Source: Bacillota bacterium (GTDB lineage: Bacteria > Bacillota > Sulfobacillia > Sulfobacillales > JAIMBI01). Taken from it: a stretch of DNA of 64,000 nt. The notes beneath the pieces were generated by a model, which was not told the origin of the DNA, did not search any database, and saw nothing but the letters and a program-made list of their open reading frames with translations. This document shows positions 1 through 64,000 of the stretch, in pieces. The stretch is taken from the NCBI GenBank assembly GCA_021820465.1, contig JAKADP010000003.1, positions 2,183 through 66,182 on the forward strand, written 5' to 3'. Made by a program: the position numbers and the translations under genes. Every line of letters begins with the position of its first letter. Position 1 is the first letter of the stretch.

Positions 1-1532
1 TCCTCGTAGCGCTCCGGGTCGTTCCAGAACCCGCGCGTCATGCCGGGCCAGGGCGCGGTGAGAGCCAACTCCCCGACGGTCCCGGGCGGCGCGGGGTTCC
101 CCGCCTCGTCCAGGATCACCGCGGCCATGCCGGGGACCGGCCCGCCAAAGGCGCAGGGCTTGCACGGCTCCGTGGGGAAGCCGGACAAAATGCCCCCCGA
201 AATTTCGGTGCCGCCGGAGTAATTGATGACGGGGCACCGTGCCCCGCCCACTTCGCCGAAGAACCACTCCCACGCCTCGGGCGTCCACGGCTCGCCCGTG
301 GAGCCCAGGATGCGCAGGCTCGACCGGTCATGCTGGCGCACGGGGTCGGTGCCCGCCGCCATCAAGCCGCGAATGGCGGTTGGAGAAATCCCCAGGACGG
401 TGACGCCGTGGCGCTCGACCAGCGACCAAAGCCGGTCCGGTCCGGGGTAGTCGGGGCTTCCGTCGTACAGGAGCACCGTGGCGCCCAGCGCCATCCCGCC
501 CAGCACCTCCCAGGGCCCCATCATCCACCCCATGTCGGTGAACCAAAACAGCGTGTCGCTGGACTTCAGATCAAAGCAGTGCAGCAGGTCCTGAGCCGCC
601 TTGAGCGGAAAGCCTGGGTGCACGTGGACAGCGCCCTTGGGCCGCCCGGACGTGCCCGATGTGTAAATCACCATAAACGGATGCTCGCTGTCCACCTCCG
701 CGGTCCGTGGCGTGGTGTCGCCCTCCTCCACCAGATCGTGCCACCAGTGGTCGCGCCCTGGGGTCATGGACGTAGGCTGGCCCGTTCGGTTCACGACAAG
801 CGTGGCGGCCACCTCCGGGCAGGCCGCCACCGCCTGGTCCGCCACGCTTTTCATATCCACCCGCCGCCCACGCCGGTAAAAGCCGTCGGCGCAGATGAGC
901 CAGCGGGCCCCCGAATCTTGCAGGCGGGTGGCCAGCGCCTCAGCGCCGTACCCGGAAAACAGCGGGACGTAGGCCGCCCCCAGCTTCGCGATGGCATAGG
1001 TGGCCACCACGGCCTCCGGAATCATGGGCAGATACAGCCCCACCACCGTGCCCGGCCCCACGCCGCGGGCCGCCATCGCGTTGGCCAGGCGGTTCGCCTC
1101 GCGGTACAGCTCGCGGTAGGTGAGCTTGGCGACGGCGCCCTCCTCCCCCTCCCAGATCACGGCGAGCCGGTTGCGCAGCGGCCCGGTCGCATGGCGATCC
1201 AGGCAGGTGCTGGCCAGGTTGGTGGTGCCTCCGGTGAACCAGCGCGGCCAGTGCGACCCCCGCGACAGATCCAGCACCTCGTCGTACGGCTTGGCAAAGT
1301 GCCACCCAATGTCTTTGACCACCGCGTCCCAAAACCACTCAGGGTGCTCTGCCGCCCGAGCCCGCAGCGCATCCAAGTCCGCCAGTTCCCACGTGGCCAA
1401 AAAGCGCGTGAGGTTGGCCTGCCGCACCATCTTGGGGTCCGGCCGCCACGCCAGCCGCCCGGAAAACAGCTGGCTCAGCGCCTGATCGCCCTCGTGGGGA
1501 TCGGCCACCGTGCTTGGGCTGTCGTCTGCCAC
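1..1532 (-). CDS. AMP-forming acyl/acetyl-CoA synthetase family ligase (N-terminus present, C-terminus beyond left edge)
   Basis: Not in the ORF track because it runs off the window. My minus-strand translation from GTG at 1532 (GGAGG at 1541-1545 complement) gives IYTSGTSGRPKGAVH, DMGWMMGPWE and GSTGEPW, which are AMP-binding motifs. Confidence 0.8.
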   Translation of the reverse strand, partial: MADDSPSTVADPHEGDQALSQLFSGRLAWRPDPKMVRQANLTRFLATWELADLDALRARAAEHPEWFWDAVVKDIGWHFAKPYDEVLDLSRGSHWPRWFTGGTTNLASTCLDRHATGPLRNRLAVIWEGEEGAVAKLTYRELYREANRLANAMAARGVGPGTVVGLYLPMIPEAVVATYAIAKLGAAYVPLFSGYGAEALATRLQDSGARWLICADGFYRRGRRVDMKSVADQAVAACPEVAATLVVNRTGQPTSMTPGRDHWWHDLVEEGDTTPRTAEVDSEHPFMVIYTSGTSGRPKGAVHVHPGFPLKAAQDLLHCFDLKSSDTLFWFTDMGWMMGPWEVLGGMALGATVLLYDGSPDYPGPDRLWSLVERHGVTVLGISPTAIRGLMAAGTDPVRQHDRSSLRILGSTGEPWTPEAWEWFFGEVGGARCPVINYSGGTEISGGILSGFPTEPCKPCAFGGPVPGMAAVILDEAGNPAPPGTVGELALTAPWPGMTRGFWNDPERYE

Positions 1533-1549
1533 ACGATTCGCCTCCCAAC

Positions 1550-2158
1550 TCAGTTCTTGTTGGCGTCCCGCGCCTTCTGAAAGCGCTCCCAGTCTGCCGG
1601 CGTATCCAGATCACCCGGCGGCCACTCATCAACCTCGACGGTGCGCACCCGGTCTGCAGGCAGCCCGGCGGCCAGCGCCCGGGCCCCCCGATCCCCCGTC
1701 AGCTGATCGACGCTCGCCAACAGGCTCCGCGCCACATACACGGGATGGCCCGGCACGCCGCCGCGAAACTGAGGCACCACCAAGCCCGCATCCGGCCAGC
1801 GCGCCACGGCCGCGGCCACTGCACCGGCGGCCGCGGCGGACACTTCGGGCTCATCACCCAAAAACACCAGCAGGCCGCGCCGCCCCGCCGCGCGGGCCGC
1901 AATGGCCAGGGATGACGAGAGCCCGCGCTCCGGCGCCGCATTGAGCGCCACCACGACCCCCAGCTGAGCGGCGAGCGCCCGCACCGGGCCCGAGGCGGGC
2001 GCCACGACCAGCGGCAGGCGCCCGGTTGCTCGATGCACGGCGCCTACGCTGGCGGCCAGCACGGACACGCCTCCATGGGCCAGCGCCAGCTTGGGCGCCC
2101 CCATCCGCTGGGACAGTCCGGCCGCCAGCACCACGGGCAGCCATTCAGCGGGCGGCAT
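1550..2158 (-). CDS. MobA/MocA-like molybdenum cofactor nucleotidyl(cytidylyl)transferase
   Basis: Track ORF of 202 aa. The N-terminal LPVVLAAGLSQRMGAPKLAL matches the NTP-transferase fold. It overlaps the xdhC-like gene end by 14 nt. Confidence 0.7.
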   Translation of the reverse strand: MPPAEWLPVVLAAGLSQRMGAPKLALAHGGVSVLAASVGAVHRATGRLPLVVAPASGPVRALAAQLGVVVALNAAPERGLSSSLAIAARAAGRRGLLVFLGDEPEVSAAAAGAVAAAVARWPDAGLVVPQFRGGVPGHPVYVARSLLASVDQLTGDRGARALAAGLPADRVRTVEVDEWPPGDLDTPADWERFQKARDANKN

Positions 2159-3164
2159 GGACCCGGTCTCTGCGGTTGAGCGTGGCGCCGCTCCGGCGCC
2201 GGTCCACGGCCATCAGCTCGGCCACGATGGCAAGGGCCACCTCCTCCGGAGTTTCCGCCCCCAGATCCAGCCCCAGTGGGCCGTGCACCTCATCGATGCC
2301 CGGCACTCCCTCCAGCAGTTCGGCCGTGCGCGACCAAGGGCCGAGCGCCCCCACAAACCGCGGCCGCATCTGGAGAGCTGCCCTGAGCGCCGCACCATCC
2401 CGCTCCTTGTGGTGGTTCATCACCACCCAGTAGGCATCCACCAGCTCGGGGTACTGCTGCGCCGAGAGCGTGCGGGCCTCCACCACCACGTGCTCTGCGC
2501 CGGGAAAGCGCCGCTCATCGTTGAACGCCTCCCGCGGGTCCACCACCACGACGCGAAATCCCATCCGCTGAGCCAGCTGGGCCACGGGCTCCGCGTCGTG
2601 CCCGGCCCCCACCAGCACCAGTCGCGGGGCTGGCCGCCAAGCCCGGACAAACCAGGATCCGGGTTCAACGACCCGCGGCTCGGCGCCATCCCACGCCGCC
2701 CGCACGGCCTCGCCCAGCGGGCCCTCGGGGGGGTCTTCGCCCGCAAGCCACACTTGGTCCGCGCCGAGCGGCAGCTGGGCGTACAGCACACCGCCTGTCG
2801 CCAGCGCCCGCGTCCAGCGGGCCCGGTCCCCCTCTTCGGGGGCGCGACGCACCCACACACGGATGTGGCCCTTGCAGCCAATGCCCAGCGACCACATCTC
2901 GTCCTCCGCCAGGTCGTAGTCGACGACGAACGGCGCCGCCTCGGAGAAGAGCGGCTCGGCCCGCACGAAGAGGTCCCCCTCGAGGCAACCTCCGCTGACC
3001 GTGCCCTCCATGCGGCCATCGGACGCCATCATCATGAGGGCGCCAGGACGCCGATAGGCCGAGCCCACCACCGCGACAATCTCCGCCAAGAGCGCCTGCT
3101 GGCCGCGGGCCTCGGCAGCCAAGACCGCATCCCAGATGCGCTGGGCCTCTGTCAGTCCGGTCAT
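2145..3164 (-). CDS. XdhC/CoxI family molybdoenzyme maturation protein
   Basis: Track ORF 2145..3335 trimmed to ATG 3164, 5 nt after the coxG stop. Shows the XdhC N-domain (VVGSAYRRPGA...GTVSGGCLE) and a Rossmann part (LVLVGAGHDAEPVAQLA). Confidence 0.8.
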   Translation of the reverse strand: MTGLTEAQRIWDAVLAAEARGQQALLAEIVAVVGSAYRRPGALMMMASDGRMEGTVSGGCLEGDLFVRAEPLFSEAAPFVVDYDLAEDEMWSLGIGCKGHIRVWVRRAPEEGDRARWTRALATGGVLYAQLPLGADQVWLAGEDPPEGPLGEAVRAAWDGAEPRVVEPGSWFVRAWRPAPRLVLVGAGHDAEPVAQLAQRMGFRVVVVDPREAFNDERRFPGAEHVVVEARTLSAQQYPELVDAYWVVMNHHKERDGAALRAALQMRPRFVGALGPWSRTAELLEGVPGIDEVHGPLGLDLGAETPEEVALAIVAELMAVDRRRSGATLNRRDRVHAAR

Positions 3165-3168
3165 GCGG

Positions 3169-3618
3169 CTACTCCTGAGCCCGGCGCTCGGCCGCCCGAC
3201 CGACCGCAGCAAAGAACTGCGTGAGAAGCATCTGCGAGACCCCTCCCATGACCCGCTGCCCGATTCCCGCCAGGGTGCCGCCCACCTGGGCTTCCCCTTC
3301 ATATTGCACCAGGCTGCCTGCCTCCGATGGCGCAATGCCCACCGTCAGCACGACATGCACAAACGCGCCGGGGCCCTTCCCATCCATTTCCAATCTGTAC
3401 CCGTTGGGAGGATCCGGGTCTCGAATCTCCATGGTCCCGGCGTACCGCCCGCGGACCGCCGAAATGCCGAGCTCCAGCACGGCGTCGTACTTGCCGGGCC
3501 CCACCGGCGTCAGCTGCTTCAAGCCCGGCATGGTTTCCACCAGGCTCTCCGGCGTCGTGAGCGCCTGATATACGACGTCGGGCGGCGCGGCCATCGTCAC
3601 CTGATTCTTGAGTTGCAT
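3169..3618 (-). CDS. coxG: CoxG-like SRPBCC family protein (carbon monoxide dehydrogenase subunit G family)
   Basis: Track ORF 3169..3654 trimmed to ATG 3618 (MQLKNQVTM...). About 150 aa with a CoxG-like sequence pattern, next to xdhC/mocA. Confidence 0.65.
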   Translation of the reverse strand: MQLKNQVTMAAPPDVVYQALTTPESLVETMPGLKQLTPVGPGKYDAVLELGISAVRGRYAGTMEIRDPDPPNGYRLEMDGKGPGAFVHVVLTVGIAPSEAGSLVQYEGEAQVGGTLAGIGQRVMGGVSQMLLTQFFAAVGRAAERRAQE

Positions 3619-3703
3619 CGGCGATCGACCCCTTTCGGCGAGGCGGATGCGCACTCGCGCTCCCCTAAGAGTAGCAGACCCCGCGAGCGGGCTTGGCCGT
3701 GCG

Positions 3704-4939
3704 CTACGGCGTGCGCGGGCCGTAGCGCGCCAAAAATTCTTGGCGTGTCATGTAGATGAGGACGGGCTTGAGCCTGGCTAAGCGCCGCAGCACTCCCAGC
3801 CCCTGGCGGTGAAACACCACCATCAGCACCACGAGATAGAACCGCATCGGCAACATCGCGAGGCCGCCCATCTCTTGCCGGTGAAAGCCCAGGCGCTCGA
3901 CCGCACGGCCGACGTCCAGCACGGTCACCCCCCCCACCAGTGCGGCGTCAGCCAGGGTGGGATCCTGGGCTACCCACTGGCCAAGTTGCGGCATGCTTTG
4001 GCCCACCCGCGCCCATGCACGGAGGCCTCCGGCCCGGCCGCCGCTGGCTTGGCCCAGCGTGTAGTTCTGAAAGTGGATTTCTGCCATCGGGGCTCCCGGG
4101 CGAATGGGCGGTGCGGCATCCGGGCCCTCGAGGACAGGCCCCCGGTACACGGCCCGGCCGACGCGCAGCACGGGCGGGCCGCCGTCTGGGGCCGGCACCG
4201 TTTCCACCCGATAGCGCCGCGTGAAGACTCCTTCGCGCCAAGCCCATATCTTGCGCACCCACGACCGCTCTTCCTGCAGAGCACCCAGCGGCACGAGCTC
4301 GAATCCCAGGCGTCGGATCCCGGCAATCATCGGCTCGAGCGCGGCGACCGTCCGCGTGCGGTCGCCGCCGGCATCGTGCAGCACCACGACCGCCCCGGGC
4401 AGCGCGTACCGCACCACGTGCCGGGCGATGGCGTCGGGTGGCCGGTCGGACCGCCAATCATCCGGCGCGATGGACCACAGCACCCGGCGCAGACCCAAAA
4501 GCCCTGGGGCCAGCGCCGTGACGAGATTGTGGTGGCCCCAGGGGGGGCGATAAAAGCGCGGGGGCTGGCCCGCCACCGCCGCCACCAGCGCCCGGCCGCG
4601 GGCCACCTCGCGCCAAGCCGTCCACGGGGCCATCACGAGCGCCGACCGGTGGTGCCAGCCGTGCAGCTCCACCTCGTGGCCCTCCGCCACCATGCGCTGC
4701 ACCACCGTGGGATAGCGCACCGCCTGCTCCGCGATCACAAAGAACGTGGCCAACACACCCTGCTGCTGCAGCACGTCCAAGACCGCCGGCGTGTCGGGCC
4801 CCGGCCCGTCATCGAAGGTGAGGGCCAGCTGGTTGACGTCGCCGCTGCCGGCAAAGGCGCGTGCTTGGCCGTGATGCCCAATGAGGTCTGGCAGCACCCA
4901 GTACCCCACGACCACGAGGGCCGGCCATAGCCACCACAT
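3704..4939 (-). CDS. polysaccharide deacetylase (NodB homology domain) with extra C-terminal domain
   Basis: Track ORF 3704..5221 trimmed to ATG 4939 (MWWLWPALVVV, a TM segment). Motifs TFDDGP, ELHGWHH and VVLHD are present. Confidence 0.8.
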   Translation of the reverse strand: MWWLWPALVVVGYWVLPDLIGHHGQARAFAGSGDVNQLALTFDDGPGPDTPAVLDVLQQQGVLATFFVIAEQAVRYPTVVQRMVAEGHEVELHGWHHRSALVMAPWTAWREVARGRALVAAVAGQPPRFYRPPWGHHNLVTALAPGLLGLRRVLWSIAPDDWRSDRPPDAIARHVVRYALPGAVVVLHDAGGDRTRTVAALEPMIAGIRRLGFELVPLGALQEERSWVRKIWAWREGVFTRRYRVETVPAPDGGPPVLRVGRAVYRGPVLEGPDAAPPIRPGAPMAEIHFQNYTLGQASGGRAGGLRAWARVGQSMPQLGQWVAQDPTLADAALVGGVTVLDVGRAVERLGFHRQEMGGLAMLPMRFYLVVLMVVFHRQGLGVLRRLARLKPVLIYMTRQEFLARYGPRTP

Positions 4940-4941
4940 GG

Positions 4942-6138
4942 CTAGGCCCGCCGCTCTGGAAGCGGGTAGAGCCAATAAAACACGCTCATCAGCGTCAGGA
5001 TGGCTGCCGCCAACACAAACGGGGCGTAGATCGACACCTGAAACAGGCGCGCGCCCACGGCGGGCCCGACGGTCATGCCGAGCCCCTCCACGGTCATGAA
5101 CACCCCCCACAACAGACCCTCCTGGGCCGAGGGAATGAGGCGCGCCAGAAACGCATTCCAAGATGGCAAGATCAGCGCGTACGCCAAGCCCAGCGTCACG
5201 CCTACCGCCACCAAGAGCCAAAAGTCCCGGACCGCCGACAGGGCCAGGAGTGCCACCGCCGCCAGCCAGAATCCCCCGATGAGGGGCCCCTTGATCCCCA
5301 TCCGGTCGGCCACCCGTCCCATGGGCACCAGCAGCAGCACCGTGAGCGCGCCCGATCCCAACAGCAGCACGGCGTACTGCACTTGGTCCAGATGCAGCAC
5401 CCGGTGGGTCAGCGGCTGCAGCAGCGGCAGCAGGAGGCCCAGCACCATGGTTTGCACAAACATGCCCGGCAGGACCGACTTCAGCGGCCAGATGACTTTG
5501 AGGCCCGAAAGCAGACTGGGATGCCGCTCCCCACGGGCCGCGCCCCGCACGAGGCGATGATCCCGCACGAGCAGCGCCAAGCCGAGCGCCACCAGCTGCG
5601 CCACAATGAGCAAGATGAATGCCAGCTCATCACTGCCGAAATTCCCAATGGCGAAGTTGACCACCACCGGCCCAATCCCCGAGCCCGCAATCCACCCTGC
5701 AAACACCGCGCCCATCATCGTGCCCCGCTGCTCGGCATGGGTCAGCCGGTTGGTGCCGGTAACCACCGACGGCCAGTGGCTGGCGGTGCCCACGCCCAAC
5801 AGGCCCATAAAAATAAAGAGCGTGATGGCGGCGTGGGCATGCATGGCTCCGAAGACCGACAGCACTTCAATGACGAGGCCGCCAACCAGCACCGGCTTCG
5901 GCCCGATCCGATCCACCAGCCACCCAGCCGGGCTCCGAAACAGCGTATCCATGGCGTAGTGCGCCGAAATCATGAGGCCCACTACGGCGAGGGACAATCC
6001 CAGCGGACCCGTGGCAAACGCCGGCAGCAGGACCACCACCAGCGCGGTCCGGGCAAACTCGGCCGCCCCCAGAATCCCTATAAGTTGCCACTGCGCCAAA
6101 TTGACGTCATGAGGAAACCAATGCTTAAGCCCCCGCAT
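4942..6138 (-). CDS. MFS transporter
   Basis: 398-aa polytopic hydrophobic protein with a 12-TM-like pattern. Its stop lies 2 nt before the deacetylase start. Confidence 0.75.
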   Translation of the reverse strand: MRGLKHWFPHDVNLAQWQLIGILGAAEFARTALVVVLLPAFATGPLGLSLAVVGLMISAHYAMDTLFRSPAGWLVDRIGPKPVLVGGLVIEVLSVFGAMHAHAAITLFIFMGLLGVGTASHWPSVVTGTNRLTHAEQRGTMMGAVFAGWIAGSGIGPVVVNFAIGNFGSDELAFILLIVAQLVALGLALLVRDHRLVRGAARGERHPSLLSGLKVIWPLKSVLPGMFVQTMVLGLLLPLLQPLTHRVLHLDQVQYAVLLLGSGALTVLLLVPMGRVADRMGIKGPLIGGFWLAAVALLALSAVRDFWLLVAVGVTLGLAYALILPSWNAFLARLIPSAQEGLLWGVFMTVEGLGMTVGPAVGARLFQVSIYAPFVLAAAILTLMSVFYWLYPLPERRA

Positions 6139-7336
6139 GCACCCGACGCCTTTCGAGGACCTCGCGGACGCGCTCGGCGACCCGCGACGCCCCGTCCGGC
6201 AGCCCGAGCGCCCGCGCGGCGGCCGCCCGCCGCGCGCGCTCCTCCGGGTCTGCCAGGAGCCGGGTCAGCGCTTCCACCAGCTGCGCGGGCGTCCGGGTGA
6301 CCACCGCCGCACCATGCCGGGCCAAGAATTCCGCGTTGCTGTCTTCTTGGCCGGGGATTTGGCGGTACACCACCATCGGCAGGCCGCGGCACAGCGCCTC
6401 CGTGGTGGTGAGGCCGCCGGCCTTGGTCACCAGCACGTCCACCGCACTCATCAAGTCGGGCACGTTCGTGACATAGCCCAGCGCCACCGTGGGGTGTGGG
6501 CTTTGGGCGGCAAACCGGCGCGCCTCTTCCGCGCGCGCCGCCGCGCGCCCCCCGACAATCACAAGGTTGACAGGCCCAGGCAGGTCCGCCAGCGCCCCCA
6601 GCACCTCGCGAAACTGGGTGGGCGCCAAGTAAGAGCCGCCCATGTACAGCACGGTCGGCTGGTCCTTCAGCCCCAGCGCCGCAAGCTCCCGCCCGCGGTC
6701 CGCGCCGGGCTGGCGAAAGCGAGGGTCTACCGGAATGCCGGACACGTCGATGGTCGCCGGGTCAAATCCCCGCGCCGCCATGGCCTCGCGCATGTCCTCC
6801 GCGCCCACGAAGTACCGATCGACGCCGCGGTGCAGCCACTGCGAGTGCACCGCGTAGTCCGTCATCACCACAAAGTTCTCCACGTCCAACAGCCGCCGCG
6901 CTTTTAAGGTGGCCACCACCCCAGCCGCCGTCGGGTACGTGGAGATGATCAGCCGGGGGGGATTGGGGGCCACTGCGCGATAAAACTCCCTGAGTCCGAT
7001 GCGGTTTAGCATCGACTGCGTGGACGAATTCGGATCAATATGCTGCGTCGAGTGATAAAACCAGCGGTACGCCCACGGCGCATTGCGAACCGAGGCCATA
7101 TAGCTCCAGCGAATAGCCCGGTCCAGTCGGGGACTGACGAATCCGTAGTAGTCCAATAATTCCACCGTCGCGCCGGGGACAAGTCGATTGACGGCCGCCT
7201 GAATCGCCTTGGCCGCCGAGAGGTGCCCGTCGCCGTATTTCGCCGTCAATATCAGGACGTCAACCGACCCGGGCCACCCCTCGGGGTAATCTCGCTTTAC
7301 CGCGCGGCGGCGCCGCGCCTCCTGGCGTTCGCTCAC
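6125..7336 (-). CDS. MGDG-synthase/UgtP-like glycosyltransferase (GT28 family)
   Basis: VLILTAKYGDGHLSAAKAI at the N-terminus and a C-terminal GT28 domain (KAGGLTTTEALCRGLPMV). I preferred GTG 7336 because GGGAGG lies 8 nt upstream. The track start is 7345. Confidence 0.8.
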   Translation of the reverse strand: MSERQEARRRRAVKRDYPEGWPGSVDVLILTAKYGDGHLSAAKAIQAAVNRLVPGATVELLDYYGFVSPRLDRAIRWSYMASVRNAPWAYRWFYHSTQHIDPNSSTQSMLNRIGLREFYRAVAPNPPRLIISTYPTAAGVVATLKARRLLDVENFVVMTDYAVHSQWLHRGVDRYFVGAEDMREAMAARGFDPATIDVSGIPVDPRFRQPGADRGRELAALGLKDQPTVLYMGGSYLAPTQFREVLGALADLPGPVNLVIVGGRAAARAEEARRFAAQSPHPTVALGYVTNVPDLMSAVDVLVTKAGGLTTTEALCRGLPMVVYRQIPGQEDSNAEFLARHGAAVVTRTPAQLVEALTRLLADPEERARRAAAARALGLPDGASRVAERVREVLERRRVHAGA

Positions 7337-7424
7337 CGCCGCCACCTCCCTTGCCGTTTCGATTATACCCGGTCAACCGGGGTCATGGGGCGCCGCCCAG
7401 CCGGCGCCCCCCGCCTCTGCTAGC

Positions 7425-8267
7425 ATGAGCACAGGCCATGACATGATAGGAGGCGCAGCCATCACGTCAGTGTACGCGGACGAGCCTGGATCCAGACGAG
7501 CGCAGCCCCCAGTGGCCTACAGCGGACACCCGGGCGCCTACGGCCAGCAGGCGGCCGCCTGCTTCTTGCCCCACCAGCCCACCACAGCGGTGGCCGGGTT
7601 TTCGGCGGTCGTGGCCGCCGTCCGAGACGGCGCGGCCGCCTGGGGGGTCCTGCCCTGCGAAAACCGGTATGCCGGTGCCGTCGCCGACGCCATTCGGGCC
7701 GTGCAGGCGGGCGGCTTGACGATTCTGGCCGACTTGTGGCTGCCCGTGCCCCACGCCCTGCTGGCCCAGCCGGGCGTGGCGCTGGCCTCGGTGACCGAGG
7801 TGGCGTCGCATCCGCAGGCGCTCGCGCAGTGCGACGCATTTCTGGCGCGGCACCGGCTGACCGCCGTCCCGGCCCTCACCACGGCCACCGCCGCGCGGGC
7901 TGTGGCCTCCGGTCCGCCCCATCGGGCCGCCATTGCCCCGCCCGCCGCCGCCGCCCGCTATGGCCTTGCCATCATAGCCGACCACATCGCCACAGACCCC
8001 GACAACGCCACCCGATTTTGGCTGGTTGGCCCGGCGGGCAGCGCACCCTGCGCCGGCACGCCGTACACCCTCACGGCCGCGGTCCCGGCCGACTGGTTCG
8101 AGCCCGGGAGCAGGCCGCCCGGCCATGTGCTGCTCGAGGGCGGCCCAGAGGGCCCATGGGTTCTGGACCTCCCCCCGGACGCGGGCCCTACCCTGGCAGC
8201 TCTGGCTCCATCGGGCCGAGGCCCCGCACAGCCCATGGGCTGCTATCCGCGCTTGGCGCCCCCCTGA
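7425..8267 (+). CDS. pheA: prephenate dehydratase
   Basis: PDT domain: AYSGHPGAYGQQAA, GVLPCENRYAGAV, VASHPQALAQC and TRFWLVGP. The C-terminal ACT-like part is poorly recognisable. Confidence 0.75.
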   Translation: MSTGHDMIGGAAITSVYADEPGSRRAQPPVAYSGHPGAYGQQAAACFLPHQPTTAVAGFSAVVAAVRDGAAAWGVLPCENRYAGAVADAIRAVQAGGLTILADLWLPVPHALLAQPGVALASVTEVASHPQALAQCDAFLARHRLTAVPALTTATAARAVASGPPHRAAIAPPAAAARYGLAIIADHIATDPDNATRFWLVGPAGSAPCAGTPYTLTAAVPADWFEPGSRPPGHVLLEGGPEGPWVLDLPPDAGPTLAALAPSGRGPAQPMGCYPRLAPP

Positions 8268-9360
8268 GCCGGGCGCACAGCGCCTCCGCGGCGCCTACGG
8301 CCCGCAGGATGGCCGGCGGCGGGTCCGGCGGGCCGACCGCCAGTCGGGTCGCAAGCCGCCCGTCCTCCCAGCGCGCGTCCGCCTCGCCCCAGAAGCGCGT
8401 GCCCCAGAGGATCGGCATGTTGTACGGCCCGACACGCCGCTGAGCCGCGGGGGTGTAAATTTCCCACCGGTAGCGATACCCGGCCAGCGCCTCCAGGCGG
8501 GGCCGGTGCCACAGCAGGTTGTCCAACGGGGCCAGGAGCCAGCTTCGCCGCGGCGTGGGCCGGTCCCCGTCCAGCATCGCGGCCCACACCCAGTAGGACC
8601 TCCCATCGACCGACACGTGGACCACCTCGTTCTCGGCGGCCAGCGCCGCGGTCTCCGCCTGGCGCGCGGCGGCGGTCCCCCCGGCCCAGGGCGGTCCCGA
8701 GCGGCCGGGTCCGACAATGCCTAGCGCGCGATGCCGATGCCGGGCCGCCGCGCGGGCAGCGTCGGCAGGCGGGAGCGCCTCGACCCAGTGATCGAGGTGC
8801 GGCAGATGGCGAGCCATCAGGTCGTAGTGCTTCTGCCCTCCGCTGCGAGACACGACCGCAATCCGCCCCTCCCACCACAAAAGCTCCAAGGCGGCGCTGG
8901 TGGCTTTGGTGCGGGCCGCGTCCTCTGCGTCCCACCCCGCCGCCACGCGTCGCGTGCTGGACAGCGCGCGCGCCTGCACCGGCCCCTCCCGCTCCATGAA
9001 CGCCAGCACGGAGCGCATCTCATCTTCCACCCCGTACTGCCGGCCCAGTGCGCGCGCGCGGGCGTGCCGAAACCCCGCCACCAGCGCATCGGCGTCGTCC
9101 CGATGCACCAGTGCGCGGGCATGGCAGTAGCCCTCCAGCACGTCGCCCGCAGCCAGCGCCTGGTCCAGCGCCCCAGGCGGGGTGGGCCCGCGCCGCAGTG
9201 ACAGCGTCCACAGGTGAGCCGGCACCACCACCTGCACCGGATCCAGCTGGATGGCCCCAAGGCGCCGCACCGTGTCCCCCACCGACTCGCGCCGCGGCGC
9301 CGCGAGCCCGACCCAGTGAACCAGCCGCACCATGAGCTCCTGCCGGTCTATCTCCCTCAC
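8188..9360 (-). CDS. winged-helix YcaQ/AlkZ-like protein (putative DNA crosslink glycosylase family)
   Basis: 390 aa. The N-terminal RRLGAIQLDPVQVVVPAHLWTLSLR resembles the YcaQ family signature. Confidence 0.65.
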   Translation of the reverse strand: MREIDRQELMVRLVHWVGLAAPRRESVGDTVRRLGAIQLDPVQVVVPAHLWTLSLRRGPTPPGALDQALAAGDVLEGYCHARALVHRDDADALVAGFRHARARALGRQYGVEDEMRSVLAFMEREGPVQARALSSTRRVAAGWDAEDAARTKATSAALELLWWEGRIAVVSRSGGQKHYDLMARHLPHLDHWVEALPPADAARAAARHRHRALGIVGPGRSGPPWAGGTAAARQAETAALAAENEVVHVSVDGRSYWVWAAMLDGDRPTPRRSWLLAPLDNLLWHRPRLEALAGYRYRWEIYTPAAQRRVGPYNMPILWGTRFWGEADARWEDGRLATRLAVGPPDPPPAILRAVGAAEALCARLRGAPSADSSPWAVRGLGPMEPELPG

Positions 9361-9367
9361 GCGCTGA

Positions 9368-10432
9368 CTACCGCCGGTCCATCGGGATGGCGCGGTGGTA
9401 TTGGGCCGGGAGCAGCGTATGTTCGCCCAGGGCCAAGGCGGCCGAATTGGCCCAGTACGGGTCCCGGAGCATGCCGCGCCCGACCGCCACGAGGTCGACC
9501 CGGCCCTCCGCGACGACCGACTCGGCCAGTGCGTAGTCGTCCAGGCACCCCACCGCCATCACGGGACTGCCCGTACCCCGGCGCACTGCCTCGGCGTATG
9601 GCACCTGATAGCCAGGAAACTCCGTGACGGCGACAGGCAAGTTGCCCCCGCTCGACACATCGAACAGGTCCACCCCGGCGGCCTGAAACACCCGCGCCAT
9701 CGCCACCAGTTCCTCCACGCCATAGCCCAGCGGCGAGTGCTCGGTGCCAGACACCCGCATAAACAGCGGCATGCCGGCCGGCATGGCCGACCGCATCGCA
9801 TATATCACTTCACGCCCAAATTGGGTGGGTTCGCCGTAGGCGTCGTCGCGCTGGTTTGATGCCCGTGACATGAACTGGTGCACCAGGTAGCCGTGCGCGC
9901 CGTGCAGTTCGATCACATCGACCCCCGCGGCCACGGCCCGGGCGGCCCCGGCACCAAAGCGCTCCACCATCTGGCGCACCTCGTCCGTCGTCATCGCGTG
10001 CGGCACCCGAAACCGGTCAGAAAACCGAATGGCCGACGGCCCCACGGGGGATAAACTTTCAGACTGCGCCTTGCGCCCCGCGTGCGCAATTTGCACGCCA
10101 AATGCCGCACCATACGCGTGCACCTGCTCCCCGATTGCGGCCAGGGCCTCCTGGTGCCCGTCATCCCAAATGCCCGAGTCGCGCACAGTGATGCGGCCAT
10201 CCGGGTCCACGTCGGTCATTTCCACCATCACGAGGCCCGCACCGCCCACGGCGCGGCTCACCAGATGCGTCACATGAAAGTCGTTCAGCCGCCCGTCTTC
10301 GGCCCACACCGAGTACATGCACATCGGCGACATCACGACGCGGTTGCGCAGGGACAGGTTCTTCAGCTGAAAGGGCTCAAACAGCTTCGCCACACTCGCA
10401 CCCCCCGCGTCATGATAGCCCACCGGTCCCAT
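9368..10432 (-). CDS. namA: NADPH dehydrogenase / Old Yellow Enzyme (YqjM/NamA type)
   Basis: Track ORF 9368..10909 trimmed. KLFEPFQLKNLSLRNRVVMSPMCMYS and IAHAGRKA are OYE motifs. ATG 10432 overlaps the upstream stop (TGATG). GTG 10393 is an alternative start. Confidence 0.85.
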   Translation of the reverse strand: MGPVGYHDAGGASVAKLFEPFQLKNLSLRNRVVMSPMCMYSVWAEDGRLNDFHVTHLVSRAVGGAGLVMVEMTDVDPDGRITVRDSGIWDDGHQEALAAIGEQVHAYGAAFGVQIAHAGRKAQSESLSPVGPSAIRFSDRFRVPHAMTTDEVRQMVERFGAGAARAVAAGVDVIELHGAHGYLVHQFMSRASNQRDDAYGEPTQFGREVIYAMRSAMPAGMPLFMRVSGTEHSPLGYGVEELVAMARVFQAAGVDLFDVSSGGNLPVAVTEFPGYQVPYAEAVRRGTGSPVMAVGCLDDYALAESVVAEGRVDLVAVGRGMLRDPYWANSAALALGEHTLLPAQYHRAIPMDRR

Positions 10433-10971
10433 CACCCCATGAGGCGGTGGGCCAGCATGCCCAGCCCCAGCACCGCTTCCAGGCCGGCCACGGCCACCGT
10501 GGCGGCCAGCACCAGCGTGGCCGCTGTGCGCGCGCGCCCAAACGCGTGCTGGCGGCCCACCTCCACACTGAGGCGCGCCCCCGCCAGCAGCAGAAGGGCC
10601 GCGGTCAGGGGCCACAGGGTGAGCCGCGCGGCGGCCAGCGCCAGGACGGCCGGGCACGAGGCCACCGCCACACTGGCCGCCAGCGCCCGCACCGAGGCGC
10701 GGCCCCCCAGCTCGCGCCCCACCCACGCCAAGAGTGCCGCCAGCCCATAGCCCCCCGCCCACGTCATGAGCGCCGCCGCCCCGCCCACTGCGGGGGACCA
10801 CCGCGCGGCCACAGCGCCGGCCGCTGCCGCCGACAGCACGAGGCACCACCCCGGGGCGTCGCTCCGGGCGGCTTGGAATCCGATGCCCGGCGACTGGGCC
10901 CACTGCCACCAGGCCGCGGCCGCGCGCGGCCCCGCCCCCCCTGAGCTATCACGCGTCCCCACGCTCGGCAT
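10432..10971 (-). CDS. hypothetical membrane protein
   Basis: 179-aa Ala/Leu-rich ORF with several hydrophobic stretches. Its stop overlaps the OYE start. No family recognised. Confidence 0.35.
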   Translation of the reverse strand: MPSVGTRDSSGGAGPRAAAAWWQWAQSPGIGFQAARSDAPGWCLVLSAAAAGAVAARWSPAVGGAAALMTWAGGYGLAALLAWVGRELGGRASVRALAASVAVASCPAVLALAAARLTLWPLTAALLLLAGARLSVEVGRQHAFGRARTAATLVLAATVAVAGLEAVLGLGMLAHRLMG

Positions 10972-11130
10972 GCGGCCACTCCTCTCCTCGCCGACGGGCC
11001 AAGCCCTTCGGCCGTCGCGCTAGGGTCTGCGGCCGGCGGCCGGTCATGCATGCGGGATGGGCCGCCTCAAAAAATCTGGTACGGTAGGGAAAAGGGAGGC
11101 GCCTCCCCCCTACGATTGGAGATGAGCAGC

Positions 11131-12015
11131 ATGGCCACCCACCAGTCCGCGCCCCAAGCCCCCGACGATCCCGTTCTCGCCCCCCAGGACCTCCTGCCCC
11201 TGCTGAACGATCCGGGCGTGCGGCTGGTGGACTGCCGATTTTCTCTCGCGGCGCCCGACGCCGGCCCGAGCGCCTATCGCGCCAGCCACCTCCCCGGCGC
11301 TGTGTACCTGCACCTGGAGAAGGATCTCTCGGGCCCCGTGGGCCCGCACGGCGGTCGGCACCCCCTGCCCGATCCCGCCCGCCTGGCCGCCCGGCTCAGT
11401 GAGCTGGGCGTGGGCCGGGAGCACCGGGTGGTGGTATACGACGACGCGGGGGACATGGCAGCGCGCGCATGGTGGCTCCTCACCTACCTCGACTATCCCG
11501 CCGTCCAGGTGCTGGATGGCGGCGTCGCCGCCTGGCAGGAGATTGGCGGCTCCATGACGGCGGAGCCGCCCTCCCATCCCCCCGTCGCCGTCCCGGTGCG
11601 CGTGCGGCCGGAGCTCGTGGTGGCCGACCGGGCGGCCGTGGAGGATGCCGCCCGCACCGGTCGGCTGGTGGACAGCCGAGCGGGGGAGCGCTACCGAGGC
11701 GACATTGAGCCGCTGGACCGACGCGCCGGGCACATCCCCGGCGCCCGCAACTTCCCGTGGCAGGGGCTCAAGGCGGCGGATGGCCGGTATCGCGATCGGG
11801 AGGCCATGCGCCGGCGATTCGAAGCGCTCCCAAACGCCCCGGCCGTGGTGTACTGCGGGTCGGGCGTCACGGCCTGCCCGAATGTGCTGGCACTGACCCG
11901 CATAGGGCGGCCGGCGCAGCTGTACGCGGGCAGTTGGAGCGACTGGATTTCGTATCCGGATCGTCCGGTGGCCGTGGGTCCTGAATACCCCGACCCTGAT
12001 GAGGCGGGCTCCTGA
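11131..12015 (+). CDS. two-domain rhodanese (thiosulfate/3-mercaptopyruvate sulfurtransferase)
   Basis: Tandem rhodanese domains with active-site loop VVYCGSGVTAC, plus HLPGAVYL and GHIPGARNFP. I preferred ATG 11131 because GGAG lies 9 nt upstream. Confidence 0.85.
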   Translation: MATHQSAPQAPDDPVLAPQDLLPLLNDPGVRLVDCRFSLAAPDAGPSAYRASHLPGAVYLHLEKDLSGPVGPHGGRHPLPDPARLAARLSELGVGREHRVVVYDDAGDMAARAWWLLTYLDYPAVQVLDGGVAAWQEIGGSMTAEPPSHPPVAVPVRVRPELVVADRAAVEDAARTGRLVDSRAGERYRGDIEPLDRRAGHIPGARNFPWQGLKAADGRYRDREAMRRRFEALPNAPAVVYCGSGVTACPNVLALTRIGRPAQLYAGSWSDWISYPDRPVAVGPEYPDPDEAGS

Positions 12016-12039
12016 GGCGGCCGCTGCACGTCTGACCTC

Positions 12040-12741
12040 CTAACGGGACGCGTGAAGCCGCTCGTTGTGCCGGCTCAGCTGGCGGTAGTGCAGCCGGTCA
12101 TGCCACACCAGCCGCCTGAGCGCCTTGAAGGGAGTCCACCCTTGATCCGGCTCGGCACGGTTGGGGTCCGCATACTGGCTCACGAAAGGGTCGGCCGCGT
12201 CCACGGCTTGGGCTAACAGCGGCAGGATGGCATCGCGGAGCACCGAGAGCAGGTAGATGCGCGCCTCCACATTGTTTGGTGTGGCCGACCGCAGCGCATA
12301 CCAGACGTCGGTCAGGATGAGATGGTCCAATGTTTGCACCAGCGACCGGTTCGCCCCCTCGAGCCGGAGATTGAGCATGTCGGGGTGCAGGCGGGGCAGC
12401 ATCTCCAGCAAGTCGGCCCGGGCATATTGCGCGGCGCGCAGCGCCAGAGCCGCGGCGCCCGCTGGCGGCGCCTGGTCAAACCGAAACAGCGCCGTGCTTT
12501 CGGCTTGTCCCAGGTCGGACGCCACCCTCAGCACCTCCGGCCGCGCCACCGACACGGCCCCCGGACTGTCCAATTCTTCGCCGTGGGTCTGCAGCCACAC
12601 ACAAAATTCAAAAACCGCCAGCGGAATCTTATCCAGTGCCTCCTGGGTCGTGCGCCCGCGGGCATAGCACCCCGGCAGCTCGGCCACCCAGGCCATCGAC
12701 TGCCCTTTGTCGTCCACTTCCACCCCAACCTGGACGTCCAC
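12040..12741 (-). CDS. fusion protein: HicB-like (UPF0150) N-terminal domain + DinB-family C-terminal domain
   Basis: The N-terminal AWVAELPGCYARGRTTQEALDKIPLAV is HicB-like. The C-terminal helical part carries His residues (TLDHLILTDVWY, WHDRLHYRQL), which is DinB-like. GTG 12741 is preceded by GAGGAGGAAG. Confidence 0.6.
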   Translation of the reverse strand: MDVQVGVEVDDKGQSMAWVAELPGCYARGRTTQEALDKIPLAVFEFCVWLQTHGEELDSPGAVSVARPEVLRVASDLGQAESTALFRFDQAPPAGAAALALRAAQYARADLLEMLPRLHPDMLNLRLEGANRSLVQTLDHLILTDVWYALRSATPNNVEARIYLLSVLRDAILPLLAQAVDAADPFVSQYADPNRAEPDQGWTPFKALRRLVWHDRLHYRQLSRHNERLHASR

Positions 12742-12895
12742 CCGCTTCCTCCTCACCGGTACCAATCTCCCGCAGGCTGCGCCCGGTTAGTCGGGAAGTT
12801 CGCGCCGAGGAGCAAAACTCCTGCCCGGCCGGCCTTGACGTCCGCCCCGCGGGGCGCGATCGTGGACCGAGCGTCACGGGGCAGGAGGAATGACG

Positions 12896-13978
12896 ATGGC
12901 GGATGTGGTGGTCGTGGGAGCCGGGGTCATTGGCTTGGCCGCAGCGTGGCACCTCGCGGGCGACGGCATGGACGTGGCGGTCTTGGATGCGGGCCCTCTG
13001 GGGGGCCAGTCATCCCGGGCCGCCGCGGGCATCCTGGGGCCCCTCGTCGAGTCGCGCGACGACGGACCGCGGACGCGCTTGTTCTGGGACAGCTGGGTCG
13101 AGTTTCCCGCTTGGGTCGAGGCCCTGCGCGAAGACAGCGCCATTGACCCGGAATTTGAGCCCACCGGCATCCTGCGGCAGGTCGGCGCCGCGGAGCGCGA
13201 GGAGATGGAGGCCTCCCTTGCGTGGCGCCGCCAGTATTCACCCGAGTTGGAGTGGCTCGAGGACCAGGACCCCAATTGGCCCGCCGCCATCTGGTCCCCG
13301 CATGAGGGGCAAATCCGCGGCCCGGCCTATGTGGCGGCGCTGGCCCAGGCCGCGGCCGCGCGCGGCGTCGACATTCGACTGGGGGAGCCGGCGCGGCGCA
13401 TCGGCGTCCAGGCCGGCCAGGTGGTGGCCGTGGACACCCCGCGGCAGTCCCTGGCCACCAGCACCGTCGTACTGGCCGCCGGAGCCTGGGCCGGTGGACT
13501 GCTGCCGCACGCGGAGCCGCTGCCCGTGCTGCCCGTGCGCGGGCAGGCTTTGGCCCTGAAGGCTGCCCGGCCGCCGTTCCCGCATGTGGTGTTTGGCCCC
13601 ACCGGCTACCTGGCCCCCAAGCGAGACGGCCAGGTGGTGGTGGGGGCGACCGAAGACGCGGCGGCGGGGTTCGACGCGCGGGTGACGTTTGCCGGGATTG
13701 CGGCGCTGGCCGATGTCGTCCGATCCATGTCGCCCGAACTGCTGCCGCTGCCGTTTGACGGGGCGTGGGCCGGACTGCGGCCGGCCACCCCCGATGGCCG
13801 GCCGCTGCTGGGGCGGTGGCCCGGCATCGATGGCCTCATCATCGCCGCCGGGCACTACCGCAACGGACTCTTGCTCTCCCCCATCACGGCGCAGATCGTC
13901 CTGGCGCTGGTGCGGGGCCAGACGCCATCGGTGGATCTCACGCCGTTTCGCCCAGACCGGTTCCACCGCACGCGCTGA
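12896..13978 (+). CDS. thiO: glycine oxidase
   Basis: MADVVVVGAGVIGLAAAWHLA (FAD GxGxxG) and a DAO-family body. The thiamine gene context supports the call. Confidence 0.85.
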   Translation: MADVVVVGAGVIGLAAAWHLAGDGMDVAVLDAGPLGGQSSRAAAGILGPLVESRDDGPRTRLFWDSWVEFPAWVEALREDSAIDPEFEPTGILRQVGAAEREEMEASLAWRRQYSPELEWLEDQDPNWPAAIWSPHEGQIRGPAYVAALAQAAAARGVDIRLGEPARRIGVQAGQVVAVDTPRQSLATSTVVLAAGAWAGGLLPHAEPLPVLPVRGQALALKAARPPFPHVVFGPTGYLAPKRDGQVVVGATEDAAAGFDARVTFAGIAALADVVRSMSPELLPLPFDGAWAGLRPATPDGRPLLGRWPGIDGLIIAAGHYRNGLLLSPITAQIVLALVRGQTPSVDLTPFRPDRFHRTR

Positions 13979-13997
13979 CGCAGCCGCTCGCGTCTGG

Positions 13998-15575
13998 CTA
14001 TGCAGCGCGTGCGCGCCTCCTGCCGGGCGCGCGCGCGCAGGCGCCCGCGATCACGCTCGCCAGCAGGCCCAGCACCGCCAGCGCGGCCGCGCCCGCGGCG
14101 ATGCGGCTCAGCATCAGGGCGCCGGGTGGACCGAACGGCACGATCCGACCGGTGAGATAAGCCCCAAGTCCCGCATGGTAGAAGCGCTGCAGGGTGGCAT
14201 TGGCCACCATCGCCGACAGGAGGGCGGCGCCAGCCAGCAGGGCGGGCACCGCCGCCCACGCCATGCGCCGAATCGCCTGGGCAGCCAGCCAGAAAAACGG
14301 CCCCAGCAGGAAGAAGAAGTAGCGCCCCTGCAGGAAGCTGAGGCCGGTGGCCGCCCCATAGGAAATTTGCAGCATCCCCAGCACGCCCCCTCCCGCGGCC
14401 AGCCAGGCAACGGCAACCCAGTAGCCGGGGCGCCTGACCGCCACCGCCAGACCCCCAAGCAGCAGCGCGCCCAGCACCGCCGCCAGCACGGTGAACACCC
14501 CAAGGTCGATGGGCCAGGGGCTCCACCACACGATGCCAAACACCGTCTCCCCGACAAGCAGGTTTCTCAGATAAGCCCCATTGAAGAACTGGTGGTGCAG
14601 CACCCAAGCAGCCGTTCGCGGTGCTGCGCCCGCCCCCTGATAGGTAAGGGGAGGCACGATGGCGTGATAGGCGTGCCACGTGAACCACAGCCAGGGTCCG
14701 GCCACCAGCGCGGCCACGCCCACGGCCAGAGCCGCCCAGCGCGCGGCGCGCCGGGGCCCCACCCGCCGCCACACCGCGTACAGCACAAAGGGCACGGACA
14801 CCGCCAGCCCTACATACGCCTCTTCCTTGGTCCAGATGGCCAGACCGGCTGCCGCGCCAAGGAGCGCCGCGCCCCGCGCCCGAAAGCTGGGCGTGGTCAG
14901 GGCCCTGACCGTGAGATAAAACACCGCGAGGCTGGCCGCGTCCGCGGTCAGGTCGTTGGTGACCGTCCCTCCCAGCATGCCCAGCGTCGGGAACAACAGC
15001 CCGAACGCGGCCGTGAGCGCCATGCGCAGGCGCCGCCCCACAATCGCCAAGCCGACCACCAAGTCCATAAAGATGCCGGTCAGCCCCAGCAGGCCCGCCG
15101 ACAGCCCGCGCGCCAGAAAGGCCTGATCAAACACGTTCAAAAGATGGAGCGCCATCGCCGCCCGGCCGGCCACCGCGTAGTACAGCGGGGGGTAGATCCC
15201 CACGTAGTTCTGACTGCCCGACCGATCCCCGCCGGCCGCGGCGCTGGCGCGCTCAACCTCGCGGGCCACCCGGGCGGCCCCGCTCGGCGTGGTGGCCAGC
15301 CAGCCCTGCGGGCCTACCAGCAGCCGATTGCGCTGCGTGGCCTCGAGGGCAACCGCCTCCGCCGGGGACGCGCTGAACTGCCACGGCTGCCGGCCCGGCG
15401 CCACCACATGCTCCACCGGCGGCAAAACGTGCGTGGCCATATACTGCACGTAGGCAAAGTGGGCCGGCTCGTCGGCCCCCTGCCAGAGCGGCATGATTCC
15501 CATCCATGACAGCCCGATGGCCAAGAAGACGCTGAACACCACCAAAAGCTCGGCCCCGCGGATTTTCTGGCTCAT
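13998..15575 (-). CDS. large polytopic membrane protein (DUF2142 / GT-C-like)
   Basis: About 525 aa with many TM segments. The N-terminal WQGADEPAHFAYVQYM resembles DUF2142. ATG 15575 has GGAGG 8 nt upstream. Confidence 0.6.
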   Translation of the reverse strand: MSQKIRGAELLVVFSVFLAIGLSWMGIMPLWQGADEPAHFAYVQYMATHVLPPVEHVVAPGRQPWQFSASPAEAVALEATQRNRLLVGPQGWLATTPSGAARVAREVERASAAAGGDRSGSQNYVGIYPPLYYAVAGRAAMALHLLNVFDQAFLARGLSAGLLGLTGIFMDLVVGLAIVGRRLRMALTAAFGLLFPTLGMLGGTVTNDLTADAASLAVFYLTVRALTTPSFRARGAALLGAAAGLAIWTKEEAYVGLAVSVPFVLYAVWRRVGPRRAARWAALAVGVAALVAGPWLWFTWHAYHAIVPPLTYQGAGAAPRTAAWVLHHQFFNGAYLRNLLVGETVFGIVWWSPWPIDLGVFTVLAAVLGALLLGGLAVAVRRPGYWVAVAWLAAGGGVLGMLQISYGAATGLSFLQGRYFFFLLGPFFWLAAQAIRRMAWAAVPALLAGAALLSAMVANATLQRFYHAGLGAYLTGRIVPFGPPGALMLSRIAAGAAALAVLGLLASVIAGACARAPGRRRARAA

Positions 15576-15614
15576 CAGTGCCGCCTCCAACCTCGCTGGG
15601 GGGTGCGGCAGGCG

Positions 15615-16382
15615 TCATATCGCCTCGGCCCCGCCGCACACCGGGCACGTGGCGCGGACGGGCACCGGAACGACCCGCGCCGCCCCGGTAAACAGGTCCA
15701 CCAGCCACAGGCGGCCCGTGAGCGCCTGACCCACTCCCAGAATCCACTTCAGGGCCTCCCCCGCTTGTAGGGATCCTACCACCCCGACCAGCGGGCCCAG
15801 CACGCCGGCCACGCTGCACTCGGCGGGGGCGTCCGCCACCGAGCCAAACAGGCACGCCAGACAGGGCCGCCCGCCCGGAGGCACGACGGTCACCTGGCCC
15901 TCATATCCGAGCGCGCCGCCAAACACGACCGGTGCGCCCCCCCGGACGGCCCAGGCATTCAGCACATCGCGCATCCGCCCGTCGTCCAGCCCGTCCACCA
16001 CCACGGTCGCGCCGCCCAGCAGCGTGTCCGCGCTGTCCACCCCCAGTGCCACCGCGTGCCGCACGATGGACAGCCCTGGGCTCTGCGCGCGGAGGCGGGC
16101 GGCCGCCGCGTCCACCTTGAGCGCGCCCACGTCGGCCGCCCCATAGAGGATCTGGCGTCCCAAGTCCGTCGGCGCCACGCGGCCCGGGTCAATCAGGACG
16201 AGCCGCCCCACCCCCGCCGCCGCCAGATAGGGAGCGCTGGCACAGCCAAGTCCCCCCATCCCCACCATGGCCACGGTAGCGCCGGCCAGTTTGTCCAGCA
16301 TGGCGGGCCGCACGTCGGGCAGCGCCACGAGGCGCCGGACCCGGTCCACGTCGCGCACCACCGGGAAGCCCGAGTCGCTCAC
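15615..16382 (-). CDS. thiF: ThiF/MoeB-type sulfur-carrier adenylyltransferase
   Basis: VAMVGMGGLGCASAPYLAAAGVGRLVLID (E1-like Rossmann) and C-terminal CxxC pairs. The GTG start overlaps the thiG stop (GTGA). Confidence 0.8.
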   Translation of the reverse strand: MSDSGFPVVRDVDRVRRLVALPDVRPAMLDKLAGATVAMVGMGGLGCASAPYLAAAGVGRLVLIDPGRVAPTDLGRQILYGAADVGALKVDAAAARLRAQSPGLSIVRHAVALGVDSADTLLGGATVVVDGLDDGRMRDVLNAWAVRGGAPVVFGGALGYEGQVTVVPPGGRPCLACLFGSVADAPAECSVAGVLGPLVGVVGSLQAGEALKWILGVGQALTGRLWLVDLFTGAARVVPVPVRATCPVCGGAEAI

Positions 16383-17203
16383 GGCTTTGTGGCCGCCGAC
16401 ACGATGCCCGCCTCGGGCGAGGACGCTGCGGCACGGTCCCGGCGGGGCATGCGCCCGGCGGCGCGCCCCAAAAACGCCGCCTCCACGGCCAGACGCATGG
16501 CTTGGGCCATCTGCACCGGATGCCGGGCTTGGGCAATCGCGGTGTTGATGAGCACGGCGTCGGCGCCCGCCTCAATCGCCAGCGCGGCGTCGGCTGGACT
16601 GCCGATGCCCGCGTCCACCACGACGGGCACGCCGCCGACTCGCGCCTTGATGAGCGCCACCGCCGACACGTCCAGGACACCCTGCCCCGACCCGATGGGC
16701 GATCCCAGCGGCATCACGGCCGCGGCACCCGCCTCGGCGAGCCGGCGAGCCAGCACGGGGTCCGGCGTGGTGTACACCATGACCGTGAAGCCGTCGTCCA
16801 CCAGCAGGCGCGTGGCGTCATAGGTGGCCACCGGGTCAGGCCACAAAAGGTCCGCATCGCCAATCACCTCGAGCTTGACCAGGCTGCCAAGCCCGGCGGC
16901 CCGCGCCAGCCGCGCCGTCACAACCGCCTCCTCGGCCGTATGGGCCCCCGCGGTGTTGGGCAGCAGCGTCACCCCCTTCGGCACGTATTCCAAGAGCGAC
17001 GGCTCGTCCGGCTTGTCGATGTTGACCCGCCGGACGGCCACGGTCACCAACTCCGTCCCCGAGGCGTGAATGGCCTCCCGCATCTCCTCCCACGTGGCAT
17101 ATTTCCCTGTGCCCACAATGAGGCGCGAGCGGAACTGGTACTCCCCGACGCTCCACGACCCCAACTCCTTGGGCCGCATCCCGGCCGTCTCCTGCTCCGT
17201 CAT
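16379..17203 (-). CDS. thiG: thiazole synthase
   Basis: FRSRLIVGTGKY, LLPNTAG and MPLGSPIGSGQG are ThiG motifs. ATG 17203 is preceded by AAGGAGGAGG. Confidence 0.9.
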   Translation of the reverse strand: MTEQETAGMRPKELGSWSVGEYQFRSRLIVGTGKYATWEEMREAIHASGTELVTVAVRRVNIDKPDEPSLLEYVPKGVTLLPNTAGAHTAEEAVVTARLARAAGLGSLVKLEVIGDADLLWPDPVATYDATRLLVDDGFTVMVYTTPDPVLARRLAEAGAAAVMPLGSPIGSGQGVLDVSAVALIKARVGGVPVVVDAGIGSPADAALAIEAGADAVLINTAIAQARHPVQMAQAMRLAVEAAFLGRAAGRMPRRDRAAASSPEAGIVSAATKP

Positions 17204-17228
17204 GTCGTCCTCCTCCTTTCGCGGCGCG

Positions 17229-17429
17229 CTACCCACCACCAACAAACCGGACGATTTCCAACTCGTCGCGGTCGTGCAGCGGCTCGCGGTCAAACGCCTC
17301 GCGCGCCACCACCTGCCCGTTTTGCAGCACCCCCACCGCCTGATGCGTGACCCCCAGGTGGGTCAACAGTGCGCCCACCGTGGGCAACTCTGGGGTCTCG
17401 CGCCAGCTGCCGTTTACCTTTAACTCCAC
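17229..17429 (-). CDS. thiS: sulfur carrier protein ThiS
   Basis: 66 aa ending in VGGG. GTG 17429 is preceded by GGGAGG. Lies between thiE and thiG. Confidence 0.8.
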   Translation of the reverse strand: MELKVNGSWRETPELPTVGALLTHLGVTHQAVGVLQNGQVVAREAFDREPLHDRDELEIVRFVGGG

Positions 17430-17442
17430 GGTCTCGCCTCCC

Positions 17443-18042
17443 TCATGTCGCCCCTCCATGGCGCGCCCAAGGCGCCGCCAGCTCTCGGGCCGCCCGCGCC
17501 GGGTCCGGGGCGAGCCACAGCGCGTCCACGACGGCCACCCCGGCCAGCCCCGCCTCGCACACAGCGGCCGCGCGGCGGGCATCCACTCCCCCGATCCCGA
17601 CCACCGGCACGGCCGCTTCGCGCGCCACTTGGGCCGCGAGGTTTAGGCCGCGGGGTTCGAGCCCTGGCTTCGACCGGGTGGGAAACAGGTGGCCAAACAC
17701 CAGCCAATCGGCCCCCTGGGACCGCTGCAGGTCCTCCACGCTGTGCACGGCCCGCGAAATCACAGCGGTTGGCATCAGACGGCGCACGTCTGCCGGCGAC
17801 AGTCCATCGCCGGGCAGGTGCACGCCCGCCACGCCCAGGACCATCGCCACATCGGCGCGGTCGGCCACCAGCACCGGCCGACCCCCGACGGCCGCCGCCA
17901 ACTCCACCGTCCACCGCCGCTGAGCCTCTGCCGGCAGGCTCTTGGCCCGAAGGATGAACACATCGACCCAAGGGGCGCACCGCGCCGCGCTCGTGGGCCA
18001 GTTGGCCGGCGCCCGGGGAACATCCAACACCGCCACCAGCAT
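17443..18042 (-). CDS. thiE: thiamine-phosphate synthase
   Basis: Track ORF 17443..18852 trimmed to ATG 18042, which overlaps the cytX stop (TAATG). A ThiE-like TIM barrel of 199 aa: VFILRAK, GVHLPGD, FPTRSKPG, VVGIGGV. Confidence 0.8.
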   Translation of the reverse strand: MLVAVLDVPRAPANWPTSAARCAPWVDVFILRAKSLPAEAQRRWTVELAAAVGGRPVLVADRADVAMVLGVAGVHLPGDGLSPADVRRLMPTAVISRAVHSVEDLQRSQGADWLVFGHLFPTRSKPGLEPRGLNLAAQVAREAAVPVVGIGGVDARRAAAVCEAGLAGVAVVDALWLAPDPARAARELAAPWARHGGAT

Positions 18043-19466
18043 TAGGTAGACTGCTCCGATGCCATGCTCATCTCCGGCTGCTGGCCCCGTGGCCAGCTGC
18101 TGTAAATCAGGACGCTGGCCGCGAACGCCACCAGAAAGCCAAGGTCCGATCCCTGAAACACTCCGGTGGCCAGCGGGCCCTGATACACGGTGGTGGAGCT
18201 GAAGAGCGCCGCCACAACCAAGCCCGCCCCCCAGGCCACCAGCGCGGGGATCCGATACGCGCCATAGAGAGAGTCCCGCCCGCGATAAAGTTCCGGGACA
18301 TTGACGCCGTGCTTGAGACGCGTCGCCAAGTCCACCAAAAACACACCGGCCCAAGGCGCCAGCACCCCGGCCAACAGGCTCAGGAACGCCTCGAAGGTGC
18401 CCATGAACGACTGGGAGGCCGCCAAGAGGACGTACAGGCTGCCGGCCACCGAAAGCACCGCGTCGACAAACACGGTCCGGTATCGGGGTATGCGAACCTC
18501 CGCGGCCAGCAAGCTCAATCCCGAGGAATAGATGTCCAGAATGTCTCCGGTCACCATGCTGGCGACGGCCGTCAGGAGGTAGGGCACGGCCAGCCCACTG
18601 GGCAGCATCGCCTGCAGATAGCCGATCGGATTGGCCGTGGTGGCCAGGCCCGCGTGGCCGCCGTACAGCAGCAGGCCGAGCAGCATGAGCGCCGCGGCCG
18701 GGATGACCGACCCCCAGGTGGTGGCGCCCCAAATGCGGCGGCTCGAGGTGGTGCGGGGCAGGTAGCGCGTGTAGTCGCTCGCCGTGTTGACCCACGAAAG
18801 CCCCGTTGCCGCCACCACGACGGAGAAAGCCGGCAGCACCCCTGTAAGCCACGGGCCGTTGGGAATCCGCCCCAGAGCGCTCCAGTTGACATGCGGCAGC
18901 AGCAGCGCGGCCACAACCACGGTCATGGCACCAAACACATAGCTAAAGGCCGTCTGCACGCGCACCAGCGTCGCATGGCCCAACAGCGCCACGGAAAAGG
19001 CCACACCCATCACCAGCGCCAGCGAGCCAACGGCCACCGGCCACGTCGGCGCCCACCCGAACGCCGCATGACCCGCCGCCTCCAGCGCCAGCGTGGCCAC
19101 CACCAGCACAACCGTCTCCCAGCCCACCAGGTTCACCCACGACACCAGGCTGGGAAGCACGTTGCCGCGGGTCCCGAACGACGCGCGGCTCAAGACCATG
19201 GTGGGCACTCCCGTCCGCGTCCCCGGAATGGCGAAGTATCCAATCAGCGCAAACGATCCCACGCCGGTCAGCACCAGGAGCCCCTGCGCCAGCGATAGGC
19301 CGTAGGACATGGCCACGGCCCCCAGCACCAAGCCTACAATCGCCAGATTGGCCGCAAACCACACCCAAAACAAGTTGCCGGGACGCGCGTGCCGCTCTTC
19401 GTCCGGAACGGGATTGGCCCCGTTCTGTTCGATGCGCCACGCTTGATCTCCCGATGCTGCTGCCAC
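18042..19466 (-). CDS. cytX: purine-cytosine permease family transporter, putative hydroxymethylpyrimidine transporter
   Basis: 474-aa polytopic NCS1-like protein. It is the first gene after a TPP riboswitch. The GTG start is preceded by AAGGAGG. Confidence 0.75.
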   Translation of the reverse strand: MAAASGDQAWRIEQNGANPVPDEERHARPGNLFWVWFAANLAIVGLVLGAVAMSYGLSLAQGLLVLTGVGSFALIGYFAIPGTRTGVPTMVLSRASFGTRGNVLPSLVSWVNLVGWETVVLVVATLALEAAGHAAFGWAPTWPVAVGSLALVMGVAFSVALLGHATLVRVQTAFSYVFGAMTVVVAALLLPHVNWSALGRIPNGPWLTGVLPAFSVVVAATGLSWVNTASDYTRYLPRTTSSRRIWGATTWGSVIPAAALMLLGLLLYGGHAGLATTANPIGYLQAMLPSGLAVPYLLTAVASMVTGDILDIYSSGLSLLAAEVRIPRYRTVFVDAVLSVAGSLYVLLAASQSFMGTFEAFLSLLAGVLAPWAGVFLVDLATRLKHGVNVPELYRGRDSLYGAYRIPALVAWGAGLVVAALFSSTTVYQGPLATGVFQGSDLGFLVAFAASVLIYSSWPRGQQPEMSMASEQST

Positions 19467-19504
19467 GAAACCGCCTCCTTACGCGGTGTGGCCAGGTAAG
19501 TCGC

Positions 19505-28450: not shown

Positions 28451-29128
28451 TTACAGGGGTGTGCTGGCCAGTATGGGCGTTGTGGGCTGAGACGTGCCGC
28501 CCACGGGCTCCACGGTGATGGCAAAGGCGCGCGCCGCCCGGGGCCGGGCCAGCAGGTGGGGCCCCGCACCAAAGGTGCCGGCCGGCACCGGCCTGCCACC
28601 CACAATCCACCAGCCCTCATAGGTTTGGCCTGAGGCCAGCGGCGGCAGCCGCCTCACCCATACGAGAGCCTGGGCGCTCTGCCAGTACAGGTCCACTTGG
28701 CTGGCTCGATAGGCCGCCGGGCCCAGGCGCGCCCGCTGCCCCGACGACGCCAGGCGAATCATTTGGCTGGCCGCGCTGGCGCGCTGGGCCTCATGGGCCG
28801 CCAGCCCCCAGCCCCCAAGGGCCACGAGAACGGTCGCGGCCCACAGCACGGGCCACGGGCGGGATCGGCCCCGCCCCGCGGGCGCTGGGGCTGCCGGCGG
28901 GAGGGCCTGCTGAAATCGGGCCCGCATGGCCGCATGATCGCCCCAGTCTGGGGTGATCGCCGCCGTCGCGAACGCGTCGGCGGCCGCCGCCAGCGCCGCG
29001 TGCTCCGCGCGGCACGCCGCACACTCCGCCAAGTGCTGGTGCACCGCCCGGTCCTCGGCCGGCCCGAGGGCCCCGGCGATCCACAGCGGCAGGCTGTCAC
29101 GGCACGCCTCATGATCCATCCGGCTCAC
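28451..29128 (-). CDS. anti-sigma factor (zf-HC2 N-terminus, RskA-like C-terminus)
   Basis: HQHLAECAACRAEH zinc-finger motif, a central TM segment and an RskA-like extracytoplasmic domain. Overlaps the sigma gene end. Confidence 0.75.
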   Translation of the reverse strand: MSRMDHEACRDSLPLWIAGALGPAEDRAVHQHLAECAACRAEHAALAAAADAFATAAITPDWGDHAAMRARFQQALPPAAPAPAGRGRSRPWPVLWAATVLVALGGWGLAAHEAQRASAASQMIRLASSGQRARLGPAAYRASQVDLYWQSAQALVWVRRLPPLASGQTYEGWWIVGGRPVPAGTFGAGPHLLARPRAARAFAITVEPVGGTSQPTTPILASTPL

Positions 29129-29669
29129 CCCCCAGCACGTCGCGCAATTTGGCCAGTCCTAGCCGCAGCCGGGTTTTCAGCGTCCCCAGCGGCACCTGCT
29201 GGCGCTTCGCAGCCTCCTGACCCGACAGGCCGTCCAGGTAAACCATCGTCAGTGCCTCCCGCTGGTGCGCGGGCAGTCGGGCCACGGCGTGGCGGACCGC
29301 GTCTTGCTCCAGGCGTCCCGCAGCGTCCTCAGCCACGTCACCCGGCGCCGCCACGGGCACCGCCAACTCCTCCCACGACTCCCCCGCCACGGTGCGGCGC
29401 GTCTTCCGCAGTGCATCCACCGACCGGCTCCGGGCCATCACCAACAGCCACGTCGCCACCCCCGCCCGCTCGGCATCGAAGCGGGCCGCGGACCGCCAGA
29501 CCATCAAAAAGACATCTTGAATCACTTCGTCCGCCAACTCGCGGTCGGGGAGGGTGCGCCGGCAATACCCCGCCACCAGCCCAAAATACCTGTCGTAAAA
29601 TCGCAGCATGGCATCTTGGTCGCCGGAGGCAATGCGGGCGAGCCACGCCTCGCCATCGGGATCGCGCAT
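29109..29669 (-). CDS. ECF (sigma-70 family) RNA polymerase sigma factor
   Basis: Region 2 (DVFLMVWRSAARFD) and region 4 (REALTMVYLDGLSGQEAAKRQQVPLGTLKTRLR). Confidence 0.85.
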   Translation of the reverse strand: MRDPDGEAWLARIASGDQDAMLRFYDRYFGLVAGYCRRTLPDRELADEVIQDVFLMVWRSAARFDAERAGVATWLLVMARSRSVDALRKTRRTVAGESWEELAVPVAAPGDVAEDAAGRLEQDAVRHAVARLPAHQREALTMVYLDGLSGQEAAKRQQVPLGTLKTRLRLGLAKLRDVLGGEPDGS

Positions 29670-29740
29670 CGCGCACCGCCTTACGGATCTATCTTGGTAT
29701 CCGCACTAAGGGCCCCCGAAGATCCATCGGACACCGCCGG

Positions 29741-29773
29741 GGTTTGGCCAAGGTTTGGCCGAGGTTTGGCCGA
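29741..29773. repeat. three tandem 11-bp repeats ggtttggcc(a/g)a
   Basis: Read directly: ggtttggccaa ggtttggccga ggtttggccga. They lie between the tRNA-Gln 3' end and the ECF sigma start. Confidence 0.85.
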
Positions 29774-29803
29774 GAGCCTCTTGGGCCTATAAGCTGATGC
29801 AAG

Positions 29804-29878
29804 TGGCTGGGGAGGCAGGGTTCGAACCTGCGAATGCCGGCTTCAAAGGCCGGTGCCTTACCACTTGGCGACTCCCCA
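29804..29878 (-). tRNA. tRNA-Gln (anticodon UUG)
   Basis: The minus strand gives UGGGGAGUCGCCAAGUGGUAAGGCA...CCGGC-CUUUGAA-GCCGG...GGUUCGAACC...CCA. It has U1-A72 and an encoded CCA. Confidence 0.9.
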
Positions 29879-29886
29879 ACACAATT

Positions 29887-29962
29887 TGGTGGAGCGGAGG
29901 GGATTCGAACCCCTGACCCCCAACGTGCAAAGCTGGTGCTCTACCAACTGAGCTACCGCCCC
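29887..29962 (-). tRNA. tRNA-Ala (anticodon UGC)
   Basis: GGGGCGGUAGCUCAGUUGGUAGAGCA with anticodon loop UUUGCAC, a G3:U70 pair, a GGUUCGAAUCC T-loop and CCA. Confidence 0.9.
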
Positions 29963-29981
29963 GCTCCCTGGCTCAAGATAA

Positions 29982-30056
<75 letters not shown>

Positions 30057-30105
30057 CACAAAAACTGCCCCATCAGGACGCGGTGCCCGGGGCGCTGAAG
30101 CAAAT

Positions 30106-30181
30106 TGGCAGGCCAGGAGGGACTCGAACCCCCAACCCGCGGTTTTGGAGACCGCTGCTCTACCATTGGAGCTACTGGCCT
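30106..30181 (-). tRNA. tRNA-Trp (anticodon CCA)
   Basis: AGGCCAGUAGCUCCAAUGGUAGAGC with anticodon arm GCGGU-CUCCAAA-ACCGC, a GGUUCGAGUCC T-loop and CCA. Confidence 0.9.
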
Positions 30182-30217
30182 GCGACGCTTCTGCCTGGAT
30201 TCTACCACAAACGAGAC

Positions 30218-30294
30218 TGGTGGGCCATGAAGGATTCGAACCTTCGACACTCCGCTTAAAAGGCGGATGCTCTAACCAGCTGAGCTAATGGCCC
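30218..30294 (-). tRNA. tRNA-Lys (anticodon UUU)
   Basis: GGGCCAUUAGCUCAGCUGGUUAGAGC with anticodon arm CCGC-CUUUUAA-GCGG, a GGUUCGAAUCC T-loop and CCA. Confidence 0.9.
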
Positions 30295-30303
30295 CCCACA
30301 AAT

Positions 30304-30379
30304 TGGTGGCCCCACCGGGATTCGAACCCGGGTTACCACCTTGAAAGAGTGGTGTCCTAGGCCTCTAGACCATGGGGCC
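30304..30379 (-). tRNA. tRNA-Glu (anticodon UUC)
   Basis: GGCCCCAUGGUCUAGAGGCCUAGGAC with anticodon loop CUUUCAA, a GGUUCGAAUCC T-loop and CCA. Confidence 0.9.
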
Positions 30380-30384
30380 AAGTT

Positions 30385-30460
30385 TGGTGGAGATGAGGGG
30401 GGTCGAACCCCTGACCTCGTGAATGCCATTCACGCGCTCTACCAACTGAGCTACATCCCC
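30385..30460 (-). tRNA. tRNA-Ala (anticodon GGC)
   Basis: GGGGAUGUAGCUCAGUUGGUAGAGC with anticodon arm CGUGA-AUGGCAU-UCACG, a G3:U70 pair and CCA. Confidence 0.9.
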
Positions 30461-30555
30461 GCATCATGACGCGGTGCGCCGACCCGCGCGCCCGCTGTGC
30501 TAGTATAGCCGCCGCTTGCCGGCCCCGTCAAGCGCGCGCAGGCGCCGGCCACTTT

Positions 30556-31572
30556 TTAAATGCTGGCGACATCGACCGGACGTTCCAGCCGCATCGACTC
30601 GTACGCCGCCAGCGTCACCGCCGTGGCCGCGCGGCCGTCTTGGCCGGTGGCCAACTCCGGGGCTACAGGCCCCCCGGATGCGGCCGCGACAAAGCGCTCG
30701 ATGAGAAGGGCATCCATGTCGGGGCCGTAGGGCGCGAGGCCATGGACGGGCGGCCGGCTGCGAAACCAGTCCAACTGCTCGGCCCAAGGGTCCAGCGCGG
30801 CCACGCCGTGCGTGCCCACGACGTCCAGCCTCACGTCCCCCCACGTCGGGAACCCGCGCGGGCGCGACCAAGATGGATCCAGCGTGGCCACCGTGCCTCC
30901 GCGAAACGCGAGCTGCAGGAGCGCCGCGTCTTCCACGGCCATGCCGTGAATGCGGTTGGACGCCACGGCGTACACCCGCACCACGTCATCCGCCAGCACC
31001 CAGCGCATGATGTCGGCCACGTGGCTGACATGATCCATCACGGCGCCACCCCCCGACAGCTCGGGGTCCAGAAACCACCCGGGCGGCAGCTGACCGTGGT
31101 TGGTGCCCGCCATCGCCAAAATGCGGCCCAGCTGTCCGCTTTGCACCAGCTGCCGCAGACGAGCGACCGCGGGCAGGCCCCGCACCGGCAGGGCCACGTA
31201 CAGCTGGCCACCACCGGCCTCGGTCGCCTCCAACATGGCATCGGCATCTGCCAGCGTGGTGGCCAGCGGCTTCTCGCAGAGGATGGCCAAGCCTTGCCGC
31301 CCCGCCAGCTCCACGTACCGCCGATGGTGGACGTTTTCCGCCGTCACGACTGCCGCCTCGCACCGGCTCACCAAGGTTTCCGGGGGGGCCACCCACGGCA
31401 GGTGCAGCCGCTGCGCGGCCGCCCGGCCCCGCGCGGCGTCACTGTCGGTCAGCCCCACCAGCTCGACGTCCGGCCGGGCGGCCAACAGCGCCGCATACGT
31501 TTCAAAATGCACGTGGGCTGCGGAAAAGAGGCCCACGCGCAGCCGGGCCGCCGACCGCCGCGCGCCGCTCAC
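30556..31572 (-). CDS. Gfo/Idh/MocA family oxidoreductase
   Basis: N-terminal Rossmann (LRVGLFSAAHVHFETYAALL) and C-terminal GFO_IDH_MocA_C-like part. GTG 31572 overlaps the upstream stop (GTGA). Confidence 0.8.
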   Translation of the reverse strand: MSGARRSAARLRVGLFSAAHVHFETYAALLAARPDVELVGLTDSDAARGRAAAQRLHLPWVAPPETLVSRCEAAVVTAENVHHRRYVELAGRQGLAILCEKPLATTLADADAMLEATEAGGGQLYVALPVRGLPAVARLRQLVQSGQLGRILAMAGTNHGQLPPGWFLDPELSGGGAVMDHVSHVADIMRWVLADDVVRVYAVASNRIHGMAVEDAALLQLAFRGGTVATLDPSWSRPRGFPTWGDVRLDVVGTHGVAALDPWAEQLDWFRSRPPVHGLAPYGPDMDALLIERFVAAASGGPVAPELATGQDGRAATAVTLAAYESMRLERPVDVASI

Positions 31573-32591
31573 TGGGGCCCCCCGCACGTCACCACGCCGC
31601 CGGAGAGCACCGACTGCCGCGCCTCGCTGGCTAGGCGAATGGCCGCGAGCGCCTCCGGGAGGCCGACCTCAAATGGCCGGTCGTGGACCAGCCGGTCCAC
31701 CACGTCGGTCAGCTGCCGCTCCCATGGATTGTCCGCGGGGTCCGCCCCCGGCACGGCCACGTCGGCCGGGCGGTCCACCCCCTGCCGGCGGGTAAGCCTC
31801 AGGGTCTCGTCCCGAAGGCTGTCGTGGGCCAACAGGCCCTCGCTCCCAGCCAGCTCAAGCCGCGTGCCGAAGCGGGTGCCGGCCCAGCTGCCCACCACTT
31901 GGGCCAAGAGCCCGTGGGGAAACCTTAAGGTCGCGGTCGCGTGCGCGAGCGGAGTCGGCTCCGTCACGTCCACCTCCTGAGCAAACACGGACGCAGGCGC
32001 TCCGAACGTCCACAGCAGAAAATCAAAATCGTGCAGCGACAGGTCCAACAGCGGGCCTCCGCTCTGGCGGCGGTCCTGGTACCAGTCGCGGTGACCCCGG
32101 GGAAAGGCGCCTCCCCGGTAGAGGTGCGCCACCGCCACCGCCCCGAGGTCCCCGGCCACCACAAGGTCGTGCGCACGCCGATACGCGGGGAAATAGCGCA
32201 CGACGTGGCCCACCGCCAGCCGGACCCCGCCACGGTGGACGGCCGACGCGATGGCTTCGGCCTCCTCCACCGTGAGCGCCAAAGGCTTCTCGCACAGGAT
32301 GGCCTTGCCCGACGCGGCGGCCGCCTCGACGTACCCCGCGTGCGTGGGCGTGGGGCTGGCCACATCCACCAGGTCTACCTCGGACAGGGGCGCGTCCTCC
32401 CACGCCACCCAGTGCGGAACATTGAGGTCCGCGGCCAGCCGGGCGCCGTTGGCGTCGGGATCCACCACGCCCACCACGCGAATGCCCAAGGCCCTCTGCT
32501 GCATCTGGGCCCACGCCTCACCATGGACCCGCCCCATCGTGCCCGCACCGACCAGCAGCACCGACACCGCCCTTGGCCAGCGAGTGCCCAT
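31569..32591 (-). CDS. Gfo/Idh/MocA family oxidoreductase
   Basis: VLLVGAGTMGRVHGEAW is a Rossmann motif and EKPLALTVEEAEAI is a family motif. Track ORF trimmed to ATG 32591. Confidence 0.8.
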   Translation of the reverse strand: MGTRWPRAVSVLLVGAGTMGRVHGEAWAQMQQRALGIRVVGVVDPDANGARLAADLNVPHWVAWEDAPLSEVDLVDVASPTPTHAGYVEAAAASGKAILCEKPLALTVEEAEAIASAVHRGGVRLAVGHVVRYFPAYRRAHDLVVAGDLGAVAVAHLYRGGAFPRGHRDWYQDRRQSGGPLLDLSLHDFDFLLWTFGAPASVFAQEVDVTEPTPLAHATATLRFPHGLLAQVVGSWAGTRFGTRLELAGSEGLLAHDSLRDETLRLTRRQGVDRPADVAVPGADPADNPWERQLTDVVDRLVHDRPFEVGLPEALAAIRLASEARQSVLSGGVVTCGGPQ

Positions 32592-32677
32592 GTCATCCCC
32601 CCTGTCGAGCAGTCTACGACAACGCGGGAGGAAGTCGGGCTCCACGGCCGGCGCCATGGAGAAGGACAACCGCTGCC

Positions 32678-34651
32678 CTACTGCATCACCATCACCTGAT
32701 TGCGGCCGCTCTGCTTGGCGCGATACATGGCCTGGTCGGCTCGGCTAAAGAGGCCCTCGAGGGTCATTCCATTCATATAGGGTGCCACGCCGACACTCAC
32801 CGACGTAGCCACATGTTCCCCGTTTTCCCACATAAAGCCTTCTGACACGGCCTGGCGAATGCGCTCGCCCACCCGCTCGGCGGCGGCCAGCGGCGTGTCG
32901 GGCAGGATAACCACAAACTCATCGCCGGCATACCGGCAGGCCACGTCCCCGTTTCGCACGCTGCCGCCGATGGCGCGTGCCAGCTGCAGGATGTGGGCGT
33001 CGCCCGCCTTGTGGCCATGCTGGTCGTTGACCCGCTTCAGCGAGTCGGAGTCGATCATCAGGAGGGCCAAGGGATGCTCATCCGCATCCGCCTGCTCCAG
33101 CATCTGCCCCAGCGCGGCCTGAAACCGCCGTGAGTTGCCCAGCCCGGTCATGTGGTCGGTCAGGGCAATTTCCTCCGTCTGCTGGTACAGCTGGGCATTT
33201 TCAATGGCAATGGCGGCCTGGCTCGCGACCGCCGACAAAAATTCCAGGTGGTCCTGATCGTAGGGCGCACGATAGCTCTGCGCGCTAATCGCGCCAATCA
33301 CCCGCGACTCGTGCCGCAGAGGCGCCACCAGCATGCCCACGACTTCCTTGGAGGATCCAATCGTGCCGGCGCCGCTCGGCACCCCTTCAAACCGGCGCGC
33401 CTCGCCCGAGCGAATGACCTCGGCGGTGGGACCTGACTCCGGAAGCGGCAGCACCTCAGATGGGTAGCGCTTGCCATCGTCAAACAGATACGCCATGTAG
33501 ACCTGGCCCGGGTCGTGCGGAATGGTCAGCATCACGACGAAGCTGTCGATCTGAAGTTCTTCGGCCACCGTTTGATGCAGCGTAGGCAGCAGCAGCTTCA
33601 TCTGCAGGTTGCTGTTCATCAGCCGTCCTACGCGCTCCAGGGTAGTCAGCAGGCGGCCGCGCTTGCGGGACTCCGCCCGCTCGCGGTCGTACCGGATCTG
33701 GCCGGCCGCCAGCGTGCCGAGCGCCGTCACCAGCGGCGCCACCTCCGGCGTCACCATGTTGGGCTCGGGGCTGCCCACGGCCAGCACCCCCAGCAGGACC
33801 CGCCCGTCGTACAGCGGCGTAATGGCGACGCTCCCGAAGCCCTCCTCCTGCAATTCCTCTAAGTCAGCGGCCGCGACGGCGTTGTGCACCACCAGGTCCC
33901 CGACCCGCACGGCCGTGGCGGTCGGCTCGGAGGTGGCAATGTCCCACGTGCGGTTGGATGCGCGCTCCGGGAACCCCAGTTGGGTTACCATCTGCATCTG
34001 GCCATGTCCCACGGGAACGCCGATGTACCCATACTCCAAGCCCACCAATTGCAAGCCCTGCCGCAGCAAGTTCTGCAGCAACACCTCCAGCGGCGCCTCG
34101 CGCAGCAGGTTTTCCTGAATCACCCGCAGATTGTCCAACTGCATCAAACGGCGGCGGTCCTCACGGACACGCTGCTGCTGCAGGACGAATCCGCGGCCCA
34201 GCATGCCAGCGCTCACCACAAACACCGCCAGCATGGCCGCTTCAAACGCAAAGGCGGGACTCAAGGTGCGCGGCCACGCGGCCACGGCAAAGGCCACAAT
34301 CATCACGGCACTGCCGATAGCAGTCCATCGAAGCGACCCGTAGGCGGTCAGCGCCAGCGCCTCGCCCCCGTACAGCACCCAGGTATCGCCCGCGACGCCC
34401 CCACTGAGTCGCACGGCCGCCGTGATTGCCGCGATGTCCAGGATAATCGCGGCCCGATTCCAGCGCGAGTAGCCCCAGACGCGCACGGCCACCGCGCCGC
34501 CCCCCAGCGCTATGGCCGCGCCGAGCCACACCCACCCGTCATCGGGCGCCCCAAACGCAAAGAAGCCCGCCCCAATCCAGACCACCACACGCACCAAAAA
34601 CAACACGCGGTGCATGTCGTATCTGGCCCAAGGCTGCAGCCAATCGCGCAC
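32678..34651 (-). CDS. membrane-anchored GAF-GAF-GGDEF diguanylate cyclase-type protein (A-site reads AGDEF)
   Basis: N-terminal TM bundle, two GAF-like regions, and a C-terminal GGDEF domain (DHMTGLGNSRRF...RYAGDEFVVILPD...ADQAMYRAK). Confidence 0.85.
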   Translation of the reverse strand: MRDWLQPWARYDMHRVLFLVRVVVWIGAGFFAFGAPDDGWVWLGAAIALGGGAVAVRVWGYSRWNRAAIILDIAAITAAVRLSGGVAGDTWVLYGGEALALTAYGSLRWTAIGSAVMIVAFAVAAWPRTLSPAFAFEAAMLAVFVVSAGMLGRGFVLQQQRVREDRRRLMQLDNLRVIQENLLREAPLEVLLQNLLRQGLQLVGLEYGYIGVPVGHGQMQMVTQLGFPERASNRTWDIATSEPTATAVRVGDLVVHNAVAAADLEELQEEGFGSVAITPLYDGRVLLGVLAVGSPEPNMVTPEVAPLVTALGTLAAGQIRYDRERAESRKRGRLLTTLERVGRLMNSNLQMKLLLPTLHQTVAEELQIDSFVVMLTIPHDPGQVYMAYLFDDGKRYPSEVLPLPESGPTAEVIRSGEARRFEGVPSGAGTIGSSKEVVGMLVAPLRHESRVIGAISAQSYRAPYDQDHLEFLSAVASQAAIAIENAQLYQQTEEIALTDHMTGLGNSRRFQAALGQMLEQADADEHPLALLMIDSDSLKRVNDQHGHKAGDAHILQLARAIGGSVRNGDVACRYAGDEFVVILPDTPLAAAERVGERIRQAVSEGFMWENGEHVATSVSVGVAPYMNGMTLEGLFSRADQAMYRAKQSGRNQVMVMQ

Positions 34652-35124
34652 AGGCTCTCCCTACCCCTCCGCATCCACCGCCACTGTCTGCACCGGGCCG
34701 CCAGCTAGCCGGCCCTGGCCTGGCCCCATGGATCCTGCCCGCGAATAGTACAGCGTCATTGATTATACAGGAAATCCTGGTGTGGCACTCCATCTGGGCG
34801 CCACATTATTCGACCGCGATCAACCAGCCGCGCAGGTGCCGCTGCGGCTCCCCATGGTCCGAATTCGGCACTCCGAGCGCGTGACCGGAAGACGAATGCT
34901 TTCTAGCCTGAGACGGGCGATTCGGGGGGGACGCCGCCCCGGGGCGAAGCCTCTGGCCGGCCATGGCGGTCCACGCCCGGGGGCGCCCGGGCAGACGTTC
35001 GTGCAGAAAGGAGCCCCATGCCCTGCGCCCGCGGGCCCATCTGGGGCGGCCGCGCGACAGCACGGGCCCGGCAGGAAAGTCCCAGCGCCCGCCGAACAGC
35101 CCCCCAGACAAGGGGGCGGCCGCA

Positions 35125-36384
35125 TTGGCCCAGGAATTGTGGCGGCATCCCAACTTCTTAAAGCTGTGGCTGGGGCAAACCGTGTCCCAGTTTGGGGCGC
35201 AGATCACTCTGGTCGCCTTCCCGCTCACGGCCGTGTTGGTGCTGCATGCCAGTGCCCTTCAGATGGGGGTGCTGGAGGCCGTGGGCATGGCCCCGTTCTT
35301 GGTGGTGGGTCTGCCGGTGGGGGTGTGGGTCGACAAGCTTCGCCGCCGGCCCCTCCTGATCGCGGCCGATGCCACGCGCCTCGTGCTGGTGGGCGCGGTG
35401 CCTCTCCTGTATCTGGCCCATCGGCTGTCATCCATTGCGATCCTCGATGCGGTGCAATTTCTGGCCGGGTGCATGACCGTGCTGTTTGACGTGGCATACC
35501 AGTCGTATCTGCCGGCGGTGGTGGGTCACGACCCCGCCGCCCTGCTGGACGGCAACAGCAAGCTCGAAGCGTCGCGGGCCCTCGCGCAGGTAGCGGGGCC
35601 CAGCGCCGGCGGGGCGCTGGTGGCGGCCGTCACCGCCCCGCTCGCCCTGGCGGCCAACGCCGGCACCTACCTGGTGTCTGTCGTGTCGCTGCTGCTGGTG
35701 CGGACCGAAGAGCCGGCCCCGGTGCGCGCGGCCCCACGGGGGATGGGGCGGGAGGTGGCGGACGGGCTGGCGCTGGTCCTGAAGAATCCCATCCTGGCGT
35801 CCATCGCCGGGGCGACCGGGACCAGCAATTTTTTCTCAAGTGTCATGGGCGCGGTGTATGTGCTGTACGCGGTCCACCGGGTGGGCCTGTCCCCCACCGA
35901 GGTGGGGCTGACGTTCGGCCTGGGGAGCGTAGGCGGCGTGCTGGCCGCGGTGGTGGCTCGACGCGTGCATGGGCGCTGGGGAGTCGGGCGTGGGCTCGCG
36001 GGAGCTATGGGAGTGAGTGCCCTGGGTGCTCTGCTGGTGCCGCTGGCGGCGCGCCCGTCGGAGCTCGGGATGGGGGTGCTGGTCGCGGGCCAGGTGCTGG
36101 TGGGGTTGGGCGCCACCGTGTACAACATCGGCCAGGTGAGCCTCCGCCAAGGCATCACCCGGTCGGAATGGCTGGGGCGGATGAACGCCAGCATGCGGTT
36201 CATCGTCTGGGGGCCCATGCCGCTGGGGTCGCTCTTGGGGGGGTGGCTGGGATCCACCTGGGGTCTCCACCCCGCGCTGTGGGTGGGCGCCGCAGGAGGG
36301 GTTTTGGCACCGCTGTGGCTGCTCCGCACAGCGGTGCGGCGGCTCCAAGAGACACCCCGACCCGGGGCTCAGCCATCGTTGTAA
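35125..36384 (+). CDS. MFS transporter (MFS_3/EntS-like)
   Basis: Track ORF 34963..36384 trimmed to TTG 35125 (AAGGGGG 8 nt upstream). The WRHPNFLKLWLGQTVSQFG start is typical of the family. Confidence 0.75.
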   Translation: MAQELWRHPNFLKLWLGQTVSQFGAQITLVAFPLTAVLVLHASALQMGVLEAVGMAPFLVVGLPVGVWVDKLRRRPLLIAADATRLVLVGAVPLLYLAHRLSSIAILDAVQFLAGCMTVLFDVAYQSYLPAVVGHDPAALLDGNSKLEASRALAQVAGPSAGGALVAAVTAPLALAANAGTYLVSVVSLLLVRTEEPAPVRAAPRGMGREVADGLALVLKNPILASIAGATGTSNFFSSVMGAVYVLYAVHRVGLSPTEVGLTFGLGSVGGVLAAVVARRVHGRWGVGRGLAGAMGVSALGALLVPLAARPSELGMGVLVAGQVLVGLGATVYNIGQVSLRQGITRSEWLGRMNASMRFIVWGPMPLGSLLGGWLGSTWGLHPALWVGAAGGVLAPLWLLRTAVRRLQETPRPGAQPSL

Positions 36385-36399
36385 TCGTGCAATCGCGTC

Positions 36400-39300
36400 T
36401 TAATCTTTATAGGCGCTGTAGCTGCTGTAGGGATTGGGCGCCACGCTGCTGACCATGAGCGTCCCCCGGCGCATGCGGCCGGCCACCACCAGCACCCCCC
36501 GGCTTCGGGAAGAAAACAGATGCTGGCCATAGCGCGCATACCCCTGCTCGCTCAGTGATGCGTCCAACAGCCCGGTTTCGTCCAGGAGGGAAAAAAACAC
36601 GATCAGGCGCCCACTGCGGGTGGGGGGGCGGTGCGGGCGCACCAGCACGCCGGCCGTGCGCACCCAGCCGCCGTCCGGGGCTTCACCGGCCTCCCGCACC
36701 GTGCAAAATCCGTCCGCCGCCAGGCGATCCCGCCAGAGCGCCATCAGCTGCGTGGTCTGCCCAAACCCCAGCAGGCGGTACTCCCAGTACAGCCGCTCCG
36801 CCAGGGTCCAGGGCCGCCCGCCCGCCCGCTCGCTCACCATCCCCAGCGGGTTCACACTCCACAGCTGCTCCAGCATCCGGTCGCGGTCCGCATCCCAGGC
36901 ATCAAACGCGCCCAGCCGCACCAGTTGGGCCAGCCGTCCCGGGTCCAGCCGGCTGGCCCGCCACAGCGCCTCCACGCGGCCCTGGCCAGGCTCGAGGGAC
37001 CGGCCTGCGGCTTCCAGGGCCGCCGCCCCCTCCCCCATCCCCGCCACTGCGCGATATCCCACCCGAATCGCATTGGCTGACGGCACCCAGCTGAAGTCCT
37101 CCGTGCTGCCACCGGCTGCTAGGGGCCAGAGGTCGACGCCCCGACGCCGCGCCTCCACCACCAGCACATCACGGGGGTAGTATCCCATGGGCTGCGCATT
37201 GAGGAGTCCGGCCACATAGGGGCCAGGAAATCGGTCCAACAGGTACACGGTGCGGTACGCCGTCTCCGCAAAGGCTGCCGCATGCGCCTCGTTAAATCCG
37301 TAGCTGGCGTAGCCGACCATCTGCTGAAACACCTCCTCGGCCACCTCGCGCGCTACCCCCCGCGCCACCGCCTTGTCCAAAAACACCTGCCCCATTCGGT
37401 CCATCTCCGCCGCCGAGCGGCCATGCGTCATCACCCGGCGCAGCTGGTCCGCCTCCCCGGGGGTGAAGCCCGCCAGCGTGCTGGCAATCGCGATCACCTG
37501 CTCCTGAAACAGCACCACCCCGTAGGTCTTTTTTAAGATCGGCTCTAGGTCGGGGTGCGGGTACTGCACCGGCTCCTCGCCCCGGCGCCGCGCCACAAAG
37601 GGGTCCACCATATTGCCCTGGATCGGGCCGGGGCGAATCAGTGCCAGGCTCGCCACCACATCCTCGAAGCGGTCCGGCTGCAGGCGCCGCGCCAGCGCCC
37701 GCTGTGCGGGGCTTTCCAGCTGAAACACCCCGATGCTGTCCGCCGCCTGAAGTCGGCGGTACACGCCGGGGTCCTCTGGGGGAATGCGATCCATCTGAAA
37801 CGCCGGATCCTCCTGGCGGATGGCTTTTTCGGCAAAGTCGATGGCGGTGAAAGTGCGCAGGCTCAGCAAATCCAACTTTAAGAGGCCCAGACTCTCCACG
37901 TCCCGCTTGTCAAACTGGCACAGCGCCACACCTTTGGCCGATCGCTCCACCGGCGTGACCTGCTCCAGCGGCTCGCCGCTGACCACCAGCCCACCCAAGT
38001 GCGTGCCCAGGTGTCGCGGCAGCCCTTCCAAGTGCACCGCCCAAGTCACCAGGCGGCGGTGCAGCGGCGACAAATGCAGCGCCGCCAACTCGGGCACCTT
38101 GTCAAACGCGGCCTCGTCATCCATCAGCCGGGCCAGGGAGCGCTCAGGCAGCGACTTGGCCAGGTGGTCTAAGACCGCCGGCGGAAATCCGAGCACCCGG
38201 CCCACCTGGCGAACCGCCAGCCGGGCGCGAAAGGTTTGGTAGGTGGCCACTGCCGCCACGCGCTCGCGGCCGTACCGGTCGCGAACGTAATCCGCCACCT
38301 CATCGCGCCGCCGCGCGTCAAAATCAATGTCAATATCGGGCGCCTCCGCCCGCTCCCGGCTCAGGAACCGCTCAAACAGCAGCGCGCGGCCTGCCGCATC
38401 CACCTCCGTGATGCCCAGGCAATACGCCACCACGGAGTCGGCCGCCGACCCCCGTCCGGCAAAGCGAATGCCGCGTCGGCGGGCAAAGGCGGCCACGTCT
38501 TCCACCACCAAAAAGTAGTCCGCAAACCCCAGATCGCGAATCACCCCCAGCTCATGGGACAGGCGGCGAGACAGGCGCCGCCACCCGGGGCCATAGCGGC
38601 GGGCGGCGCCTCGCTCCGTCAACTGCACCAGCGTGGCAAACGCATCCCCCCCACCGGGCCAGGACGGCAGCCGCTTTTGGCCCAGCAGCGGCACTGGCTC
38701 CAACCGCTCGCCCAACGCCTGGGTATTGTGCACCGCGGCCGGGGCCAGGCCGCCCAGTGCGCGGGCCAGGGCGGCCGGCCCCTGCAGGAATCCACACGCA
38801 TTAAAGGGCCGGTCGGGGTGTGGGGCCTCTACCGAAAGGCCGTGGCGCACCGCCACCAGCAGGTCGTAGGGGACAAATCCCGCCGCATCGGCGTGGTGCA
38901 CTTCCACTGCGGCCACGCACTGGAGGTGCAGCGCCTCCCCGAGGTCGCCGAGCGCCTGATGAATCATGCGGTCGCCGGGGAGCCATCCAACCGCCAACTC
39001 CAGATGCAAGTCGCGGCCAAAGATGGCCTTCAGGCGTTCAGCGGTGCTCCGAGCCCGCTCCCGCTGGCCACGCTGCAGTTTGGCGTCCAGGACGCCGCGC
39101 CGCCCCCCTGAGAGCGCCACCAGCCCCGGGCCATGCTGGGCCAGTGAGGCCCACTCCACGCGCGGCGCCTTGCGCGGATGCTGCCAGGCTGCCTCCGTCA
39201 GAAGCCGCGTGAGCTGCACGTAGCGGTCCGGAGTGGGCACCAGCAGCACCAGCCGCCCCTCGTCTTCGCCACTGGGCGTTCCGTCCTGACGCGCCAACTG

Positions 39301-39501
39301 CACCGTGGCGCCGGCAATGGGCCGAATACCCGCCTGCTGGGCGGCGGCGGTCAGCCGCACCAGCCCCGACACCCGGTGCCAGTCGGTCAGCGCCACGGTG
39401 TCCACCCCCGTGGCCACGGCCGCCGCGACCAGATCTTCCGGGGTGCTGGAGCCATCCAAAAAGGAAAAGGCCGAGTGGTTGTGCAGCGCCGCCCACCCCA
39501 T
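36400..39501 (-). CDS. dnaE2: error-prone DNA polymerase (DnaE2-type Pol III alpha homologue)
   Basis: 1033 aa. PHP N-terminus LHNHSAFSFLDGSSTPEDLV and a Pol III alpha core. A LexA box lies 21-32 nt upstream of ATG 39501. Confidence 0.9.
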   Translation of the reverse strand: MGWAALHNHSAFSFLDGSSTPEDLVAAAVATGVDTVALTDWHRVSGLVRLTAAAQQAGIRPIAGATVQLARQDGTPSGEDEGRLVLLVPTPDRYVQLTRLLTEAAWQHPRKAPRVEWASLAQHGPGLVALSGGRRGVLDAKLQRGQRERARSTAERLKAIFGRDLHLELAVGWLPGDRMIHQALGDLGEALHLQCVAAVEVHHADAAGFVPYDLLVAVRHGLSVEAPHPDRPFNACGFLQGPAALARALGGLAPAAVHNTQALGERLEPVPLLGQKRLPSWPGGGDAFATLVQLTERGAARRYGPGWRRLSRRLSHELGVIRDLGFADYFLVVEDVAAFARRRGIRFAGRGSAADSVVAYCLGITEVDAAGRALLFERFLSRERAEAPDIDIDFDARRRDEVADYVRDRYGRERVAAVATYQTFRARLAVRQVGRVLGFPPAVLDHLAKSLPERSLARLMDDEAAFDKVPELAALHLSPLHRRLVTWAVHLEGLPRHLGTHLGGLVVSGEPLEQVTPVERSAKGVALCQFDKRDVESLGLLKLDLLSLRTFTAIDFAEKAIRQEDPAFQMDRIPPEDPGVYRRLQAADSIGVFQLESPAQRALARRLQPDRFEDVVASLALIRPGPIQGNMVDPFVARRRGEEPVQYPHPDLEPILKKTYGVVLFQEQVIAIASTLAGFTPGEADQLRRVMTHGRSAAEMDRMGQVFLDKAVARGVAREVAEEVFQQMVGYASYGFNEAHAAAFAETAYRTVYLLDRFPGPYVAGLLNAQPMGYYPRDVLVVEARRRGVDLWPLAAGGSTEDFSWVPSANAIRVGYRAVAGMGEGAAALEAAGRSLEPGQGRVEALWRASRLDPGRLAQLVRLGAFDAWDADRDRMLEQLWSVNPLGMVSERAGGRPWTLAERLYWEYRLLGFGQTTQLMALWRDRLAADGFCTVREAGEAPDGGWVRTAGVLVRPHRPPTRSGRLIVFFSLLDETGLLDASLSEQGYARYGQHLFSSRSRGVLVVAGRMRRGTLMVSSVAPNPYSSYSAYKD

Positions 39502-39517
39502 GCGATCGCCTCCGATT

Positions 39518-39537
39518 AATAGAACGTGTGTTCTATT
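39518..39537. promoter_or_regulatory. LexA (Cheo-type SOS) box upstream of dnaE2
   Basis: aatAGAACgtgtGTTCTatt. GAAC-N4-GTTC at 39522-39533. Confidence 0.75.
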
Positions 39538-39706
39538 ATACGTCGGCTGAGGATTCCCCGCCGCATCCCTCCCCATGATGCCGCGGGCCCGCCTTTGAAG
39601 GGCCCCACGGCCGGCCTAGCCCCTGTGGGCGGTTGCCGAGATGCTGCCCCGCCGCTATCATCGCGTATCATGCCGATGCTCGCGCGGCCGGGAGGAACGA
39701 CGCACT

Positions 39707-40240
39707 ATGCCACGTTTAGAGGTGCTGCAGGAGGGCAACGTGCGGCTGCGCCCGGTGTCGCTGCCGGACGACATCGACGTGGCCTGGGCCTGGTATCAGG
39801 ACGTGGAGACGCTTGCGCTGTCCCAGCGCCCAGGCACCGAGCCCCTGTCCCGCGACCGTGTGGCGCGCATGTATCAGTATCAGGCGGCGCACGGGGAATT
39901 TTACATGATTGAGATCCAGGGGGCGATCGGAGTCCAGGACGCCGCAGACAGCCCATCCTGGCACCCCATTGGCGACGTGATGCTGGCCCCAGACACACTC
40001 CCCATCGTGATTGGGGTCCCTGCCGCCCGGCGGCGGGGCATCGGCCGGCGCGTGCTGGCGCTGCTGATTGCCCGCGCCCGCCAGCTGGGCTGGCCCACAC
40101 TGCAAGCCAAGGAAATCTGGTCCTACAACGAAGGCAGTCGCCGGCTGTTTCAATCGGCAGGCTTTGTTCTGGCCGCCACCGGGGTCGACCCCGGTGGCCA
40201 GCCATACGAGCGCTACCGGCTGGACCTCCGGGGCCCGTGA
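39707..40240 (+). CDS. GNAT family N-acetyltransferase
   Basis: Track ORF trimmed to ATG 39707. RRRGIGRRVLALLIARARQLG is an acetyl-CoA-binding motif. Confidence 0.7.
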   Translation: MPRLEVLQEGNVRLRPVSLPDDIDVAWAWYQDVETLALSQRPGTEPLSRDRVARMYQYQAAHGEFYMIEIQGAIGVQDAADSPSWHPIGDVMLAPDTLPIVIGVPAARRRGIGRRVLALLIARARQLGWPTLQAKEIWSYNEGSRRLFQSAGFVLAATGVDPGGQPYERYRLDLRGP

Positions 40241-40244
40241 GCCC

Positions 40245-41090
40245 TTAAAACGCTTGCAGCGTCAGATCCTCGCCGCTGGCGGGAAAGGCCCGGTCCAACC
40301 GGTCCAACTCCGCGGCCGACAGGGTCAGGCCCAGCGCGGCCGCATTATCGGCCAGGTGGGCGCGGCGGGCGGCCTTGACGACCACCACCCACCGGGCGGC
40401 GGCGGGCCGCAGGATCCACGCCAAGGCTACTGCCGCCGGAGACACGTCATGTGCGCGTGCCACGTCGGCCAGCACGCCGTTCACGGGAATGTCGGGTCCC
40501 AGCACATGGCGAATGGGGCTGTAGGCCATGAGGCTGGTGTCCAGGCGGGCGGCCACATCTGCCAGTGTGGCTTCCGGCTCCCGCGTGGCCAGCCCATACC
40601 GCACCTGATTGGCAAAGATTCGGCCGTCCGTGAGCCGATGCGCCTCTTCCAGCAGAGCCGCTGGAAAATTGCTCACCCCGATGTGGCGCGCCAATCCCCG
40701 CTCCAACACGTCCACGAGCCCCGCCATCGTCTCAGCCAGGGGCGTCTTCGCCGAAGGCCAATGCAGCAGATATAGGTCGACCCAGTCGGTGCCCAGCCGC
40801 TTCAGCGACTGGCTGAGGCTCCGCAAAACGTCCTCCCGCCCCGCATGGGACGGCCACACTTTGGTGGTGAGAAACACCTGATCCCGCAAGTCCCCCACCG
40901 CATCCCGCACAATCTCCTCCGAGCGGCCCTCCGCATACGCCTCAGCGGTATCGATCAGGGTAAGGCCCGCTTCGATGCCGGCGCGGAGCACATCCACTTC
41001 CTCGGTGCGATGAGCCGCGTCCTCGCCAAACCGCCACGTGCCCTGTCCCAGCGGCGGCACCTCGGTGCCGCGGGTCGTTGTCCATGCCAT
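40245..41090 (-). CDS. aldo/keto reductase
   Basis: Track ORF 40245..41321 trimmed to ATG 41090 (GAGGGGG upstream). LGQGTWRFG, IDTAEAYAEGRSEE and HWP are AKR motifs. Confidence 0.85.
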   Translation of the reverse strand: MAWTTTRGTEVPPLGQGTWRFGEDAAHRTEEVDVLRAGIEAGLTLIDTAEAYAEGRSEEIVRDAVGDLRDQVFLTTKVWPSHAGREDVLRSLSQSLKRLGTDWVDLYLLHWPSAKTPLAETMAGLVDVLERGLARHIGVSNFPAALLEEAHRLTDGRIFANQVRYGLATREPEATLADVAARLDTSLMAYSPIRHVLGPDIPVNGVLADVARAHDVSPAAVALAWILRPAAARWVVVVKAARRAHLADNAAALGLTLSAAELDRLDRAFPASGEDLTLQAF

Positions 41091-41160
41091 GCGATGTTCC
41101 CCCTCACTGCTGGGGGGCAATCCCCCGCGCTCGCCCCCGAGCTTAGCACGAGCGGGCTTG

Positions 41161-41400
41161 TCAGTCGTACACCCGGTACAGCCACCACTGGTGCTGATCC
41201 AGATCCGACGCCACCTCAAACACTCCGCCGCCATCGACGCCCACACGAAAAAACCAGCAGGGCATCTCGTTGGCCCACCAGGCCCCCTGGTCCTGCCACT
41301 GGTCCAAAATGTGCTCCACACGGTACCAGTGGCGCCGCCACCGGAACCGACGAGGCTCCCCAGCCGCCACCCTCACCTCAATCGCCTGCCAGCGACTCAC
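41161..41400 (-). CDS. small Trp-rich protein translationally coupled to the imuB-like gene (DUF6504-like by recollection)
   Basis: GTG 41400 overlaps the imuB-like stop (GTGA). The 79-aa product is VSRWQAIEVRVAAGEPRRFRWRRHWYRVEHILDQWQDQGAWW...HQWWLYRVYD. Confidence 0.55.
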   Translation of the reverse strand: MSRWQAIEVRVAAGEPRRFRWRRHWYRVEHILDQWQDQGAWWANEMPCWFFRVGVDGGGVFEVASDLDQHQWWLYRVYD

Positions 41401-42476
41401 CGTGCCGCACTCCGCCAGGGATCCCACAGGGCTAATCGCCGCTCCCGCGCCGACTCCCACCGCGCCATGGACAGCATCAGGGCCTGCGGCCCCGCTGCCG
41501 CCGCGCGAGGTGCCGCGCTCCCCCACCATGTTAGTTGGGAATCGGGAGCGGCCGACAGCTGGTCCGCTTCAATGGCCACCCGAATCGGCGGATCCACGCC
41601 CTGGGGCGCCACGAGGGCAAGGACGCGCAACAGCAGCCGGGTGGCGTCCTGCACCCCCGCGGGCCACTGCCGACGCCATTCGACCGGGGAGCTTGCCTCC
41701 CCTTCCCAAGTAACGCGGAGGCCCGACGCCACCCATCGCCCGGCCTTGAGCCTCCCTGCCAGCTCCTGCACCATCTCGATCCACACCGACCGCAGGCCCA
41801 CCTCCAGCGGATCGGGCCAGCGGCGCTCCACTACCAGGAGCGGCGGCGCCGCGGCCGCCAGATATGGCGACCGCGCCAATCGCCGAGCCAGCCCTGGCAC
41901 ATCGCCCACCCGCTCCCAGTGGAGCTGCCGCCAGCGCGTTCTGTCCGCCAGCGCCACTGGCACGGCCTTCAGCGGAAAGCTGGCCCAGGCCGCCGCGGTC
42001 TCTGCCGGCCCCGCCACCCAACAGCGCCCCGGCACCCCGGCTTCCCACATCGGCAGCCCCAGCGCCTCGCCGGCCCGCGCCACCCATCCGGCCAGCAGAG
42101 GATGCTCAGCCACCCCCCCACGAATCCACCCCGCCTCGGCCGGCACCAGCATGCCTGCCAGCGCACTCCAATCTCGAGGGGTGGGGACGCTCACCGCCAC
42201 CCACCCGCGGCGCACATCTGGCAGCGCCCATGGCCCTCCCCACTGGGATAGCTGATGGCCCATGTTCCGCTGAGGATCGCGGTAGAGTGATGCCTGCCAG
42301 TCGCAGCGCACCGCGGTGGGGGCATGCCAGCGCAGCTCTGACTCCGCCATGGCCCAGCGGATCCCCTGATCCCACAGGGGCAGCGAGGCATCAAAAACTT
42401 TGCCGTCGTGCAGGACCACATATTCTGCGGCCGCAGGCAGCCCCGGAGACGCCACCTGACGCAGTTCGAATGCCAT
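41397..42476 (-). CDS. imuB: ImuB-like Y-family polymerase homologue (probably non-catalytic)
   Basis: About 359 aa. The N-terminal VVLHDGKVFDASLPLWDQGIRWAMAESE resembles ImuB/DinB palm-finger but lacks the DMDxFF-type motif. A LexA box lies 26 nt upstream and dnaE2 lies 2 kb away. Confidence 0.6.
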   Translation of the reverse strand: MAFELRQVASPGLPAAAEYVVLHDGKVFDASLPLWDQGIRWAMAESELRWHAPTAVRCDWQASLYRDPQRNMGHQLSQWGGPWALPDVRRGWVAVSVPTPRDWSALAGMLVPAEAGWIRGGVAEHPLLAGWVARAGEALGLPMWEAGVPGRCWVAGPAETAAAWASFPLKAVPVALADRTRWRQLHWERVGDVPGLARRLARSPYLAAAAPPLLVVERRWPDPLEVGLRSVWIEMVQELAGRLKAGRWVASGLRVTWEGEASSPVEWRRQWPAGVQDATRLLLRVLALVAPQGVDPPIRVAIEADQLSAAPDSQLTWWGSAAPRAAAAGPQALMLSMARWESARERRLALWDPWRSAAR

Positions 42477-42497
42477 GAACACGTGTCCTCACCCTTG

Positions 42498-42517
42498 ATT
42501 AGAACTTATGTTCCAAT
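42498..42517. promoter_or_regulatory. LexA (Cheo-type SOS) box upstream of the imuB-like gene
   Basis: attAGAACttatGTTCCaat. GAAC-N4-GTTC at 42502-42513. Confidence 0.7.
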
Positions 42518-42673
42518 CATAAGGCCTCGCCCTGTCCACCACAAGGCCAGCGGCCAGGCGAATCAGCAGGTCTCGCGTGACCGGGCGGCGACGTGCATGG
42601 TGATAAGGCCCCAAGCCCTCTCTTGGCCTTTTTCGCTCCCGTGCTCCAGAAAACCCCGAGCCCGGCTCGATGC

Positions 42674-43459
42674 CTAGGGCTTCTTGCCGTCGGCCTGCTG
42701 CCGCTGGGCCCAAAAAGCCGCCAGCCCTGCGCGCGAGTCGTCTGAGAGGGCCACCAAGCCCACCATCTCCCGCAGATAGCGCATCTGCTCCCCCGCCGGC
42801 AGGCTGGGAAACACCCCCGCCGCCTCCTTGCCCATGCGCAAGATAAAGGCGCTGTGCTGAGCCAGCTGCTGGCAGTACGCCAAGCTTCCGGCGTCCAACT
42901 CTTCGGCGGGCACCACGCGGTTGACAAACCCCCACCGCTCCGCGGTGGCCACATCCATTCGGTCTCCCGTCCATGCCAGTTCCAACGTGCGCCGGCGCCC
43001 CAGGTGCCGGGAGATCGGGGCCATCACCACCATGGGAAAGAGGCCGACCTGAATCTCTGGCAGTCCAAACACCGTATTGTCCGCGGCCACCACCAAGTCC
43101 GCGCCGGCCGCCAGCCCCATCCCCCCCGCCAGCGTGTAGCCAAACACCGCGGCCACCAGTGGCTTGGGGCAGCGCTCCATGGCCTCGATGAGCCGCGCCA
43201 TCCCACCGAAGTACCGGCGGACGGCATCCACGCCATCCAAGGCGCCGACTTCTTTTAAGTCGGCGCCTGCACAAAAGGCTCGGCTCCCCGCGGCCGTGAG
43301 GCGCACCACCGACGTCCCGTCCTCCGCCCCCACGTCGGCCAGCCGGTCGATGAGCTCGTCGATCACGGCACTGTTCAGCGCATTGGCCGCCGCCGGGCGG
43401 TTCAGGCGCAGTGTGGCGACCCGCCCCTCGTGCTCCACCAGAACACCGGGCTCAGTCAT
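42674..43459 (-). CDS. enoyl-CoA hydratase/isomerase (methylglutaconyl-CoA hydratase-like)
   Basis: Track ORF trimmed to ATG 43459. ATLRLNRPAAANAL, AFCAGADLKE and GYTLAGGMGLAAGADL are crotonase motifs. Confidence 0.85.
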   Translation of the reverse strand: MTEPGVLVEHEGRVATLRLNRPAAANALNSAVIDELIDRLADVGAEDGTSVVRLTAAGSRAFCAGADLKEVGALDGVDAVRRYFGGMARLIEAMERCPKPLVAAVFGYTLAGGMGLAAGADLVVAADNTVFGLPEIQVGLFPMVVMAPISRHLGRRRTLELAWTGDRMDVATAERWGFVNRVVPAEELDAGSLAYCQQLAQHSAFILRMGKEAAGVFPSLPAGEQMRYLREMVGLVALSDDSRAGLAAFWAQRQQADGKKP

Positions 43460-44384
43460 GCACATACCCCTGGGGTCCGACGGGCACCATGCGGCCCCGG
43501 GCGCGGCGCACCCGCGACGGCAGCGGGTGTCCCACCCACTCTTCCAGCCGATCGCCCAACGCCAGCAGGGCATCCAGGTTGATGCCCGTGGCCACCCCCG
43601 ACTCCTCCAGCATGTACACGGCATCTTCGGTCGCGAGGTTCCCACCCGCCCCCGGGGAGAACGGGGACCCTCCGATGCCCCCCAGCGCTGTATCAAACAG
43701 GGTGATGCCCACATCGATGGCCGCCAGCATGTTGGCGAGGGCGGTGCCGCGATTGTCATGAAAGTGGCCGCCCAGATTCAGGCCCGGAATGTCCTGGCGC
43801 AGCTGGCTGAACATAGCCTGCACCTTCTTGGGATTGGCCACCCCCACGGTGTCCCCCAGCGTGATCTCGCGGACCCCCATGCCAAACAGCCGATACGCGA
43901 GGTCCACTACCACCGACGTGGGCACCTCGCCCTCGTAGGGGCAGCCGAAGGACGCCACAATGACGGCACTGGGCGGGACGTGATGGGCACGGGACATGTC
44001 GCACACGGTCTGAAGCTCCTGAAGCGAGTCGGTGATGCTCCGGTGGACGTTTTTCCAGTTGTGCGTCTCGCTAGCCGACAGAAAGACGGTAATCTCATCG
44101 GGGTTCATGGTCACCGCCCGCTGAGCCCCCTTAATGTTGGGCACCAGCACCGCATAGCGGCAGTAGGCGCGCCGGGTCAAGTTGGCCATCACCGCCTCGG
44201 CATCGGCCAACTGGGGCAGCAACTTCGGATGCACCACCGACACCGCCTCGATGCGCGACACCCCAGCCTGCGCCAATCCGTCAATCAGCTCCAGCTTGTG
44301 TTCCGTGGACACAATCACCGGCTCCGATTGCAGTCCATCCCGTGGTGATACATCGCGCAGCACCACCCGATCCGGCAGCCGCAT
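43452..44384 (-). CDS. hydroxymethylglutaryl-CoA lyase
   Basis: Track ORF trimmed to ATG 44384. LRDVSPRDGLQSEP, LGDTVGVANP and GGHFHDNRGTALAN are HMGL motifs. Confidence 0.9.
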   Translation of the reverse strand: MRLPDRVVLRDVSPRDGLQSEPVIVSTEHKLELIDGLAQAGVSRIEAVSVVHPKLLPQLADAEAVMANLTRRAYCRYAVLVPNIKGAQRAVTMNPDEITVFLSASETHNWKNVHRSITDSLQELQTVCDMSRAHHVPPSAVIVASFGCPYEGEVPTSVVVDLAYRLFGMGVREITLGDTVGVANPKKVQAMFSQLRQDIPGLNLGGHFHDNRGTALANMLAAIDVGITLFDTALGGIGGSPFSPGAGGNLATEDAVYMLEESGVATGINLDALLALGDRLEEWVGHPLPSRVRRARGRMVPVGPQGYVHD

Positions 44385-44427
44385 CTTGCCACCCCTTCCT
44401 CTTCGCGGTTCGCCTGACCTCGGGCCG

Positions 44428-45945
44428 TCACACCGGGGTGACGGGGTGGCGCCGCCGGCTGAAGTGCCGATCCTTCCCACGGTACCGCGCAAACCGGCTC
44501 ACAAGTTCCCCGCGCAGGCTGGCGGGCTCCACGATGTCGTCCACCACCAGCTCCGCCCCCAGCCGCAGGATATCAATGTCCTCCCGATACTCGGCCTGCT
44601 TCTCCGCCACAAACCGGGTGCGCGCCTCGCCCTCCAACTCCTGAATGCGATTGAAGTACACGGCGTTGACCGCCGCCTCCGGCCCCATCACCGCAATTTG
44701 CGCGCTGGGCAGCGCCAGCACCGCGTCCGACCCGAAGGCAGGGCCCGCCATCGCGTACAGCCCGGCGCCGTAGGCCTTGCGCAGCACCACACAAATTTTC
44801 GGCACCGTGGCCTCTGACACCGCCGCCACGAGCTTCGCACCATGGCGAATGATCCCGGCCCGCTCCACCTTCGTTCCAATCATAAACCCGGGCACGTCTG
44901 CTAAAAACAGCAGCGGCACATTAAACGCATCGCACAGGGTGATAAACCGGCTGGCCTTGTCGGACGAGTCCACAAACAAGACGCCGCCCTTGACCTTGGA
45001 CTGATTCGCCACGATGCCGACCGGCGAGCCGTCCAGGCGGGCGAAGCCAATCACCAACTCGGGCGCCCAGAGAGGCTTCAGCTCAAAGAAGGATCCCGCA
45101 TCCACCAACCCCTCGATCACTTGCTTTACATCGAAGGGCACATTCTGATTGCCGGGAATGATCCGCGACCAGTCCACCGCCGCCGCGGGCTGCGCCATGG
45201 TGGACGGTGGCTCCTGTTCGAAGTTGTCCGGCAGATACTGGAGGTACTGCCGCCCCCAGCGAATGGCGGTCGGTTCGTCGGGGGCCAGCAAATCCCCGGT
45301 GCCACTCACCGTGCAGTGCATGCGGGCCCCGCCCATCTCCTCCAGAGTCACTTTTTCGCCAATCACCATCTCGGCCATGCGCGGGGATCCCAGATACATG
45401 GAGGCGTTGTGGTCCACCATCACGACGACGTCGCAAAAGGCGGGAATGTAGGCCCCACCAGCCGCCGACGGGCCAAACAGCAGGCAGATTTGCGGCACCC
45501 GCCCCGACAGCTTCACCTCGTTGTAGAAGATGCGGCCGGCTCCCCGCCGGCCGGGAAACATCTCCACCTGGTCCGTGATGCGCGCTCCCGCCGAATCGAC
45601 CAGGTAAAAAATCGGACATTGATAGCGCTCGGCCTGCTCCTGGACCCGCAGGATTTTTTCAACCGTGCGGGCCCCCCACGATCCGGCTTTGACCGTGGGG
45701 TCGTTGGCCATCACCACCACCCGCCGCCCCTCGATCGTGCCCGTCACGGTGATCACGCCGTCCGCCGCCAGCTCGTCGTCCAAGGCGTTGGCAAACACGC
45801 CGTCCTCCACGTAGCCGGGGTCCAACAGCAGCGCCAGCCGCTCGCGGACCGGGAGCTTGTGCGCGGCCGCCAAGCGCTCGTGATAGCGCGGCGGACCGCC
45901 CGCCAAAGCTTTGCGGCGCCGCTCTCTCAGCTCATTGGTGTCCAT
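44428..45945 (-). CDS. acyl-CoA carboxylase carboxyltransferase (beta) subunit
   Basis: 505 aa of the Carboxyl_trans family: VTGTIEGRRVVVMANDPTVKAGSWG, GPSAAGGAYIPA, AYGAGLYAM. Confidence 0.9.
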   Translation of the reverse strand: MDTNELRERRRKALAGGPPRYHERLAAAHKLPVRERLALLLDPGYVEDGVFANALDDELAADGVITVTGTIEGRRVVVMANDPTVKAGSWGARTVEKILRVQEQAERYQCPIFYLVDSAGARITDQVEMFPGRRGAGRIFYNEVKLSGRVPQICLLFGPSAAGGAYIPAFCDVVVMVDHNASMYLGSPRMAEMVIGEKVTLEEMGGARMHCTVSGTGDLLAPDEPTAIRWGRQYLQYLPDNFEQEPPSTMAQPAAAVDWSRIIPGNQNVPFDVKQVIEGLVDAGSFFELKPLWAPELVIGFARLDGSPVGIVANQSKVKGGVLFVDSSDKASRFITLCDAFNVPLLFLADVPGFMIGTKVERAGIIRHGAKLVAAVSEATVPKICVVLRKAYGAGLYAMAGPAFGSDAVLALPSAQIAVMGPEAAVNAVYFNRIQELEGEARTRFVAEKQAEYREDIDILRLGAELVVDDIVEPASLRGELVSRFARYRGKDRHFSRRRHPVTPV

Positions 45946-45988
45946 GTGATCGCTCCCATCATGTATGTGGCGTGGCCCGGACCCGGCG

Positions 45989-46201
45989 TCAGTCCAAAAT
46001 CACTAGGGGATCTCCCTCGTTGACAAACGTGCCCTCCACCGCCAGCACCTCGCGCACCGTGCCCGCCACCTCTGACTCGACCGGAATCTCCATCTTCATC
46101 GATTCGAGCCGCGCCACTTCCTGACCCACCTCGACCCGATCGCCCACCGCCACCAGCATCTTGAAAACCGTCCCCGCCAAGCTTGCCTGAACCGCCGTCA
46201 T
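45989..46201 (-). CDS. biotin carboxyl carrier protein (stand-alone biotinyl domain)
   Basis: 70 aa with the LESMKME biotinylation motif. ATG 46201 is preceded by GAGGAGGAGAAGG and overlaps the upstream stop (ATGA). Confidence 0.8.
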   Translation of the reverse strand: MTAVQASLAGTVFKMLVAVGDRVEVGQEVARLESMKMEIPVESEVAGTVREVLAVEGTFVNEGDPLVILD

Positions 46202-46887
46202 GCCTTCTCCTCCTCGCACTCCCACTTCGCTCCGCCGGCCAGGGGCCACGAGCCGCCTGGGAACCGAGCCGGCACCAGGCCGCCGTCGCGCCACCAGCCA
46301 TCAAACAGCCGGGCACTCTTGACGCGTGCCCCGCCCTCCACCGCCCGAGTCCCCGGATCCCAGGCGTCATCCGGCGCCACGCGGCGATACGCGCCCAACA
46401 GCTCATCCGCCCACGCCCATCGCCGCGTGCCGTCCGTCACAGCGCCCGCCACAGCCGGATCCGCGTACAGCAGCGGACCCGCGCCAAACGCCTGGCCCTC
46501 GAGCCAGGCGGCGGCGCCATGCACAAACCCGACAGGGCCGCCCACCCGCCCGACCGCGCCCAGCGCGGCCGCTCCGCAAATCGCGGCCCACAGCGCTCGG
46601 TGCGAAAACACCAGCACACCCGTGGGGCGCGGCCACAGCAGTGCGGCGTCCGCGGGCCCGAGGGGGCGCGGAGCCGGCCGGCCCGCGCCGGGCGAGAGCC
46701 AGCCCCGGCTGCCCGCCGTCCGCCACCATACCGGCGCCCCCGCTCGCCAGGCCCCCAGCCAGAGCCCCGGGTCCATGCGCGCCACCCCAAACGGGCCCGA
46801 GCCCAGCGGCAGCGGACCGCCACGGTCTGCGCAGCGGGCGGGGTGGTCCGCCGGCAGCGCGTCGATCCACGCCAAGAGCGTGTTCAC
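46198..46887 (-). CDS. hypothetical Trp/Gly/Ala-rich protein embedded in the carboxylase operon
   Basis: This is the last 229 codons of track ORF 46198..47736. GTG 46887 overlaps the ACAD stop (GTGA) and its own stop overlaps the BCCP ATG. Third codon positions are almost all G/C in this frame. No family recognised. Confidence 0.55.
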
Positions 46888-48017
46888 CGGGGCAGCAGCT
46901 GCCGCGCGATGACCAGCCGCTGAATCTCGGACGTTCCCTCCCCAATCACCAGCAGCTTGGCGTCGCGCATGTAGCGCTCTACGGGGTAGTCGCGCATGTA
47001 GCCGTAACCACCGTGAATCTGCACCGCCTCCAGCGACGCCCGCATGGCGGCCTCCGACGCGAACAGTTTGGCCATCGCGGCCTCCTTGGCGTACTCGCGG
47101 TGCTGATCCTTGAGCCACGCCGCCTTCAACACCATGGTCCGCGCCAGCTCCACCTCCATGGCCATATCGGCGAGCTTGAACTGAATGGCCTGAAAGTGCG
47201 CCAGCTCGTGCCCAAACTGCCGCCGAGTCTGGCTGTACGCCAGCGCCGCGTCCAGCGCGGCTTGGGCCACTCCGACCGACAGCGCGCCGATGCTGATGCG
47301 GCCCCCGTCCAAAATCTCCAGGAACTGGCGAAATCCGCGGCCGGGTTCCCCCAGTCGCAGATCGCGCGGCACCTCGACGCCATCCAGATGAATTTCGCAG
47401 GTTTCGGATGACCGCATGCCCAGCTTGCGGTAGTCGGCACGGACGGTCAGCCCGGGCGTGCCGGCGGGAACAATGTAGGAGGAAATGCGCTGGTCTTCTG
47501 GCTGGCGCGCGGTGGCCACGATGTACCCCGCGTGCAGGGCGTTGGTGATGAAAATTTTCGTGCCGGTAATGCGATAGCCCTCGGAGGTCTCTTCGACGCG
47601 AGTGGCCGTGCCGCCGGCATCCGAGCCGGCCCCAGGCTCGGTGAGCCCAAACGCCGCCAAGTACTGGCCCGTCGCCGCCGGGATGAGAAACCGCTCCCGC
47701 TGGGCATCTGACCCGTACAGATAGAGCGGCGAGCACCCCAGCGACACGTGAGCCGCAAATCCCAGGCCCAGCGAGGCATCGACGCGGCCAATCTCCTCCA
47801 CGGCCAAGGCATAGCTCACCGTGTCCCCATCCGACCCACCCCAGCGCTCGGGAAACGGGATGCCAAAAAAGCCGAGCTCGCCCATCTGGCGCATGATGTC
47901 TAAGGGCACCTCGCCGGTCTCGTCACGCTCGGCGGCGCCCGGCGCCACCACCTGGTCGGCAAAGTCTCTTACGGTGGCGCGAATCAGCGTCTGATCCGGC
48001 GTCAAGTCAAAATCCAC
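46884..48017 (-). CDS. acyl-CoA dehydrogenase (isovaleryl-CoA dehydrogenase-like)
   Basis: Track ORF trimmed to GTG 48017 (GGAGGGAGG upstream). [21 protein letters not shown] and [10 protein letters not shown] are ACAD motifs. Confidence 0.9.
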
Positions 48018-48237
48018 GGCTCTCGCCTCCCTCCTACGTATAACACCCGGGAACCGGTTTGAACATGTGGAACACGCCGCCCCCCCTGTACGGGAGGCCA
48101 ATGTTCGGCTCTTCGCATTGACGGCCAACAGCCGCCATGGTCCGCTGTGGCTGTGGCGCCGGCCATAAGGGCAGACCGCAGGGGCGGCCGGAGGGCCCCG
48201 GCGACACGACACCCCACACGACGACAGGAGGTTCGCG

Positions 48238-48687
48238 ATGACGAGTGAACAGCAGCAGGTGCTCACGATGCTGGCGCAGGGGCGGGTCACGGAGGACGAG
48301 GCGTTCCGCCTGTACGCGGCGCTGGATGCTCACCCCGCGGCGCTGGAAGAAGGGGATCGCGCCGAGCACCTGCGCCGCATGCTGCATCAGGTGGCCGAGG
48401 GCTTGCTGGCGCCCGACCAGGCGATGGACGACGCCGCGGCCACCGCTGCCCGCCCGCGGCATCTGCGCATCCGGGCGCAGTCGCACACCGGCGAACAGGT
48501 CAATGTGCGCCTGCCGCTGGGCTTGGTGAGCCAAGTGGGCCGGTGGCTGCCAGGCGGTCACGTCACGGTCAACCACACCGTCATCCGCATCGACGAGCTG
48601 GTGGACCTGATCCGCCACGCCGGGATCGGCCAGATCCTGGAGGTGGACAGCGACCGCGGAGACCGCGTCACTATCGTCCTGGAGTAG
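48238..48687 (+). CDS. hypothetical protein with SHOCT/LiaX-YvlB-N-terminal-like helix
   Basis: GGAGG upstream. The N-terminal [24 protein letters not shown] matches the pattern. The rest is unassigned. Confidence 0.5.
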
Positions 48688-48718
48688 ATCCGGGAACAGC
48701 CGAACGCCGGCGGGCGCC

Positions 48719-48985
48719 TTAATGGTCCGCCGGCTCTCGACGGTTCCCCAGCGACAGCACACCATCAAAGATGGCGGGCGTGAACACGCCCCCCGCCATC
48801 ACGATGCGGCCGTCCACCACAATCGTCGGGTTGCCCCCGTCCGACAGCTCGAGCCACCGGTCGCGGGCTTCGGCATCCACCGTCACGTCATGATAGGCAA
48901 ACGGGAGGCCTGCTTGCGAAAGCCACGCCTTCGCTCCGATGCAATCGCCTCAGGTGGGAGTTCCATAAATCACGATGCTTGGCAT
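48719..48985 (-). CDS. glutaredoxin/NrdH/mycoredoxin-like protein with in-frame TGA at the first redox Cys position (candidate selenoprotein, or nonsense pseudogene)
   Basis: Absent from the ORF track. GGAGG (48993-48997 complement) lies 7 nt before ATG 48985. My translation is MPSIVIYGTPT-TGA-GDCIGAKAWLSQAGLPFAYHDVTVDAEARDRWLELSDGGNPTIVVDGRIVMAGGVFTPAIFDGVLSLGNRREPADH, ending at TAA 48719-48721. The TGA is at 48950-48952. Confidence 0.6.
48916..48934 (-). promoter_or_regulatory. candidate bacterial SECIS-like hairpin
   Basis: The mRNA reads GCGAAGG-CGUGG-CUUUCGC (7-bp stem including one G-U, pentaloop containing GU). It starts 15 nt after the UGA. Confidence 0.35.
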
Positions 48986-49250
48986 AGCTTGGCCTCCGTT
49001 CGTCTGGTCGCCTGATCCTTAAATCGGCAAGTCGCACGCGCAGCGCCTATTTATTATGGCTGGACCCCGCCCGCGGTCAAGTGCGCCGGCCGACCCCCGT
49101 GGGATGCGAAGCTCGCGCTCCGGTGCCCCCCATACAACCCTTACACAGTGCCTCGCGCGATAACATGATTCAGGACAGTAGGATTTCCGACGCTACCCTC
49201 TATGCCAGAGTGGTTGTATTCAGTGGTTTTAGTCATATACCTCTGCTAAA

Positions 49251-49358
49251 ATGAACGACTCTGGGGAGATGATGTCCGTGGCGATTCGAACGCAAGAGCC
49301 CGAGATTGAAGTGCACACCTACCGGCGGCGGTTTTCGACGGCCTACAAACTCCGCATG
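49251..49358 (+). mobile_element. IS3-family OrfA N-terminal fragment (remnant)
   Basis: The frame gives ...YRRRFSTAYKLRM, resembling the RRxFSAEYKLRI start of IS3-family OrfA HTH proteins. Homology stops abruptly where the helicase fragment begins. Confidence 0.4.
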
Positions 49359-50238
49359 CCGACGCCTGTCAGGATGCGAAGATTCCCGCCGCCTTCAGGC
49401 GCTCCGCACCGGCGAGGTGCAGGTGCCGGCCAACGCCATGCTCCTCACCGAAGGCTGGGACGAGCCCACGATCTCGGCCGTGCTGTTGGCCCGGCCCACC
49501 CAGAGCCGCCCCTTGTGGATTCAGATGGTCGGCCGAGGGCTTCGCATCGCCCCCGACAAGACCGACTGCTTGGTGCTGGATGTGGCCGACAGTCGGCACG
49601 ACTTGGCCACGCTGTCGGCCCTGCAAGACCTCGGAGTCACGGTGGCGCCCGCCGCGCCTCGGGGTCCCCACGTGCCGGGCCTCAGCGCACCCGCCGCCGA
49701 GGAGCCGGACGGTCTGCCCACGACTGCGACCTTGGTGGCCACGCCGTGCGACTTGCTCACGCGCTCCGCGTTTGCGTGGCAGCGCCAGAGCGGGCGGCTG
49801 ACGCTCCAGGCCGGGCCGGGGCGCCGGGTCCAACTCATCCCCGACGGGCACGGCTACCGCGTGCAGGCTTGGGCCGGTGCGCCCGTCACGCTCCATCCCG
49901 ACCCCCTGCCGCTGGAGTATGCGCAGGGTGTGGCGGAGGACTGGGTGCGCGGCCAGGACGGGGGCGGCTTTGCCCGCAAGGACGCCAAGCGGCGCCAACT
50001 GCCCCCGTCCGCCAAGAGGGTGGCGCTGGCTCGCGAGTTGGGTCTGCACTTCCCGGACGGAACCACGCGGGAAGGCGCGCATGATGCCCTGGAAGCCGCC
50101 ATGGCGCAGGCCGGCTGGAAGGATCCCGACGCCTCCTGGCGGCAGGATCCCGCGATGCCTAAGCAGACCCGTGGCTTACGGCGCACCGCATCCGCGTGCG
50201 GGACGGGCTCACCAAGGGCGAAGCGGCCGATCAGATGA
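49306..50238 (+). pseudogene. 5'-truncated SF2 (DEAD/DEAH-like) helicase, C-terminal fragment only
   Basis: LRTGEVQVPANAMLLTEGWDEPTISAVLLARPTQSRPLWIQMVGRGLR corresponds to helicase motifs V-VI. No motif I-III region lies upstream. A probable further frame change lies near 50160. Confidence 0.7.
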
Positions 50239-50331
50239 GCCGCATCCTGGGGCGGTCGTCGTGATGTGATTTGGCCAGGTCGAGCCTGAAGTGTGGTACG
50301 ATATGCGGTACCAGATGAAGGGGTGGTTCTG

Positions 50332-50580
50332 ATGGCCATTACCGCGAGTGAGGCTCGCCGCGGTCTGTTTCCGCTCATCCAACAGGTGAACGATGACCGA
50401 GCGGCCATCGTGATCACGTCCAAGGGCGGCAATGCCGTGCTCATGTCGGCGGACGAGTACGCCGCCTGGCAGGAGACGGCGTATCTGTTCCGTTCGCCGG
50501 CCAACGCGCGCCGACTGCTCGATGCCGCCGACGCCGCCTCACGAGGGAACATCACCGAACATCCCTTGGACCGGACGTGA
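50332..50580 (+). CDS. yefM: Phd/YefM family antitoxin
   Basis: MAITASEARRGLFPLIQQVNDDRAAIVITSKGGNAVLMSADEYAAWQETAYL. GAAGGGG upstream. Confidence 0.9.
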   Translation: MAITASEARRGLFPLIQQVNDDRAAIVITSKGGNAVLMSADEYAAWQETAYLFRSPANARRLLDAADAASRGNITEHPLDRT

Positions 50581-50840
50581 GGCTCGTCGTCACACCGCAA
50601 GCCTGGGAAGATTATGGCTACTGGCAGCGCAATGACCGAGCGTTGATCACGCGCATCAACCGGTTGGTTGATGACGCTTTGCGTCACCCCACTACCGGGA
50701 TCGGCAAACCGGAGCCGCTGAAATATGGGATTGTTGGCGCCTGGTCGCGACGCATCACGGAGGAGCACCGGTTGGTGTACCAACTGGCCGGGGACGATCT
50801 TGTGCTCTTGCAGGCACGCTATCACTATGGGAAGCCATAG
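50577..50840 (+). CDS. yoeB: Txe/YoeB family toxin
   Basis: WEDYGYWQ...GIGKPEPLKY...WSRRITEEHRLVY...RYHY closely parallels E. coli YoeB. The GTG overlaps the yefM stop (GTGA). Confidence 0.9.
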   Translation: MRLVVTPQAWEDYGYWQRNDRALITRINRLVDDALRHPTTGIGKPEPLKYGIVGAWSRRITEEHRLVYQLAGDDLVLLQARYHYGKP

Positions 50841-51176
50841 ACCACTCGGCGGGGTTCCGCGCAAGCTAGGTCCCGAAGGCGGCCGCCTGCCCAAAGAACG
50901 TCACCGCATCGCGTTGCCGCAGGAGCCCCCGCCGAAGCACGTCCCGGCGCTGGCTAACATTTGGTCCTCCTACCGGAACCTCCGTCCACAGCGCAAAAAA
51001 TATCGGGGGCATCTTTCTCTTGTGGGAGACATTCTGGTAGGCACGGGCGTCATGCCGCCGCCCCCGGGATACCCGCCCGCCGGGACGCCATCGGACAACA
51101 CCCGTCTGCTGGCGCACGTGCGCTCACCAAAAATCTTCTTCTTAAGAAAGGGGATGGCCTACCAATCTCGAACTAA

Positions 51177-51371
51177 GGAGCCCCCGTTATAATAAAGACA
51201 TCATGGCATGATGGTATAGTTCCATTCGCCATGAAAGGCATCCCGCAGCAACGGGCCGCCGTCCTGGCGGCGGCCTGCGCCCGCCACCCGGAACGGTATG
51301 GGGCCGGCCCGCCCCAGCCCCCGGCCCTGCCCAACCGCGTGGCCATCAATCCCCCCGAGGATCCCCCGTAA
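51177..51371 (+). mobile_element. DDE integrase-type (IS3-like) transposase C-terminal remnant
   Basis: Open frame ...WHDGIVPFAMKGIPQQRAAVLAAACARHPERYGAGPPQPPALPNRVAINPPEDPP* resembles the HSGI...HPERW...V.LNPE tail of IS3-type OrfB. No catalytic core lies upstream, though a weak SDN-containing trace is visible in another frame at ~51040-51170. Confidence 0.45.
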
Positions 51372-51474
51372 AGAAGGACCGTCGCTTTCTTGCGCTGACA
51401 GGTCCCGCGGGGCTTGACACCTACCGGTCGCCCCGGAGAGAAGGCATCCGCCGCCCTCCGGAGGGCGGCGATGC

Positions 51475-51771
51475 GTGGCTGCCGATTTTGCACGCCGATT
51501 TGTCCACGCCTACGAAGAGCTCCAGCCCCAGGATCGGCGAGCGAGCCTGGAGGCCGTGGATCCCCTGCAAGCGGACCGCAACTATCCCAGCCTGCCTCTA
51601 AAGAAGATGGAGGGCGTGCCCGGAATCTGGGAGGCGCGGGCATTCCGCGACTTGCGCCTGACGTGTCGGTTCGCGGCCGGCAACGTCCTGGTCTTTCGCA
51701 CGTGTGGGCGCCACGACACGGCCCTCAAGCATCCCCAAGCCTACACGGCCCCAAAAGGCGCCGACCGCTAG
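51475..51771 (+). CDS. RelE/ParE-superfamily toxin-like protein (orphan)
   Basis: 98 aa. DPLQADRNYPSLPLKKMEGVPGIWEARAFRDLRLTCRFAAGNVLVFRTCGRHD fits the RelE/ParE pattern. No antitoxin ORF is adjacent. Confidence 0.5.
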   Translation: MAADFARRFVHAYEELQPQDRRASLEAVDPLQADRNYPSLPLKKMEGVPGIWEARAFRDLRLTCRFAAGNVLVFRTCGRHDTALKHPQAYTAPKGADR

Positions 51772-52688
51772 CGGTACTGGATGCGCGGGTCCACCACCGC
51801 GTAGCTCATGTCGGCCAGCACGCCGCCCAGCACGCCCACGGCGGCCAGCAGAAACGCCAGGCTGGTGGCGGGGCCGAAGTTCAAGCTGTTGAGCTCGCGA
51901 TAGAACAGCGCACCGGCGCCGGGGATGAAAAACACGACCTCCACCACAATCACCGTGTTGATCAGCACCGGAAACGAGGTGCCCGCCAGCGTCAGCAGCG
52001 GCAGCAGGGAGTTTCGCAGCGCATGCCGGTGCAGCACGCGGTGTTCGTCCGCCCCTTTGGCACGTGCCGTTCGCACAAAGTCGGTCTCCATCGACTCCTC
52101 CAGGGCCGCACGCAGGTACCGGGTCCATCCCCCCACCGCCGCGGCATACACCGTGGCGACCGGCATGATCATATGCAGTCCCCACTCCCAGAACCCGAGG
52201 TGGGTGGCGGACGGCACGCCGTCGGGTGGAAGGAGAAGCAGGTTCAATGCCAGCTCCCACACCAGCAGCAGCGACAGCCAAAACGCGGGCGTCGCATTCA
52301 GGACGTACAGCACCGCCGTCAGCAGATGATCCCCCCATGTGTTGGGGTGCTCGACCTGCCACGACGCGAGTCCCACCGCCGACGCAAAGGCCAAGCCAAT
52401 GCCCAGTGCCGCCAGCTCCAGGGTGCGAGGCAGGAACCGCAGCCACTGCAGGATCAGGCCGGGCGCAAAGAACGTGGAGCGCAGCCAGGTCCAAAACTGC
52501 AGGGGCAGGGGCAGATTGAGGCCCAGCTCCGCGTTCAGCTGGTTAATAGCCTTTTGCGACGCGCGGAGCCCCAGCTCGGCGCGCGCCGGGCTGGCCGCAT
52601 CCAGGTGGAGGACGAAGAAGATAATCACCGCAATGCCCAACAGCGCAAGCAGCGCCTGCAGCAGGCGCTGGCCCAGATACGCCAGCAC
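51768..52688 (-). CDS. ABC transporter permease (OppB/DppB type)
   Basis: Track ORF trimmed to GTG 52688, which overlaps the upstream stop (TAGTG). VLAYLGQRLLQALLALLGIAVIIFFV start and an EAA-like loop (FVRTARAKGADEHRVLHRHALRN). Confidence 0.85.
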   Translation of the reverse strand: MLAYLGQRLLQALLALLGIAVIIFFVLHLDAASPARAELGLRASQKAINQLNAELGLNLPLPLQFWTWLRSTFFAPGLILQWLRFLPRTLELAALGIGLAFASAVGLASWQVEHPNTWGDHLLTAVLYVLNATPAFWLSLLLVWELALNLLLLPPDGVPSATHLGFWEWGLHMIMPVATVYAAAVGGWTRYLRAALEESMETDFVRTARAKGADEHRVLHRHALRNSLLPLLTLAGTSFPVLINTVIVVEVVFFIPGAGALFYRELNSLNFGPATSLAFLLAAVGVLGGVLADMSYAVVDPRIQYR

Positions 52689-53575
52689 TACGCCAGCCCC
52701 CGCTGATTTTTCGGGTCGAAGGCTTGCCGGAGCGCGTCGGCCACAAAGTTCACCGACAGCTGGAGCAAGACAAACGCCGAGCCCGGCAGCCACAGGAGCC
52801 ACCAGCTGTTGTCATACAGGTACTGGCGGCTCGACGCCACCATCCCCGCCCAGTTGGGGTTGGGCGGAGGCAGCCCGTATCCCAGGAAGCTTGCAGTGGC
52901 CAAAACCAACAGCGTGGTGCTGACTTGGCCGCTGGCCGCCACCACCACCGTCCCCATCACGTTGGGCAGAAGGTGCCGGCGCATGATTCGGCCCGGCGTC
53001 GCCCCGCCCGACCGGGCCGACTCCACGAACTCGCGCTCCCGGGCAGACAGCACATCGCCACGCACCAGGCGCGCCACGAGGGGCCACCCGGTCAAACCCA
53101 GGACGGCAATCATCGTGCCATCATTGGGCCGAAACAGCACCACCACCAAAAACAGCGGCACCAGCTGGGGAATGCCCAGCACGGTGTCGGTGAACCACAT
53201 GAACGCGCGGTCCGCAAGCCCCCCGGCCAAGCCCGACACCAAACCAATCAGCACGCCCAGGGCCGACGCCATGGCGGCCGACACAAATCCCACCAGCAAG
53301 AATCCCTGGCCACCCACCATCAGGCGTGCCAGCTCGTTGCGCCCCAGGACATCAGCCCCCAGGGGAAACGCCCCGCCGGGCGGCGCCAGCGTATGGGCAA
53401 TGTGGGTGGCGATTGGACTCTTCGGGTAAATGTCGGGCCCAACAAATGAAAAGAGGGCCAGCAGCACCAACAGCGTGCTGCCCGTCCAGAACAGGGGATG
53501 GCGGGACAGCGAGCGCCATCGCCGCTGCCCCGCCGTGATGACCGGCATCGCGGCTTCAGTAGCCACCTGCGCCAT
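52688..53575 (-). CDS. ABC transporter permease (OppC/DppC type)
   Basis: PLGADVLGRNELARLMVG and the EAA loop FVESARSGGATPGRIMRRHLLPN. Confidence 0.85.
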   Translation of the reverse strand: MAQVATEAAMPVITAGQRRWRSLSRHPLFWTGSTLLVLLALFSFVGPDIYPKSPIATHIAHTLAPPGGAFPLGADVLGRNELARLMVGGQGFLLVGFVSAAMASALGVLIGLVSGLAGGLADRAFMWFTDTVLGIPQLVPLFLVVVLFRPNDGTMIAVLGLTGWPLVARLVRGDVLSAREREFVESARSGGATPGRIMRRHLLPNVMGTVVVAASGQVSTTLLVLATASFLGYGLPPPNPNWAGMVASSRQYLYDNSWWLLWLPGSAFVLLQLSVNFVADALRQAFDPKNQRGLA

Positions 53576-53648
53576 GCCCTAGCCCCCCACCCAGGCACTC
53601 ACCGCTCGCCACTCACAACGATCGGTGCGGCTCACTGGTTGCCGCACC

Positions 53649-55511
53649 CTACTGCGCCGCCGCCGCGGGATCGCGGGCCACGTCCGTCGCCACCAGGCCC
53701 GGGTCAAACTGCTCGTGGTACAGCGCGGCATACAGGCCGCCTTGGCGCAGGAGCTGCGCGTGGGCGCCCCGCTCGCGAATCCGGCCTCCCGCGACCACCA
53801 GAATCTGATCCGCCGCGAGCACGGTGGAGAGCCGATGAGCGATGGCCACGACCGTGCGTCCCTGGAAGAGCCGGTCCAGTGCCTCCTGAATCAGGCGCTC
53901 GGCGTGGCTGTCCAACGAGCTCGTCGCCTCGTCCAGCAGCAGCACGCTGGGGTTTTTCAAAATAGCCCGCGCAATCGCGACGCGCTGCTTCTCCCCACCG
54001 GACAGCCGGTACCCGCGCTCGCCCACCACCGTCTCCAACCCCTCCGGCAGGGCCGCGATGAGGTCACCTAGCTGCGCGGCGTCGGCAGCCTGCCGCACGG
54101 CCGCGTCGTCGGCCGTGGGCCGCCCGTACCGGATATTGTCCGCCAGCGTCGTGTGAAACAGATAAAGCTCCTGGGTCACGACCGCCATGGCGGACCGGAG
54201 CTCCGACTCCGCAAGCTCCGCCAGCGGCACCCCTCCCAGCCGCACCGCACCGGATTCGGGGTCGTAGAAGCGCGCCCCCAGCGACAAGATCGTGCTTTTT
54301 CCGGCCCCCGATGGTCCCACGACCGCCGTCAGCTGACCGGGTTGGGCGACGAACGACACCCCGTGCAGCACTTCTTCGTGGGGCTTGTATCCGAAGTGCA
54401 CGCGGTCAAACTCCAAGGGAAGCGGCGCCACCCCCACGGCGCCGGGCAACGCGCGCGGCGCCGCGGGCTCGGGCACGTCGACCGGCAAGTCCAGAAAGCG
54501 AAAGATGCGGTCAAACAGCGCCAGGCCGCCAATGAGGGTGGTATTGGACCCCGCCAGTGACGACGCCGGGCTGTACAGCTGCACTAGGTACGTGGCAAAC
54601 GCCACGATGGTGCCCAGCTCCGCCCGGTGCGTGATCACCAGGTATCCGCCATAGCCATAGAGGAGTGCGGGCCCCAGCGCGGACAGAATGCGCACCACCA
54701 TGCTGAGCCACTGGCCCACCATGCTTTGCCGCACCTGATTGGTGCGGACGGCGGCGCTGTACCGAGCAAACCGGTCCGCCTCGCGGGGCCGGGTGCCAAA
54801 GCTGGTGACGACCAAAATTCCCGACAGGGTCAAGGTTTCCTCAAGGTGGGCCGTCATCTGCGACATGGACTCCTGCGTTCGGTTGATGGCGTCGTAGGTG
54901 CGCCGGCCAAAGCTCAGGACCGGAAGCGCAAAGGCCGGCAGGACCAACGCCGCCGCGATCGCCAGCTCCCAGTTGATGATGAACATCGTCGCCAGCGTGA
55001 GCGTGACGGTCAGCGCGTTGACAAACAGTCCCGTCATGGTGCGGCTCAGGACGTTTTGCACCGCGTTCAAGTCGTTGACCAGCCGCGAGTGGATCTCCCC
55101 ACCCGGCGTCTTGGTAAAAAACCGAATGCCCAGGCGCTGGCCGTGCCGGTACATCGCCGTGCGCAGGTCATGTATGACCGCCTGAGCCACCACGGCGTTC
55201 AAGTAACTCTGCCCAACGCTGACCACGGCGCCCACGGCGGGAAACGCCAGCAGGCCTGCGGCGAGCCACCACAGGGAGGCGTAGTTGCGCTGGCGAATCG
55301 CGCTGTCAATGATTTGCCGCATCAGCAGGGGCGGGACCAAGCCCAGCAGCACGCCCAACACGGTGAGCGCCAGTGCACCAGCGATGAGCCGGCGGTGGGG
55401 GCCCAGCGTTCGCAGGAGCCGCCGCGCGGTCTCTTTGGTGGGCTTGCCCTGCTCCATGTACCCAAGCGACCGCCGCTGCTCCCACACGGCGTGCATGCCG
55501 TGCATGCTCAC
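53649..55511 (-). CDS. ABC exporter, fused permease/ATPase (MsbA/type I exporter-like)
   Basis: 6-TM N-domain. Walker A GPSGAGKST, signature LSGGEKQR and Walker B LLLDEATS. GTG 55511 overlaps the marR stop (GTGA). Confidence 0.85.
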   Translation of the reverse strand: MSMHGMHAVWEQRRSLGYMEQGKPTKETARRLLRTLGPHRRLIAGALALTVLGVLLGLVPPLLMRQIIDSAIRQRNYASLWWLAAGLLAFPAVGAVVSVGQSYLNAVVAQAVIHDLRTAMYRHGQRLGIRFFTKTPGGEIHSRLVNDLNAVQNVLSRTMTGLFVNALTVTLTLATMFIINWELAIAAALVLPAFALPVLSFGRRTYDAINRTQESMSQMTAHLEETLTLSGILVVTSFGTRPREADRFARYSAAVRTNQVRQSMVGQWLSMVVRILSALGPALLYGYGGYLVITHRAELGTIVAFATYLVQLYSPASSLAGSNTTLIGGLALFDRIFRFLDLPVDVPEPAAPRALPGAVGVAPLPLEFDRVHFGYKPHEEVLHGVSFVAQPGQLTAVVGPSGAGKSTILSLGARFYDPESGAVRLGGVPLAELAESELRSAMAVVTQELYLFHTTLADNIRYGRPTADDAAVRQAADAAQLGDLIAALPEGLETVVGERGYRLSGGEKQRVAIARAILKNPSVLLLDEATSSLDSHAERLIQEALDRLFQGRTVVAIAHRLSTVLAADQILVVAGGRIRERGAHAQLLRQGGLYAALYHEQFDPGLVATDVARDPAAAAQ

Positions 55512-55960
55512 GACGGCACCTCCGCGGTGCGGCGGCTGTCCGCCCACGCCTCCAAGGCGTCTGCCCAGGCGTGCCGCCGGTCGGCCGGCACGCGCTCCAG
55601 CAGGCTCTTCAGCACAACGTGTCGACCGGCCTCAAAGCGCTGGTAGGCGGCGCGCCCTGGCTCGGTGACCGCCACCCGCACGCGCGACCCATGTCCCGGA
55701 TCGGCCCGGCGCTCGGCCCAGCCCCACTCCTCCAGCCTGTCGAGATGCGTCGTCATCGTGCTGGTGCGCACCCCAACGTCATCGGCCAACTCCGACGGCG
55801 ATCGCTCGCCGCCGCCTACGAGCGCTTCCAGAACCCGAAATGCGCCGCGGCCCCCGCGGCCGCCAGACGCGTCCCGCGCCGCCTGGCGCACCCCGGCCAT
55901 CCACTCACGCCGAAACCGCTCCAGCAAAGTATCCAGCCTCGCCACTTCATCCTCAGTCAT
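55508..55960 (-). CDS. MarR family transcriptional regulator
   Basis: Winged helix: FRVLEALVGGGERSPSELADDVGVRTSTMTTHLDRLEEWGWAERR. Confidence 0.8.
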   Translation of the reverse strand: MTEDEVARLDTLLERFRREWMAGVRQAARDASGGRGGRGAFRVLEALVGGGERSPSELADDVGVRTSTMTTHLDRLEEWGWAERRADPGHGSRVRVAVTEPGRAAYQRFEAGRHVVLKSLLERVPADRRHAWADALEAWADSRRTAEVPS

Positions 55961-56092
55961 GCCGGCACGCTCCATTCGCTAGGCTTGCTAGCTTCAGGGT
56001 ACCACACCACGAGCCCCGGGGTCGGCTCACTGGGTGGCGAAGGCTCCCCATGCATCGATGCGTCGCGGTGGGCCCAGGTGCCTCCACAAAAT

Positions 56093-56186
56093 TGGCGGGA
56101 GTATGTGGGAATCGAACCCACCGCCGACCGCCGGCCGGCCATCGGATTTGAAGTCCGTGGAAGGCACCAGTCCTCCATCTACCCCC
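56093..56186 (-). tRNA. selC: tRNA-Sec (anticodon UCA)
   Basis: 94 nt on the minus strand: GGGGGUAG-AU-GGAGGACUGGUGCCUUCC-A-CGGA-CUUCAAA-UCCG-...long variable arm (GGCCGGC/GCGGUCGGC)...-GUGGG-UUCGAUU-CCCAC-AUACUCCC-G-CCA. The acceptor strand is 8 nt and the T stem is 5 bp. The anticodon stem is only 4 clean bp. Confidence 0.75.
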
Positions 56187-56242
56187 GCGTGCCGTGACAG
56201 TATGCCTTGCCCGGCGCGAACCTGTCAACGCGGCCCCGCGGC

Positions 56243-57457
56243 TTACCCCTCGCCCACGCCAAGGTCGCTCACCGCGGCGCTGAGCCGGCCGCCCACCGCG
56301 GACCACGCCCCCGCGCCCAGCAGGAGCCCGGCCAGCAGCATCAAGGACGCGGGAGCCCCCAGCGCACCGCCCGCGCCCCCAAAGAAGCGCGCCCCCAGCC
56401 GCTCGGCGGCCGAGAGCGTGTGGCTGGACCCGCTCACCGCCCCCAGGTCCTCGTCGGGTGTGTGGGCCTGCATGGCGGCACCCAAAACGGGGTACCCGCC
56501 CGCCAGCGCCCCATCCATCAAAAACATGGCTGCGGAGGCAGCGACGACGCTGCGTGAGATGGCCAGCAGCGCCATCCCCGCCGCCGCCGCCACGGTGAAG
56601 GCGGCCAGCACGCTCCGCCATGGCCAGCGCCCTAGGCGCGACAGCAGCGCCACGCTGGCCACGTCCCCCACGCCAGCCGCCGACAGGATGATCCCTGCGT
56701 CGCCAACCGTGAGGCCGGGCGTGTGCTGTACGAGGACCAGCACCAGAATAAACGCCGCCCCGCTCAATTCGTAAGCCAGCCGGATGCCGGCCACGAGGCG
56801 CAGACGGTCGCGGCGCCACAGGGCCCGAAACCCCTCATGCCAGCGGACGGTGGCCCCCGCCGGGCGCTCGCCCGCCCCCGCCCCTGCAGGAGCCACCCGT
56901 GACAGCACTAGCGCCGCAGCGCCCAGCGCCGCGCCGTTGACCAAGAGGACGGGTGCGCGGCCTCCCGCCATCAGCAGCCACCCTGCCGCCAGCGGCCCGA
57001 TCACGGTGGCCAGGGCATCGGCCCCCTCCAGCAGCCGGTGGGCTTCGGGCAGCCAGCGGCGCCCCACGGCCCCGGGCAGCCACGCGGAGAATGCCACGCC
57101 ACGGGTGGTATCAGCGGCACCCACCGCAAGCGCCGCCGCGCCTAGAATGGGCGCACGCAGTTCATGGCCCGCGGCCACCCAGGCCAAGAGGACCCACACC
57201 AGCGCCTCGGCCGCTGTACCTGCCACCGCCCAGGCCTGCCGCCGCCGCGCGGACAAGCGCGCGCCCATCACGCCGGAGAGCAGCAGCGGGGGCACCTGCT
57301 CCAGGGCCAGCACCAGCCCGGCCTCCCACGCCGACCCGCTGAGCCTCAGAACAATCCATGGGAGCACCAAGTTGCCGAAGCGGCTGCCCAGCACCATGAA
57401 CAGCCAGCTGGCCCAAATGTGGCGCAGGGCCTTGGGATGCTGGTGGGTAGGCCACAA
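56243..57457 (-). CDS. MFS transporter
   Basis: 404-aa polytopic protein with an MFS_3-like N-terminus (FMVLGSRFGNLVLPWIVL). Confidence 0.75.
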   Translation of the reverse strand: MWPTHQHPKALRHIWASWLFMVLGSRFGNLVLPWIVLRLSGSAWEAGLVLALEQVPPLLLSGVMGARLSARRRQAWAVAGTAAEALVWVLLAWVAAGHELRAPILGAAALAVGAADTTRGVAFSAWLPGAVGRRWLPEAHRLLEGADALATVIGPLAAGWLLMAGGRAPVLLVNGAALGAAALVLSRVAPAGAGAGERPAGATVRWHEGFRALWRRDRLRLVAGIRLAYELSGAAFILVLVLVQHTPGLTVGDAGIILSAAGVGDVASVALLSRLGRWPWRSVLAAFTVAAAAGMALLAISRSVVAASAAMFLMDGALAGGYPVLGAAMQAHTPDEDLGAVSGSSHTLSAAERLGARFFGGAGGALGAPASLMLLAGLLLGAGAWSAVGGRLSAAVSDLGVGEG

Positions 57458-57528
57458 GGGCGTCTATCTCCCTTCCGCCTGTCCACACCGTGCCGTGGCC
57501 GGCGTGGACCCATCAGCGGCGCTCCTGG

Positions 57529-58500
57529 CTATACCTCGGGAAGGTCCATCCCAAATGCCTCGCGGAACGGCGGGGTCGGAGGGTAGAGGCCGGTCGACAG
57601 GTATCGGTCGCCGCCATCGGGGAACATGATGACCACCGTGCGGCCGCGCCCGCCGGTTTCCAGCAGCACCTGCCGCGCCGCCGCGTAGGCGGCGCCCGAC
57701 GAGATGCCGGCCAACAGCCCCTCGTGCTGCGCGAGCCACCGGGTGGTGGACCACGCGTCATCGTCGGTCACCGCGACCACGCGGTCAATGACCGAGCGAT
57801 CCAGGATGATGGGCACAAAGCCCGCCCCAATGCCCTGGATGTTGTGCGCACCCGGCGGCCCGCCAGACAGCACCGCCGATGTGGCGGGCTCCACCGCCAC
57901 CATCTCGAGAGTGCGCCGGCGGTTCTTGAGATACCGCCCCAACCCCGTGACCGTCCCCCCGGTCCCCACGCCGGCCACCACCATGTCGACCCGGCCGTCC
58001 GTAGCCGACCAAATCTCGGGCCCGGTCGTGCGCTCATGCACCCGCGGGTTGGCCGGATTTTCGTGCTGGCGCGTCATGTACGCATTGGGCAGAGCTGCCT
58101 CAATGGCTTTGGCGCGCGCCACCGCCCCGGCCGTTCGCTCGGCGCGGGGGCTCTCCACCACCGTGGCGCCATACGCCGAAAACAACTGGCGCCGCTCAAT
58201 GCTCTGGCCTTCGGGCATCACCAGCACCAGCCGATAGCCCCGCGCTGCTGCCAGCATCGCCAGCGCAATCCCCGTGTTGCCCGAGGTGGCTTCCACCAAC
58301 ACGCTGCCTGGCTGAATCCGCCCTCGCTCCTCGGCGTCCTGAATCAGGGCCCAAGCCGTCCGGTCCTTCACGGAGCCCCCCGGATTTTGCCGCTCCAGCT
58401 TGGCCCACACCGTGGCCCCCGTTTCCTGCGACAGCGCGCTCAGCGGCACTAACGGCGTCTTGCCGACGAGGCCCAGCACGGCGCCTCCTGGCTCGGTCAT
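57529..58500 (-). CDS. cysK: cysteine synthase (O-acetylserine sulfhydrylase)
   Basis: Track ORF trimmed to ATG 58500. KLERQNPGGSVKDR (PLP Lys), TSGNTGIALA and GVGTGGTVTG are motifs. Confidence 0.85.
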   Translation of the reverse strand: MTEPGGAVLGLVGKTPLVPLSALSQETGATVWAKLERQNPGGSVKDRTAWALIQDAEERGRIQPGSVLVEATSGNTGIALAMLAAARGYRLVLVMPEGQSIERRQLFSAYGATVVESPRAERTAGAVARAKAIEAALPNAYMTRQHENPANPRVHERTTGPEIWSATDGRVDMVVAGVGTGGTVTGLGRYLKNRRRTLEMVAVEPATSAVLSGGPPGAHNIQGIGAGFVPIILDRSVIDRVVAVTDDDAWSTTRWLAQHEGLLAGISSGAAYAAARQVLLETGGRGRTVVIMFPDGGDRYLSTGLYPPTPPFREAFGMDLPEV

Positions 58501-58798
58501 GGGATCCCCCCCGCTTGGGAATAGTGACGGGACACACGCCATCGGCCGTCCGACGAGGTCGGCTCGTCAGGTACGATCCCCCCGGCGGTTCCTCGGATTC
58601 CGGTGGGGCCGCTCCCGCGGCAGGTTGCGGCCGGCCTTGAGCCACGGAGACACAAACGGCGCCACCCGCGCAACCTGCCGCGGCCGGCGCCACGCCATCC
58701 ATACCACTGCTGCCACAAACACAGCGATCCCCACACTCAGCCAGGGCACCGCACTCGCCCCCCGGCCGTGCTGAGATTCCAAGACACCGCGACCCCGC

Positions 58799-59059
58799 TT
58801 AGTGGTTCTCCTCGGTGCTGTTCGTCGCCGGGCTCGAGCCGTCCGCGCGCGCTCCGCTCGGCGCTCCCGTGGCATCGTAGGACATGGGATACGTGGGCGC
58901 CTTGCCCGGCTCATCCATCACGCCCGACATGGCTCCCCGAAACTCACGAATCGCGCGCCCGAGTCCTGACCCAATCTCCGGCAGCCGCTTCGGTCCAAAA
59001 ACCAACAGCGCCACAATCAGGAGCAGGACAATGTGCACTGGCGTCAACAAGTCGCCCAT
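58799..59059 (-). CDS. tatA: twin-arginine translocase TatA/E family protein
   Basis: MGDLLTPVHIVLLLIVALLVFGPKRLPEIGSGLGRAIREFR. Confidence 0.85.
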   Translation of the reverse strand: MGDLLTPVHIVLLLIVALLVFGPKRLPEIGSGLGRAIREFRGAMSGVMDEPGKAPTYPMSYDATGAPSGARADGSSPATNSTEENH

Positions 59060-59136
59060 CCTGGGCACCTTCTCTCTTTATGACCCCCAGCCGACCCGAC
59101 GATTCAGTATACCGCAGCCCGGCCGACCCATGCTCC

Positions 59137-59862
59137 CTACACGCGCGGATGCGCGAGGCGCTCTCGATGCGCGGCCCACTCGCAGTCGTCCTGGAGCGGA
59201 GGCAGGTCGGACACCCCGGTGCGCCGGACCTGCGCCTGCGCCAGCAACCAGTCCGCCAGATGGGGGTTCTTGGGCAAGAGCGACCCGTGCAGGTAGGTGC
59301 CCACCGCATGTAGCCTGACCGCGCCCTCCGTGCCGTCGCGCCCGTTGTTGCCCGCCCCCGTCGTGACCCGCGCCAGCGGAGCCTGGCCCGCGTGCAGCGC
59401 CGTCTCGCCGGCGTGGTTCTCAAAGCCCACCAGCGTGGAGGGCTCGAGCGGCAGGGTGGCCACGGCAATGACATTGCCCACGTGCCGCCCATGGACGCCC
59501 GCGCGCGTGGTGGCATCAAACCACCCCACCCCCGGCAGCACCCGGCCATCCTGCGCTTCGTACTCGCGGCCCAGCAGCTGAAACCCTCCGCACACCGCCA
59601 GCAGGGGCAGTCCATCCGCCAGCGCGGCCGCCAGCCCGTCCCGCCGGGACACCAGATCTTCCGCGATCCATGCCTGGTGGCGGTCCTCGCCCCCTCCAAT
59701 AAAGGCCACGTCCACATCGGCCCACGACACCGCGTCCCCCGGCCCCACATCCAGCACAGACACGTCCCAGCCACGCCACTCGGCACGGCGGGCCAGCGCC
59801 AGCACGTTTCCGCGATCGCCGTACAGGTTCATCTCGCGGGGATAGAGATGCACAATGGTCAT
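59137..59862 (-). CDS. CobQ/GatD-like type 1 glutamine amidotransferase
   Basis: Track ORF trimmed to ATG 59862. MTIVHLYPREMNLYGDRGN, LAVCGGFQLLG (nucleophile Cys) and TYLHGSLLPKNP resemble GatD. Confidence 0.7.
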   Translation of the reverse strand: MTIVHLYPREMNLYGDRGNVLALARRAEWRGWDVSVLDVGPGDAVSWADVDVAFIGGGEDRHQAWIAEDLVSRRDGLAAALADGLPLLAVCGGFQLLGREYEAQDGRVLPGVGWFDATTRAGVHGRHVGNVIAVATLPLEPSTLVGFENHAGETALHAGQAPLARVTTGAGNNGRDGTEGAVRLHAVGTYLHGSLLPKNPHLADWLLAQAQVRRTGVSDLPPLQDDCEWAAHRERLAHPRV

Positions 59863-60061
59863 CCGCACAGCCGAAGCCTCCCCGAAAAGTTTTCGCGGGC
59901 CGCACCCGCCGCCGGATGGGTCACGTCTCTGTGCGCAGTATGTCACAGCGGCGCGGCCGCTCGGCAAATGGCAGCACAAGTTTGACCCGGCCCCGCACCG
60001 TGCGCCAGCATGAGGCCGAACAACGCGTGCGTGGTGCGCCACGGGTGGGAGCGGAGGTTCC

Positions 60062-60634
60062 ATGCAGCAGTACTGGGTGCCATTTTGGGACATCATGCGG
60101 ACGCGCGAGATTGAAGTGCTGGCCCGCCGGCGATTGCACCATCTGACACGGGGCGCCTACGAAGTGTCGGAAGTGTTGCCCTGCCGCCTGAATCAGGTGG
60201 TAACCACCACGGTGTGCTGGTGTGGCACGCGTCCCATTTTGATCCTCTCGACGGCCGACGTGCGCATCGACTACCGCATTTTCGTGCGGTGGTTTGGATA
60301 CGAAGTGCGCCCCGCCACCTCCACCGAAGTGTCAGCGCTGACGTCTGCCCACCTGCAGGGGGTGCCTCCGGGGGGGCTCCCTTACATGATGCCCGTTTTT
60401 CTGGATGATGTGCTGCTGGAGTCTGACTCACTCTGGATTCCTGCCGGCGACCCGTCGGTGTGGGTGCGCGTGGTGCCGCGTGACGTGGTCAAAGTCTCCG
60501 GAGCCTTCCCGGTCTCCATCCGGCTGGCTCCGCCGGCCCGGGATGAGCGGTACAGCTACTACGCCGTCAGCCGGCTGAATGCCCAGGGGGTCCTGGAGCC
60601 GGCGGAGCCGGCCGTGCGGTCAGGAACCGACTAA
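60062..60634 (+). CDS. YbaK/EbsC-like (aminoacyl-tRNA editing domain-like) protein
   Basis: The central region VVTTTVCWCGTRPILILSTADVRIDY...LQGVPPGGLPYMMPVFLDDVLLESDSLWIPAGDPSVWVRV fits the YbaK pattern. Weak call. The 3' end overlaps menH convergently. Confidence 0.45.
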   Translation: MQQYWVPFWDIMRTREIEVLARRRLHHLTRGAYEVSEVLPCRLNQVVTTTVCWCGTRPILILSTADVRIDYRIFVRWFGYEVRPATSTEVSALTSAHLQGVPPGGLPYMMPVFLDDVLLESDSLWIPAGDPSVWVRVVPRDVVKVSGAFPVSIRLAPPARDERYSYYAVSRLNAQGVLEPAEPAVRSGTD

Positions 60635-61439
60635 CCAAGGCCGCGAGCTCCCCGGGCGCCTCCAGCGGCACCCGGTGTCCCACACCCCCCACGATTGCCA
60701 GCTCTGCCCCCGGCATCACCGCGGCCATCGCCCGCATCGCGGCGGCATACTTCTCGTCGCGGCTGCCGGCCACGAGAAGCGTGGGCACCCGCCAATCGCG
60801 CAGCAGGGGCCCGCTGTCCACCTGCACGCCCGCTCCGGTATGGCGGAGGCTCGCCGCAATGCCCGCCGGCTGGTGCCGCCGCCGGTCGTGCACCAGGCGG
60901 CGCCGCTCCCCTGGCGTCAGCGGGCGCCCGCTAGCCAGCACCGGCGTGTCGTCCCACCGGGCCAGGAAGCCGTCAAGGCCGCCCTCGTCGATCTGGTCAG
61001 CCAGCCGACCATCCGCGCGCCGCCGGGCCTGCCGCTCCTCCGGATCGGGAATGCCGGCCGACGTGCTCACGAGGACGAGGCGCGCCACGCGCTCCGGAGC
61101 GGCCGCCGCCATGCGGAGCGCGATGCGGCCGCCCATCGAGTACCCCACCAGGGAAAACGGGTCACGGCCGACCGCCGCCATCAGCGCCAGCAAATCGCGG
61201 GCGAGGCCGTCCGGGTTGAGGCGCTGGGCATCGGCGGGGATTCCCGAGCGCCCATGGCCGTACAGGTCGGGCCGCACCACGTGATGCTGCCGCCGCAGCA
61301 CGCGCGCCAAGGGCTGCCAGGTCGCGTGCGTGCCCAGAAACCCGTGCAGCATCAACACGGGCGGCGCATCCCGGTCCCCGGCCCCCGTGTACCAGAGCGC
61401 CTGCGGCCGCCGGGTGCCCGGCGCCTCAAACCAGGGCAT
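60567..61439 (-). CDS. menH: alpha/beta hydrolase, SHCHC synthase-like
   Basis: Track ORF trimmed to ATG 61439. LMLHGFLGTHATW, the GYSMGGRIAL nucleophile elbow and GHRVPLEAP. Lies immediately after menD. Confidence 0.75.
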   Translation of the reverse strand: MPWFEAPGTRRPQALWYTGAGDRDAPPVLMLHGFLGTHATWQPLARVLRRQHHVVRPDLYGHGRSGIPADAQRLNPDGLARDLLALMAAVGRDPFSLVGYSMGGRIALRMAAAAPERVARLVLVSTSAGIPDPEERQARRRADGRLADQIDEGGLDGFLARWDDTPVLASGRPLTPGERRRLVHDRRRHQPAGIAASLRHTGAGVQVDSGPLLRDWRVPTLLVAGSRDEKYAAAMRAMAAVMPGAELAIVGGVGHRVPLEAPGELAALVSRFLTARPAPPAPGPPGHSAG

Positions 61440-63129
61440 GCCACACCTCCGCCAGGTCATTCGCCAGCCACGCCTGGGTCTCCGCCAGCCAGGCGGCATA
61501 CCCGGGCCGCGGCATGGTGTGCCAGTCCACAATCTCGAGGCCGCCTTGGCGCTGGCCCGCGGCCAGCGCGGCCGCCGTCTCCGCCCACGTGGACGTTTTC
61601 TCATAGCGGCCGCCGTACAGGGTCGCCACGCCGGACAGCTCCAGCCCGTGCGGCGTCCCGAACAAGCGCTCAAACGACTCGGGGGGGAGCCCCGCCTGAG
61701 GCAAGGTGTTGAAGATGCCGCCCCCGTCGTTGTTGGCCACCAGCACCGTCGCCGCGAGGCCACCGAGCCGGACCGGCAGCCAGCCGTTGACGTCATGGAT
61801 GAATGACAGGTCCCCCACCACCAGCAGGAGCCGCTGGCCACGGGCTGCCGCCAGCCCCAATCCTGTAGACGCCACGCCGTCAATCCCGCTCACGCCTCGA
61901 TTGCCAAACAGCAGGAAGCGCTGAGATCCGGCAAACCACTGGTCCAAGTCCCGCACCGGCAGGCTGTTGCCCACCATCACCAGCGCGTCGGCGGGCACCA
62001 CCGACGCCAGCGCGTGGGCCCAGTGGCTGGACAGGTCCCCCGGTGCGTCGGCGATCCGGCTCGCCAGCCTGGCCGCGGCCAGCTCGTCCAGATGCGTCCA
62101 CGCCTGCTGCCAAGCCGCGCGGCGCGACGCTTGGAGCGGCCAGGGCCATGGCTCGTCATCCCACGCCTCCAGATCCGCGGGCACCCACACCACCGCGGAG
62201 CCCCCCGGATCCCGCCAAGACCCTTCCGCGTCCACGACTGCGGTGGGCACTTGGGCCATCAGCTGATTGGCGGCCTTCGACGTCGGCGCAGGGCCCACGC
62301 GGACGATCTTAGCCGGCCGGCACTCCTGGGGCAGCGCCCGGGCCAGCCAGTCAAAGGTGGCGATCGTGGGAATGCGCCCTCGCAAGTTGGAGAGGGGGTC
62401 GGCCCACACCGGCCACCCCCACCGGTCCGCCAGCCGCGCGATGGTAGAGCGGGCGCCCAGCAAGCTGTCGGCGCCGGCCACGATCACCCCGCGCGGCTCG
62501 CCAGCCGCAAACGCGTCCAAGGCCCCCCAGTCCGTGGTGCGAGCCAGCCGCGCCACGGATGGGCGCGGCCGCTGGGCATCGGCTGCAGGCCACTGGGGCA
62601 CGAGCGGCTCGCGCACCGGCACGTTCACCTGCACGGGTCCGGCCGGAGCGCTGCTGGCCGTCTGGGCCGCCCGCACGCCGGCCATGACCCAGTGGGCCCT
62701 GGGCGCCGCCCGGTCGGGGACCGGCAAATCCCAGGTCGCCTTGGCCGCCGACCCAAAGAGATTCACCTGATCGATCGTCTGCGGCGCGCCCACCTGACGA
62801 AGCTCAGGCGGGCGGTCGGCGGACAGCACCACGAGGGCGCCGCCACCGTGGCGGGCCTCCAGGACGGCCGGCAGGAGGTTGCCCACGGCCGTGCCCGAGG
62901 TCGTGAGGACCACGACGGGGCCCCGCTGCCCGCGGGCCAGCCCCAGCGCAAAGTAGGCGGCCGACCGCTCGTCTAGGTGCATCCAGACGCGGATAGCGGG
63001 ATGGCGGTCCAGCGCCAGCGCGAAGGGCGTGGAGCGCGACCCGGGGCAAACCACCGCGGCTCGCACGCCACCAGCCGACAGCCCCTCGACCAGTCCTGCC
63101 GCCGCGTCACCCAAGGGGTCGCCAATCAC
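61426..63129 (-). CDS. menD: SEPHCHC synthase (2-succinyl-5-enolpyruvyl-6-hydroxy-3-cyclohexene-1-carboxylate synthase)
   Basis: 567-aa ThDP enzyme: VVCPGSRSTPFALAL, TSGTAVGNLLPAVLEA, GNRGVSGIDG. The GTG overlaps the menF stop (GTGA). Confidence 0.9.
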   Translation of the reverse strand: MIGDPLGDAAAGLVEGLSAGGVRAAVVCPGSRSTPFALALDRHPAIRVWMHLDERSAAYFALGLARGQRGPVVVLTTSGTAVGNLLPAVLEARHGGGALVVLSADRPPELRQVGAPQTIDQVNLFGSAAKATWDLPVPDRAAPRAHWVMAGVRAAQTASSAPAGPVQVNVPVREPLVPQWPAADAQRPRPSVARLARTTDWGALDAFAAGEPRGVIVAGADSLLGARSTIARLADRWGWPVWADPLSNLRGRIPTIATFDWLARALPQECRPAKIVRVGPAPTSKAANQLMAQVPTAVVDAEGSWRDPGGSAVVWVPADLEAWDDEPWPWPLQASRRAAWQQAWTHLDELAAARLASRIADAPGDLSSHWAHALASVVPADALVMVGNSLPVRDLDQWFAGSQRFLLFGNRGVSGIDGVASTGLGLAAARGQRLLLVVGDLSFIHDVNGWLPVRLGGLAATVLVANNDGGGIFNTLPQAGLPPESFERLFGTPHGLELSGVATLYGGRYEKTSTWAETAAALAAGQRQGGLEIVDWHTMPRPGYAAWLAETQAWLANDLAEVWHALV

Positions 63130-64000
63130 GACCCACCCGCCAGCGCCTGCACCATGACCGCCAGCTTCTGACTCGACTCCGCAAGTTCCTGGTCCGGATT
63201 AGATCCCCGAACCAGCCCGCAGCCCGCAAACAGCCGCACCCGACGCCCACGCACCCAAGCCGACCGGAGGCCGACGTAAAACGCCCCCGACGCTCCTCCC
63301 ACCTCGGCCAGGCCGACGGGCCCGGCATACCAGCCGCGCGGCGTCGCTTCCAGCCGGTGCTGCCAGGCCAGCGCAGCCCCGGGCGGCTCGCCTCCGACGG
63401 CCGGCGTCGGATGGAGCGCCCCCACGACGTCGTACAGGCCATGCTCTGGCCTCAGCCAACCCGAGACCGGCGTCACCAAGTGGCGCACGGGCCCCGCGCG
63501 CACCGCCCGAATGGGATCCGTCACCACGCCGTCCGCCACCCGCCCCAGCCGGCGCGCAATCGCCTCCACCACCACCCGATGCTCGCGGCGGTCCTTGGTG
63601 CGCCCCAACAGCACGCCCGGATCCGCATCGGCGCGCTCGGTGCCCGCCACCGCCTGCGTGAGCACGCGCCGGCCTTCGACCCTCGCCAACAACTCCGGCG
63701 TCGCCCCCAGAAAGACGCCGCCCGCCTGGCGCACCAGGAACACACTGGCGGCCGCATCGTGGGTCAGGGCACGCCACAGCGCGTCCAGGTCCACCGGCGC
63801 GGCCAGCCCGAGGTCGACGGCCCGCGCCAGCACCACCTTCCCCACGCGGCCGCGGTCGAGGGCGCGCACAACCACTCCCACCTGGTCCCGCCACCGCTCG
63901 GGGCGCGGGACGAAGCGGGTCGTGAGGAGTGTCGCGCCCGGAGCAGACTGGGCCGCCCGCGGCACGCACGGACCGGGCGCAGGCAGCCGGACAGGCTCCG
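63126..64000 (-). CDS. menF: isochorismate synthase (C-terminal chorismate-binding part; 5' end beyond right edge)
   Basis: GTPELLARVEG, LHPTPAVGG, GWYAGPVG and the menD/menH context. The frame stays open to position 64000. Confidence 0.8.
   Translation of the reverse strand, partial: EPVRLPAPGPCVPRAAQSAPGATLLTTRFVPRPERWRDQVGVVVRALDRGRVGKVVLARAVDLGLAAPVDLDALWRALTHDAAASVFLVRQAGGVFLGATPELLARVEGRRVLTQAVAGTERADADPGVLLGRTKDRREHRVVVEAIARRLGRVADGVVTDPIRAVRAGPVRHLVTPVSGWLRPEHGLYDVVGALHPTPAVGGEPPGAALAWQHRLEATPRGWYAGPVGLAEVGGASGAFYVGLRSAWVRGRRVRLFAGCGLVRGSNPDQELAESSQKLAVMVQALAGGS

What the first reader, a model, noticed from the sequence alone, without database searches (positions are those of the whole stretch)
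36400..42517. SOS mutagenesis genes split into two LexA-boxed units, with no imuA
Seen: Cheo-type boxes AGAACgtgtGTTCT (39521-39534) and AGAACttatGTTCC (42501-42514). Each lies 20-30 nt upstream of a minus-strand start: dnaE2 at 39501 and the imuB-like gene at 42476. Between the two units sit an unrelated GNAT gene and an aldo/keto reductase. No RecA-fold ImuA or ImuA' gene precedes the imuB-like gene; the upstream neighbour is an enoyl-CoA hydratase. From established knowledge, imuA-imuB-dnaE2 cassettes normally include an ImuA-type component.
Basis: partly seen in the sequence, partly recalled or inferred. Interest (0 to 1): 0.6.

Follow-up and report, generated by a model that had tools for sequence, protein, structure and literature searches.

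The report
Split SOS mutagenesis polymerase cassette
This is a DNA-damage-inducible error-prone polymerase system of an already described ImuA-less type (dead Y-family polymerase, small ImuB-C protein and DnaE2). Here two inserted genes cut it in two and each half has its own LexA operator, which is an interesting detail but not a new kind of system.

Summary
The only two exact GAAC-N4-GTTC sites in the 64 kb lie 19 and 24 nt upstream of dnaE2 (36400-39501, minus) and of a 359-aa gene (41397-42476, minus). Each abuts a -10 hexamer.

The 359-aa protein matches no Pfam, NCBIfam or PDB sequence. Profile-profile comparison (99.95%) and a predicted fold identify it as a Y-family polymerase without the catalytic carboxylates. 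It keeps a beta-clamp motif, QLTWWG.

It is Pfam DUF6504, and I show this model is the ImuB C-terminal domain (ImuB-C).

The locus is therefore the published ImuA-less module iPolY + standalone ImuB-C + DnaE2 (Timinskas & Venclovas 2019, 2026). Lack of imuA is its hallmark, not an anomaly.

Relatives such as Sulfobacillus and Alicyclobacillus carry the three genes contiguously behind one box. In this clade an aldo/keto reductase and a GNAT gene were inserted, and dnaE2 has its own conserved operator.

Two modest new points emerge:
- This iPolY family is annotated 'hypothetical' wherever a source names it.
- It lacks the RecA-NT-like motif found in published members.

LexA binding and damage induction remain untested.

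The parts
42539..42544 (-). -35-like hexamer TTGTGG of the promoter of the iPolY unit, 17 nt upstream of the -10
   Evidence: Read directly. This is a consensus resemblance only, with 3 of 6 matches.
42516..42521 (-). -10 hexamer TATGAT of the iPolY unit, one base upstream of the LexA box
   Evidence: Orthologous loci carry TATGAT, TATCAT, GATAAT or TATAAT at the same place.
42501..42514 (-). LexA (Cheo-type) box 2, GGAACataaGTTCT on the coding strand. It is the operator of the iPolY/ImuB-C unit.
   Evidence: Exact core match. It is conserved upstream of every orthologue of the gene.
42656..42670 (-). Terminator-like hairpin with a T-run just after the enoyl-CoA hydratase stop. It separates that gene from the SOS unit.
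   Evidence: a consensus scan only.
41397..42476 (-). iPolY: a 359-aa catalytically dead Y-family polymerase homologue (361 aa if it starts at GTG 42482). It has a beta-clamp motif QLTWWG (aa 314-319), a disordered linker (aa 317-340) and a conserved tail S342-R355 (RERRLxLWDPWR).
   Evidence: - No Pfam, NCBIfam or PDB sequence hit.
- The family profile reaches IMS+IMS_C proteins.
- hhalign gives 99.95% probability, E 1.4e-37, over 348 columns against a set that includes E. coli DinB.
- AlphaFold model with pLDDT 84.6.
- Foldseek top hits are all Y-family polymerases, E down to 6e-14.
41161..41400 (-). Standalone ImuB-C: a 79-aa all-beta protein (Pfam DUF6504). Its GTG start overlaps the iPolY stop (GTGA), which suggests translational coupling.
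   Evidence: - Pfam DUF6504, 35.5 bits.
- The same model hits residues 430-505 of a canonical 507-aa Rhizobium ImuB.
- Alignment A4.
- The model has six strands, pLDDT 67.5.
- The gene sits directly downstream of the iPolY gene wherever the held DNA extends past it.
40245..41090 (-). Aldo/keto reductase (281 aa), a passenger gene inserted downstream of ImuB-C. It may be co-transcribed, since the gap is 70 nt with a GC hairpin but no T-run.
   Evidence: Pfam Aldo_ket_red and public gene calls. It is frameshifted in L001-L003 and L013, and absent in L008 and in all contiguous cassettes.
39707..40240 (+). GNAT acetyltransferase (177 aa) on the opposite strand, tail-to-tail with the reductase. It is part of the insertion that splits the cassette.
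   Evidence: Pfam Acetyltransf_3 and gene call. It is present after ImuB-C in all members of the split clade.
39535..39540 (-). -10 hexamer TATAAT of the dnaE2 promoter, directly abutting the LexA box
   Evidence: The same TATAAT-plus-box arrangement occurs in L019 and L020, and TATCAT in L021.
39521..39534 (-). LexA (Cheo-type) box 1, AGAACacacGTTCT. It is the operator of dnaE2 and lies inside an 18-nt-arm imperfect palindrome (39508-39547).
   Evidence: Exact match. It is conserved directly upstream of dnaE2 in L019, L020 and L021, and absent upstream of dnaE2 in all contiguous cassettes. Palindrome.
36400..39501 (-). dnaE2: a 1033-aa error-prone C-family polymerase. The polymerase aspartates are present (PDIDIDF 388-394, LKLDLL D543) and no QxxLF-type clamp motif was found.
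   Evidence: Pfam PHP, DNA_pol3_alpha and finger domains. The best NCBIfam match is 'error-prone DNA polymerase', 756 bits, below its 939 cut-off. Motifs. RBS GGAGG at 39509-39513.

Best explanation
The region encodes an SOS-regulated, ImuA-less 'split-ImuB' mutasome.

**Upstream unit (operator at 42501-42514).** It makes two accessory proteins:
- A catalytically dead Y-family polymerase (iPolY, 359 aa) that keeps a beta-clamp-binding motif.
- A translationally coupled 79-aa beta-barrel protein equal to the C-terminal domain of canonical ImuB (ImuB-C).

**Downstream unit (operator at 39521-39534).** It makes the catalytic subunit DnaE2.

**Regulation.** In undamaged cells LexA would sit on both boxes. 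Each box directly follows a -10 hexamer, so bound LexA would block RNA polymerase. After DNA damage, RecA-stimulated LexA cleavage would release both promoters.

**Assembly and function.** iPolY would dock on the sliding clamp. [quoted passage not shown]

**Origin of the split.** The ancestral form is a contiguous iPolY-ImuB-C-dnaE2 operon behind one box. In this clade a GNAT gene and an aldo/keto reductase were inserted after ImuB-C, and dnaE2 carries its own promoter and operator.

**Shown here:** gene identities, loss of the catalytic residues, DUF6504 = ImuB-C, conservation of the boxes, and the rearrangement.

**Inferred:** LexA binding, damage induction, all protein contacts (taken from published AlphaFold models of related systems), and docking of ImuB-C on the conserved RRExxLxxWDPWR tail of iPolY.
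For: **Operators**
- There are two exact boxes in 64 kb, both at promoters.
- Every related locus that holds an iPolY gene has one exact box, at most about 60 nt upstream of the called start and at or beside a -10-like hexamer.
- A second box sits directly upstream of dnaE2 only in the split clade: window, L019, L020, L021.

**iPolY**
- The profile reaches IMS+IMS_C proteins.
- hhalign gives 99.95% over 348 columns.
- All top Foldseek hits are Y-family polymerases.
- E. coli DinB D103/E104 align with R89/R90, and D10 with R6. D8 aligns with E4, which is Arg in the family consensus. HMMER places the pair on R90/G91.
- The DinB clamp motif QLVLGL aligns with QLTWWG. M. smegmatis ImuB has QLPLW (PMC11791113).

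**ImuB-C**
- DUF6504 hit. The same model hits the C-terminus of a canonical fused ImuB above its gathering score.
- All-beta model.

**DnaE2**
- Polymerase aspartates are intact and no clamp motif was found.

**Gene order**
- iPolY-ImuB-C-dnaE2 is contiguous in L004, L007, L014, L015, L022 (Sulfobacillus thermosulfidooxidans) and L023 (Alicyclobacillus vulcanalis).
- L022 shares both flanks with the window: enoyl-CoA hydratase upstream and GAF-GGDEF downstream.

**Literature**
- The iPolY + ImuB-C + DnaE2 class without imuA is published.
Against: - No experiment shows LexA binding or induction. lexA and recA are not in the window.
- The iPolY family shows no RecA-NT-like motif, which published members use to justify RecA as the ImuA substitute. 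The role of RecA here is therefore open.
- Protein-protein contacts could not be modelled with the tools available.
- In one close lineage (L001-L003, L013) dnaE2 is not next to the GNAT gene and the reductase is frameshifted. The association may therefore be loosening in some genomes.
- DnaE2 scores below the NCBIfam 'error-prone' cut-off.
Confidence: 0.8

Rival explanations
1. The 359-aa protein is a working DinB/Pol IV-type translesion polymerase. The locus is then simply dinB plus an unrelated dnaE2, both SOS genes.
For: It has a Y-family fold. A glutamate (E4) aligns with the first catalytic aspartate of DinB.
Against: - The D103/E104 equivalents are R89/R90 (hhalign), or R90/G91 by HMMER.
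- D10 aligns with R6. E4 is Arg in more distant family members.
- There is no IMS or IMS_C hit at any threshold.
- The gene is always coupled to ImuB-C, and usually to dnaE2.
Confidence: 0.02
2. The two GAAC-N4-GTTC sites are chance palindromes or bind a regulator other than LexA, and the genes are not damage-induced.
For: Two or more exact matches arose in 6 of 100 shuffles. No lexA is in the window and there is no binding data.
Against: - Both sites abut -10 hexamers upstream of the two functionally linked units.
- The site is kept at the same position in orthologous promoters whose flanks have diverged. This holds from iPolY identity of 86% down to 39%, and also in the Sulfobacillus and Alicyclobacillus cassettes.
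- A canonical recA-like/imuB/dnaE2 cassette of Thermomicrobium roseum carries the same motif.
- From established knowledge, CGAAC-N4-GTTCG is the LexA/DinR box of Gram-positive bacteria.
Confidence: 0.06
3. The split reflects functional uncoupling or decay. DnaE2 acts on its own or with other partners, and iPolY/ImuB-C are relics or serve another role.
For: - dnaE2 is not adjacent in L001-L003 and L013, where the reductase is a pseudogene.
- In L020 and L021, dnaE2 follows unrelated 667-691-aa proteins.
- The literature notes DnaE2 groups linked only to ImuB-C or to no partner.
Against: - iPolY and ImuB-C are intact, with many invariant residues across 24-86% identity.
- Both units keep the same operator type.
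- DnaE2 lacks a clamp motif while iPolY keeps one.
Confidence: 0.08
4. A canonical ImuA or ImuA' exists elsewhere in the genome and completes a standard ImuA-ImuB-DnaE2 mutasome.
For: Only 64 kb of the genome can be inspected. Several window ORFs have no family assignment.
Against: - No RecA-fold or ImuA hit was found among 48 window ORFs scanned with Pfam. The 10 of these without a Pfam hit that were rescanned with NCBIfam also gave none. tblastn with RecA and a RecA-like ImuA found nothing either.
- Published surveys found no imuA in whole genomes carrying iPolY-ImuB-C-DnaE2 (PMC6511836).
- The iPolY has no RecA-NT-like motif to bind such a protein.
Confidence: 0.05

Closest known systems
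DnaE2X-iPolY-ImuB-C-RecA module (Timinskas & Venclovas, NAR 2019 and NAR 2026; examples Kyrpidia tusciae, Thermaerobacter marianensis, Sphaerobacter thermophilus, Deinococcus deserti)
   Same: - An inactive Y-family homologue with a clamp motif, a standalone ImuB-C, DnaE2, and no imuA.
- A conserved C-terminal RRExxLxxWDPWR-type tail, also listed for T. marianensis, K. tusciae and S. lipocalidus.
- The gene order iPolY > ImuB-C.
   Different: - The iPolY family here is about 40 aa shorter (about 360 against about 400 aa).
- It is not recognised by Pfam IMS or IMS_C.
- It lacks a detectable RecA-NT-like motif.
- dnaE2 is separated from the other two genes by two inserted genes and has its own operator.
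- Membership of the DnaE2 in the authors' 'DnaE2X' clade was not tested.
Canonical ImuA-ImuB-DnaE2 (ImuABC) mutasome of Mycobacterium, Caulobacter, Pseudomonas and Myxococcus
   Same: - An SOS-box-controlled cassette.
- A dead Y-family adaptor with a QLxLW-type clamp motif.
- An ImuB-C domain.
- DnaE2 as the catalytic subunit.
   Different: - There is no RecA-fold ImuA gene.
- ImuB is split into two polypeptides.
- There is no RecA-NT motif.
- There are two transcription units instead of one, or instead of the mycobacterial imuA'-imuB plus an unlinked dnaE2.
E. coli Pol V (UmuD'2C-RecA) and B. subtilis YqjW-YqjX
   Same: A LexA-controlled Y-family protein is paired with a small beta-rich accessory subunit that is proposed to bind its C-terminal tail. 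Here this is an analogy for the inferred docking of ImuB-C on the iPolY tail.
   Different: In those systems the Y-family subunit is the active polymerase. The small subunits (UmuD', YolD) have SH3-like folds reported to be unrelated to ImuB-C (PMC12926913).

Membership tests
Y-family DNA polymerase superfamily (fold level) | Palm-fingers-thumb-little-finger architecture homologous to DinB/Dpo4 | tested here: met
   - hhalign gives 99.95%, E 1.4e-37, over 348 columns against a set with E. coli DinB.
- Foldseek top 50 hits are all Y-family polymerases, E 6e-14 to 5e-11, over about 358 columns.
- The profile hits Dbh, Dpo4, Rev1 and Pol IV in the PDB.
Catalytic DinB/Pol IV | Three catalytic carboxylates (E. 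coli DinB D8, D103, E104) and a match to Pfam IMS above the gathering score | tested here: not met
   D103/E104 align with R89/R90, or R90/G91 by HMMER. D8 aligns with E4, which is Arg in the family consensus. There is no IMS or IMS_C hit even at E <= 10.
Canonical ImuA-ImuB-DnaE2 cassette | A RecA-fold ImuA/ImuA' gene in the cassette | tested here: not met
   The upstream neighbour is an enoyl-CoA hydratase followed by a terminator-like site. No RecA-fold or ImuA hit was found anywhere in the window. The rest of the genome was not inspected.
Canonical ImuA-ImuB-DnaE2 cassette | ImuB as a single polypeptide: dead Y-family core + clamp motif + RecA-NT motif + ImuB-C | tested here: not met
   The core with the clamp motif (359 aa) and ImuB-C (79 aa) are separate ORFs overlapping by GTGA. 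No RecA-NT motif was detected.
iPolY-ImuB-C-DnaE2 (DnaE2X-iPolY-ImuBC-RecA) module | Inactive Y-family homologue with a beta-clamp-binding motif | tested here: met
   QLTWWG (aa 314-319) aligns with the DinB motif QLVLGL. Q314 and W317 are invariant among close relatives, and Q314 across the wider family.
iPolY-ImuB-C-DnaE2 (DnaE2X-iPolY-ImuBC-RecA) module | Standalone ImuB-C protein encoded next to the iPolY gene | tested here: met
   The 79-aa ORF hits DUF6504. DUF6504 hits aa 430-505 of a canonical 507-aa Rhizobium ImuB at 25.7 bits, above the 24.2 cut-off. Alignment A4. The published A. acidocaldarius ImuB-C (ACV58046) closely resembles the L023 protein in A4 (by eye, not computed).
iPolY-ImuB-C-DnaE2 (DnaE2X-iPolY-ImuBC-RecA) module | DnaE2 encoded with the two accessory genes | tested here: met
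   dnaE2 lies 1.66 kb downstream on the same strand, but behind two inserted genes and its own promoter. It is contiguous in L004, L007, L014, L015, L022 and L023.
iPolY-ImuB-C-DnaE2 (DnaE2X-iPolY-ImuBC-RecA) module | RecA-NT-like motif between the clamp motif and the C-terminal tail of iPolY (the basis for RecA as a subunit) | tested here: not met
   I built an HMM from 19 motif segments. At E <= 0.01 it matched 31 of 46 independent control proteins, each with a stretch at the C-terminal position, and 0 of 21 members of this family. The linker is 18-27 aa in most members against about 40 aa in the references, and it is predicted disordered. The window protein keeps a possible remnant of the helix, PQALMLSMARW (compare T. 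marianensis PVLLDELARRY).
iPolY-ImuB-C-DnaE2 (DnaE2X-iPolY-ImuBC-RecA) module | The DnaE2 belongs to the DnaE2X clade | not tested
   No phylogeny with the authors' reference set was made. The protein is 48-52% identical to the DnaE2 proteins of Alicyclobacillus vulcanalis and Sulfobacillus thermosulfidooxidans, which sit in contiguous cassettes.
LexA (Cheo-box) regulon | CGAAC-N4-GTTCG-like palindrome overlapping the promoter | tested here: met
   Both boxes have exact cores and directly follow -10 hexamers. They are conserved in orthologous promoters.
LexA (Cheo-box) regulon | LexA binding and induction by DNA damage | not testable with these tools
   This needs EMSA or footprinting, and RNA-seq or qPCR after mitomycin C or UV.

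The most novel reading that the evidence does not exclude
The roughly 360-aa iPolY family may define a minimal three-protein mutasome that needs neither ImuA nor RecA as a structural subunit. The family occurs in Thermaerobacter-like and Sulfobacillus lineages and related Bacillota MAGs, and it is invisible to Pfam and NCBIfam. It has lost the RecA-NT motif but keeps the clamp motif and the RRExxLxxWDPWR tail, which would dock the standalone ImuB-C. In the split clade the catalytic subunit is gated by its own LexA operator. DnaE2 and its clamp adaptor could then be induced with different thresholds or timing.
Probability: 0.2. Interest if true: 0.5.

Novelty: new variant of a known kind. Interest (0 to 1): 0.3.

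Why it matters
[quoted passage not shown] How they assemble, and what ImuA or RecA contributes, is still unsettled.

This locus adds nothing categorically new, because the ImuA-less split-ImuB module is published. It does offer three things:
- **Annotation fix.** A whole iPolY family is labelled 'hypothetical protein' wherever a source gives a name, and can now be named.
- **Natural RecA-NT deletion.** These natural variants lack the RecA-NT motif and could be used to test whether RecA or ImuA contact is dispensable.
- **Operator on the separated gene.** When an SOS operon was broken by gene insertion, the separated gene carries its own operator. This argues for selection to keep all mutasome parts under LexA.

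Tried and rejected
**Searches that found nothing useful**
- Direct family searches of the 359-aa protein (Pfam at E <= 10, NCBIfam, phmmer against PDB) found nothing. Identification needed a family profile, hhalign and a predicted fold.
- The word-indexed search with the 79-aa protein found only one relative. A paper search for 'DUF6504' found nothing.

A1 then gave six Bacillota MAG loci.
The two-sequence run gave only a moderate model (pLDDT 67.5), so I used it for secondary structure alone and ran no fold search.
- The look-up of the Thermaerobacter sp. DnaE2 (P0119) found no record. I could therefore not compare the iPolY of a named Thermaerobacter directly.

**Ideas rejected**
- The C-terminal conserved segment of the iPolY is not the RecA-NT motif. 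Table S4 of PMC6511836 lists it as the separate tail that follows RecA-NT, and the motif HMM does not match this family.
- One-mismatch boxes do not mark further SOS genes in the window; they are at chance level.
- lexA, recA or an imuA-like gene is not present in the window.

Full report
**1. The observation**

On the minus strand the dnaE2 upstream region reads cgTATAATAGAACacacGTTCTattaatcGGAGGcgatcgcATG. The region upstream of the 359-aa gene reads TTGTGG-17 nt-TATGATtGGAACataaGTTCTaatcaagGGTGAGGAcacGTGttcATG.

GAAC-N4-GTTC occurs exactly twice in 64 kb, at 39522-39533 and 42502-42513. The expectation is 0.35, and 6 of 100 shuffles gave two or more. With one mismatch allowed there are 13 sites against 14 expected, so there are no further candidates. 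The count alone is weak evidence. Position and conservation, described below, are strong evidence.

Pfam and NCBIfam confirm the surrounding genes:
- dnaE2 (PHP, pol III alpha and finger domains; best NCBIfam model 'error-prone DNA polymerase')
- the GNAT gene
- the aldo/keto reductase
- the upstream enoyl-CoA hydratase

Public gene calls for the same DNA give products of 359, 79, 281, 177 and 1033 aa (MAG GCA_027343685.1, contig DAHWKI010000007.1).

**2.

Immediately downstream of the 359-aa gene there is a 79-aa ORF at 41161-41400 on the minus strand. Its GTG start overlaps the TGA stop of the 359-aa gene as GTGA. It matches Pfam DUF6504 (35.5 bits).

To find out what DUF6504 is, I fetched a canonical cassette from a Rhizobium plasmid. 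Its 507-aa 'DNA polymerase Y family protein' sits directly upstream of, and overlaps, the error-prone polymerase gene. It hits IMS, IMS_C and, at residues 430-505, DUF6504 above the gathering score.

DUF6504 is therefore the ImuB C-terminal domain (ImuB-C). The window ORF is a standalone ImuB-C. It aligns with the Rhizobium ImuB C-terminus through conserved P..F.W, GxWW and W.YR..D positions. Its model is all-beta with six strands, at pLDDT 67.5. This agrees with the beta-barrel described in PMC12926913.

**3. The 359-aa protein**

It has no Pfam, NCBIfam or PDB sequence match even at E <= 10. Only ten word-index homologues were found, and the two that a source names are called 'hypothetical'.

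A profile of these ten proteins plus the query was searched against 1.84 billion representatives. It found about 25 family clusters, and then proteins of roughly 350-475 aa (most 380-420) at E from 7e-11 to 1e-3. The six of these that I scanned carry IMS, and five also IMS_C.

Further evidence for the fold:
- Profile-profile comparison with that group plus E. coli DinB gives 99.95% probability, E 1.4e-37, over 348 columns.
- An AlphaFold model from 23 sequences has pLDDT 84.6.
- Its 50 best Foldseek matches in the PDB are all Y-family polymerases (Dpo4, Dbh, DinB, MsDpo4, Rev1, eta, iota, kappa), with E down to 6e-14 over about 358 columns.

Evidence that it is catalytically dead:
- In the hhalign alignment DinB D103/E104 fall on R89/R90. 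HMMER puts the pair on R90/G91.
- D10 falls on R6.
- D8 falls on E4, which is Arg in the more distant members.

The protein is thus a catalytically dead Y-family homologue (iPolY).

The DinB clamp motif QLVLGL aligns with QLTWWG (aa 314-319; Q314 invariant). M. smegmatis ImuB has QLPLW (PMC11791113). DnaE2 keeps PDIDIDF and LKLDLL, the motifs that from my own knowledge correspond to E. coli DnaE D401/D403/D555. It shows no QxxLF-type motif. This fits an adaptor role for iPolY.

**4. Context in relatives**

The ImuB-C gene follows the iPolY gene in every locus whose held DNA extends past the iPolY gene.

*Contiguous cassettes.* dnaE2 follows ImuB-C directly in L004/L016, L007, L014, L015, L022 (a read assembly carrying the DnaE2 of Sulfobacillus thermosulfidooxidans) and L023 (Alicyclobacillus vulcanalis). 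In L023 the iPolY is of the 397-aa, faintly IMS-positive kind. Each of these loci has a single exact box. It lies upstream of the iPolY gene, mostly beside a -10 hexamer, and none lies before dnaE2. L022 shares both flanks with the window: the carboxyltransferase, HMG-CoA-lyase and enoyl-CoA-hydratase genes upstream, and a GAF-GGDEF gene downstream. The window therefore shows the same chromosomal site after a rearrangement.

*Split clade.* In the window's closer relatives a GNAT gene on the opposite strand follows ImuB-C, usually with an aldo/keto reductase before it (L001-L003, L008, L010-L013, L019).
- L019 (DnaE2 85% identical) has the window's exact layout and two boxes, one before each unit.
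- In L020 and L021 (DnaE2 76% and 74% identical) dnaE2 follows unrelated 667-691-aa proteins. It still has TATAAT or TATCAT plus the box 18-20 nt upstream of its start.

The second operator is therefore a conserved feature of the clade in which dnaE2 is separated. It is not a coincidence of this one window.

The reductase is frameshifted in L001-L003 and L013 and absent in L008, so it is a passenger. Whether it is co-transcribed here is open. The gap is 70 nt and holds a GC hairpin without a T-run.

**5. Comparison with what is known**

[quoted passage not shown] They found no imuA in the operons or in the whole genomes.

Their Table S4 lists such systems in Kyrpidia tusciae, Thermaerobacter marianensis, Syntrophothermus lipocalidus, Alicyclobacillus acidocaldarius, Thermincola potens and Deinococcus deserti. 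The 2026 survey (PMC12926913) names the type DnaE2X-iPolY-ImuBC-RecA. It models ImuB-C contacting the DnaE2 PHP domain, and regards iPolY plus ImuB-C as a split ImuB.

The window is a member of this kind, and 'no imuA' is its defining trait. Within the window I found no lexA, recA or RecA-fold gene. I used tblastn, Pfam on 48 ORFs and NCBIfam on ten of the ORFs without a Pfam hit. The rest of the genome could not be checked.

**6. Where it differs**

*No RecA-NT-like motif.* Published iPolYs carry a RecA-NT-like motif between the clamp motif and a conserved tail. In T. marianensis, for example, the motif is QEDRPVLLDELARRYPGRIFWGR and the tail is ERPVSRRERQLAYWDPWR.
- The window protein keeps the tail (ESARERRLALWDPWR; W351 and D352 invariant).
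- The segment between clamp motif and tail is 18-27 aa in most family members against about 40 aa in the references.
- That segment is not conserved and is predicted disordered.
- An HMM built from 19 RecA-NT-like segments matched 31 of 46 independent control proteins at E <= 0.01, each with a stretch at the expected C-terminal position. It matched none of 21 members of this family.

The argument that RecA replaces ImuA rests on that motif, so it does not carry over here.

By analogy with the UmuC tail binding UmuD' and the proposed YqjW tail binding YolD, I infer that the conserved tail docks the standalone ImuB-C. This is inference only.

*Invisible to annotation.* The family is not detected by the IMS and IMS_C models and is annotated 'hypothetical protein' wherever a source gives a name.

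*Split cassette.* The cassette is split and has two operators.

**7. Mechanism and confidence**

*Most likely.* LexA represses both promoters by occupying boxes that abut the -10 hexamers. DNA damage releases both. iPolY binds the clamp, ImuB-C links iPolY to DnaE2, and DnaE2 performs mutagenic bypass.

| Claim | Confidence |
|---|---|
| Identity of the parts | about 0.9 |
| LexA control | about 0.8 |
| Assembly details | about 0.5 |

*Rivals, all judged unlikely:*
- an active DinB
- chance boxes, or boxes bound by another regulator
- functional uncoupling of the two units
- an imuA elsewhere in the genome

**8. Verdict**

The finding is a correct observation of a known type of system with a derived operon architecture. 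Interest is modest (0.3). It is useful mainly as an annotation fix, as a natural RecA-NT-less variant, and as a case where an SOS gene separated from its operon by insertion carries its own operator.

Noticed in passing
window 39508-39547: The dnaE2 operator lies inside an 18-nt-arm palindrome that is 78% complementary here and perfect in L019 and L020 (CACCCCTATAATAGAAC-N4-GTTCTATTATAGGGGTG). It pairs the -10 region with the ribosome-binding region. In a read-through transcript from upstream it could form a hairpin that hides the RBS. I did not test this.
   Followed up: partly
window 42477-42488: A one-mismatch box (GGACacgtGTTC on the minus strand) overlaps the RBS and start of the iPolY gene, 25 nt downstream of the exact box. 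One-mismatch sites are at chance frequency in the window, and this one is not kept with the same spacing in L011.
   Followed up: partly
L020:172-2175 and L021:636-4879: In two relatives, large proteins of 667-691 aa with no Pfam domain lie directly upstream of the LexA-boxed dnaE2. Their nature is unknown.
   Followed up: no
L001:11396-12236 (also L002, L003, L013): The aldo/keto reductase downstream of ImuB-C is frameshifted in this Thermaerobacter-like MAG lineage, and dnaE2 is not found within 8 kb downstream. dnaE2 may be relocated or lost there.
   Followed up: partly
window 8188-9360 (-): An AlkZ-like DNA glycosylase gene (Pfam PF06224, E 2e-43). This is another DNA-repair gene in the window, with no LexA box nearby.
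   Followed up: no
window 19534-19633 (-): A TPP riboswitch (Rfam RF00059, 68.7 bits) lies upstream of a cytosine/purine/thiamine-type permease (18042-19466, minus strand). ThiG and ThiF genes are at 15615-17293.
   Followed up: no
window 29807-30460 (-) and 56097-56186 (-): A cluster of seven tRNA genes, and a separate selenocysteine tRNA (RF01852, 67.8 bits).
   Followed up: no
window 20047-21279 (+): An IS110-family transposase (DEDD_Tnp_IS110 + Transposase_20).
   Followed up: no
window 49306-50238 (+): The only family match of this 310-aa ORF is a 70-residue stretch of the RadD DNA-repair helicase model (E 1e-15). It may be a helicase fragment or a divergent protein.
   Followed up: no
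L018:1638-1703: The canonical recA-like/imuB-like/dnaE2 cassette on the Thermomicrobium roseum megaplasmid carries CGAACaggtGTTCG about 55 nt upstream of its RecA-like gene, followed by a second near-match (CGAACgcatGTGCG). Its 416-aa ImuB-like protein hits IMS_C only, with no IMS or DUF6504 hit at E <= 0.1.
   Followed up: partly

What the first reader, a model, noticed from the sequence alone, without database searches (positions are those of the whole stretch)
48719..48985. Unlisted glutaredoxin/NrdH-like gene whose CxxC reads U(TGA)-G-D-C: candidate selenoprotein
Seen in sequence: a minus-strand frame starts at ATG 48985, with GGAGG 7 nt upstream. It encodes MPSIVIYGTPT, then TGA at 48950-48952, then GDCIGAKAWLSQAGLPFAYHDVTVD...GGNPTIVVDGRIVMAGG, running 76 more codons to TAA. 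The TGA sits exactly where Grx/NrdH/mycoredoxin proteins have the first Cys of YxTxWCxxC. The downstream frame stays GC3-rich and fold-like. A 7-bp hairpin with a GU-containing pentaloop starts 15 nt after the TGA, which puts the loop about 22 nt downstream. That is within the range I recall for bacterial SECIS elements. A UCA-anticodon tRNA lies 7.1 kb away at 56093-56186. Inference: UGA is decoded as selenocysteine, giving a UxxC redox motif. The alternative is a TGC-to-TGA nonsense pseudogene.
Basis: partly seen in the sequence, partly recalled or inferred. Interest (0 to 1): 0.85.

Follow-up and report, generated by a model that had tools for sequence, protein, structure and literature searches.

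The report
Unannotated selenocysteine glutaredoxin-like gene
This is a real but unannotated small redox-protein gene whose in-frame TGA almost certainly encodes selenocysteine; it adds a new bacterial lineage to an already known class of selenoproteins (selenocysteine glutaredoxins) that automatic gene callers truncate.

Summary
Window 48985..48719 (-) is an 88-codon glutaredoxin-fold ORF. With Sec replaced by Cys it scores 48.2 bits on Pfam PF00462 (cut-off 22.9). Codon 12 is TGA and falls on the first Cys of the CxxC motif, giving U-G-D-C. All 27 related copies retrieved (16 distinct genes, four subclades, down to about 61% identity) keep TGA at this codon. dN/dS is 0.17 upstream of it and 0.25 downstream, which excludes a pseudogene. 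Cys-form homologues carry Cys at the same position (YGTPT-C-GDC at 33-38% identity; YGTPT-C-PDG at 63%). An 8-bp hairpin with a GUG loop, 23 nt after the UGA, meets all four published bacterial SECIS criteria. It is 96% paired across orthologues and two pairs change on both sides. A full-length tRNA-Sec (Rfam 67.8 bits) lies 7.1 kb away. TGA is otherwise the commonest ordinary stop codon here. selA, selB and selD are not in the window and could not be tested. Sec-glutaredoxins (PF00462, UxxC) are an established family, so this is a new member of a known kind, from Thermaerobacter-like Bacillota. All databases hold it only as 48-73 aa fragments. In a sister clade the gene sits next to a selenocysteine CoA-disulfide-reductase-like gene.

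The parts
48719..48985 (-). Coding sequence of the selenocysteine glutaredoxin-like protein: 88 sense codons including Sec12, then stop TAA at 48721-48719.
   Evidence: Translation. Pfam PF00462 scores 48.2 bits against a 22.9 cut-off with U replaced by C. Orthologues are full length in the same frame in 27 copies. dN/dS is 0.17-0.30 along the gene.
48950..48952 (-). In-frame UGA at codon 12, the predicted selenocysteine codon. It is the first residue of the U-G-D-C redox motif.
   Evidence: TGA is present in 27 of 27 copies and 16 distinct genes. It aligns to the first Cys of CPPC in PDB 3ZIT and of CVQC in NrdH 1R7H. It also aligns to Cys in the Cys-form homologues.
48916..48934 (-). Predicted bacterial SECIS hairpin. 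The 5' arm is 48934-48927, the loop GUG is 48926-48924, and the 3' arm is 48923-48916. The loop starts 23 nt after the UGA.
   Evidence: Hairpin energy is -11.3 kcal/mol. RNAalifold recovers the same helix independently. Across orthologues 96.2% of cells are paired, against 25-55% in slid registers, and two pairs have double-sided changes. All four bSECIS model criteria from PMC13188914 Fig. 2 are met. Synonymous divergence is lower across these codons, pS 0.33 against 0.51-0.53.
48993..48997 (-). Shine-Dalgarno sequence GGAGG, 7 nt upstream of the ATG.
   Evidence: Read directly from the sequence. GGAGG is kept in L001-L003.
49053..49080 (-). Sigma-70-like promoter candidate TTGACC-16-CATAAT upstream of the gene.
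   Evidence: Consensus scan: 10 of 12 matches, with 1 site found against 0.3 expected. This is a pattern match only and has not been shown to function.
56093..56186 (-). tRNA-Sec gene (selC), anticodon UCA. It would be the decoder of the UGA.
   Evidence: ARAGORN calls it tRNA-Sec. Rfam RF01852 scores 67.8 bits against a gathering score of 47, matching the full model 1-91 with anticodon loop CUUCAAA and a long variable arm.

Best explanation
The region is a functional, monocistronic gene for an 88-residue glutaredoxin-fold selenoprotein. Translation starts at ATG 48985. At codon 12 the UGA is recoded as selenocysteine: SelB-GTP carrying Sec-tRNA(Sec) (the tRNA gene is 7.1 kb away) binds the small in-frame hairpin whose GU-containing loop lies 22-23 nt downstream, and delivers Sec to the ribosome. 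Translation then continues for 76 codons to TAA. The product has a U-G-D-C motif at the start of helix 1 of a thioredoxin/glutaredoxin fold. Sec12 would be the attacking nucleophile and Cys15 the resolving residue, cycling through a selenenylsulfide as a thiol-disulfide oxidoreductase. Shown by computation here: the gene, its frame, the conserved TGA, purifying selection on both sides, the Sec/Cys pairing, the conserved hairpin, and the tRNA-Sec. Inferred: actual Sec insertion, SelB binding, the redox chemistry, and the reductant. The reductant is probably a thioredoxin-reductase-type or CoADR-type flavoprotein rather than glutathione, judging from the closest solved relatives and the sister-clade neighbour.
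For: (1) TGA is at the same codon in 27 of 27 copies (16 distinct genes, four subclades, about 61-95% amino-acid identity). (2) Both flanks are under purifying selection in one frame. dN/dS is 0.17 for codons 2-11 (pS 0.51) and 0.25 for codons 26-49. Variable sites by codon position upstream of the TGA are 4/1/9. (3) With U replaced by C the protein passes Pfam Glutaredoxin (48.2 bits against 22.9), and the TGA aligns with the nucleophilic Cys of solved Grx-like thioredoxin and NrdH structures. (4) Cys-form homologues carry Cys at this position: YGTPT-C-GDC in 26 distinct sequences and YGTPT-C-PDG in P0010/L056 at 63% identity. (5) The hairpin meets the published bSECIS model (loop 3-9 nt, stem 4-16 bp, G in the first two loop positions, spacing 16-37 nt, MFE at most -7.5) in every orthologue: loop 3-5 nt, stem 7-8 bp, spacing 21-23 nt, -7.9 to -11.6 kcal/mol. 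It is 96.2% paired against 25-55% in slid registers. A-U changes to G-C at one pair and C-G to A-U at another, through amino-acid-changing substitutions. RNAalifold finds the same helix. (6) The GC-matched Cys-form L056 lacks the in-register helix. (7) tRNA-Sec is in the window. (8) TGA is the commonest ordinary stop here, used by 15 of 34 Pfam-supported ORFs, so the code is not reassigned (together). (9) In the sister clade a second gene, CoADR/NADH-oxidase-like, has TGA at its active-site Cys followed by a hairpin of the same geometry (15-nt spacer, 7-bp stem, AGUU loop). This shows Sec decoding with this SECIS type in close relatives. (10) Every database protein for this gene is a 48-73 aa C-terminal fragment, which is the usual annotation artefact for selenoproteins.
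Against: selA, selB and selD were not found in the 64-kb window or in about 5 kb beyond its left edge, so their presence in the genome is untested. A compliant hairpin follows 9% of random TGAs in this GC-rich window. The covariation rests on only two pairs and five cells, from three divergent subclades, and most sequences share an identical hairpin. One metagenomic variant (L006) breaks a stem pair, and two sequences have a C-C mismatch that can be accommodated as a bulge. A subset of low-GC marine Cys-forms also has an A/U-rich hairpin at the same place, so hairpin presence is not perfectly Sec-specific. No tRNA-Sec was seen in the fetched parts of related contigs. There is no proteomic or 75Se evidence.
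Confidence: 0.92

Rival explanations
1. It is a pseudogene: a TGC/TGT-to-TGA nonsense mutation inactivated an ordinary glutaredoxin-like gene.
For: A single C/T-to-A change at the third position would produce it. Gene callers do not call the full ORF.
Against: TGA is fixed in 27 of 27 copies across four subclades down to about 61% identity. There are no frameshifts or further stops. dN/dS is 0.17-0.30 on both sides of the TGA. A dead gene would not keep frame, motif and hairpin over that divergence.
Confidence: 0.01
2. The UGA is passed without selenocysteine, by programmed stop-codon read-through or near-cognate decoding (Trp, Cys or Arg). The hairpin merely stimulates read-through, and the tRNA-Sec serves other genes.
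For: selA/selB/selD are unverified. Downstream hairpins can stimulate read-through in some systems (general knowledge).
Against: The codon sits exactly on the catalytic Cys of CxxC and pairs with Cys in homologues, which is the signature of Sec rather than Trp or Arg insertion. The hairpin matches the bSECIS model, including the G-U loop signature. tRNA-Sec is present. Relatives carry a second TGA-at-active-Cys gene with the same hairpin geometry.
Confidence: 0.04
3. There are two separate products: an 11-residue leader peptide ending at TGA, and an independently initiated C-terminal protein of 55-73 aa, as annotated in the databases.
For: This is what Prodigal and PGAP call.
Against: A 55-aa fragment lacks strand 1, the redox motif and helix 1 of the Grx fold. 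The stretch between the TGA and the called internal starts (codons 13-33) is under purifying selection in the same frame, as are codons 2-11. The called internal starts differ between callers: residue 16 in P0001 and residue 34 in the others.
Confidence: 0.03

Closest known systems
Selenocysteine-containing glutaredoxin (Grx selenoprotein family, PF00462, UxxC). It is listed as experimentally verified in PMC13188914 Table 1 (representative WP_010943784.1, Geobacter sulfurreducens) and is reported in Alkaliphilus and Moorella thermoacetica in PMC1794560. Biochemistry is in Kim et al. 2011, Mol Microbiol 79:1194.
   Same: Same Pfam domain above threshold. Same UxxC motif at the N-terminal redox site. 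Same bacterial in-ORF SECIS logic. Also found in Bacillota.
   Different: The new clade is sequence-isolated. No known or annotated Sec-Grx was retrieved by the word-based search, and there were only 22 hits among 1.84 billion representatives. The motif is U-G-D-C and the C-terminal signature is VMAGGVF(T/H)P. It comes from a high-GC Thermaerobacter-like lineage. Direct sequence comparison with the Geobacter, Alkaliphilus and Moorella proteins could not be made because those sequences were not obtainable here.
NrdH-redoxins and short Grx-like thioredoxins (PDB 1R7H, 4FIW, 3ZIT/3ZIJ).
   Same: They are the best solved-structure matches (E 3.5e-7 to 7e-6). They have the same length of about 75-88 aa and the same fold, with the redox motif at the same place. 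These proteins are reduced by thioredoxin reductase rather than glutathione (from my own knowledge).
   Different: They have CVQC or CPPC rather than UGDC. The NCBIfam NrdH score is 24.5 against a cut-off of 85.75. No WSGFRP-type motif was seen on reading the sequence. No nrdE/F/I genes are nearby.
UXX-star glutaredoxin-like selenoproteins (NCBIfam NF041212, NF041114, NF041211).
   Same: They are small Grx-fold selenoproteins, and they give the second-best NCBIfam hit (40.9 bits).
   Different: The hit is below the cut-off of 66. As I read the family name, UXX-star proteins carry Sec in a C-terminal U-x-x-stop motif. This protein ends ...REPADH-TAA and has no C-terminal Sec.
Selenocysteine thioredoxin (PF00085, UxxC; for example Treponema denticola, cited in PMC13188914).
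   Same: The redox logic is the same: Sec replaces the attacking Cys of CxxC in a thioredoxin-fold protein.
   Different: It is a different Pfam family. The protein here matches the Glutaredoxin model, not the Thioredoxin model.

Membership tests
Bacterial selenoprotein gene (UGA recoded as Sec) | The in-frame UGA is conserved among orthologues and the reading frame is kept on both sides. | tested here: met
   27 of 27 copies and 16 distinct genes carry it. dN/dS is 0.17 upstream and 0.25 downstream.
Bacterial selenoprotein gene (UGA recoded as Sec) | Cys-containing homologues have Cys aligned to the UGA (a Sec/Cys pair). | tested here: met
   YGTPT-C-GDC in L018-L046. YGTPT-C-PDG in P0010/L056 at 63% identity.
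Bacterial selenoprotein gene (UGA recoded as Sec) | A bSECIS hairpin lies immediately downstream: loop 3-9 nt, stem 4-16 bp, G in the first two loop positions, 16-37 nt from the UGA, MFE at most -7.5 kcal/mol (PMC13188914 Fig. 2). | tested here: met
   All four criteria are met in every orthologue. The hairpin is conserved with compensatory changes. The chance rate for a single sequence is 9%.
Bacterial selenoprotein gene (UGA recoded as Sec) | A tRNA-Sec gene (selC) is present in the genome. | tested here: met
   Window 56093-56186 (-), called by ARAGORN and by Rfam at 67.8 bits.
Bacterial selenoprotein gene (UGA recoded as Sec) | selA, selB and selD are present in the genome. | not testable with these tools
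   They are not among the ORFs of the window or in the 5 kb beyond the left edge.
Bacterial selenoprotein gene (UGA recoded as Sec) | Selenium incorporation is demonstrated by 75Se labelling or mass spectrometry. | not testable with these tools
   This requires an experiment.
Sec-containing glutaredoxin (Grx, PF00462, UxxC) | The Glutaredoxin domain scores above Pfam's gathering threshold. | tested here: met
   48.2 bits against 22.9, residues 4-62, with U replaced by C.
Sec-containing glutaredoxin (Grx, PF00462, UxxC) | [quoted passage not shown] | tested here: met
   U12-G-D-C15 aligns to CPPC and CVQC of solved relatives.
Sec-containing glutaredoxin (Grx, PF00462, UxxC) | The protein shows glutathione-dependent disulfide reductase activity. 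| not testable with these tools
   This is a biochemical property. The nearest solved relatives are thioredoxin-reductase-dependent types, so the feature may not hold.
NrdH-redoxin (TIGR02194) | The score reaches the NCBIfam cut-off. | tested here: not met
   24.5 bits against 85.75.
NrdH-redoxin (TIGR02194) | The gene is associated with class Ib ribonucleotide reductase genes (nrdI/E/F). | tested here: not met
   The neighbours are a hypothetical 149-aa protein, an acyl-CoA dehydrogenase and transporters. The same is true in the orthologous loci.
Mycoredoxin (TIGR02200) | The score reaches the NCBIfam cut-off. | tested here: not met
   31.0 bits against 89.5.
YruB-family glutaredoxin-like protein (TIGR02196) | The score reaches the NCBIfam cut-off. 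| tested here: not met
   This is the best NCBIfam hit, but it scores 44.5 bits against 88.55.
UXX-star glutaredoxin-like selenoprotein (NF041212) | The score reaches the NCBIfam cut-off and the protein has a C-terminal U-x-x-stop. | tested here: not met
   40.9 bits against 66. The C-terminus is ...REPADH followed by TAA.

The most novel reading that the evidence does not exclude
The Sec-glutaredoxin is one half of a dedicated two-selenoprotein redox relay. In the sister clade (L004, L012, L017) it lies immediately upstream of a CoA-disulfide-reductase/NADH-oxidase-like flavoprotein whose active-site Cys is also Sec. NAD(P)H would reduce the Sec-flavoprotein, which would reduce the Sec-Grx, which would reduce targets. 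That would be a selenol-to-selenol electron chain replacing the thioredoxin-reductase/thioredoxin pair in these thermophilic Bacillota. In the window's clade the partner would be encoded elsewhere.
Probability: 0.15. Interest if true: 0.55.

Novelty: new member of a known kind. Interest (0 to 1): 0.32.

Why it matters
The finding corrects a systematic annotation error. In every public source this gene exists only as a 48-73 aa fragment lacking its active site. [quoted passage not shown] It gives a compact, well-conserved SECIS (15-nt spacer, 8-bp stem, GU loop) that is shared with a second selenoprotein gene in relatives, which is useful for training SECIS and selenoprotein predictors on GC-rich genomes. 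The adjacency of Sec-Grx and Sec-CoADR in the sister clade suggests a testable redox partnership. It does not change any concept of how Sec decoding works.

Tried and rejected
(1) selA/selB/selD. Pfam scans of about 55 ORFs covering nearly all coding space of the window found none. Extending about 5 kb past the left edge through an exact-protein look-up found none. The right-edge look-up failed because the protein was not on record. (2) The ThiF ORF ends in TGA (15615-15617) and runs in frame into the next ORF. I considered it as a second selenoprotein because MoeB/ThiF selenoproteins exist, and rejected it. The Pfam ThiF domain ends at residue 310 of 318, the downstream ORF is an unrelated PMT_2-like membrane protein, and gene callers start it 13 codons later. 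(3) A GC3/GC2-plus-hairpin screen for other Sec-TGAs in the window gave 7 candidates. Only one had a hairpin, and it is antisense to dnaE. The screen's thresholds also missed the grx gene itself, so this is only a weak negative. (4) The hairpin-absence control in Cys-forms was clear for the GC-matched L056 but ambiguous for low-GC marine forms, a subset of which has an A/U-rich hairpin at the same site. (5) The exhaustive profile search and structure prediction refuse a U-to-C edited sequence. The 76-aa part downstream of the TGA was searched instead, and no structure was predicted. (6) Literature searches for Thermaerobacter together with selenocysteine, selenoprotein or SelD found nothing. 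Kim et al. 2011 (PMC3062254) is not held. BSepDB's paper does not mention Grx. (7) tRNA-Sec was sought in all fetched loci by ARAGORN and blastn and not found. The selC position next to MarR is therefore not conserved in L005 and L013.

Full report
OBSERVATION. On the minus strand, GGAGG (48997-48993) lies 7 nt before ATG 48985. The frame reads MPSIVIYGTPT, then TGA (48952-48950), then 76 codons, then TAA at 48721-48719. Fifteen nucleotides after the TGA lies GCGAAGGC-GUG-GCUUUCGC (48934-48916), at -11.3 kcal/mol. ARAGORN and Rfam both call a tRNA-Sec at 56093-56186 (-). The Rfam hit is RF01852 at 67.8 bits against a gathering score of 47, matching the full model with anticodon loop CUUCAAA. 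The window is about 70% GC.

IS IT MORE THAN CHANCE? Taken alone, the hairpin is weak evidence. Of the 1199 TGA trinucleotides in the window, 9.2% are followed by a perfect stem of at least 7 bp that satisfies the published SECIS constraints. The 48-nt fold has z = -1.8. The decisive evidence is comparative.

COMPARATIVE EVIDENCE. With Sec written as Cys, the protein passes Pfam Glutaredoxin at 48.2 bits against a 22.9 cut-off. A search of 5.8 billion proteins returned only eight hits, all 48-73 aa C-terminal fragments. That is the pattern expected when gene callers restart after an in-frame TGA. Fetching the DNA behind these fragments and behind tblastn hits gave 27 copies and 16 distinct gene sequences. 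They came from genomes, ENA, JGI and Logan assemblies. They fall into four subclades: the window's clade; L003/L008; L004/L012/L017; and L057-L059, which has a different genomic GC of 63%. Every copy has TGA at codon 12 in an otherwise open, alignable frame.

Nei-Gojobori estimates over 14 distinct genes give dN/dS of 0.17 for codons 2-11 upstream of the TGA (pS 0.51), 0.30 for codons 13-25 and 0.25 for codons 26-49. Variable sites upstream of the TGA fall 4/1/9 on codon positions 1/2/3. Both sides are therefore translated in one frame and kept by selection. This excludes a pseudogene, and it also excludes the annotated model of a leader peptide plus a short ORF.

TGA is not reassigned in this genome. 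It terminates 15 of 34 Pfam-supported ORFs in the window (together).

SEC/CYS PAIR. Twenty-six distinct homologues at 33-38% identity, mostly from low-GC marine metagenomes, read YGTPT-C-(G/S)DC. The exhaustive search of 1.84 billion representatives found only 22 hits. One of them, P0010, is a full-length Cys-form at 63% identity reading YGTPT-C-PDG; its DNA (L056) has TGT at this codon. In solved structures the codon aligns with the first, nucleophilic Cys of CPPC in the Grx-like thioredoxin 3ZIT/3ZIJ and of CVQC in NrdH 1R7H.

SECIS. The review PMC13188914 gives the consensus bacterial SECIS model: loop 3-9 nt, upper stem 4-16 bp, a G in the first two loop positions (commonly N1-G-[G/U]-N-N2), 16-37 nt between UGA and loop, and MFE at most -7.5 kcal/mol. 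Every orthologue complies, with loop 3-5 nt, stem 7-8 bp, spacing 21-23 nt and -7.9 to -11.6 kcal/mol. The window's CGUGG fits the N1-G-U-N-N2 pattern exactly.

On 13 distinct sequences the helix is 96.2% paired, against 25-55% in slid registers. Two pairs change on both sides: A-U to G-C (Lys AAA to Arg AGA together with Leu CTT to CTC), and C-G to A-U (Ala GCG to Glu GAG together with Trp TGG to Phe TTT). RNAalifold finds the same helix without guidance.

Synonymous divergence is lower across the hairpin codons (pS 0.33 against 0.51-0.53). A/T-ending codons (AAA, CTT, CAA) are retained there. GC3 is 0.62 in this stretch and 0.76 in the rest of the gene.

The GC-matched Cys-form L056 has no in-register helix. 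There are caveats. The covariation comes from few lineages. L006 breaks one pair. Some low-GC Cys-forms have an A/U-rich hairpin at the same place.

MACHINERY. tRNA-Sec is present in the window, but selA, selB and selD are not. They are also absent from the roughly 5 kb I could add on the left, and the rest of the genome was out of reach.

There is indirect support from the sister clade. In L004, L012 and L017 the next gene is a 450-aa CoA-disulfide-reductase/NADH-oxidase homologue (E 1e-93 to PDB 6RUZ). It has TGA at the active-site Cys (SYSS-U-GIPY), and gene callers split it into 50 + 397 aa. After its UGA there is a 15-nt spacer, a 7-bp stem and an AGUU loop, which is the same geometry as in the grx gene. 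[quoted passage not shown]

WHAT IT IS. It is a monocistronic gene with a Shine-Dalgarno sequence and a promoter-like TTGACC-16-CATAAT at 49080-49053. It encodes an 88-residue Grx-fold selenoprotein with a U-G-D-C motif. No NCBIfam subfamily cut-off is reached: YruB 44.5 against 88.55, Uxx-star 40.9 against 66, mycoredoxin 31 against 89.5, NrdH 24.5 against 85.75. There is no nrd gene context and no C-terminal U-x-x-stop. It should therefore be called a glutaredoxin-fold or Grx-like selenoprotein, not NrdH, mycoredoxin or UXX-star. The organisms are Thermaerobacter-like Bacillota MAGs.

COMPARISON WITH WHAT IS KNOWN. Sec-glutaredoxin (PF00462, UxxC) is listed among the experimentally verified prokaryotic selenoproteins. 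It was reported in Geobacter sulfurreducens, Alkaliphilus and Moorella in 2006. By domain and motif this gene belongs to that kind. By sequence it is an isolated clade in which Sec is fixed, and it is unannotated everywhere. I found no literature linking Thermaerobacter to selenocysteine.

VERDICT. The finding is a new member of a known kind. It is a solid annotation correction of modest conceptual interest. The Sec-Grx/Sec-CoADR adjacency in the sister clade is the most interesting lead.

Noticed in passing
L012:6643-7995, L004:5276-6628, L017:826-1011 (sister-clade loci, immediately downstream of the Sec-grx orthologue): This is a CoA-disulfide-reductase/NADH-oxidase-like flavoprotein gene with TGA at the active-site Cys (YSS-U-GIPY, or YSS-U-GSRY in L017). 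Gene callers split it into 50 + 397 aa. After the UGA there is a 15-nt spacer, a 7-bp stem and an AGUU loop, the same geometry as the grx hairpin. It belongs to a known selenoprotein family (UGxP), but the adjacency to a Sec-Grx suggests a redox pair. The window itself has no such gene.
   Followed up: yes
L019, L022, L023, L025, L028, L046 (marine Cys-form homologues), 20 nt after the Cys codon: In these low-GC Cys-forms an A/U-rich perfect stem of 8-10 bp with loop GCAAGUU (or GCAAGUG/GCAAGUA) sits where the Sec-forms have their SECIS. It could be chance (the Ala-Lys and Phe-Ala codons are reverse complements), a relic, or a sign that TGA-forms exist in that lineage. The metagenome scan used Cys codons only, so TGA-forms could not have been seen.
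   Followed up: partly
L056:128-382 (protein P0010): The closest Cys-form relative (63% identity, 71% GC, from the same sample as L016) has a monothiol-type motif C-P-D-G. It lacks the resolving Cys and has no SECIS-like helix in register.
   Followed up: partly
window 48238-48687 (+): A 149-aa hypothetical protein lies convergent with the grx gene, 31 nt from it, and is conserved in that position throughout the main clade (149 or 146 aa in L006, L008, L010, L011, L013, L016, L047-L052). It has no Pfam or NCBIfam family, only a weak SHOCT-like N-terminal match (E 0.003). The sister clades have CoADR or an MFS gene there instead.
   Followed up: partly
window 56093-56186 compared with L005 and L013: In the window, tRNA-Sec sits between a MarR gene and an MFS gene. 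The orthologous MarR-ABC-permease cluster in L005 and L013 has no tRNA-Sec upstream of MarR, so the selC position is not conserved among close relatives.
   Followed up: partly
window 15615-15617 (-): The ThiF gene ends in TGA and the frame stays open into the next gene, a PMT_2-like membrane protein, with high GC3 on both sides. I judged these to be two adjacent genes that happen to be in frame, not a selenoprotein.
   Followed up: yes
window 19534-19633 (-): A TPP riboswitch (Rfam 68.7 bits) lies upstream of a cytosine/purine/thiamine-type permease (18045-19478). Further along the same strand are thiG (16382-17362) and thiF (15618-16571), and on the opposite strand a DAO-family (ThiO-like) oxidase (12839-13975).
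   Followed up: no
window 29804-30460 (-): A tight cluster of seven tRNA genes: Ala-GGC, Glu, Lys, Trp, Gly, Ala-UGC and Gln.
   Followed up: no
window 20029-21279 (+): An IS110-family transposase (DEDD_Tnp_IS110 plus Transposase_20) lies between the thiamine region and a sortase gene.
   Followed up: no
window 42674-48329 (-): Downstream of the grx locus lies a gene cluster that looks like leucine or branched-chain acyl-CoA catabolism: acyl-CoA dehydrogenase, carboxyltransferase, HMG-CoA-lyase-like and enoyl-CoA hydratase. In L013 a biotin-lipoyl protein is also called between the acyl-CoA dehydrogenase and the carboxyltransferase.
   Followed up: no

What the first reader, a model, noticed from the sequence alone, without database searches (positions are those of the whole stretch)
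56093..56186. Stand-alone tRNA-Sec (selC) with slightly atypical arms
The 94-nt minus-strand RNA has a CUUCAAA anticodon loop (UCA), an 8-nt acceptor strand, a 5-bp T stem, a long GC-rich variable arm and an encoded CCA. Together these point to tRNA-Sec rather than a class II Ser or Leu tRNA. Oddities seen: a G-A opposition at the base of the acceptor stem, and only 4 clean base pairs in the anticodon stem. It sits between a marR-ABC exporter operon and an MFS gene, with no selA or selB neighbour in this window.
Basis: partly seen in the sequence, partly recalled or inferred. Interest (0 to 1): 0.6.

Follow-up and report, generated by a model that had tools for sequence, protein, structure and literature searches.

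The report
Ordinary bacterial selenocysteine tRNA gene
This is a normal, well-conserved bacterial selenocysteine tRNA gene (selC) with its own promoter; the features flagged as odd are standard variations of this tRNA family, so the finding is correct but ordinary.

Summary
The 94-nt gene at 56093-56186 (minus strand) is a genuine selC. ARAGORN calls tRNA-SeC(UCA). Rfam tRNA-Sec scores 67.8 bits against a threshold of 47, within the 67.8-76.8 range of 18 comparison genes.

Neither flagged oddity is a defect:
- **G.A at the acceptor base (pair 7:66).** It is the commonest state among 80 related tRNA-Sec genes (27 G.A; only 33 Watson-Crick).
- **"4-bp" anticodon stem.** It is a 6-bp stem (26:44 to 31:39) with one bulged A. 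The Aquifex aeolicus tRNA-Sec crystal structure has the same architecture. The D stem is likewise 6 bp with a bulge and a 4-nt loop.

Covariation across the 80 sequences supports the whole 8/5 cloverleaf: 93.7% of cells pair, versus 45-55% with slid partners.

The tRNA is 100% identical in a sister species whose flanks are only about 80% identical. A TTGACA/-10 promoter sits in front of it in all close relatives whose upstream sequence is held. The window is 99.9% identical to a public metagenome-assembled genome (GCA_027343685.1), a Bacillota near Sulfobacillus and Thermaerobacter.

No selA, selB, selD or selenoprotein gene lies in the window. That is usual: only about 10% of the roughly 120 selC loci held (each up to 8 kb) have one nearby. 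Whether the genome encodes the machinery could not be tested. Already known; low interest.

The parts
56093..56186 (-). selC gene: tRNA-Sec(UCA), 94 nt including the encoded CCA
   Evidence: ARAGORN; Rfam RF01852 at 67.8 bits vs gathering score 47; 100% identical in L055 and L123
56179..56186 (-). Acceptor stem, 5' strand (tRNA nt 1-8, GGGGGUAG)
   Evidence: Pairs with nt 83-90. Seven standard pairs (one is G4.U87) plus G8.A83. Columns 1-8/92-99 are 92.4% paired across 80 sequences
56097..56104 (-). Acceptor stem, 3' strand (tRNA nt 83-90, AUACUCCC). A83 opposes G8, forming pair 7:66
   Evidence: Pair 7:66 in 80 relatives: G.A 27, G-C 25, G.G 9, C.A 9, U-A 8, A.G 2
56160..56176 (-). D arm (nt 11-27): 6-bp stem G11-C27, G12.U26, A13-U25, G14-C24, G15-C23, [A16 bulged], C17-G22; 4-nt loop UGGU
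   Evidence: Rfam alignment. Five of six pairs covary. CUGG and G22 are invariant and U21 is nearly invariant. Position 16 is A/U/C/G or absent in relatives. A bulged D stem is described for bacterial tRNA-Sec in PMC3711452 and PMC5330540
56140..56159 (-). Anticodon arm (nt 28-47): C28-G47, A29-U46, [A45 bulged], C30-G44, G31-C43, G32-C42, A33-U41; loop CUUCAAA
   Evidence: Pair 26:44 (columns 28:48) is standard in 76 of 79 sequences and covaries (CG 66, UA 5, AU 2, GC 2, GU 1). The bulged 6-bp form is -40.7 kcal/mol, vs -39.8 for the 4-bp reading and -41.7 for the minimum free energy fold
56149..56151 (-). Anticodon UCA (reads UGA)
56123..56139 (-). Long extra (variable) arm: 7-bp stem G48-C64 to C54-G58, loop GGC. 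G65 (56122) is the invariant linker equivalent to G48 of A. aeolicus
   Evidence: All 7 pairs covary, 94.4% paired. G65 is invariant in 80 of 80. The stem is 6-9 bp in bacterial tRNA-Sec (PMC3711452)
56105..56121 (-). T arm: 5-bp stem GUGGG/CCCAC, loop UUCGAUU
   Evidence: 99% paired, though part of this arm was fixed by the search pattern
56093..56096 (-). Discriminator G73 (56096) and encoded CCA (56093-56095)
   Evidence: G is invariant in 80 of 80, but the search pattern fixed it. G73 is the strongest SerRS identity element in E. coli tRNA-Sec (PMC9976931)
56199..56228 (-). Sigma-70-type promoter-like site: TTGACA, 18-nt spacer, CATACT, ending 12 nt before tRNA nt 1
   Evidence: 10 of 12 consensus matches; shuffles give a mean of 0.1 sites. 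A TTGACA (TTTACT in L073) with a TATGAT, TAGGAT, TACAAT or CATACT -10 sits at the same place in L055, L062, L111, L022, L043 and L073
56243..57457 (-). Context only: MFS transporter gene between cysK and selC
   Evidence: Pfam MFS_1. Only remnants remain in L055 and it is absent in L062
57529..58479 (-). Context only: cysK (cysteine synthase A). The cysK-selC linkage is conserved in relatives (gatD-cysK-selC in most)
   Evidence: TIGR01139 at 400 bits. Linkage seen in L055, L062, L111 and L043
53649..55975 (-). Context only: marR-family regulator (55508-55975) and ABC exporter (53649-55547) downstream of the tRNA 3' end
   Evidence: Pfam. Not shared with L055, so synteny ends at the tRNA

Best explanation
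This is a functional, independently transcribed selC gene encoding the canonical bacterial 8/5 tRNA-Sec.

Inferred mechanism, from the established bacterial pathway (not shown here):
1. SerRS charges the tRNA with serine, recognising the G73 discriminator and the long extra arm.
2. SelA converts Ser to Sec using selenophosphate made by SelD.
3. SelB-GTP delivers Sec-tRNA-Sec to in-frame UGA codons followed by a SECIS hairpin. The most likely target is a formate dehydrogenase, as in the related genus Sulfobacillus.

What is shown here: the gene's identity, its fold, its conservation and a conserved promoter.
What is inferred: charging, conversion, delivery and the target genes.

The features flagged as odd are lineage-typical parts of the fold. 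[quoted passage not shown] Pair 7:66 lies in the three-pair box that in E. coli tRNA-Sec rejects EF-Tu and is recognised by SelB. An irregular pair there is therefore plausibly functional rather than damaging; this last point is inference.
For: - **Detection.** ARAGORN calls tRNA-SeC(UCA). Rfam tRNA-Sec scores 67.8 bits vs gathering score 47 over the full model, beating the general tRNA model. This equals or nearly equals the scores for Ca. Brocadia (67.9), Halothermothrix (68.0) and an Aquificota relative of the crystallised tRNA (70.2). The range for 18 comparison genes is 67.8-76.8.
- **Fold.** On 80 related tRNA-Sec sequences the proposed cloverleaf is 93.7% paired, vs 75.6% in shuffles (0 of 500 reach it) and 45-55% with slid partners. 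There are 449 cells with a change on both sides, against a mean of 143 in the shuffles.
- **Match to a solved structure.** The architecture is that of A. aeolicus tRNA-Sec: 8-bp acceptor, 5-bp T stem, 6-bp D stem with a bulge, 4-nt D loop, 6-bp anticodon stem 26:44-31:39 with a bulge near 43a, and an extra stem of 6-9 bp (PMC3711452).
- **Purifying selection.** The tRNA is 94/94 identical in L055, whose flanking DNA is about 80% identical. At that divergence, zero changes in 94 nt would have a probability of roughly 0.8^94, about 1e-9, under neutrality.
- **Structure-preserving change.** Relatives have U29-A45 or U29.G45 with U46 bulged. The window has A29, which pairs with U46 and moves the bulge to A45.
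- **Expression signal.** A conserved -35/-10 promoter lies 12 nt upstream here and at the same position in six relatives.
- **Lineage uses Sec.** The closest named relatives are Sulfobacillus, Hydrogenisulfobacillus and Thermaerobacter. All Sulfobacillus genomes are reported to encode Sec-containing formate dehydrogenases (PMC4378227).
- **Stand-alone is usual.** Among the roughly 120 selC loci held (each up to 8 kb), only 11 carry selA, 10 carry selB and 8 carry selD.
Against: - No selA, selB, selD or recognisable selenoprotein gene lies in the 64-kb window or in 4.4 kb beyond it. The rest of the genome could not be examined, so use of the tRNA is inferred.
- The source is a metagenome-assembled population (99.9% identical to GCA_027343685.1). 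Even a full search of that assembly could miss genes.
- The Rfam score is at the bottom of the comparison range.
- The comparison set was collected with a DNA pattern that fixed part of the anticodon arm, the T arm and the acceptor 3' end. Invariance in those columns is by construction.
Confidence: 0.88

Rival explanations
1. Orphan selC. The tRNA gene persists, but the genome has lost selA, selB and selD. It is then unused, or at most a weak Ser-inserting UGA suppressor.
For: No Sec machinery or selenoprotein gene lies within the 64-kb window. The same holds for the flanks held for the seven closest relatives' selC loci.
Against: The tRNA is 100% identical between species whose flanks differ by about 20%. 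A promoter is conserved across six relatives. The one stem change is structure-preserving. Sulfobacillus, a related genus, has Sec-containing formate dehydrogenases (PMC4378227). Sel genes are absent from the flanks in about 90% of selC loci generally.
Confidence: 0.07
2. A tRNA-Sec look-alike with another identity, decoding UGA without selenium. Candidates are selC*-type tRNA-Cys (suggested by the conserved cysK neighbour) or an allo-tRNA-type Ser tRNA.
For: cysK sits next to this tRNA in the window, L055, L062, L111 and L043. The UCA anticodon is shared with some selC* tRNAs (PMC7609411).
Against: selC* tRNA-Cys has U73, an 8/4 fold with an A51a bulge, and nearby selB*/cysS* genes. Allo-tRNAs have 12-bp 8/4 or 9/3 acceptor domains (PMC7609411). 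This tRNA has G73, a 5-bp T stem and 8 nt between the T stem and G73. No cysS or selB paralogue is nearby. cysK is a metabolic enzyme, not a tRNA-charging enzyme. The linkage looks like inherited gene order.
Confidence: 0.03
3. A pseudogene or a chance tRNA-like sequence.
For: The thermodynamic fold alone is unremarkable: z = -1.2 against shuffles, and the minimum free energy fold is not the cloverleaf.
Against: Full-length covariance-model match at E = 1e-11, covariation support, cross-species identity, and a conserved promoter. The cloverleaf lies within 1 kcal/mol of the minimum free energy fold.
Confidence: 0.02

Closest known systems
Bacterial tRNA-Sec (selC), Rfam RF01852. The structural reference is Aquifex aeolicus tRNA-Sec (Itoh et al. 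2013, PMC3711452).
   Same: UCA anticodon; 8/5 acceptor-T helix; 6-bp D stem with one bulged nucleotide and a 4-nt loop; 6-bp anticodon stem including 26:44 with one bulge; 7-bp extra stem; invariant linker G before the T stem; G73; encoded CCA.
   Different: Pair 7:66 is G.A instead of G-C. The D-stem bulge lies between pairs 14:21 and 15:20a (A16) rather than at 11a. The anticodon-stem bulge is one step earlier (A45, before pair 27:43) than U43a. The acceptor-D linker is A-U rather than U-U.
Escherichia coli selC tRNA-Sec
   Same: Same family, the same 8/5 fold, G73 and a long extra arm. Presumably the same pathway (SerRS, SelA, SelD, SelB).
   Different: E. coli has C7-G66, G49.U65 and C50-G64 as the box that rejects EF-Tu and is recognised by SelB (PMC9976931). 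This tRNA has G.A, G-C and U-A at those positions. E. coli has no D-stem bulge. In E. coli selC is a known island-integration site. Here no integrase or att repeat was found.
tRNA-Sec variants with a 12-bp acceptor-T helix (Cloacimonetes type and others; Secmarker paper, PMC5330540)
   Same: Both show natural irregularities: bulges in the D and anticodon stems and imperfect acceptor helices, in genomes that do use Sec.
   Different: [quoted passage not shown] This tRNA has 8, so it keeps 13 helical layers, one of them non-Watson-Crick.
selC* tRNA-Cys and allo-tRNAs (Mukai et al., reviewed in PMC7609411)
   Same: Long extra arm, extended acceptor stem; some carry a UCA anticodon.
   Different: Those have 8/4 or 9/3 folds, U73 (selC*), and adjacent selB*/cysS* genes. 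None of these applies here.

Membership tests
Bacterial tRNA-Sec (selC) | Covariance-model score above the curated threshold, beating the general tRNA model | tested here: met
   RF01852 at 67.8 bits vs 47, full length; the clan competitor was dropped. ARAGORN calls tRNA-SeC
Bacterial tRNA-Sec (selC) | UCA anticodon in a 7-nt loop | tested here: met
   Loop CUUCAAA, anticodon at 56149-56151
Bacterial tRNA-Sec (selC) | 13-layer acceptor-T helix in the 8+5 arrangement | tested here: met
   There are 8 nt between the T stem and G73 and a 5-bp T stem. Seven standard pairs plus G.A at 7:66. That position is non-Watson-Crick in 47 of 80 relatives
Bacterial tRNA-Sec (selC) | 6-bp D stem with a 4-nt D loop | tested here: met
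   6 bp plus bulged A16, loop UGGU. Bulges here are described in PMC3711452 and PMC5330540
Bacterial tRNA-Sec (selC) | Long extra arm (6-9 bp stem) and G73 discriminator, the SerRS identity elements | tested here: met
   7-bp stem with all pairs covarying; discriminator G91 (PMC3711452, PMC9976931)
Bacterial tRNA-Sec (selC) | The same genome encodes selA, selB and selD | not testable with these tools
   Absent from the window and from 4.4 kb beyond it. The related genus Sulfobacillus has the trait (PMC4378227)
Bacterial tRNA-Sec (selC) | The genome contains genes with an in-frame UGA and a SECIS element | tested here: inconclusive
   The only same-frame TGA junction with coding signal on both sides (15615-15617) is the normal stop of ThiF. 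No FdhA, Grd or other known selenoprotein family lies in the window. The rest of the genome is unseen
Bacterial tRNA-Sec (selC) | Serylation by SerRS, conversion by SelA, binding by SelB and not by EF-Tu | not testable with these tools
   Biochemical
selC* tRNA-Cys | U73, an 8/4 fold with an A51a bulge, and adjacent selB*/cysS* genes (PMC7609411) | tested here: not met
   G73, a 5-bp T stem with no bulge, and no selB or cysS paralogue nearby
allo-tRNA | 12-bp acceptor domain as 8/4 or 9/3 (PMC7609411) | tested here: not met
   The fold is 8/5
Class II tRNA-Ser or tRNA-Leu | 7/5 fold, 3-4 bp D stem with a large D loop | tested here: not met
   8/5 fold, 6-bp D stem and 4-nt loop; the general tRNA model is outscored
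Genomic island integrated at selC | Integrase next to the tRNA 3' end and a direct repeat of the tRNA 3' end at the far boundary | tested here: not met
   No second copy of the 26-mer (up to 3 mismatches) or the 17-mer (up to 2 mismatches) in the window. No integrase among the downstream genes. Synteny with L055 does end at the tRNA

The most novel reading that the evidence does not exclude
In this Bacillota lineage, and in many other bacteria, the non-Watson-Crick 7:66 pair (G.A here) may be a selected feature rather than a tolerated one. It would form the local version of the box that rejects EF-Tu and is recognised by SelB, replacing the C7-G66/G49.U65/C50-G64 solution of E. coli. A less likely extension is that the conserved cysK-selC adjacency reflects co-regulation of sulfur and selenium amino-acid metabolism.
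Probability: 0.15. Interest if true: 0.3.

Novelty: already known. Interest (0 to 1): 0.1.

Why it matters
It matters little beyond correct annotation. The gene marks this uncultured, high-GC Bacillota population (near Sulfobacillus and Thermaerobacter) as a probable selenocysteine user. That in turn predicts UGA-containing genes, most likely a formate dehydrogenase, which gene callers will truncate.

The comparison also gives a practical rule. A G.A, C.A or G.G opposition at the last acceptor pair, and single bulges in the D and anticodon stems, should not be read as signs of decay in bacterial tRNA-Sec genes.

Tried and rejected
1. **Exact-sequence look-ups failed at first.** Look-ups of window CysK and MarR found nothing because my start codons differed from the called genes. 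This was solved through the homologue search: P0001, 100% identical, led to GCA_027343685.1.
2. **Selenoprotein genes in the window.** I looked for same-frame ORF pairs split by TGA with coding GC3 on both sides. There were two candidates. The 1913 junction has weak upstream coding signal. The 15617 junction is ThiF's ordinary stop.
3. **selC as an island-integration site.** No att-like repeat and no integrase were found. A tblastx of relatives' downstream DNA against the window gave only high-GC noise.
4. **Single-sequence thermodynamic folding is uninformative.** z = -1.2, and the minimum free energy fold is not a cloverleaf. Covariation was used instead.
5. **An alternative 7-bp D-stem register without position 26 was rejected.** Relatives such as L087 pair only in the 6-bp-plus-bulge register.
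6. **Walking along the source contig to look for sel genes is not possible.** Only window-encoded proteins can be looked up.
7. **No further whole-database searches for SelA or SelB.**

Full report
**Observation.** The minus strand of 56093-56186 reads GGGGGUAGAUGGAGGACUGGUGCCUUCCACGGACUUCAAAUCCGAUGGCCGGCCGGCGGUCGGCGGUGGGUUCGAUUCCCACAUACUCCCGCCA. ARAGORN calls it tRNA-SeC with anticodon tca, the only one among eight tRNAs in the window. Rfam's tRNA-Sec model RF01852 matches 56097-56186 over its full length at 67.8 bits (gathering score 47, E = 1e-11) and outcompetes the general tRNA model. The neighbours are as described: an MFS gene upstream, and a marR-family gene plus an ABC exporter downstream.

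**Source and relatives.**
- The window has about 70% G+C.
- A pattern scan of one genome per species returned about 120 tRNA-Sec loci.
- The identical tRNA occurs in L055 (Bacillota MAG TL1-2.bin2). Its flanks (menF, menD, gatD, cysK) are only about 80% identical to the window.
- The next closest tRNAs are in other uncultured Bacillota (L121, L073, L111), one MAG labelled Actinomycetes (L062), and Sulfobacillus MAGs (L022, L043).
- A CysK search found a 100% identical protein. Its contigs are 99.9% identical to the window: NCBI GCA_027343685.1 contig DAHWKI010000007.1, plus ENA and Logan assemblies.
- The closest named CysK homologues are Ca. Hydrogenisulfobacillus (67%), Thermaerobacter (64%) and Sulfobacillus (61%).

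**Structure.** The Rfam alignment and the A. aeolicus tRNA-Sec crystal structure (PMC3711452) serve as guides. That structure has an 8-bp acceptor, a 5-bp T stem, a 6-bp D stem with bulged C11a, a 4-nt D loop, and a 6-bp anticodon stem from 26:44 to 31:39 with bulged U43a. It also reports that bulges are frequent in bacterial tRNA-Sec. On that basis the window tRNA folds as follows:
- Acceptor 1-8/83-90: seven standard pairs plus G8.A83.
- Linker: A9 U10.
- D stem: G11-C27, G12.U26, A13-U25, G14-C24, G15-C23, bulged A16, C17-G22; loop UGGU.
- Anticodon stem: C28-G47, A29-U46, bulged A45, C30-G44, G31-C43, G32-C42, A33-U41.
- Extra arm: G48-C64 to C54-G58. Linker: G65.
- T stem: 66-70/78-82. 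Then G91 and CCA.

On an alignment of 80 tRNA-Sec sequences this cloverleaf is 93.7% paired. Column shuffles give 75.6% (0 of 500 reach the observed value) and slid partners give 45-55%. There are 449 doubly changed cells, and every helix covaries where it varies. It lies within 1 kcal/mol of the unconstrained minimum.

**The two "oddities".**
1. *G.A at 7:66.* In the 80 sequences this position is G.A 27, G-C 25, G.G 9, C.A 9, U-A 8 and A.G 2. A non-Watson-Crick opposition is therefore the majority state, and G.A is the single commonest. All seven closest relatives share it. Pair 7:66 belongs to the three-pair box (7:66, 49:65, 50:64) that in E. coli rejects EF-Tu and is recognised by SelB (PMC9976931). 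An irregular pair there is plausibly functional; this is inference.
2. *The anticodon stem.* Relatives have U29-A45 or U29.G45, with U46 bulged and C28-G47 closing the stem. The window, L055 and L062 have A29, which pairs with U46 and shifts the bulge to A45. The stem stays at 6 bp plus one bulge. Pair 26:44 is standard in 76 of 79 sequences and covaries.

One caveat applies. The search pattern fixed parts of the anticodon arm, the T arm and the acceptor 3' end. Invariance there is by construction, and the sample is not unbiased.

**Evidence of function.**
- The tRNA is 94/94 identical between two species with about 20% flank divergence.
- A sigma-70-type promoter (TTGACA, 18 nt, CATACT) ends 12 nt before tRNA nt 1. 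A -35/-10 pair occupies the same place in L055, L062, L111, L022, L043 and L073, although the surrounding sequence differs.
- The Rfam score is at the low end of, but inside, the range of 18 comparison selC genes (67.8-76.8).

**Context.**
- Pfam and NCBIfam scans of about 50 ORFs found no selA, selB or selD. Neither did a tblastn with 29 SelA, SelB and SelD sequences harvested from other selC loci. No known selenoprotein family was found either. The one convincing same-frame TGA junction is ThiF's stop.
- This absence is normal. Of the roughly 120 selC loci held, 11 have selA, 10 have selB and 8 have selD within the flanks held. None of the seven closest relatives does.
- cysK-selC is a conserved arrangement, usually preceded by gatD (window, L055, L062, L111, L043). 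The MFS gene between them is intact only here.
- Downstream of the tRNA 3' end, gene order differs in every relative. No integrase or att repeat is present in the window.

**Mechanism.** The established bacterial route is inferred, not shown: SerRS, then SelA with SelD-made selenophosphate, then SelB and SECIS at UGA. The lineage is expected to use it, because all Sulfobacillus genomes are reported to carry Sec-containing formate dehydrogenases (PMC4378227). Whether this genome has the machinery could not be tested.

**Comparison and verdict.** The gene meets every testable defining feature of bacterial tRNA-Sec. It fails those of selC* tRNA-Cys (U73, 8/4 fold, selB*/cysS* neighbours), allo-tRNAs (12-bp 8/4 or 9/3 acceptor domains) and class II tRNA-Ser (PMC7609411). 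The "atypical arms" are typical. This is already known biology, and standard annotation pipelines would label it correctly. Interest is low.

Noticed in passing
window 29804-30460 (-): A tight array of seven tRNA genes: Gln(UUG), Ala(UGC), Gly(UCC), Trp(CCA), Lys(UUU), Glu(UUC), Ala(GGC). All score 62-75 bits with Rfam.
   Followed up: no
window 19534-19633 (-), with genes 12890-19466: A TPP riboswitch (68.7 bits) lies directly upstream of a cytosine/purine/thiamine-family permease (18042-19466). ThiG (16379-17293), ThiF (15615-16382) and a ThiO-like FAD oxidase (12890-13978, +) are nearby. Together they look like a thiamine salvage and biosynthesis cluster.
   Followed up: partly
window 13998-15590 (-): A 530-aa ORF with strong coding GC3 (0.86) and no Pfam hit follows ThiF in the same frame, straight after its TGA stop. 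Function unknown.
   Followed up: partly
window 20047-21279 (+): An IS110-family transposase (DEDD_Tnp_IS110 plus Transposase_20).
   Followed up: no
window 56100-56112; loci L125, L126, L128: Three independent Logan metagenome contigs of the same population end inside the tRNA gene, at window positions 56112, 56100 and 56112. Assembly graphs therefore branch at selC. Either the tRNA is shared by co-occurring species or the DNA downstream varies between strains.
   Followed up: partly
window 56243-57457 (-); L055:5994-6159; L062:528-569: The MFS transporter gene between cysK and selC is intact in the window. In the sister species L055 it is reduced to N- and C-terminal remnants, and in L062 it is absent, with cysK ending 40 bp from selC.
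   Followed up: partly
L001:6600-6670 (-), L002:405-470 (-) (IMG/VR viral contigs): Both viral contigs carry only the 3' part of a tRNA-Sec, from the anticodon stem to CCA, joined to unrelated AT-rich DNA. ARAGORN finds no tRNA there. They look like attachment sites of phages that integrate into selC of other, lower-GC hosts.
   Followed up: partly
window 60062-60634 (+), 58799-59059 (-), about 50265-50773: Three small features: a YbaK-type free-standing tRNA-editing domain ORF on the opposite strand inside the men/gatD gene run, a TatA gene between gatD and cysK, and a YoeB/YefM toxin-antitoxin pair downstream of the Opp-type permeases.
   Followed up: no
window 1550-3335 (-): A MobA-like nucleotidyltransferase and an XdhC-family protein (molybdenum-cofactor insertion helpers) sit side by side. 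Proteins of this type accompany molybdenum hydroxylases, some of which depend on selenium. No link to selC was established.
   Followed up: no
L043:4763-4926 (-), L022:3200-4459 (+): In Sulfobacillus relatives, mobile elements lie close to selC: a group II intron domain match in L043 and an IS1595-family transposase in L022.
   Followed up: no
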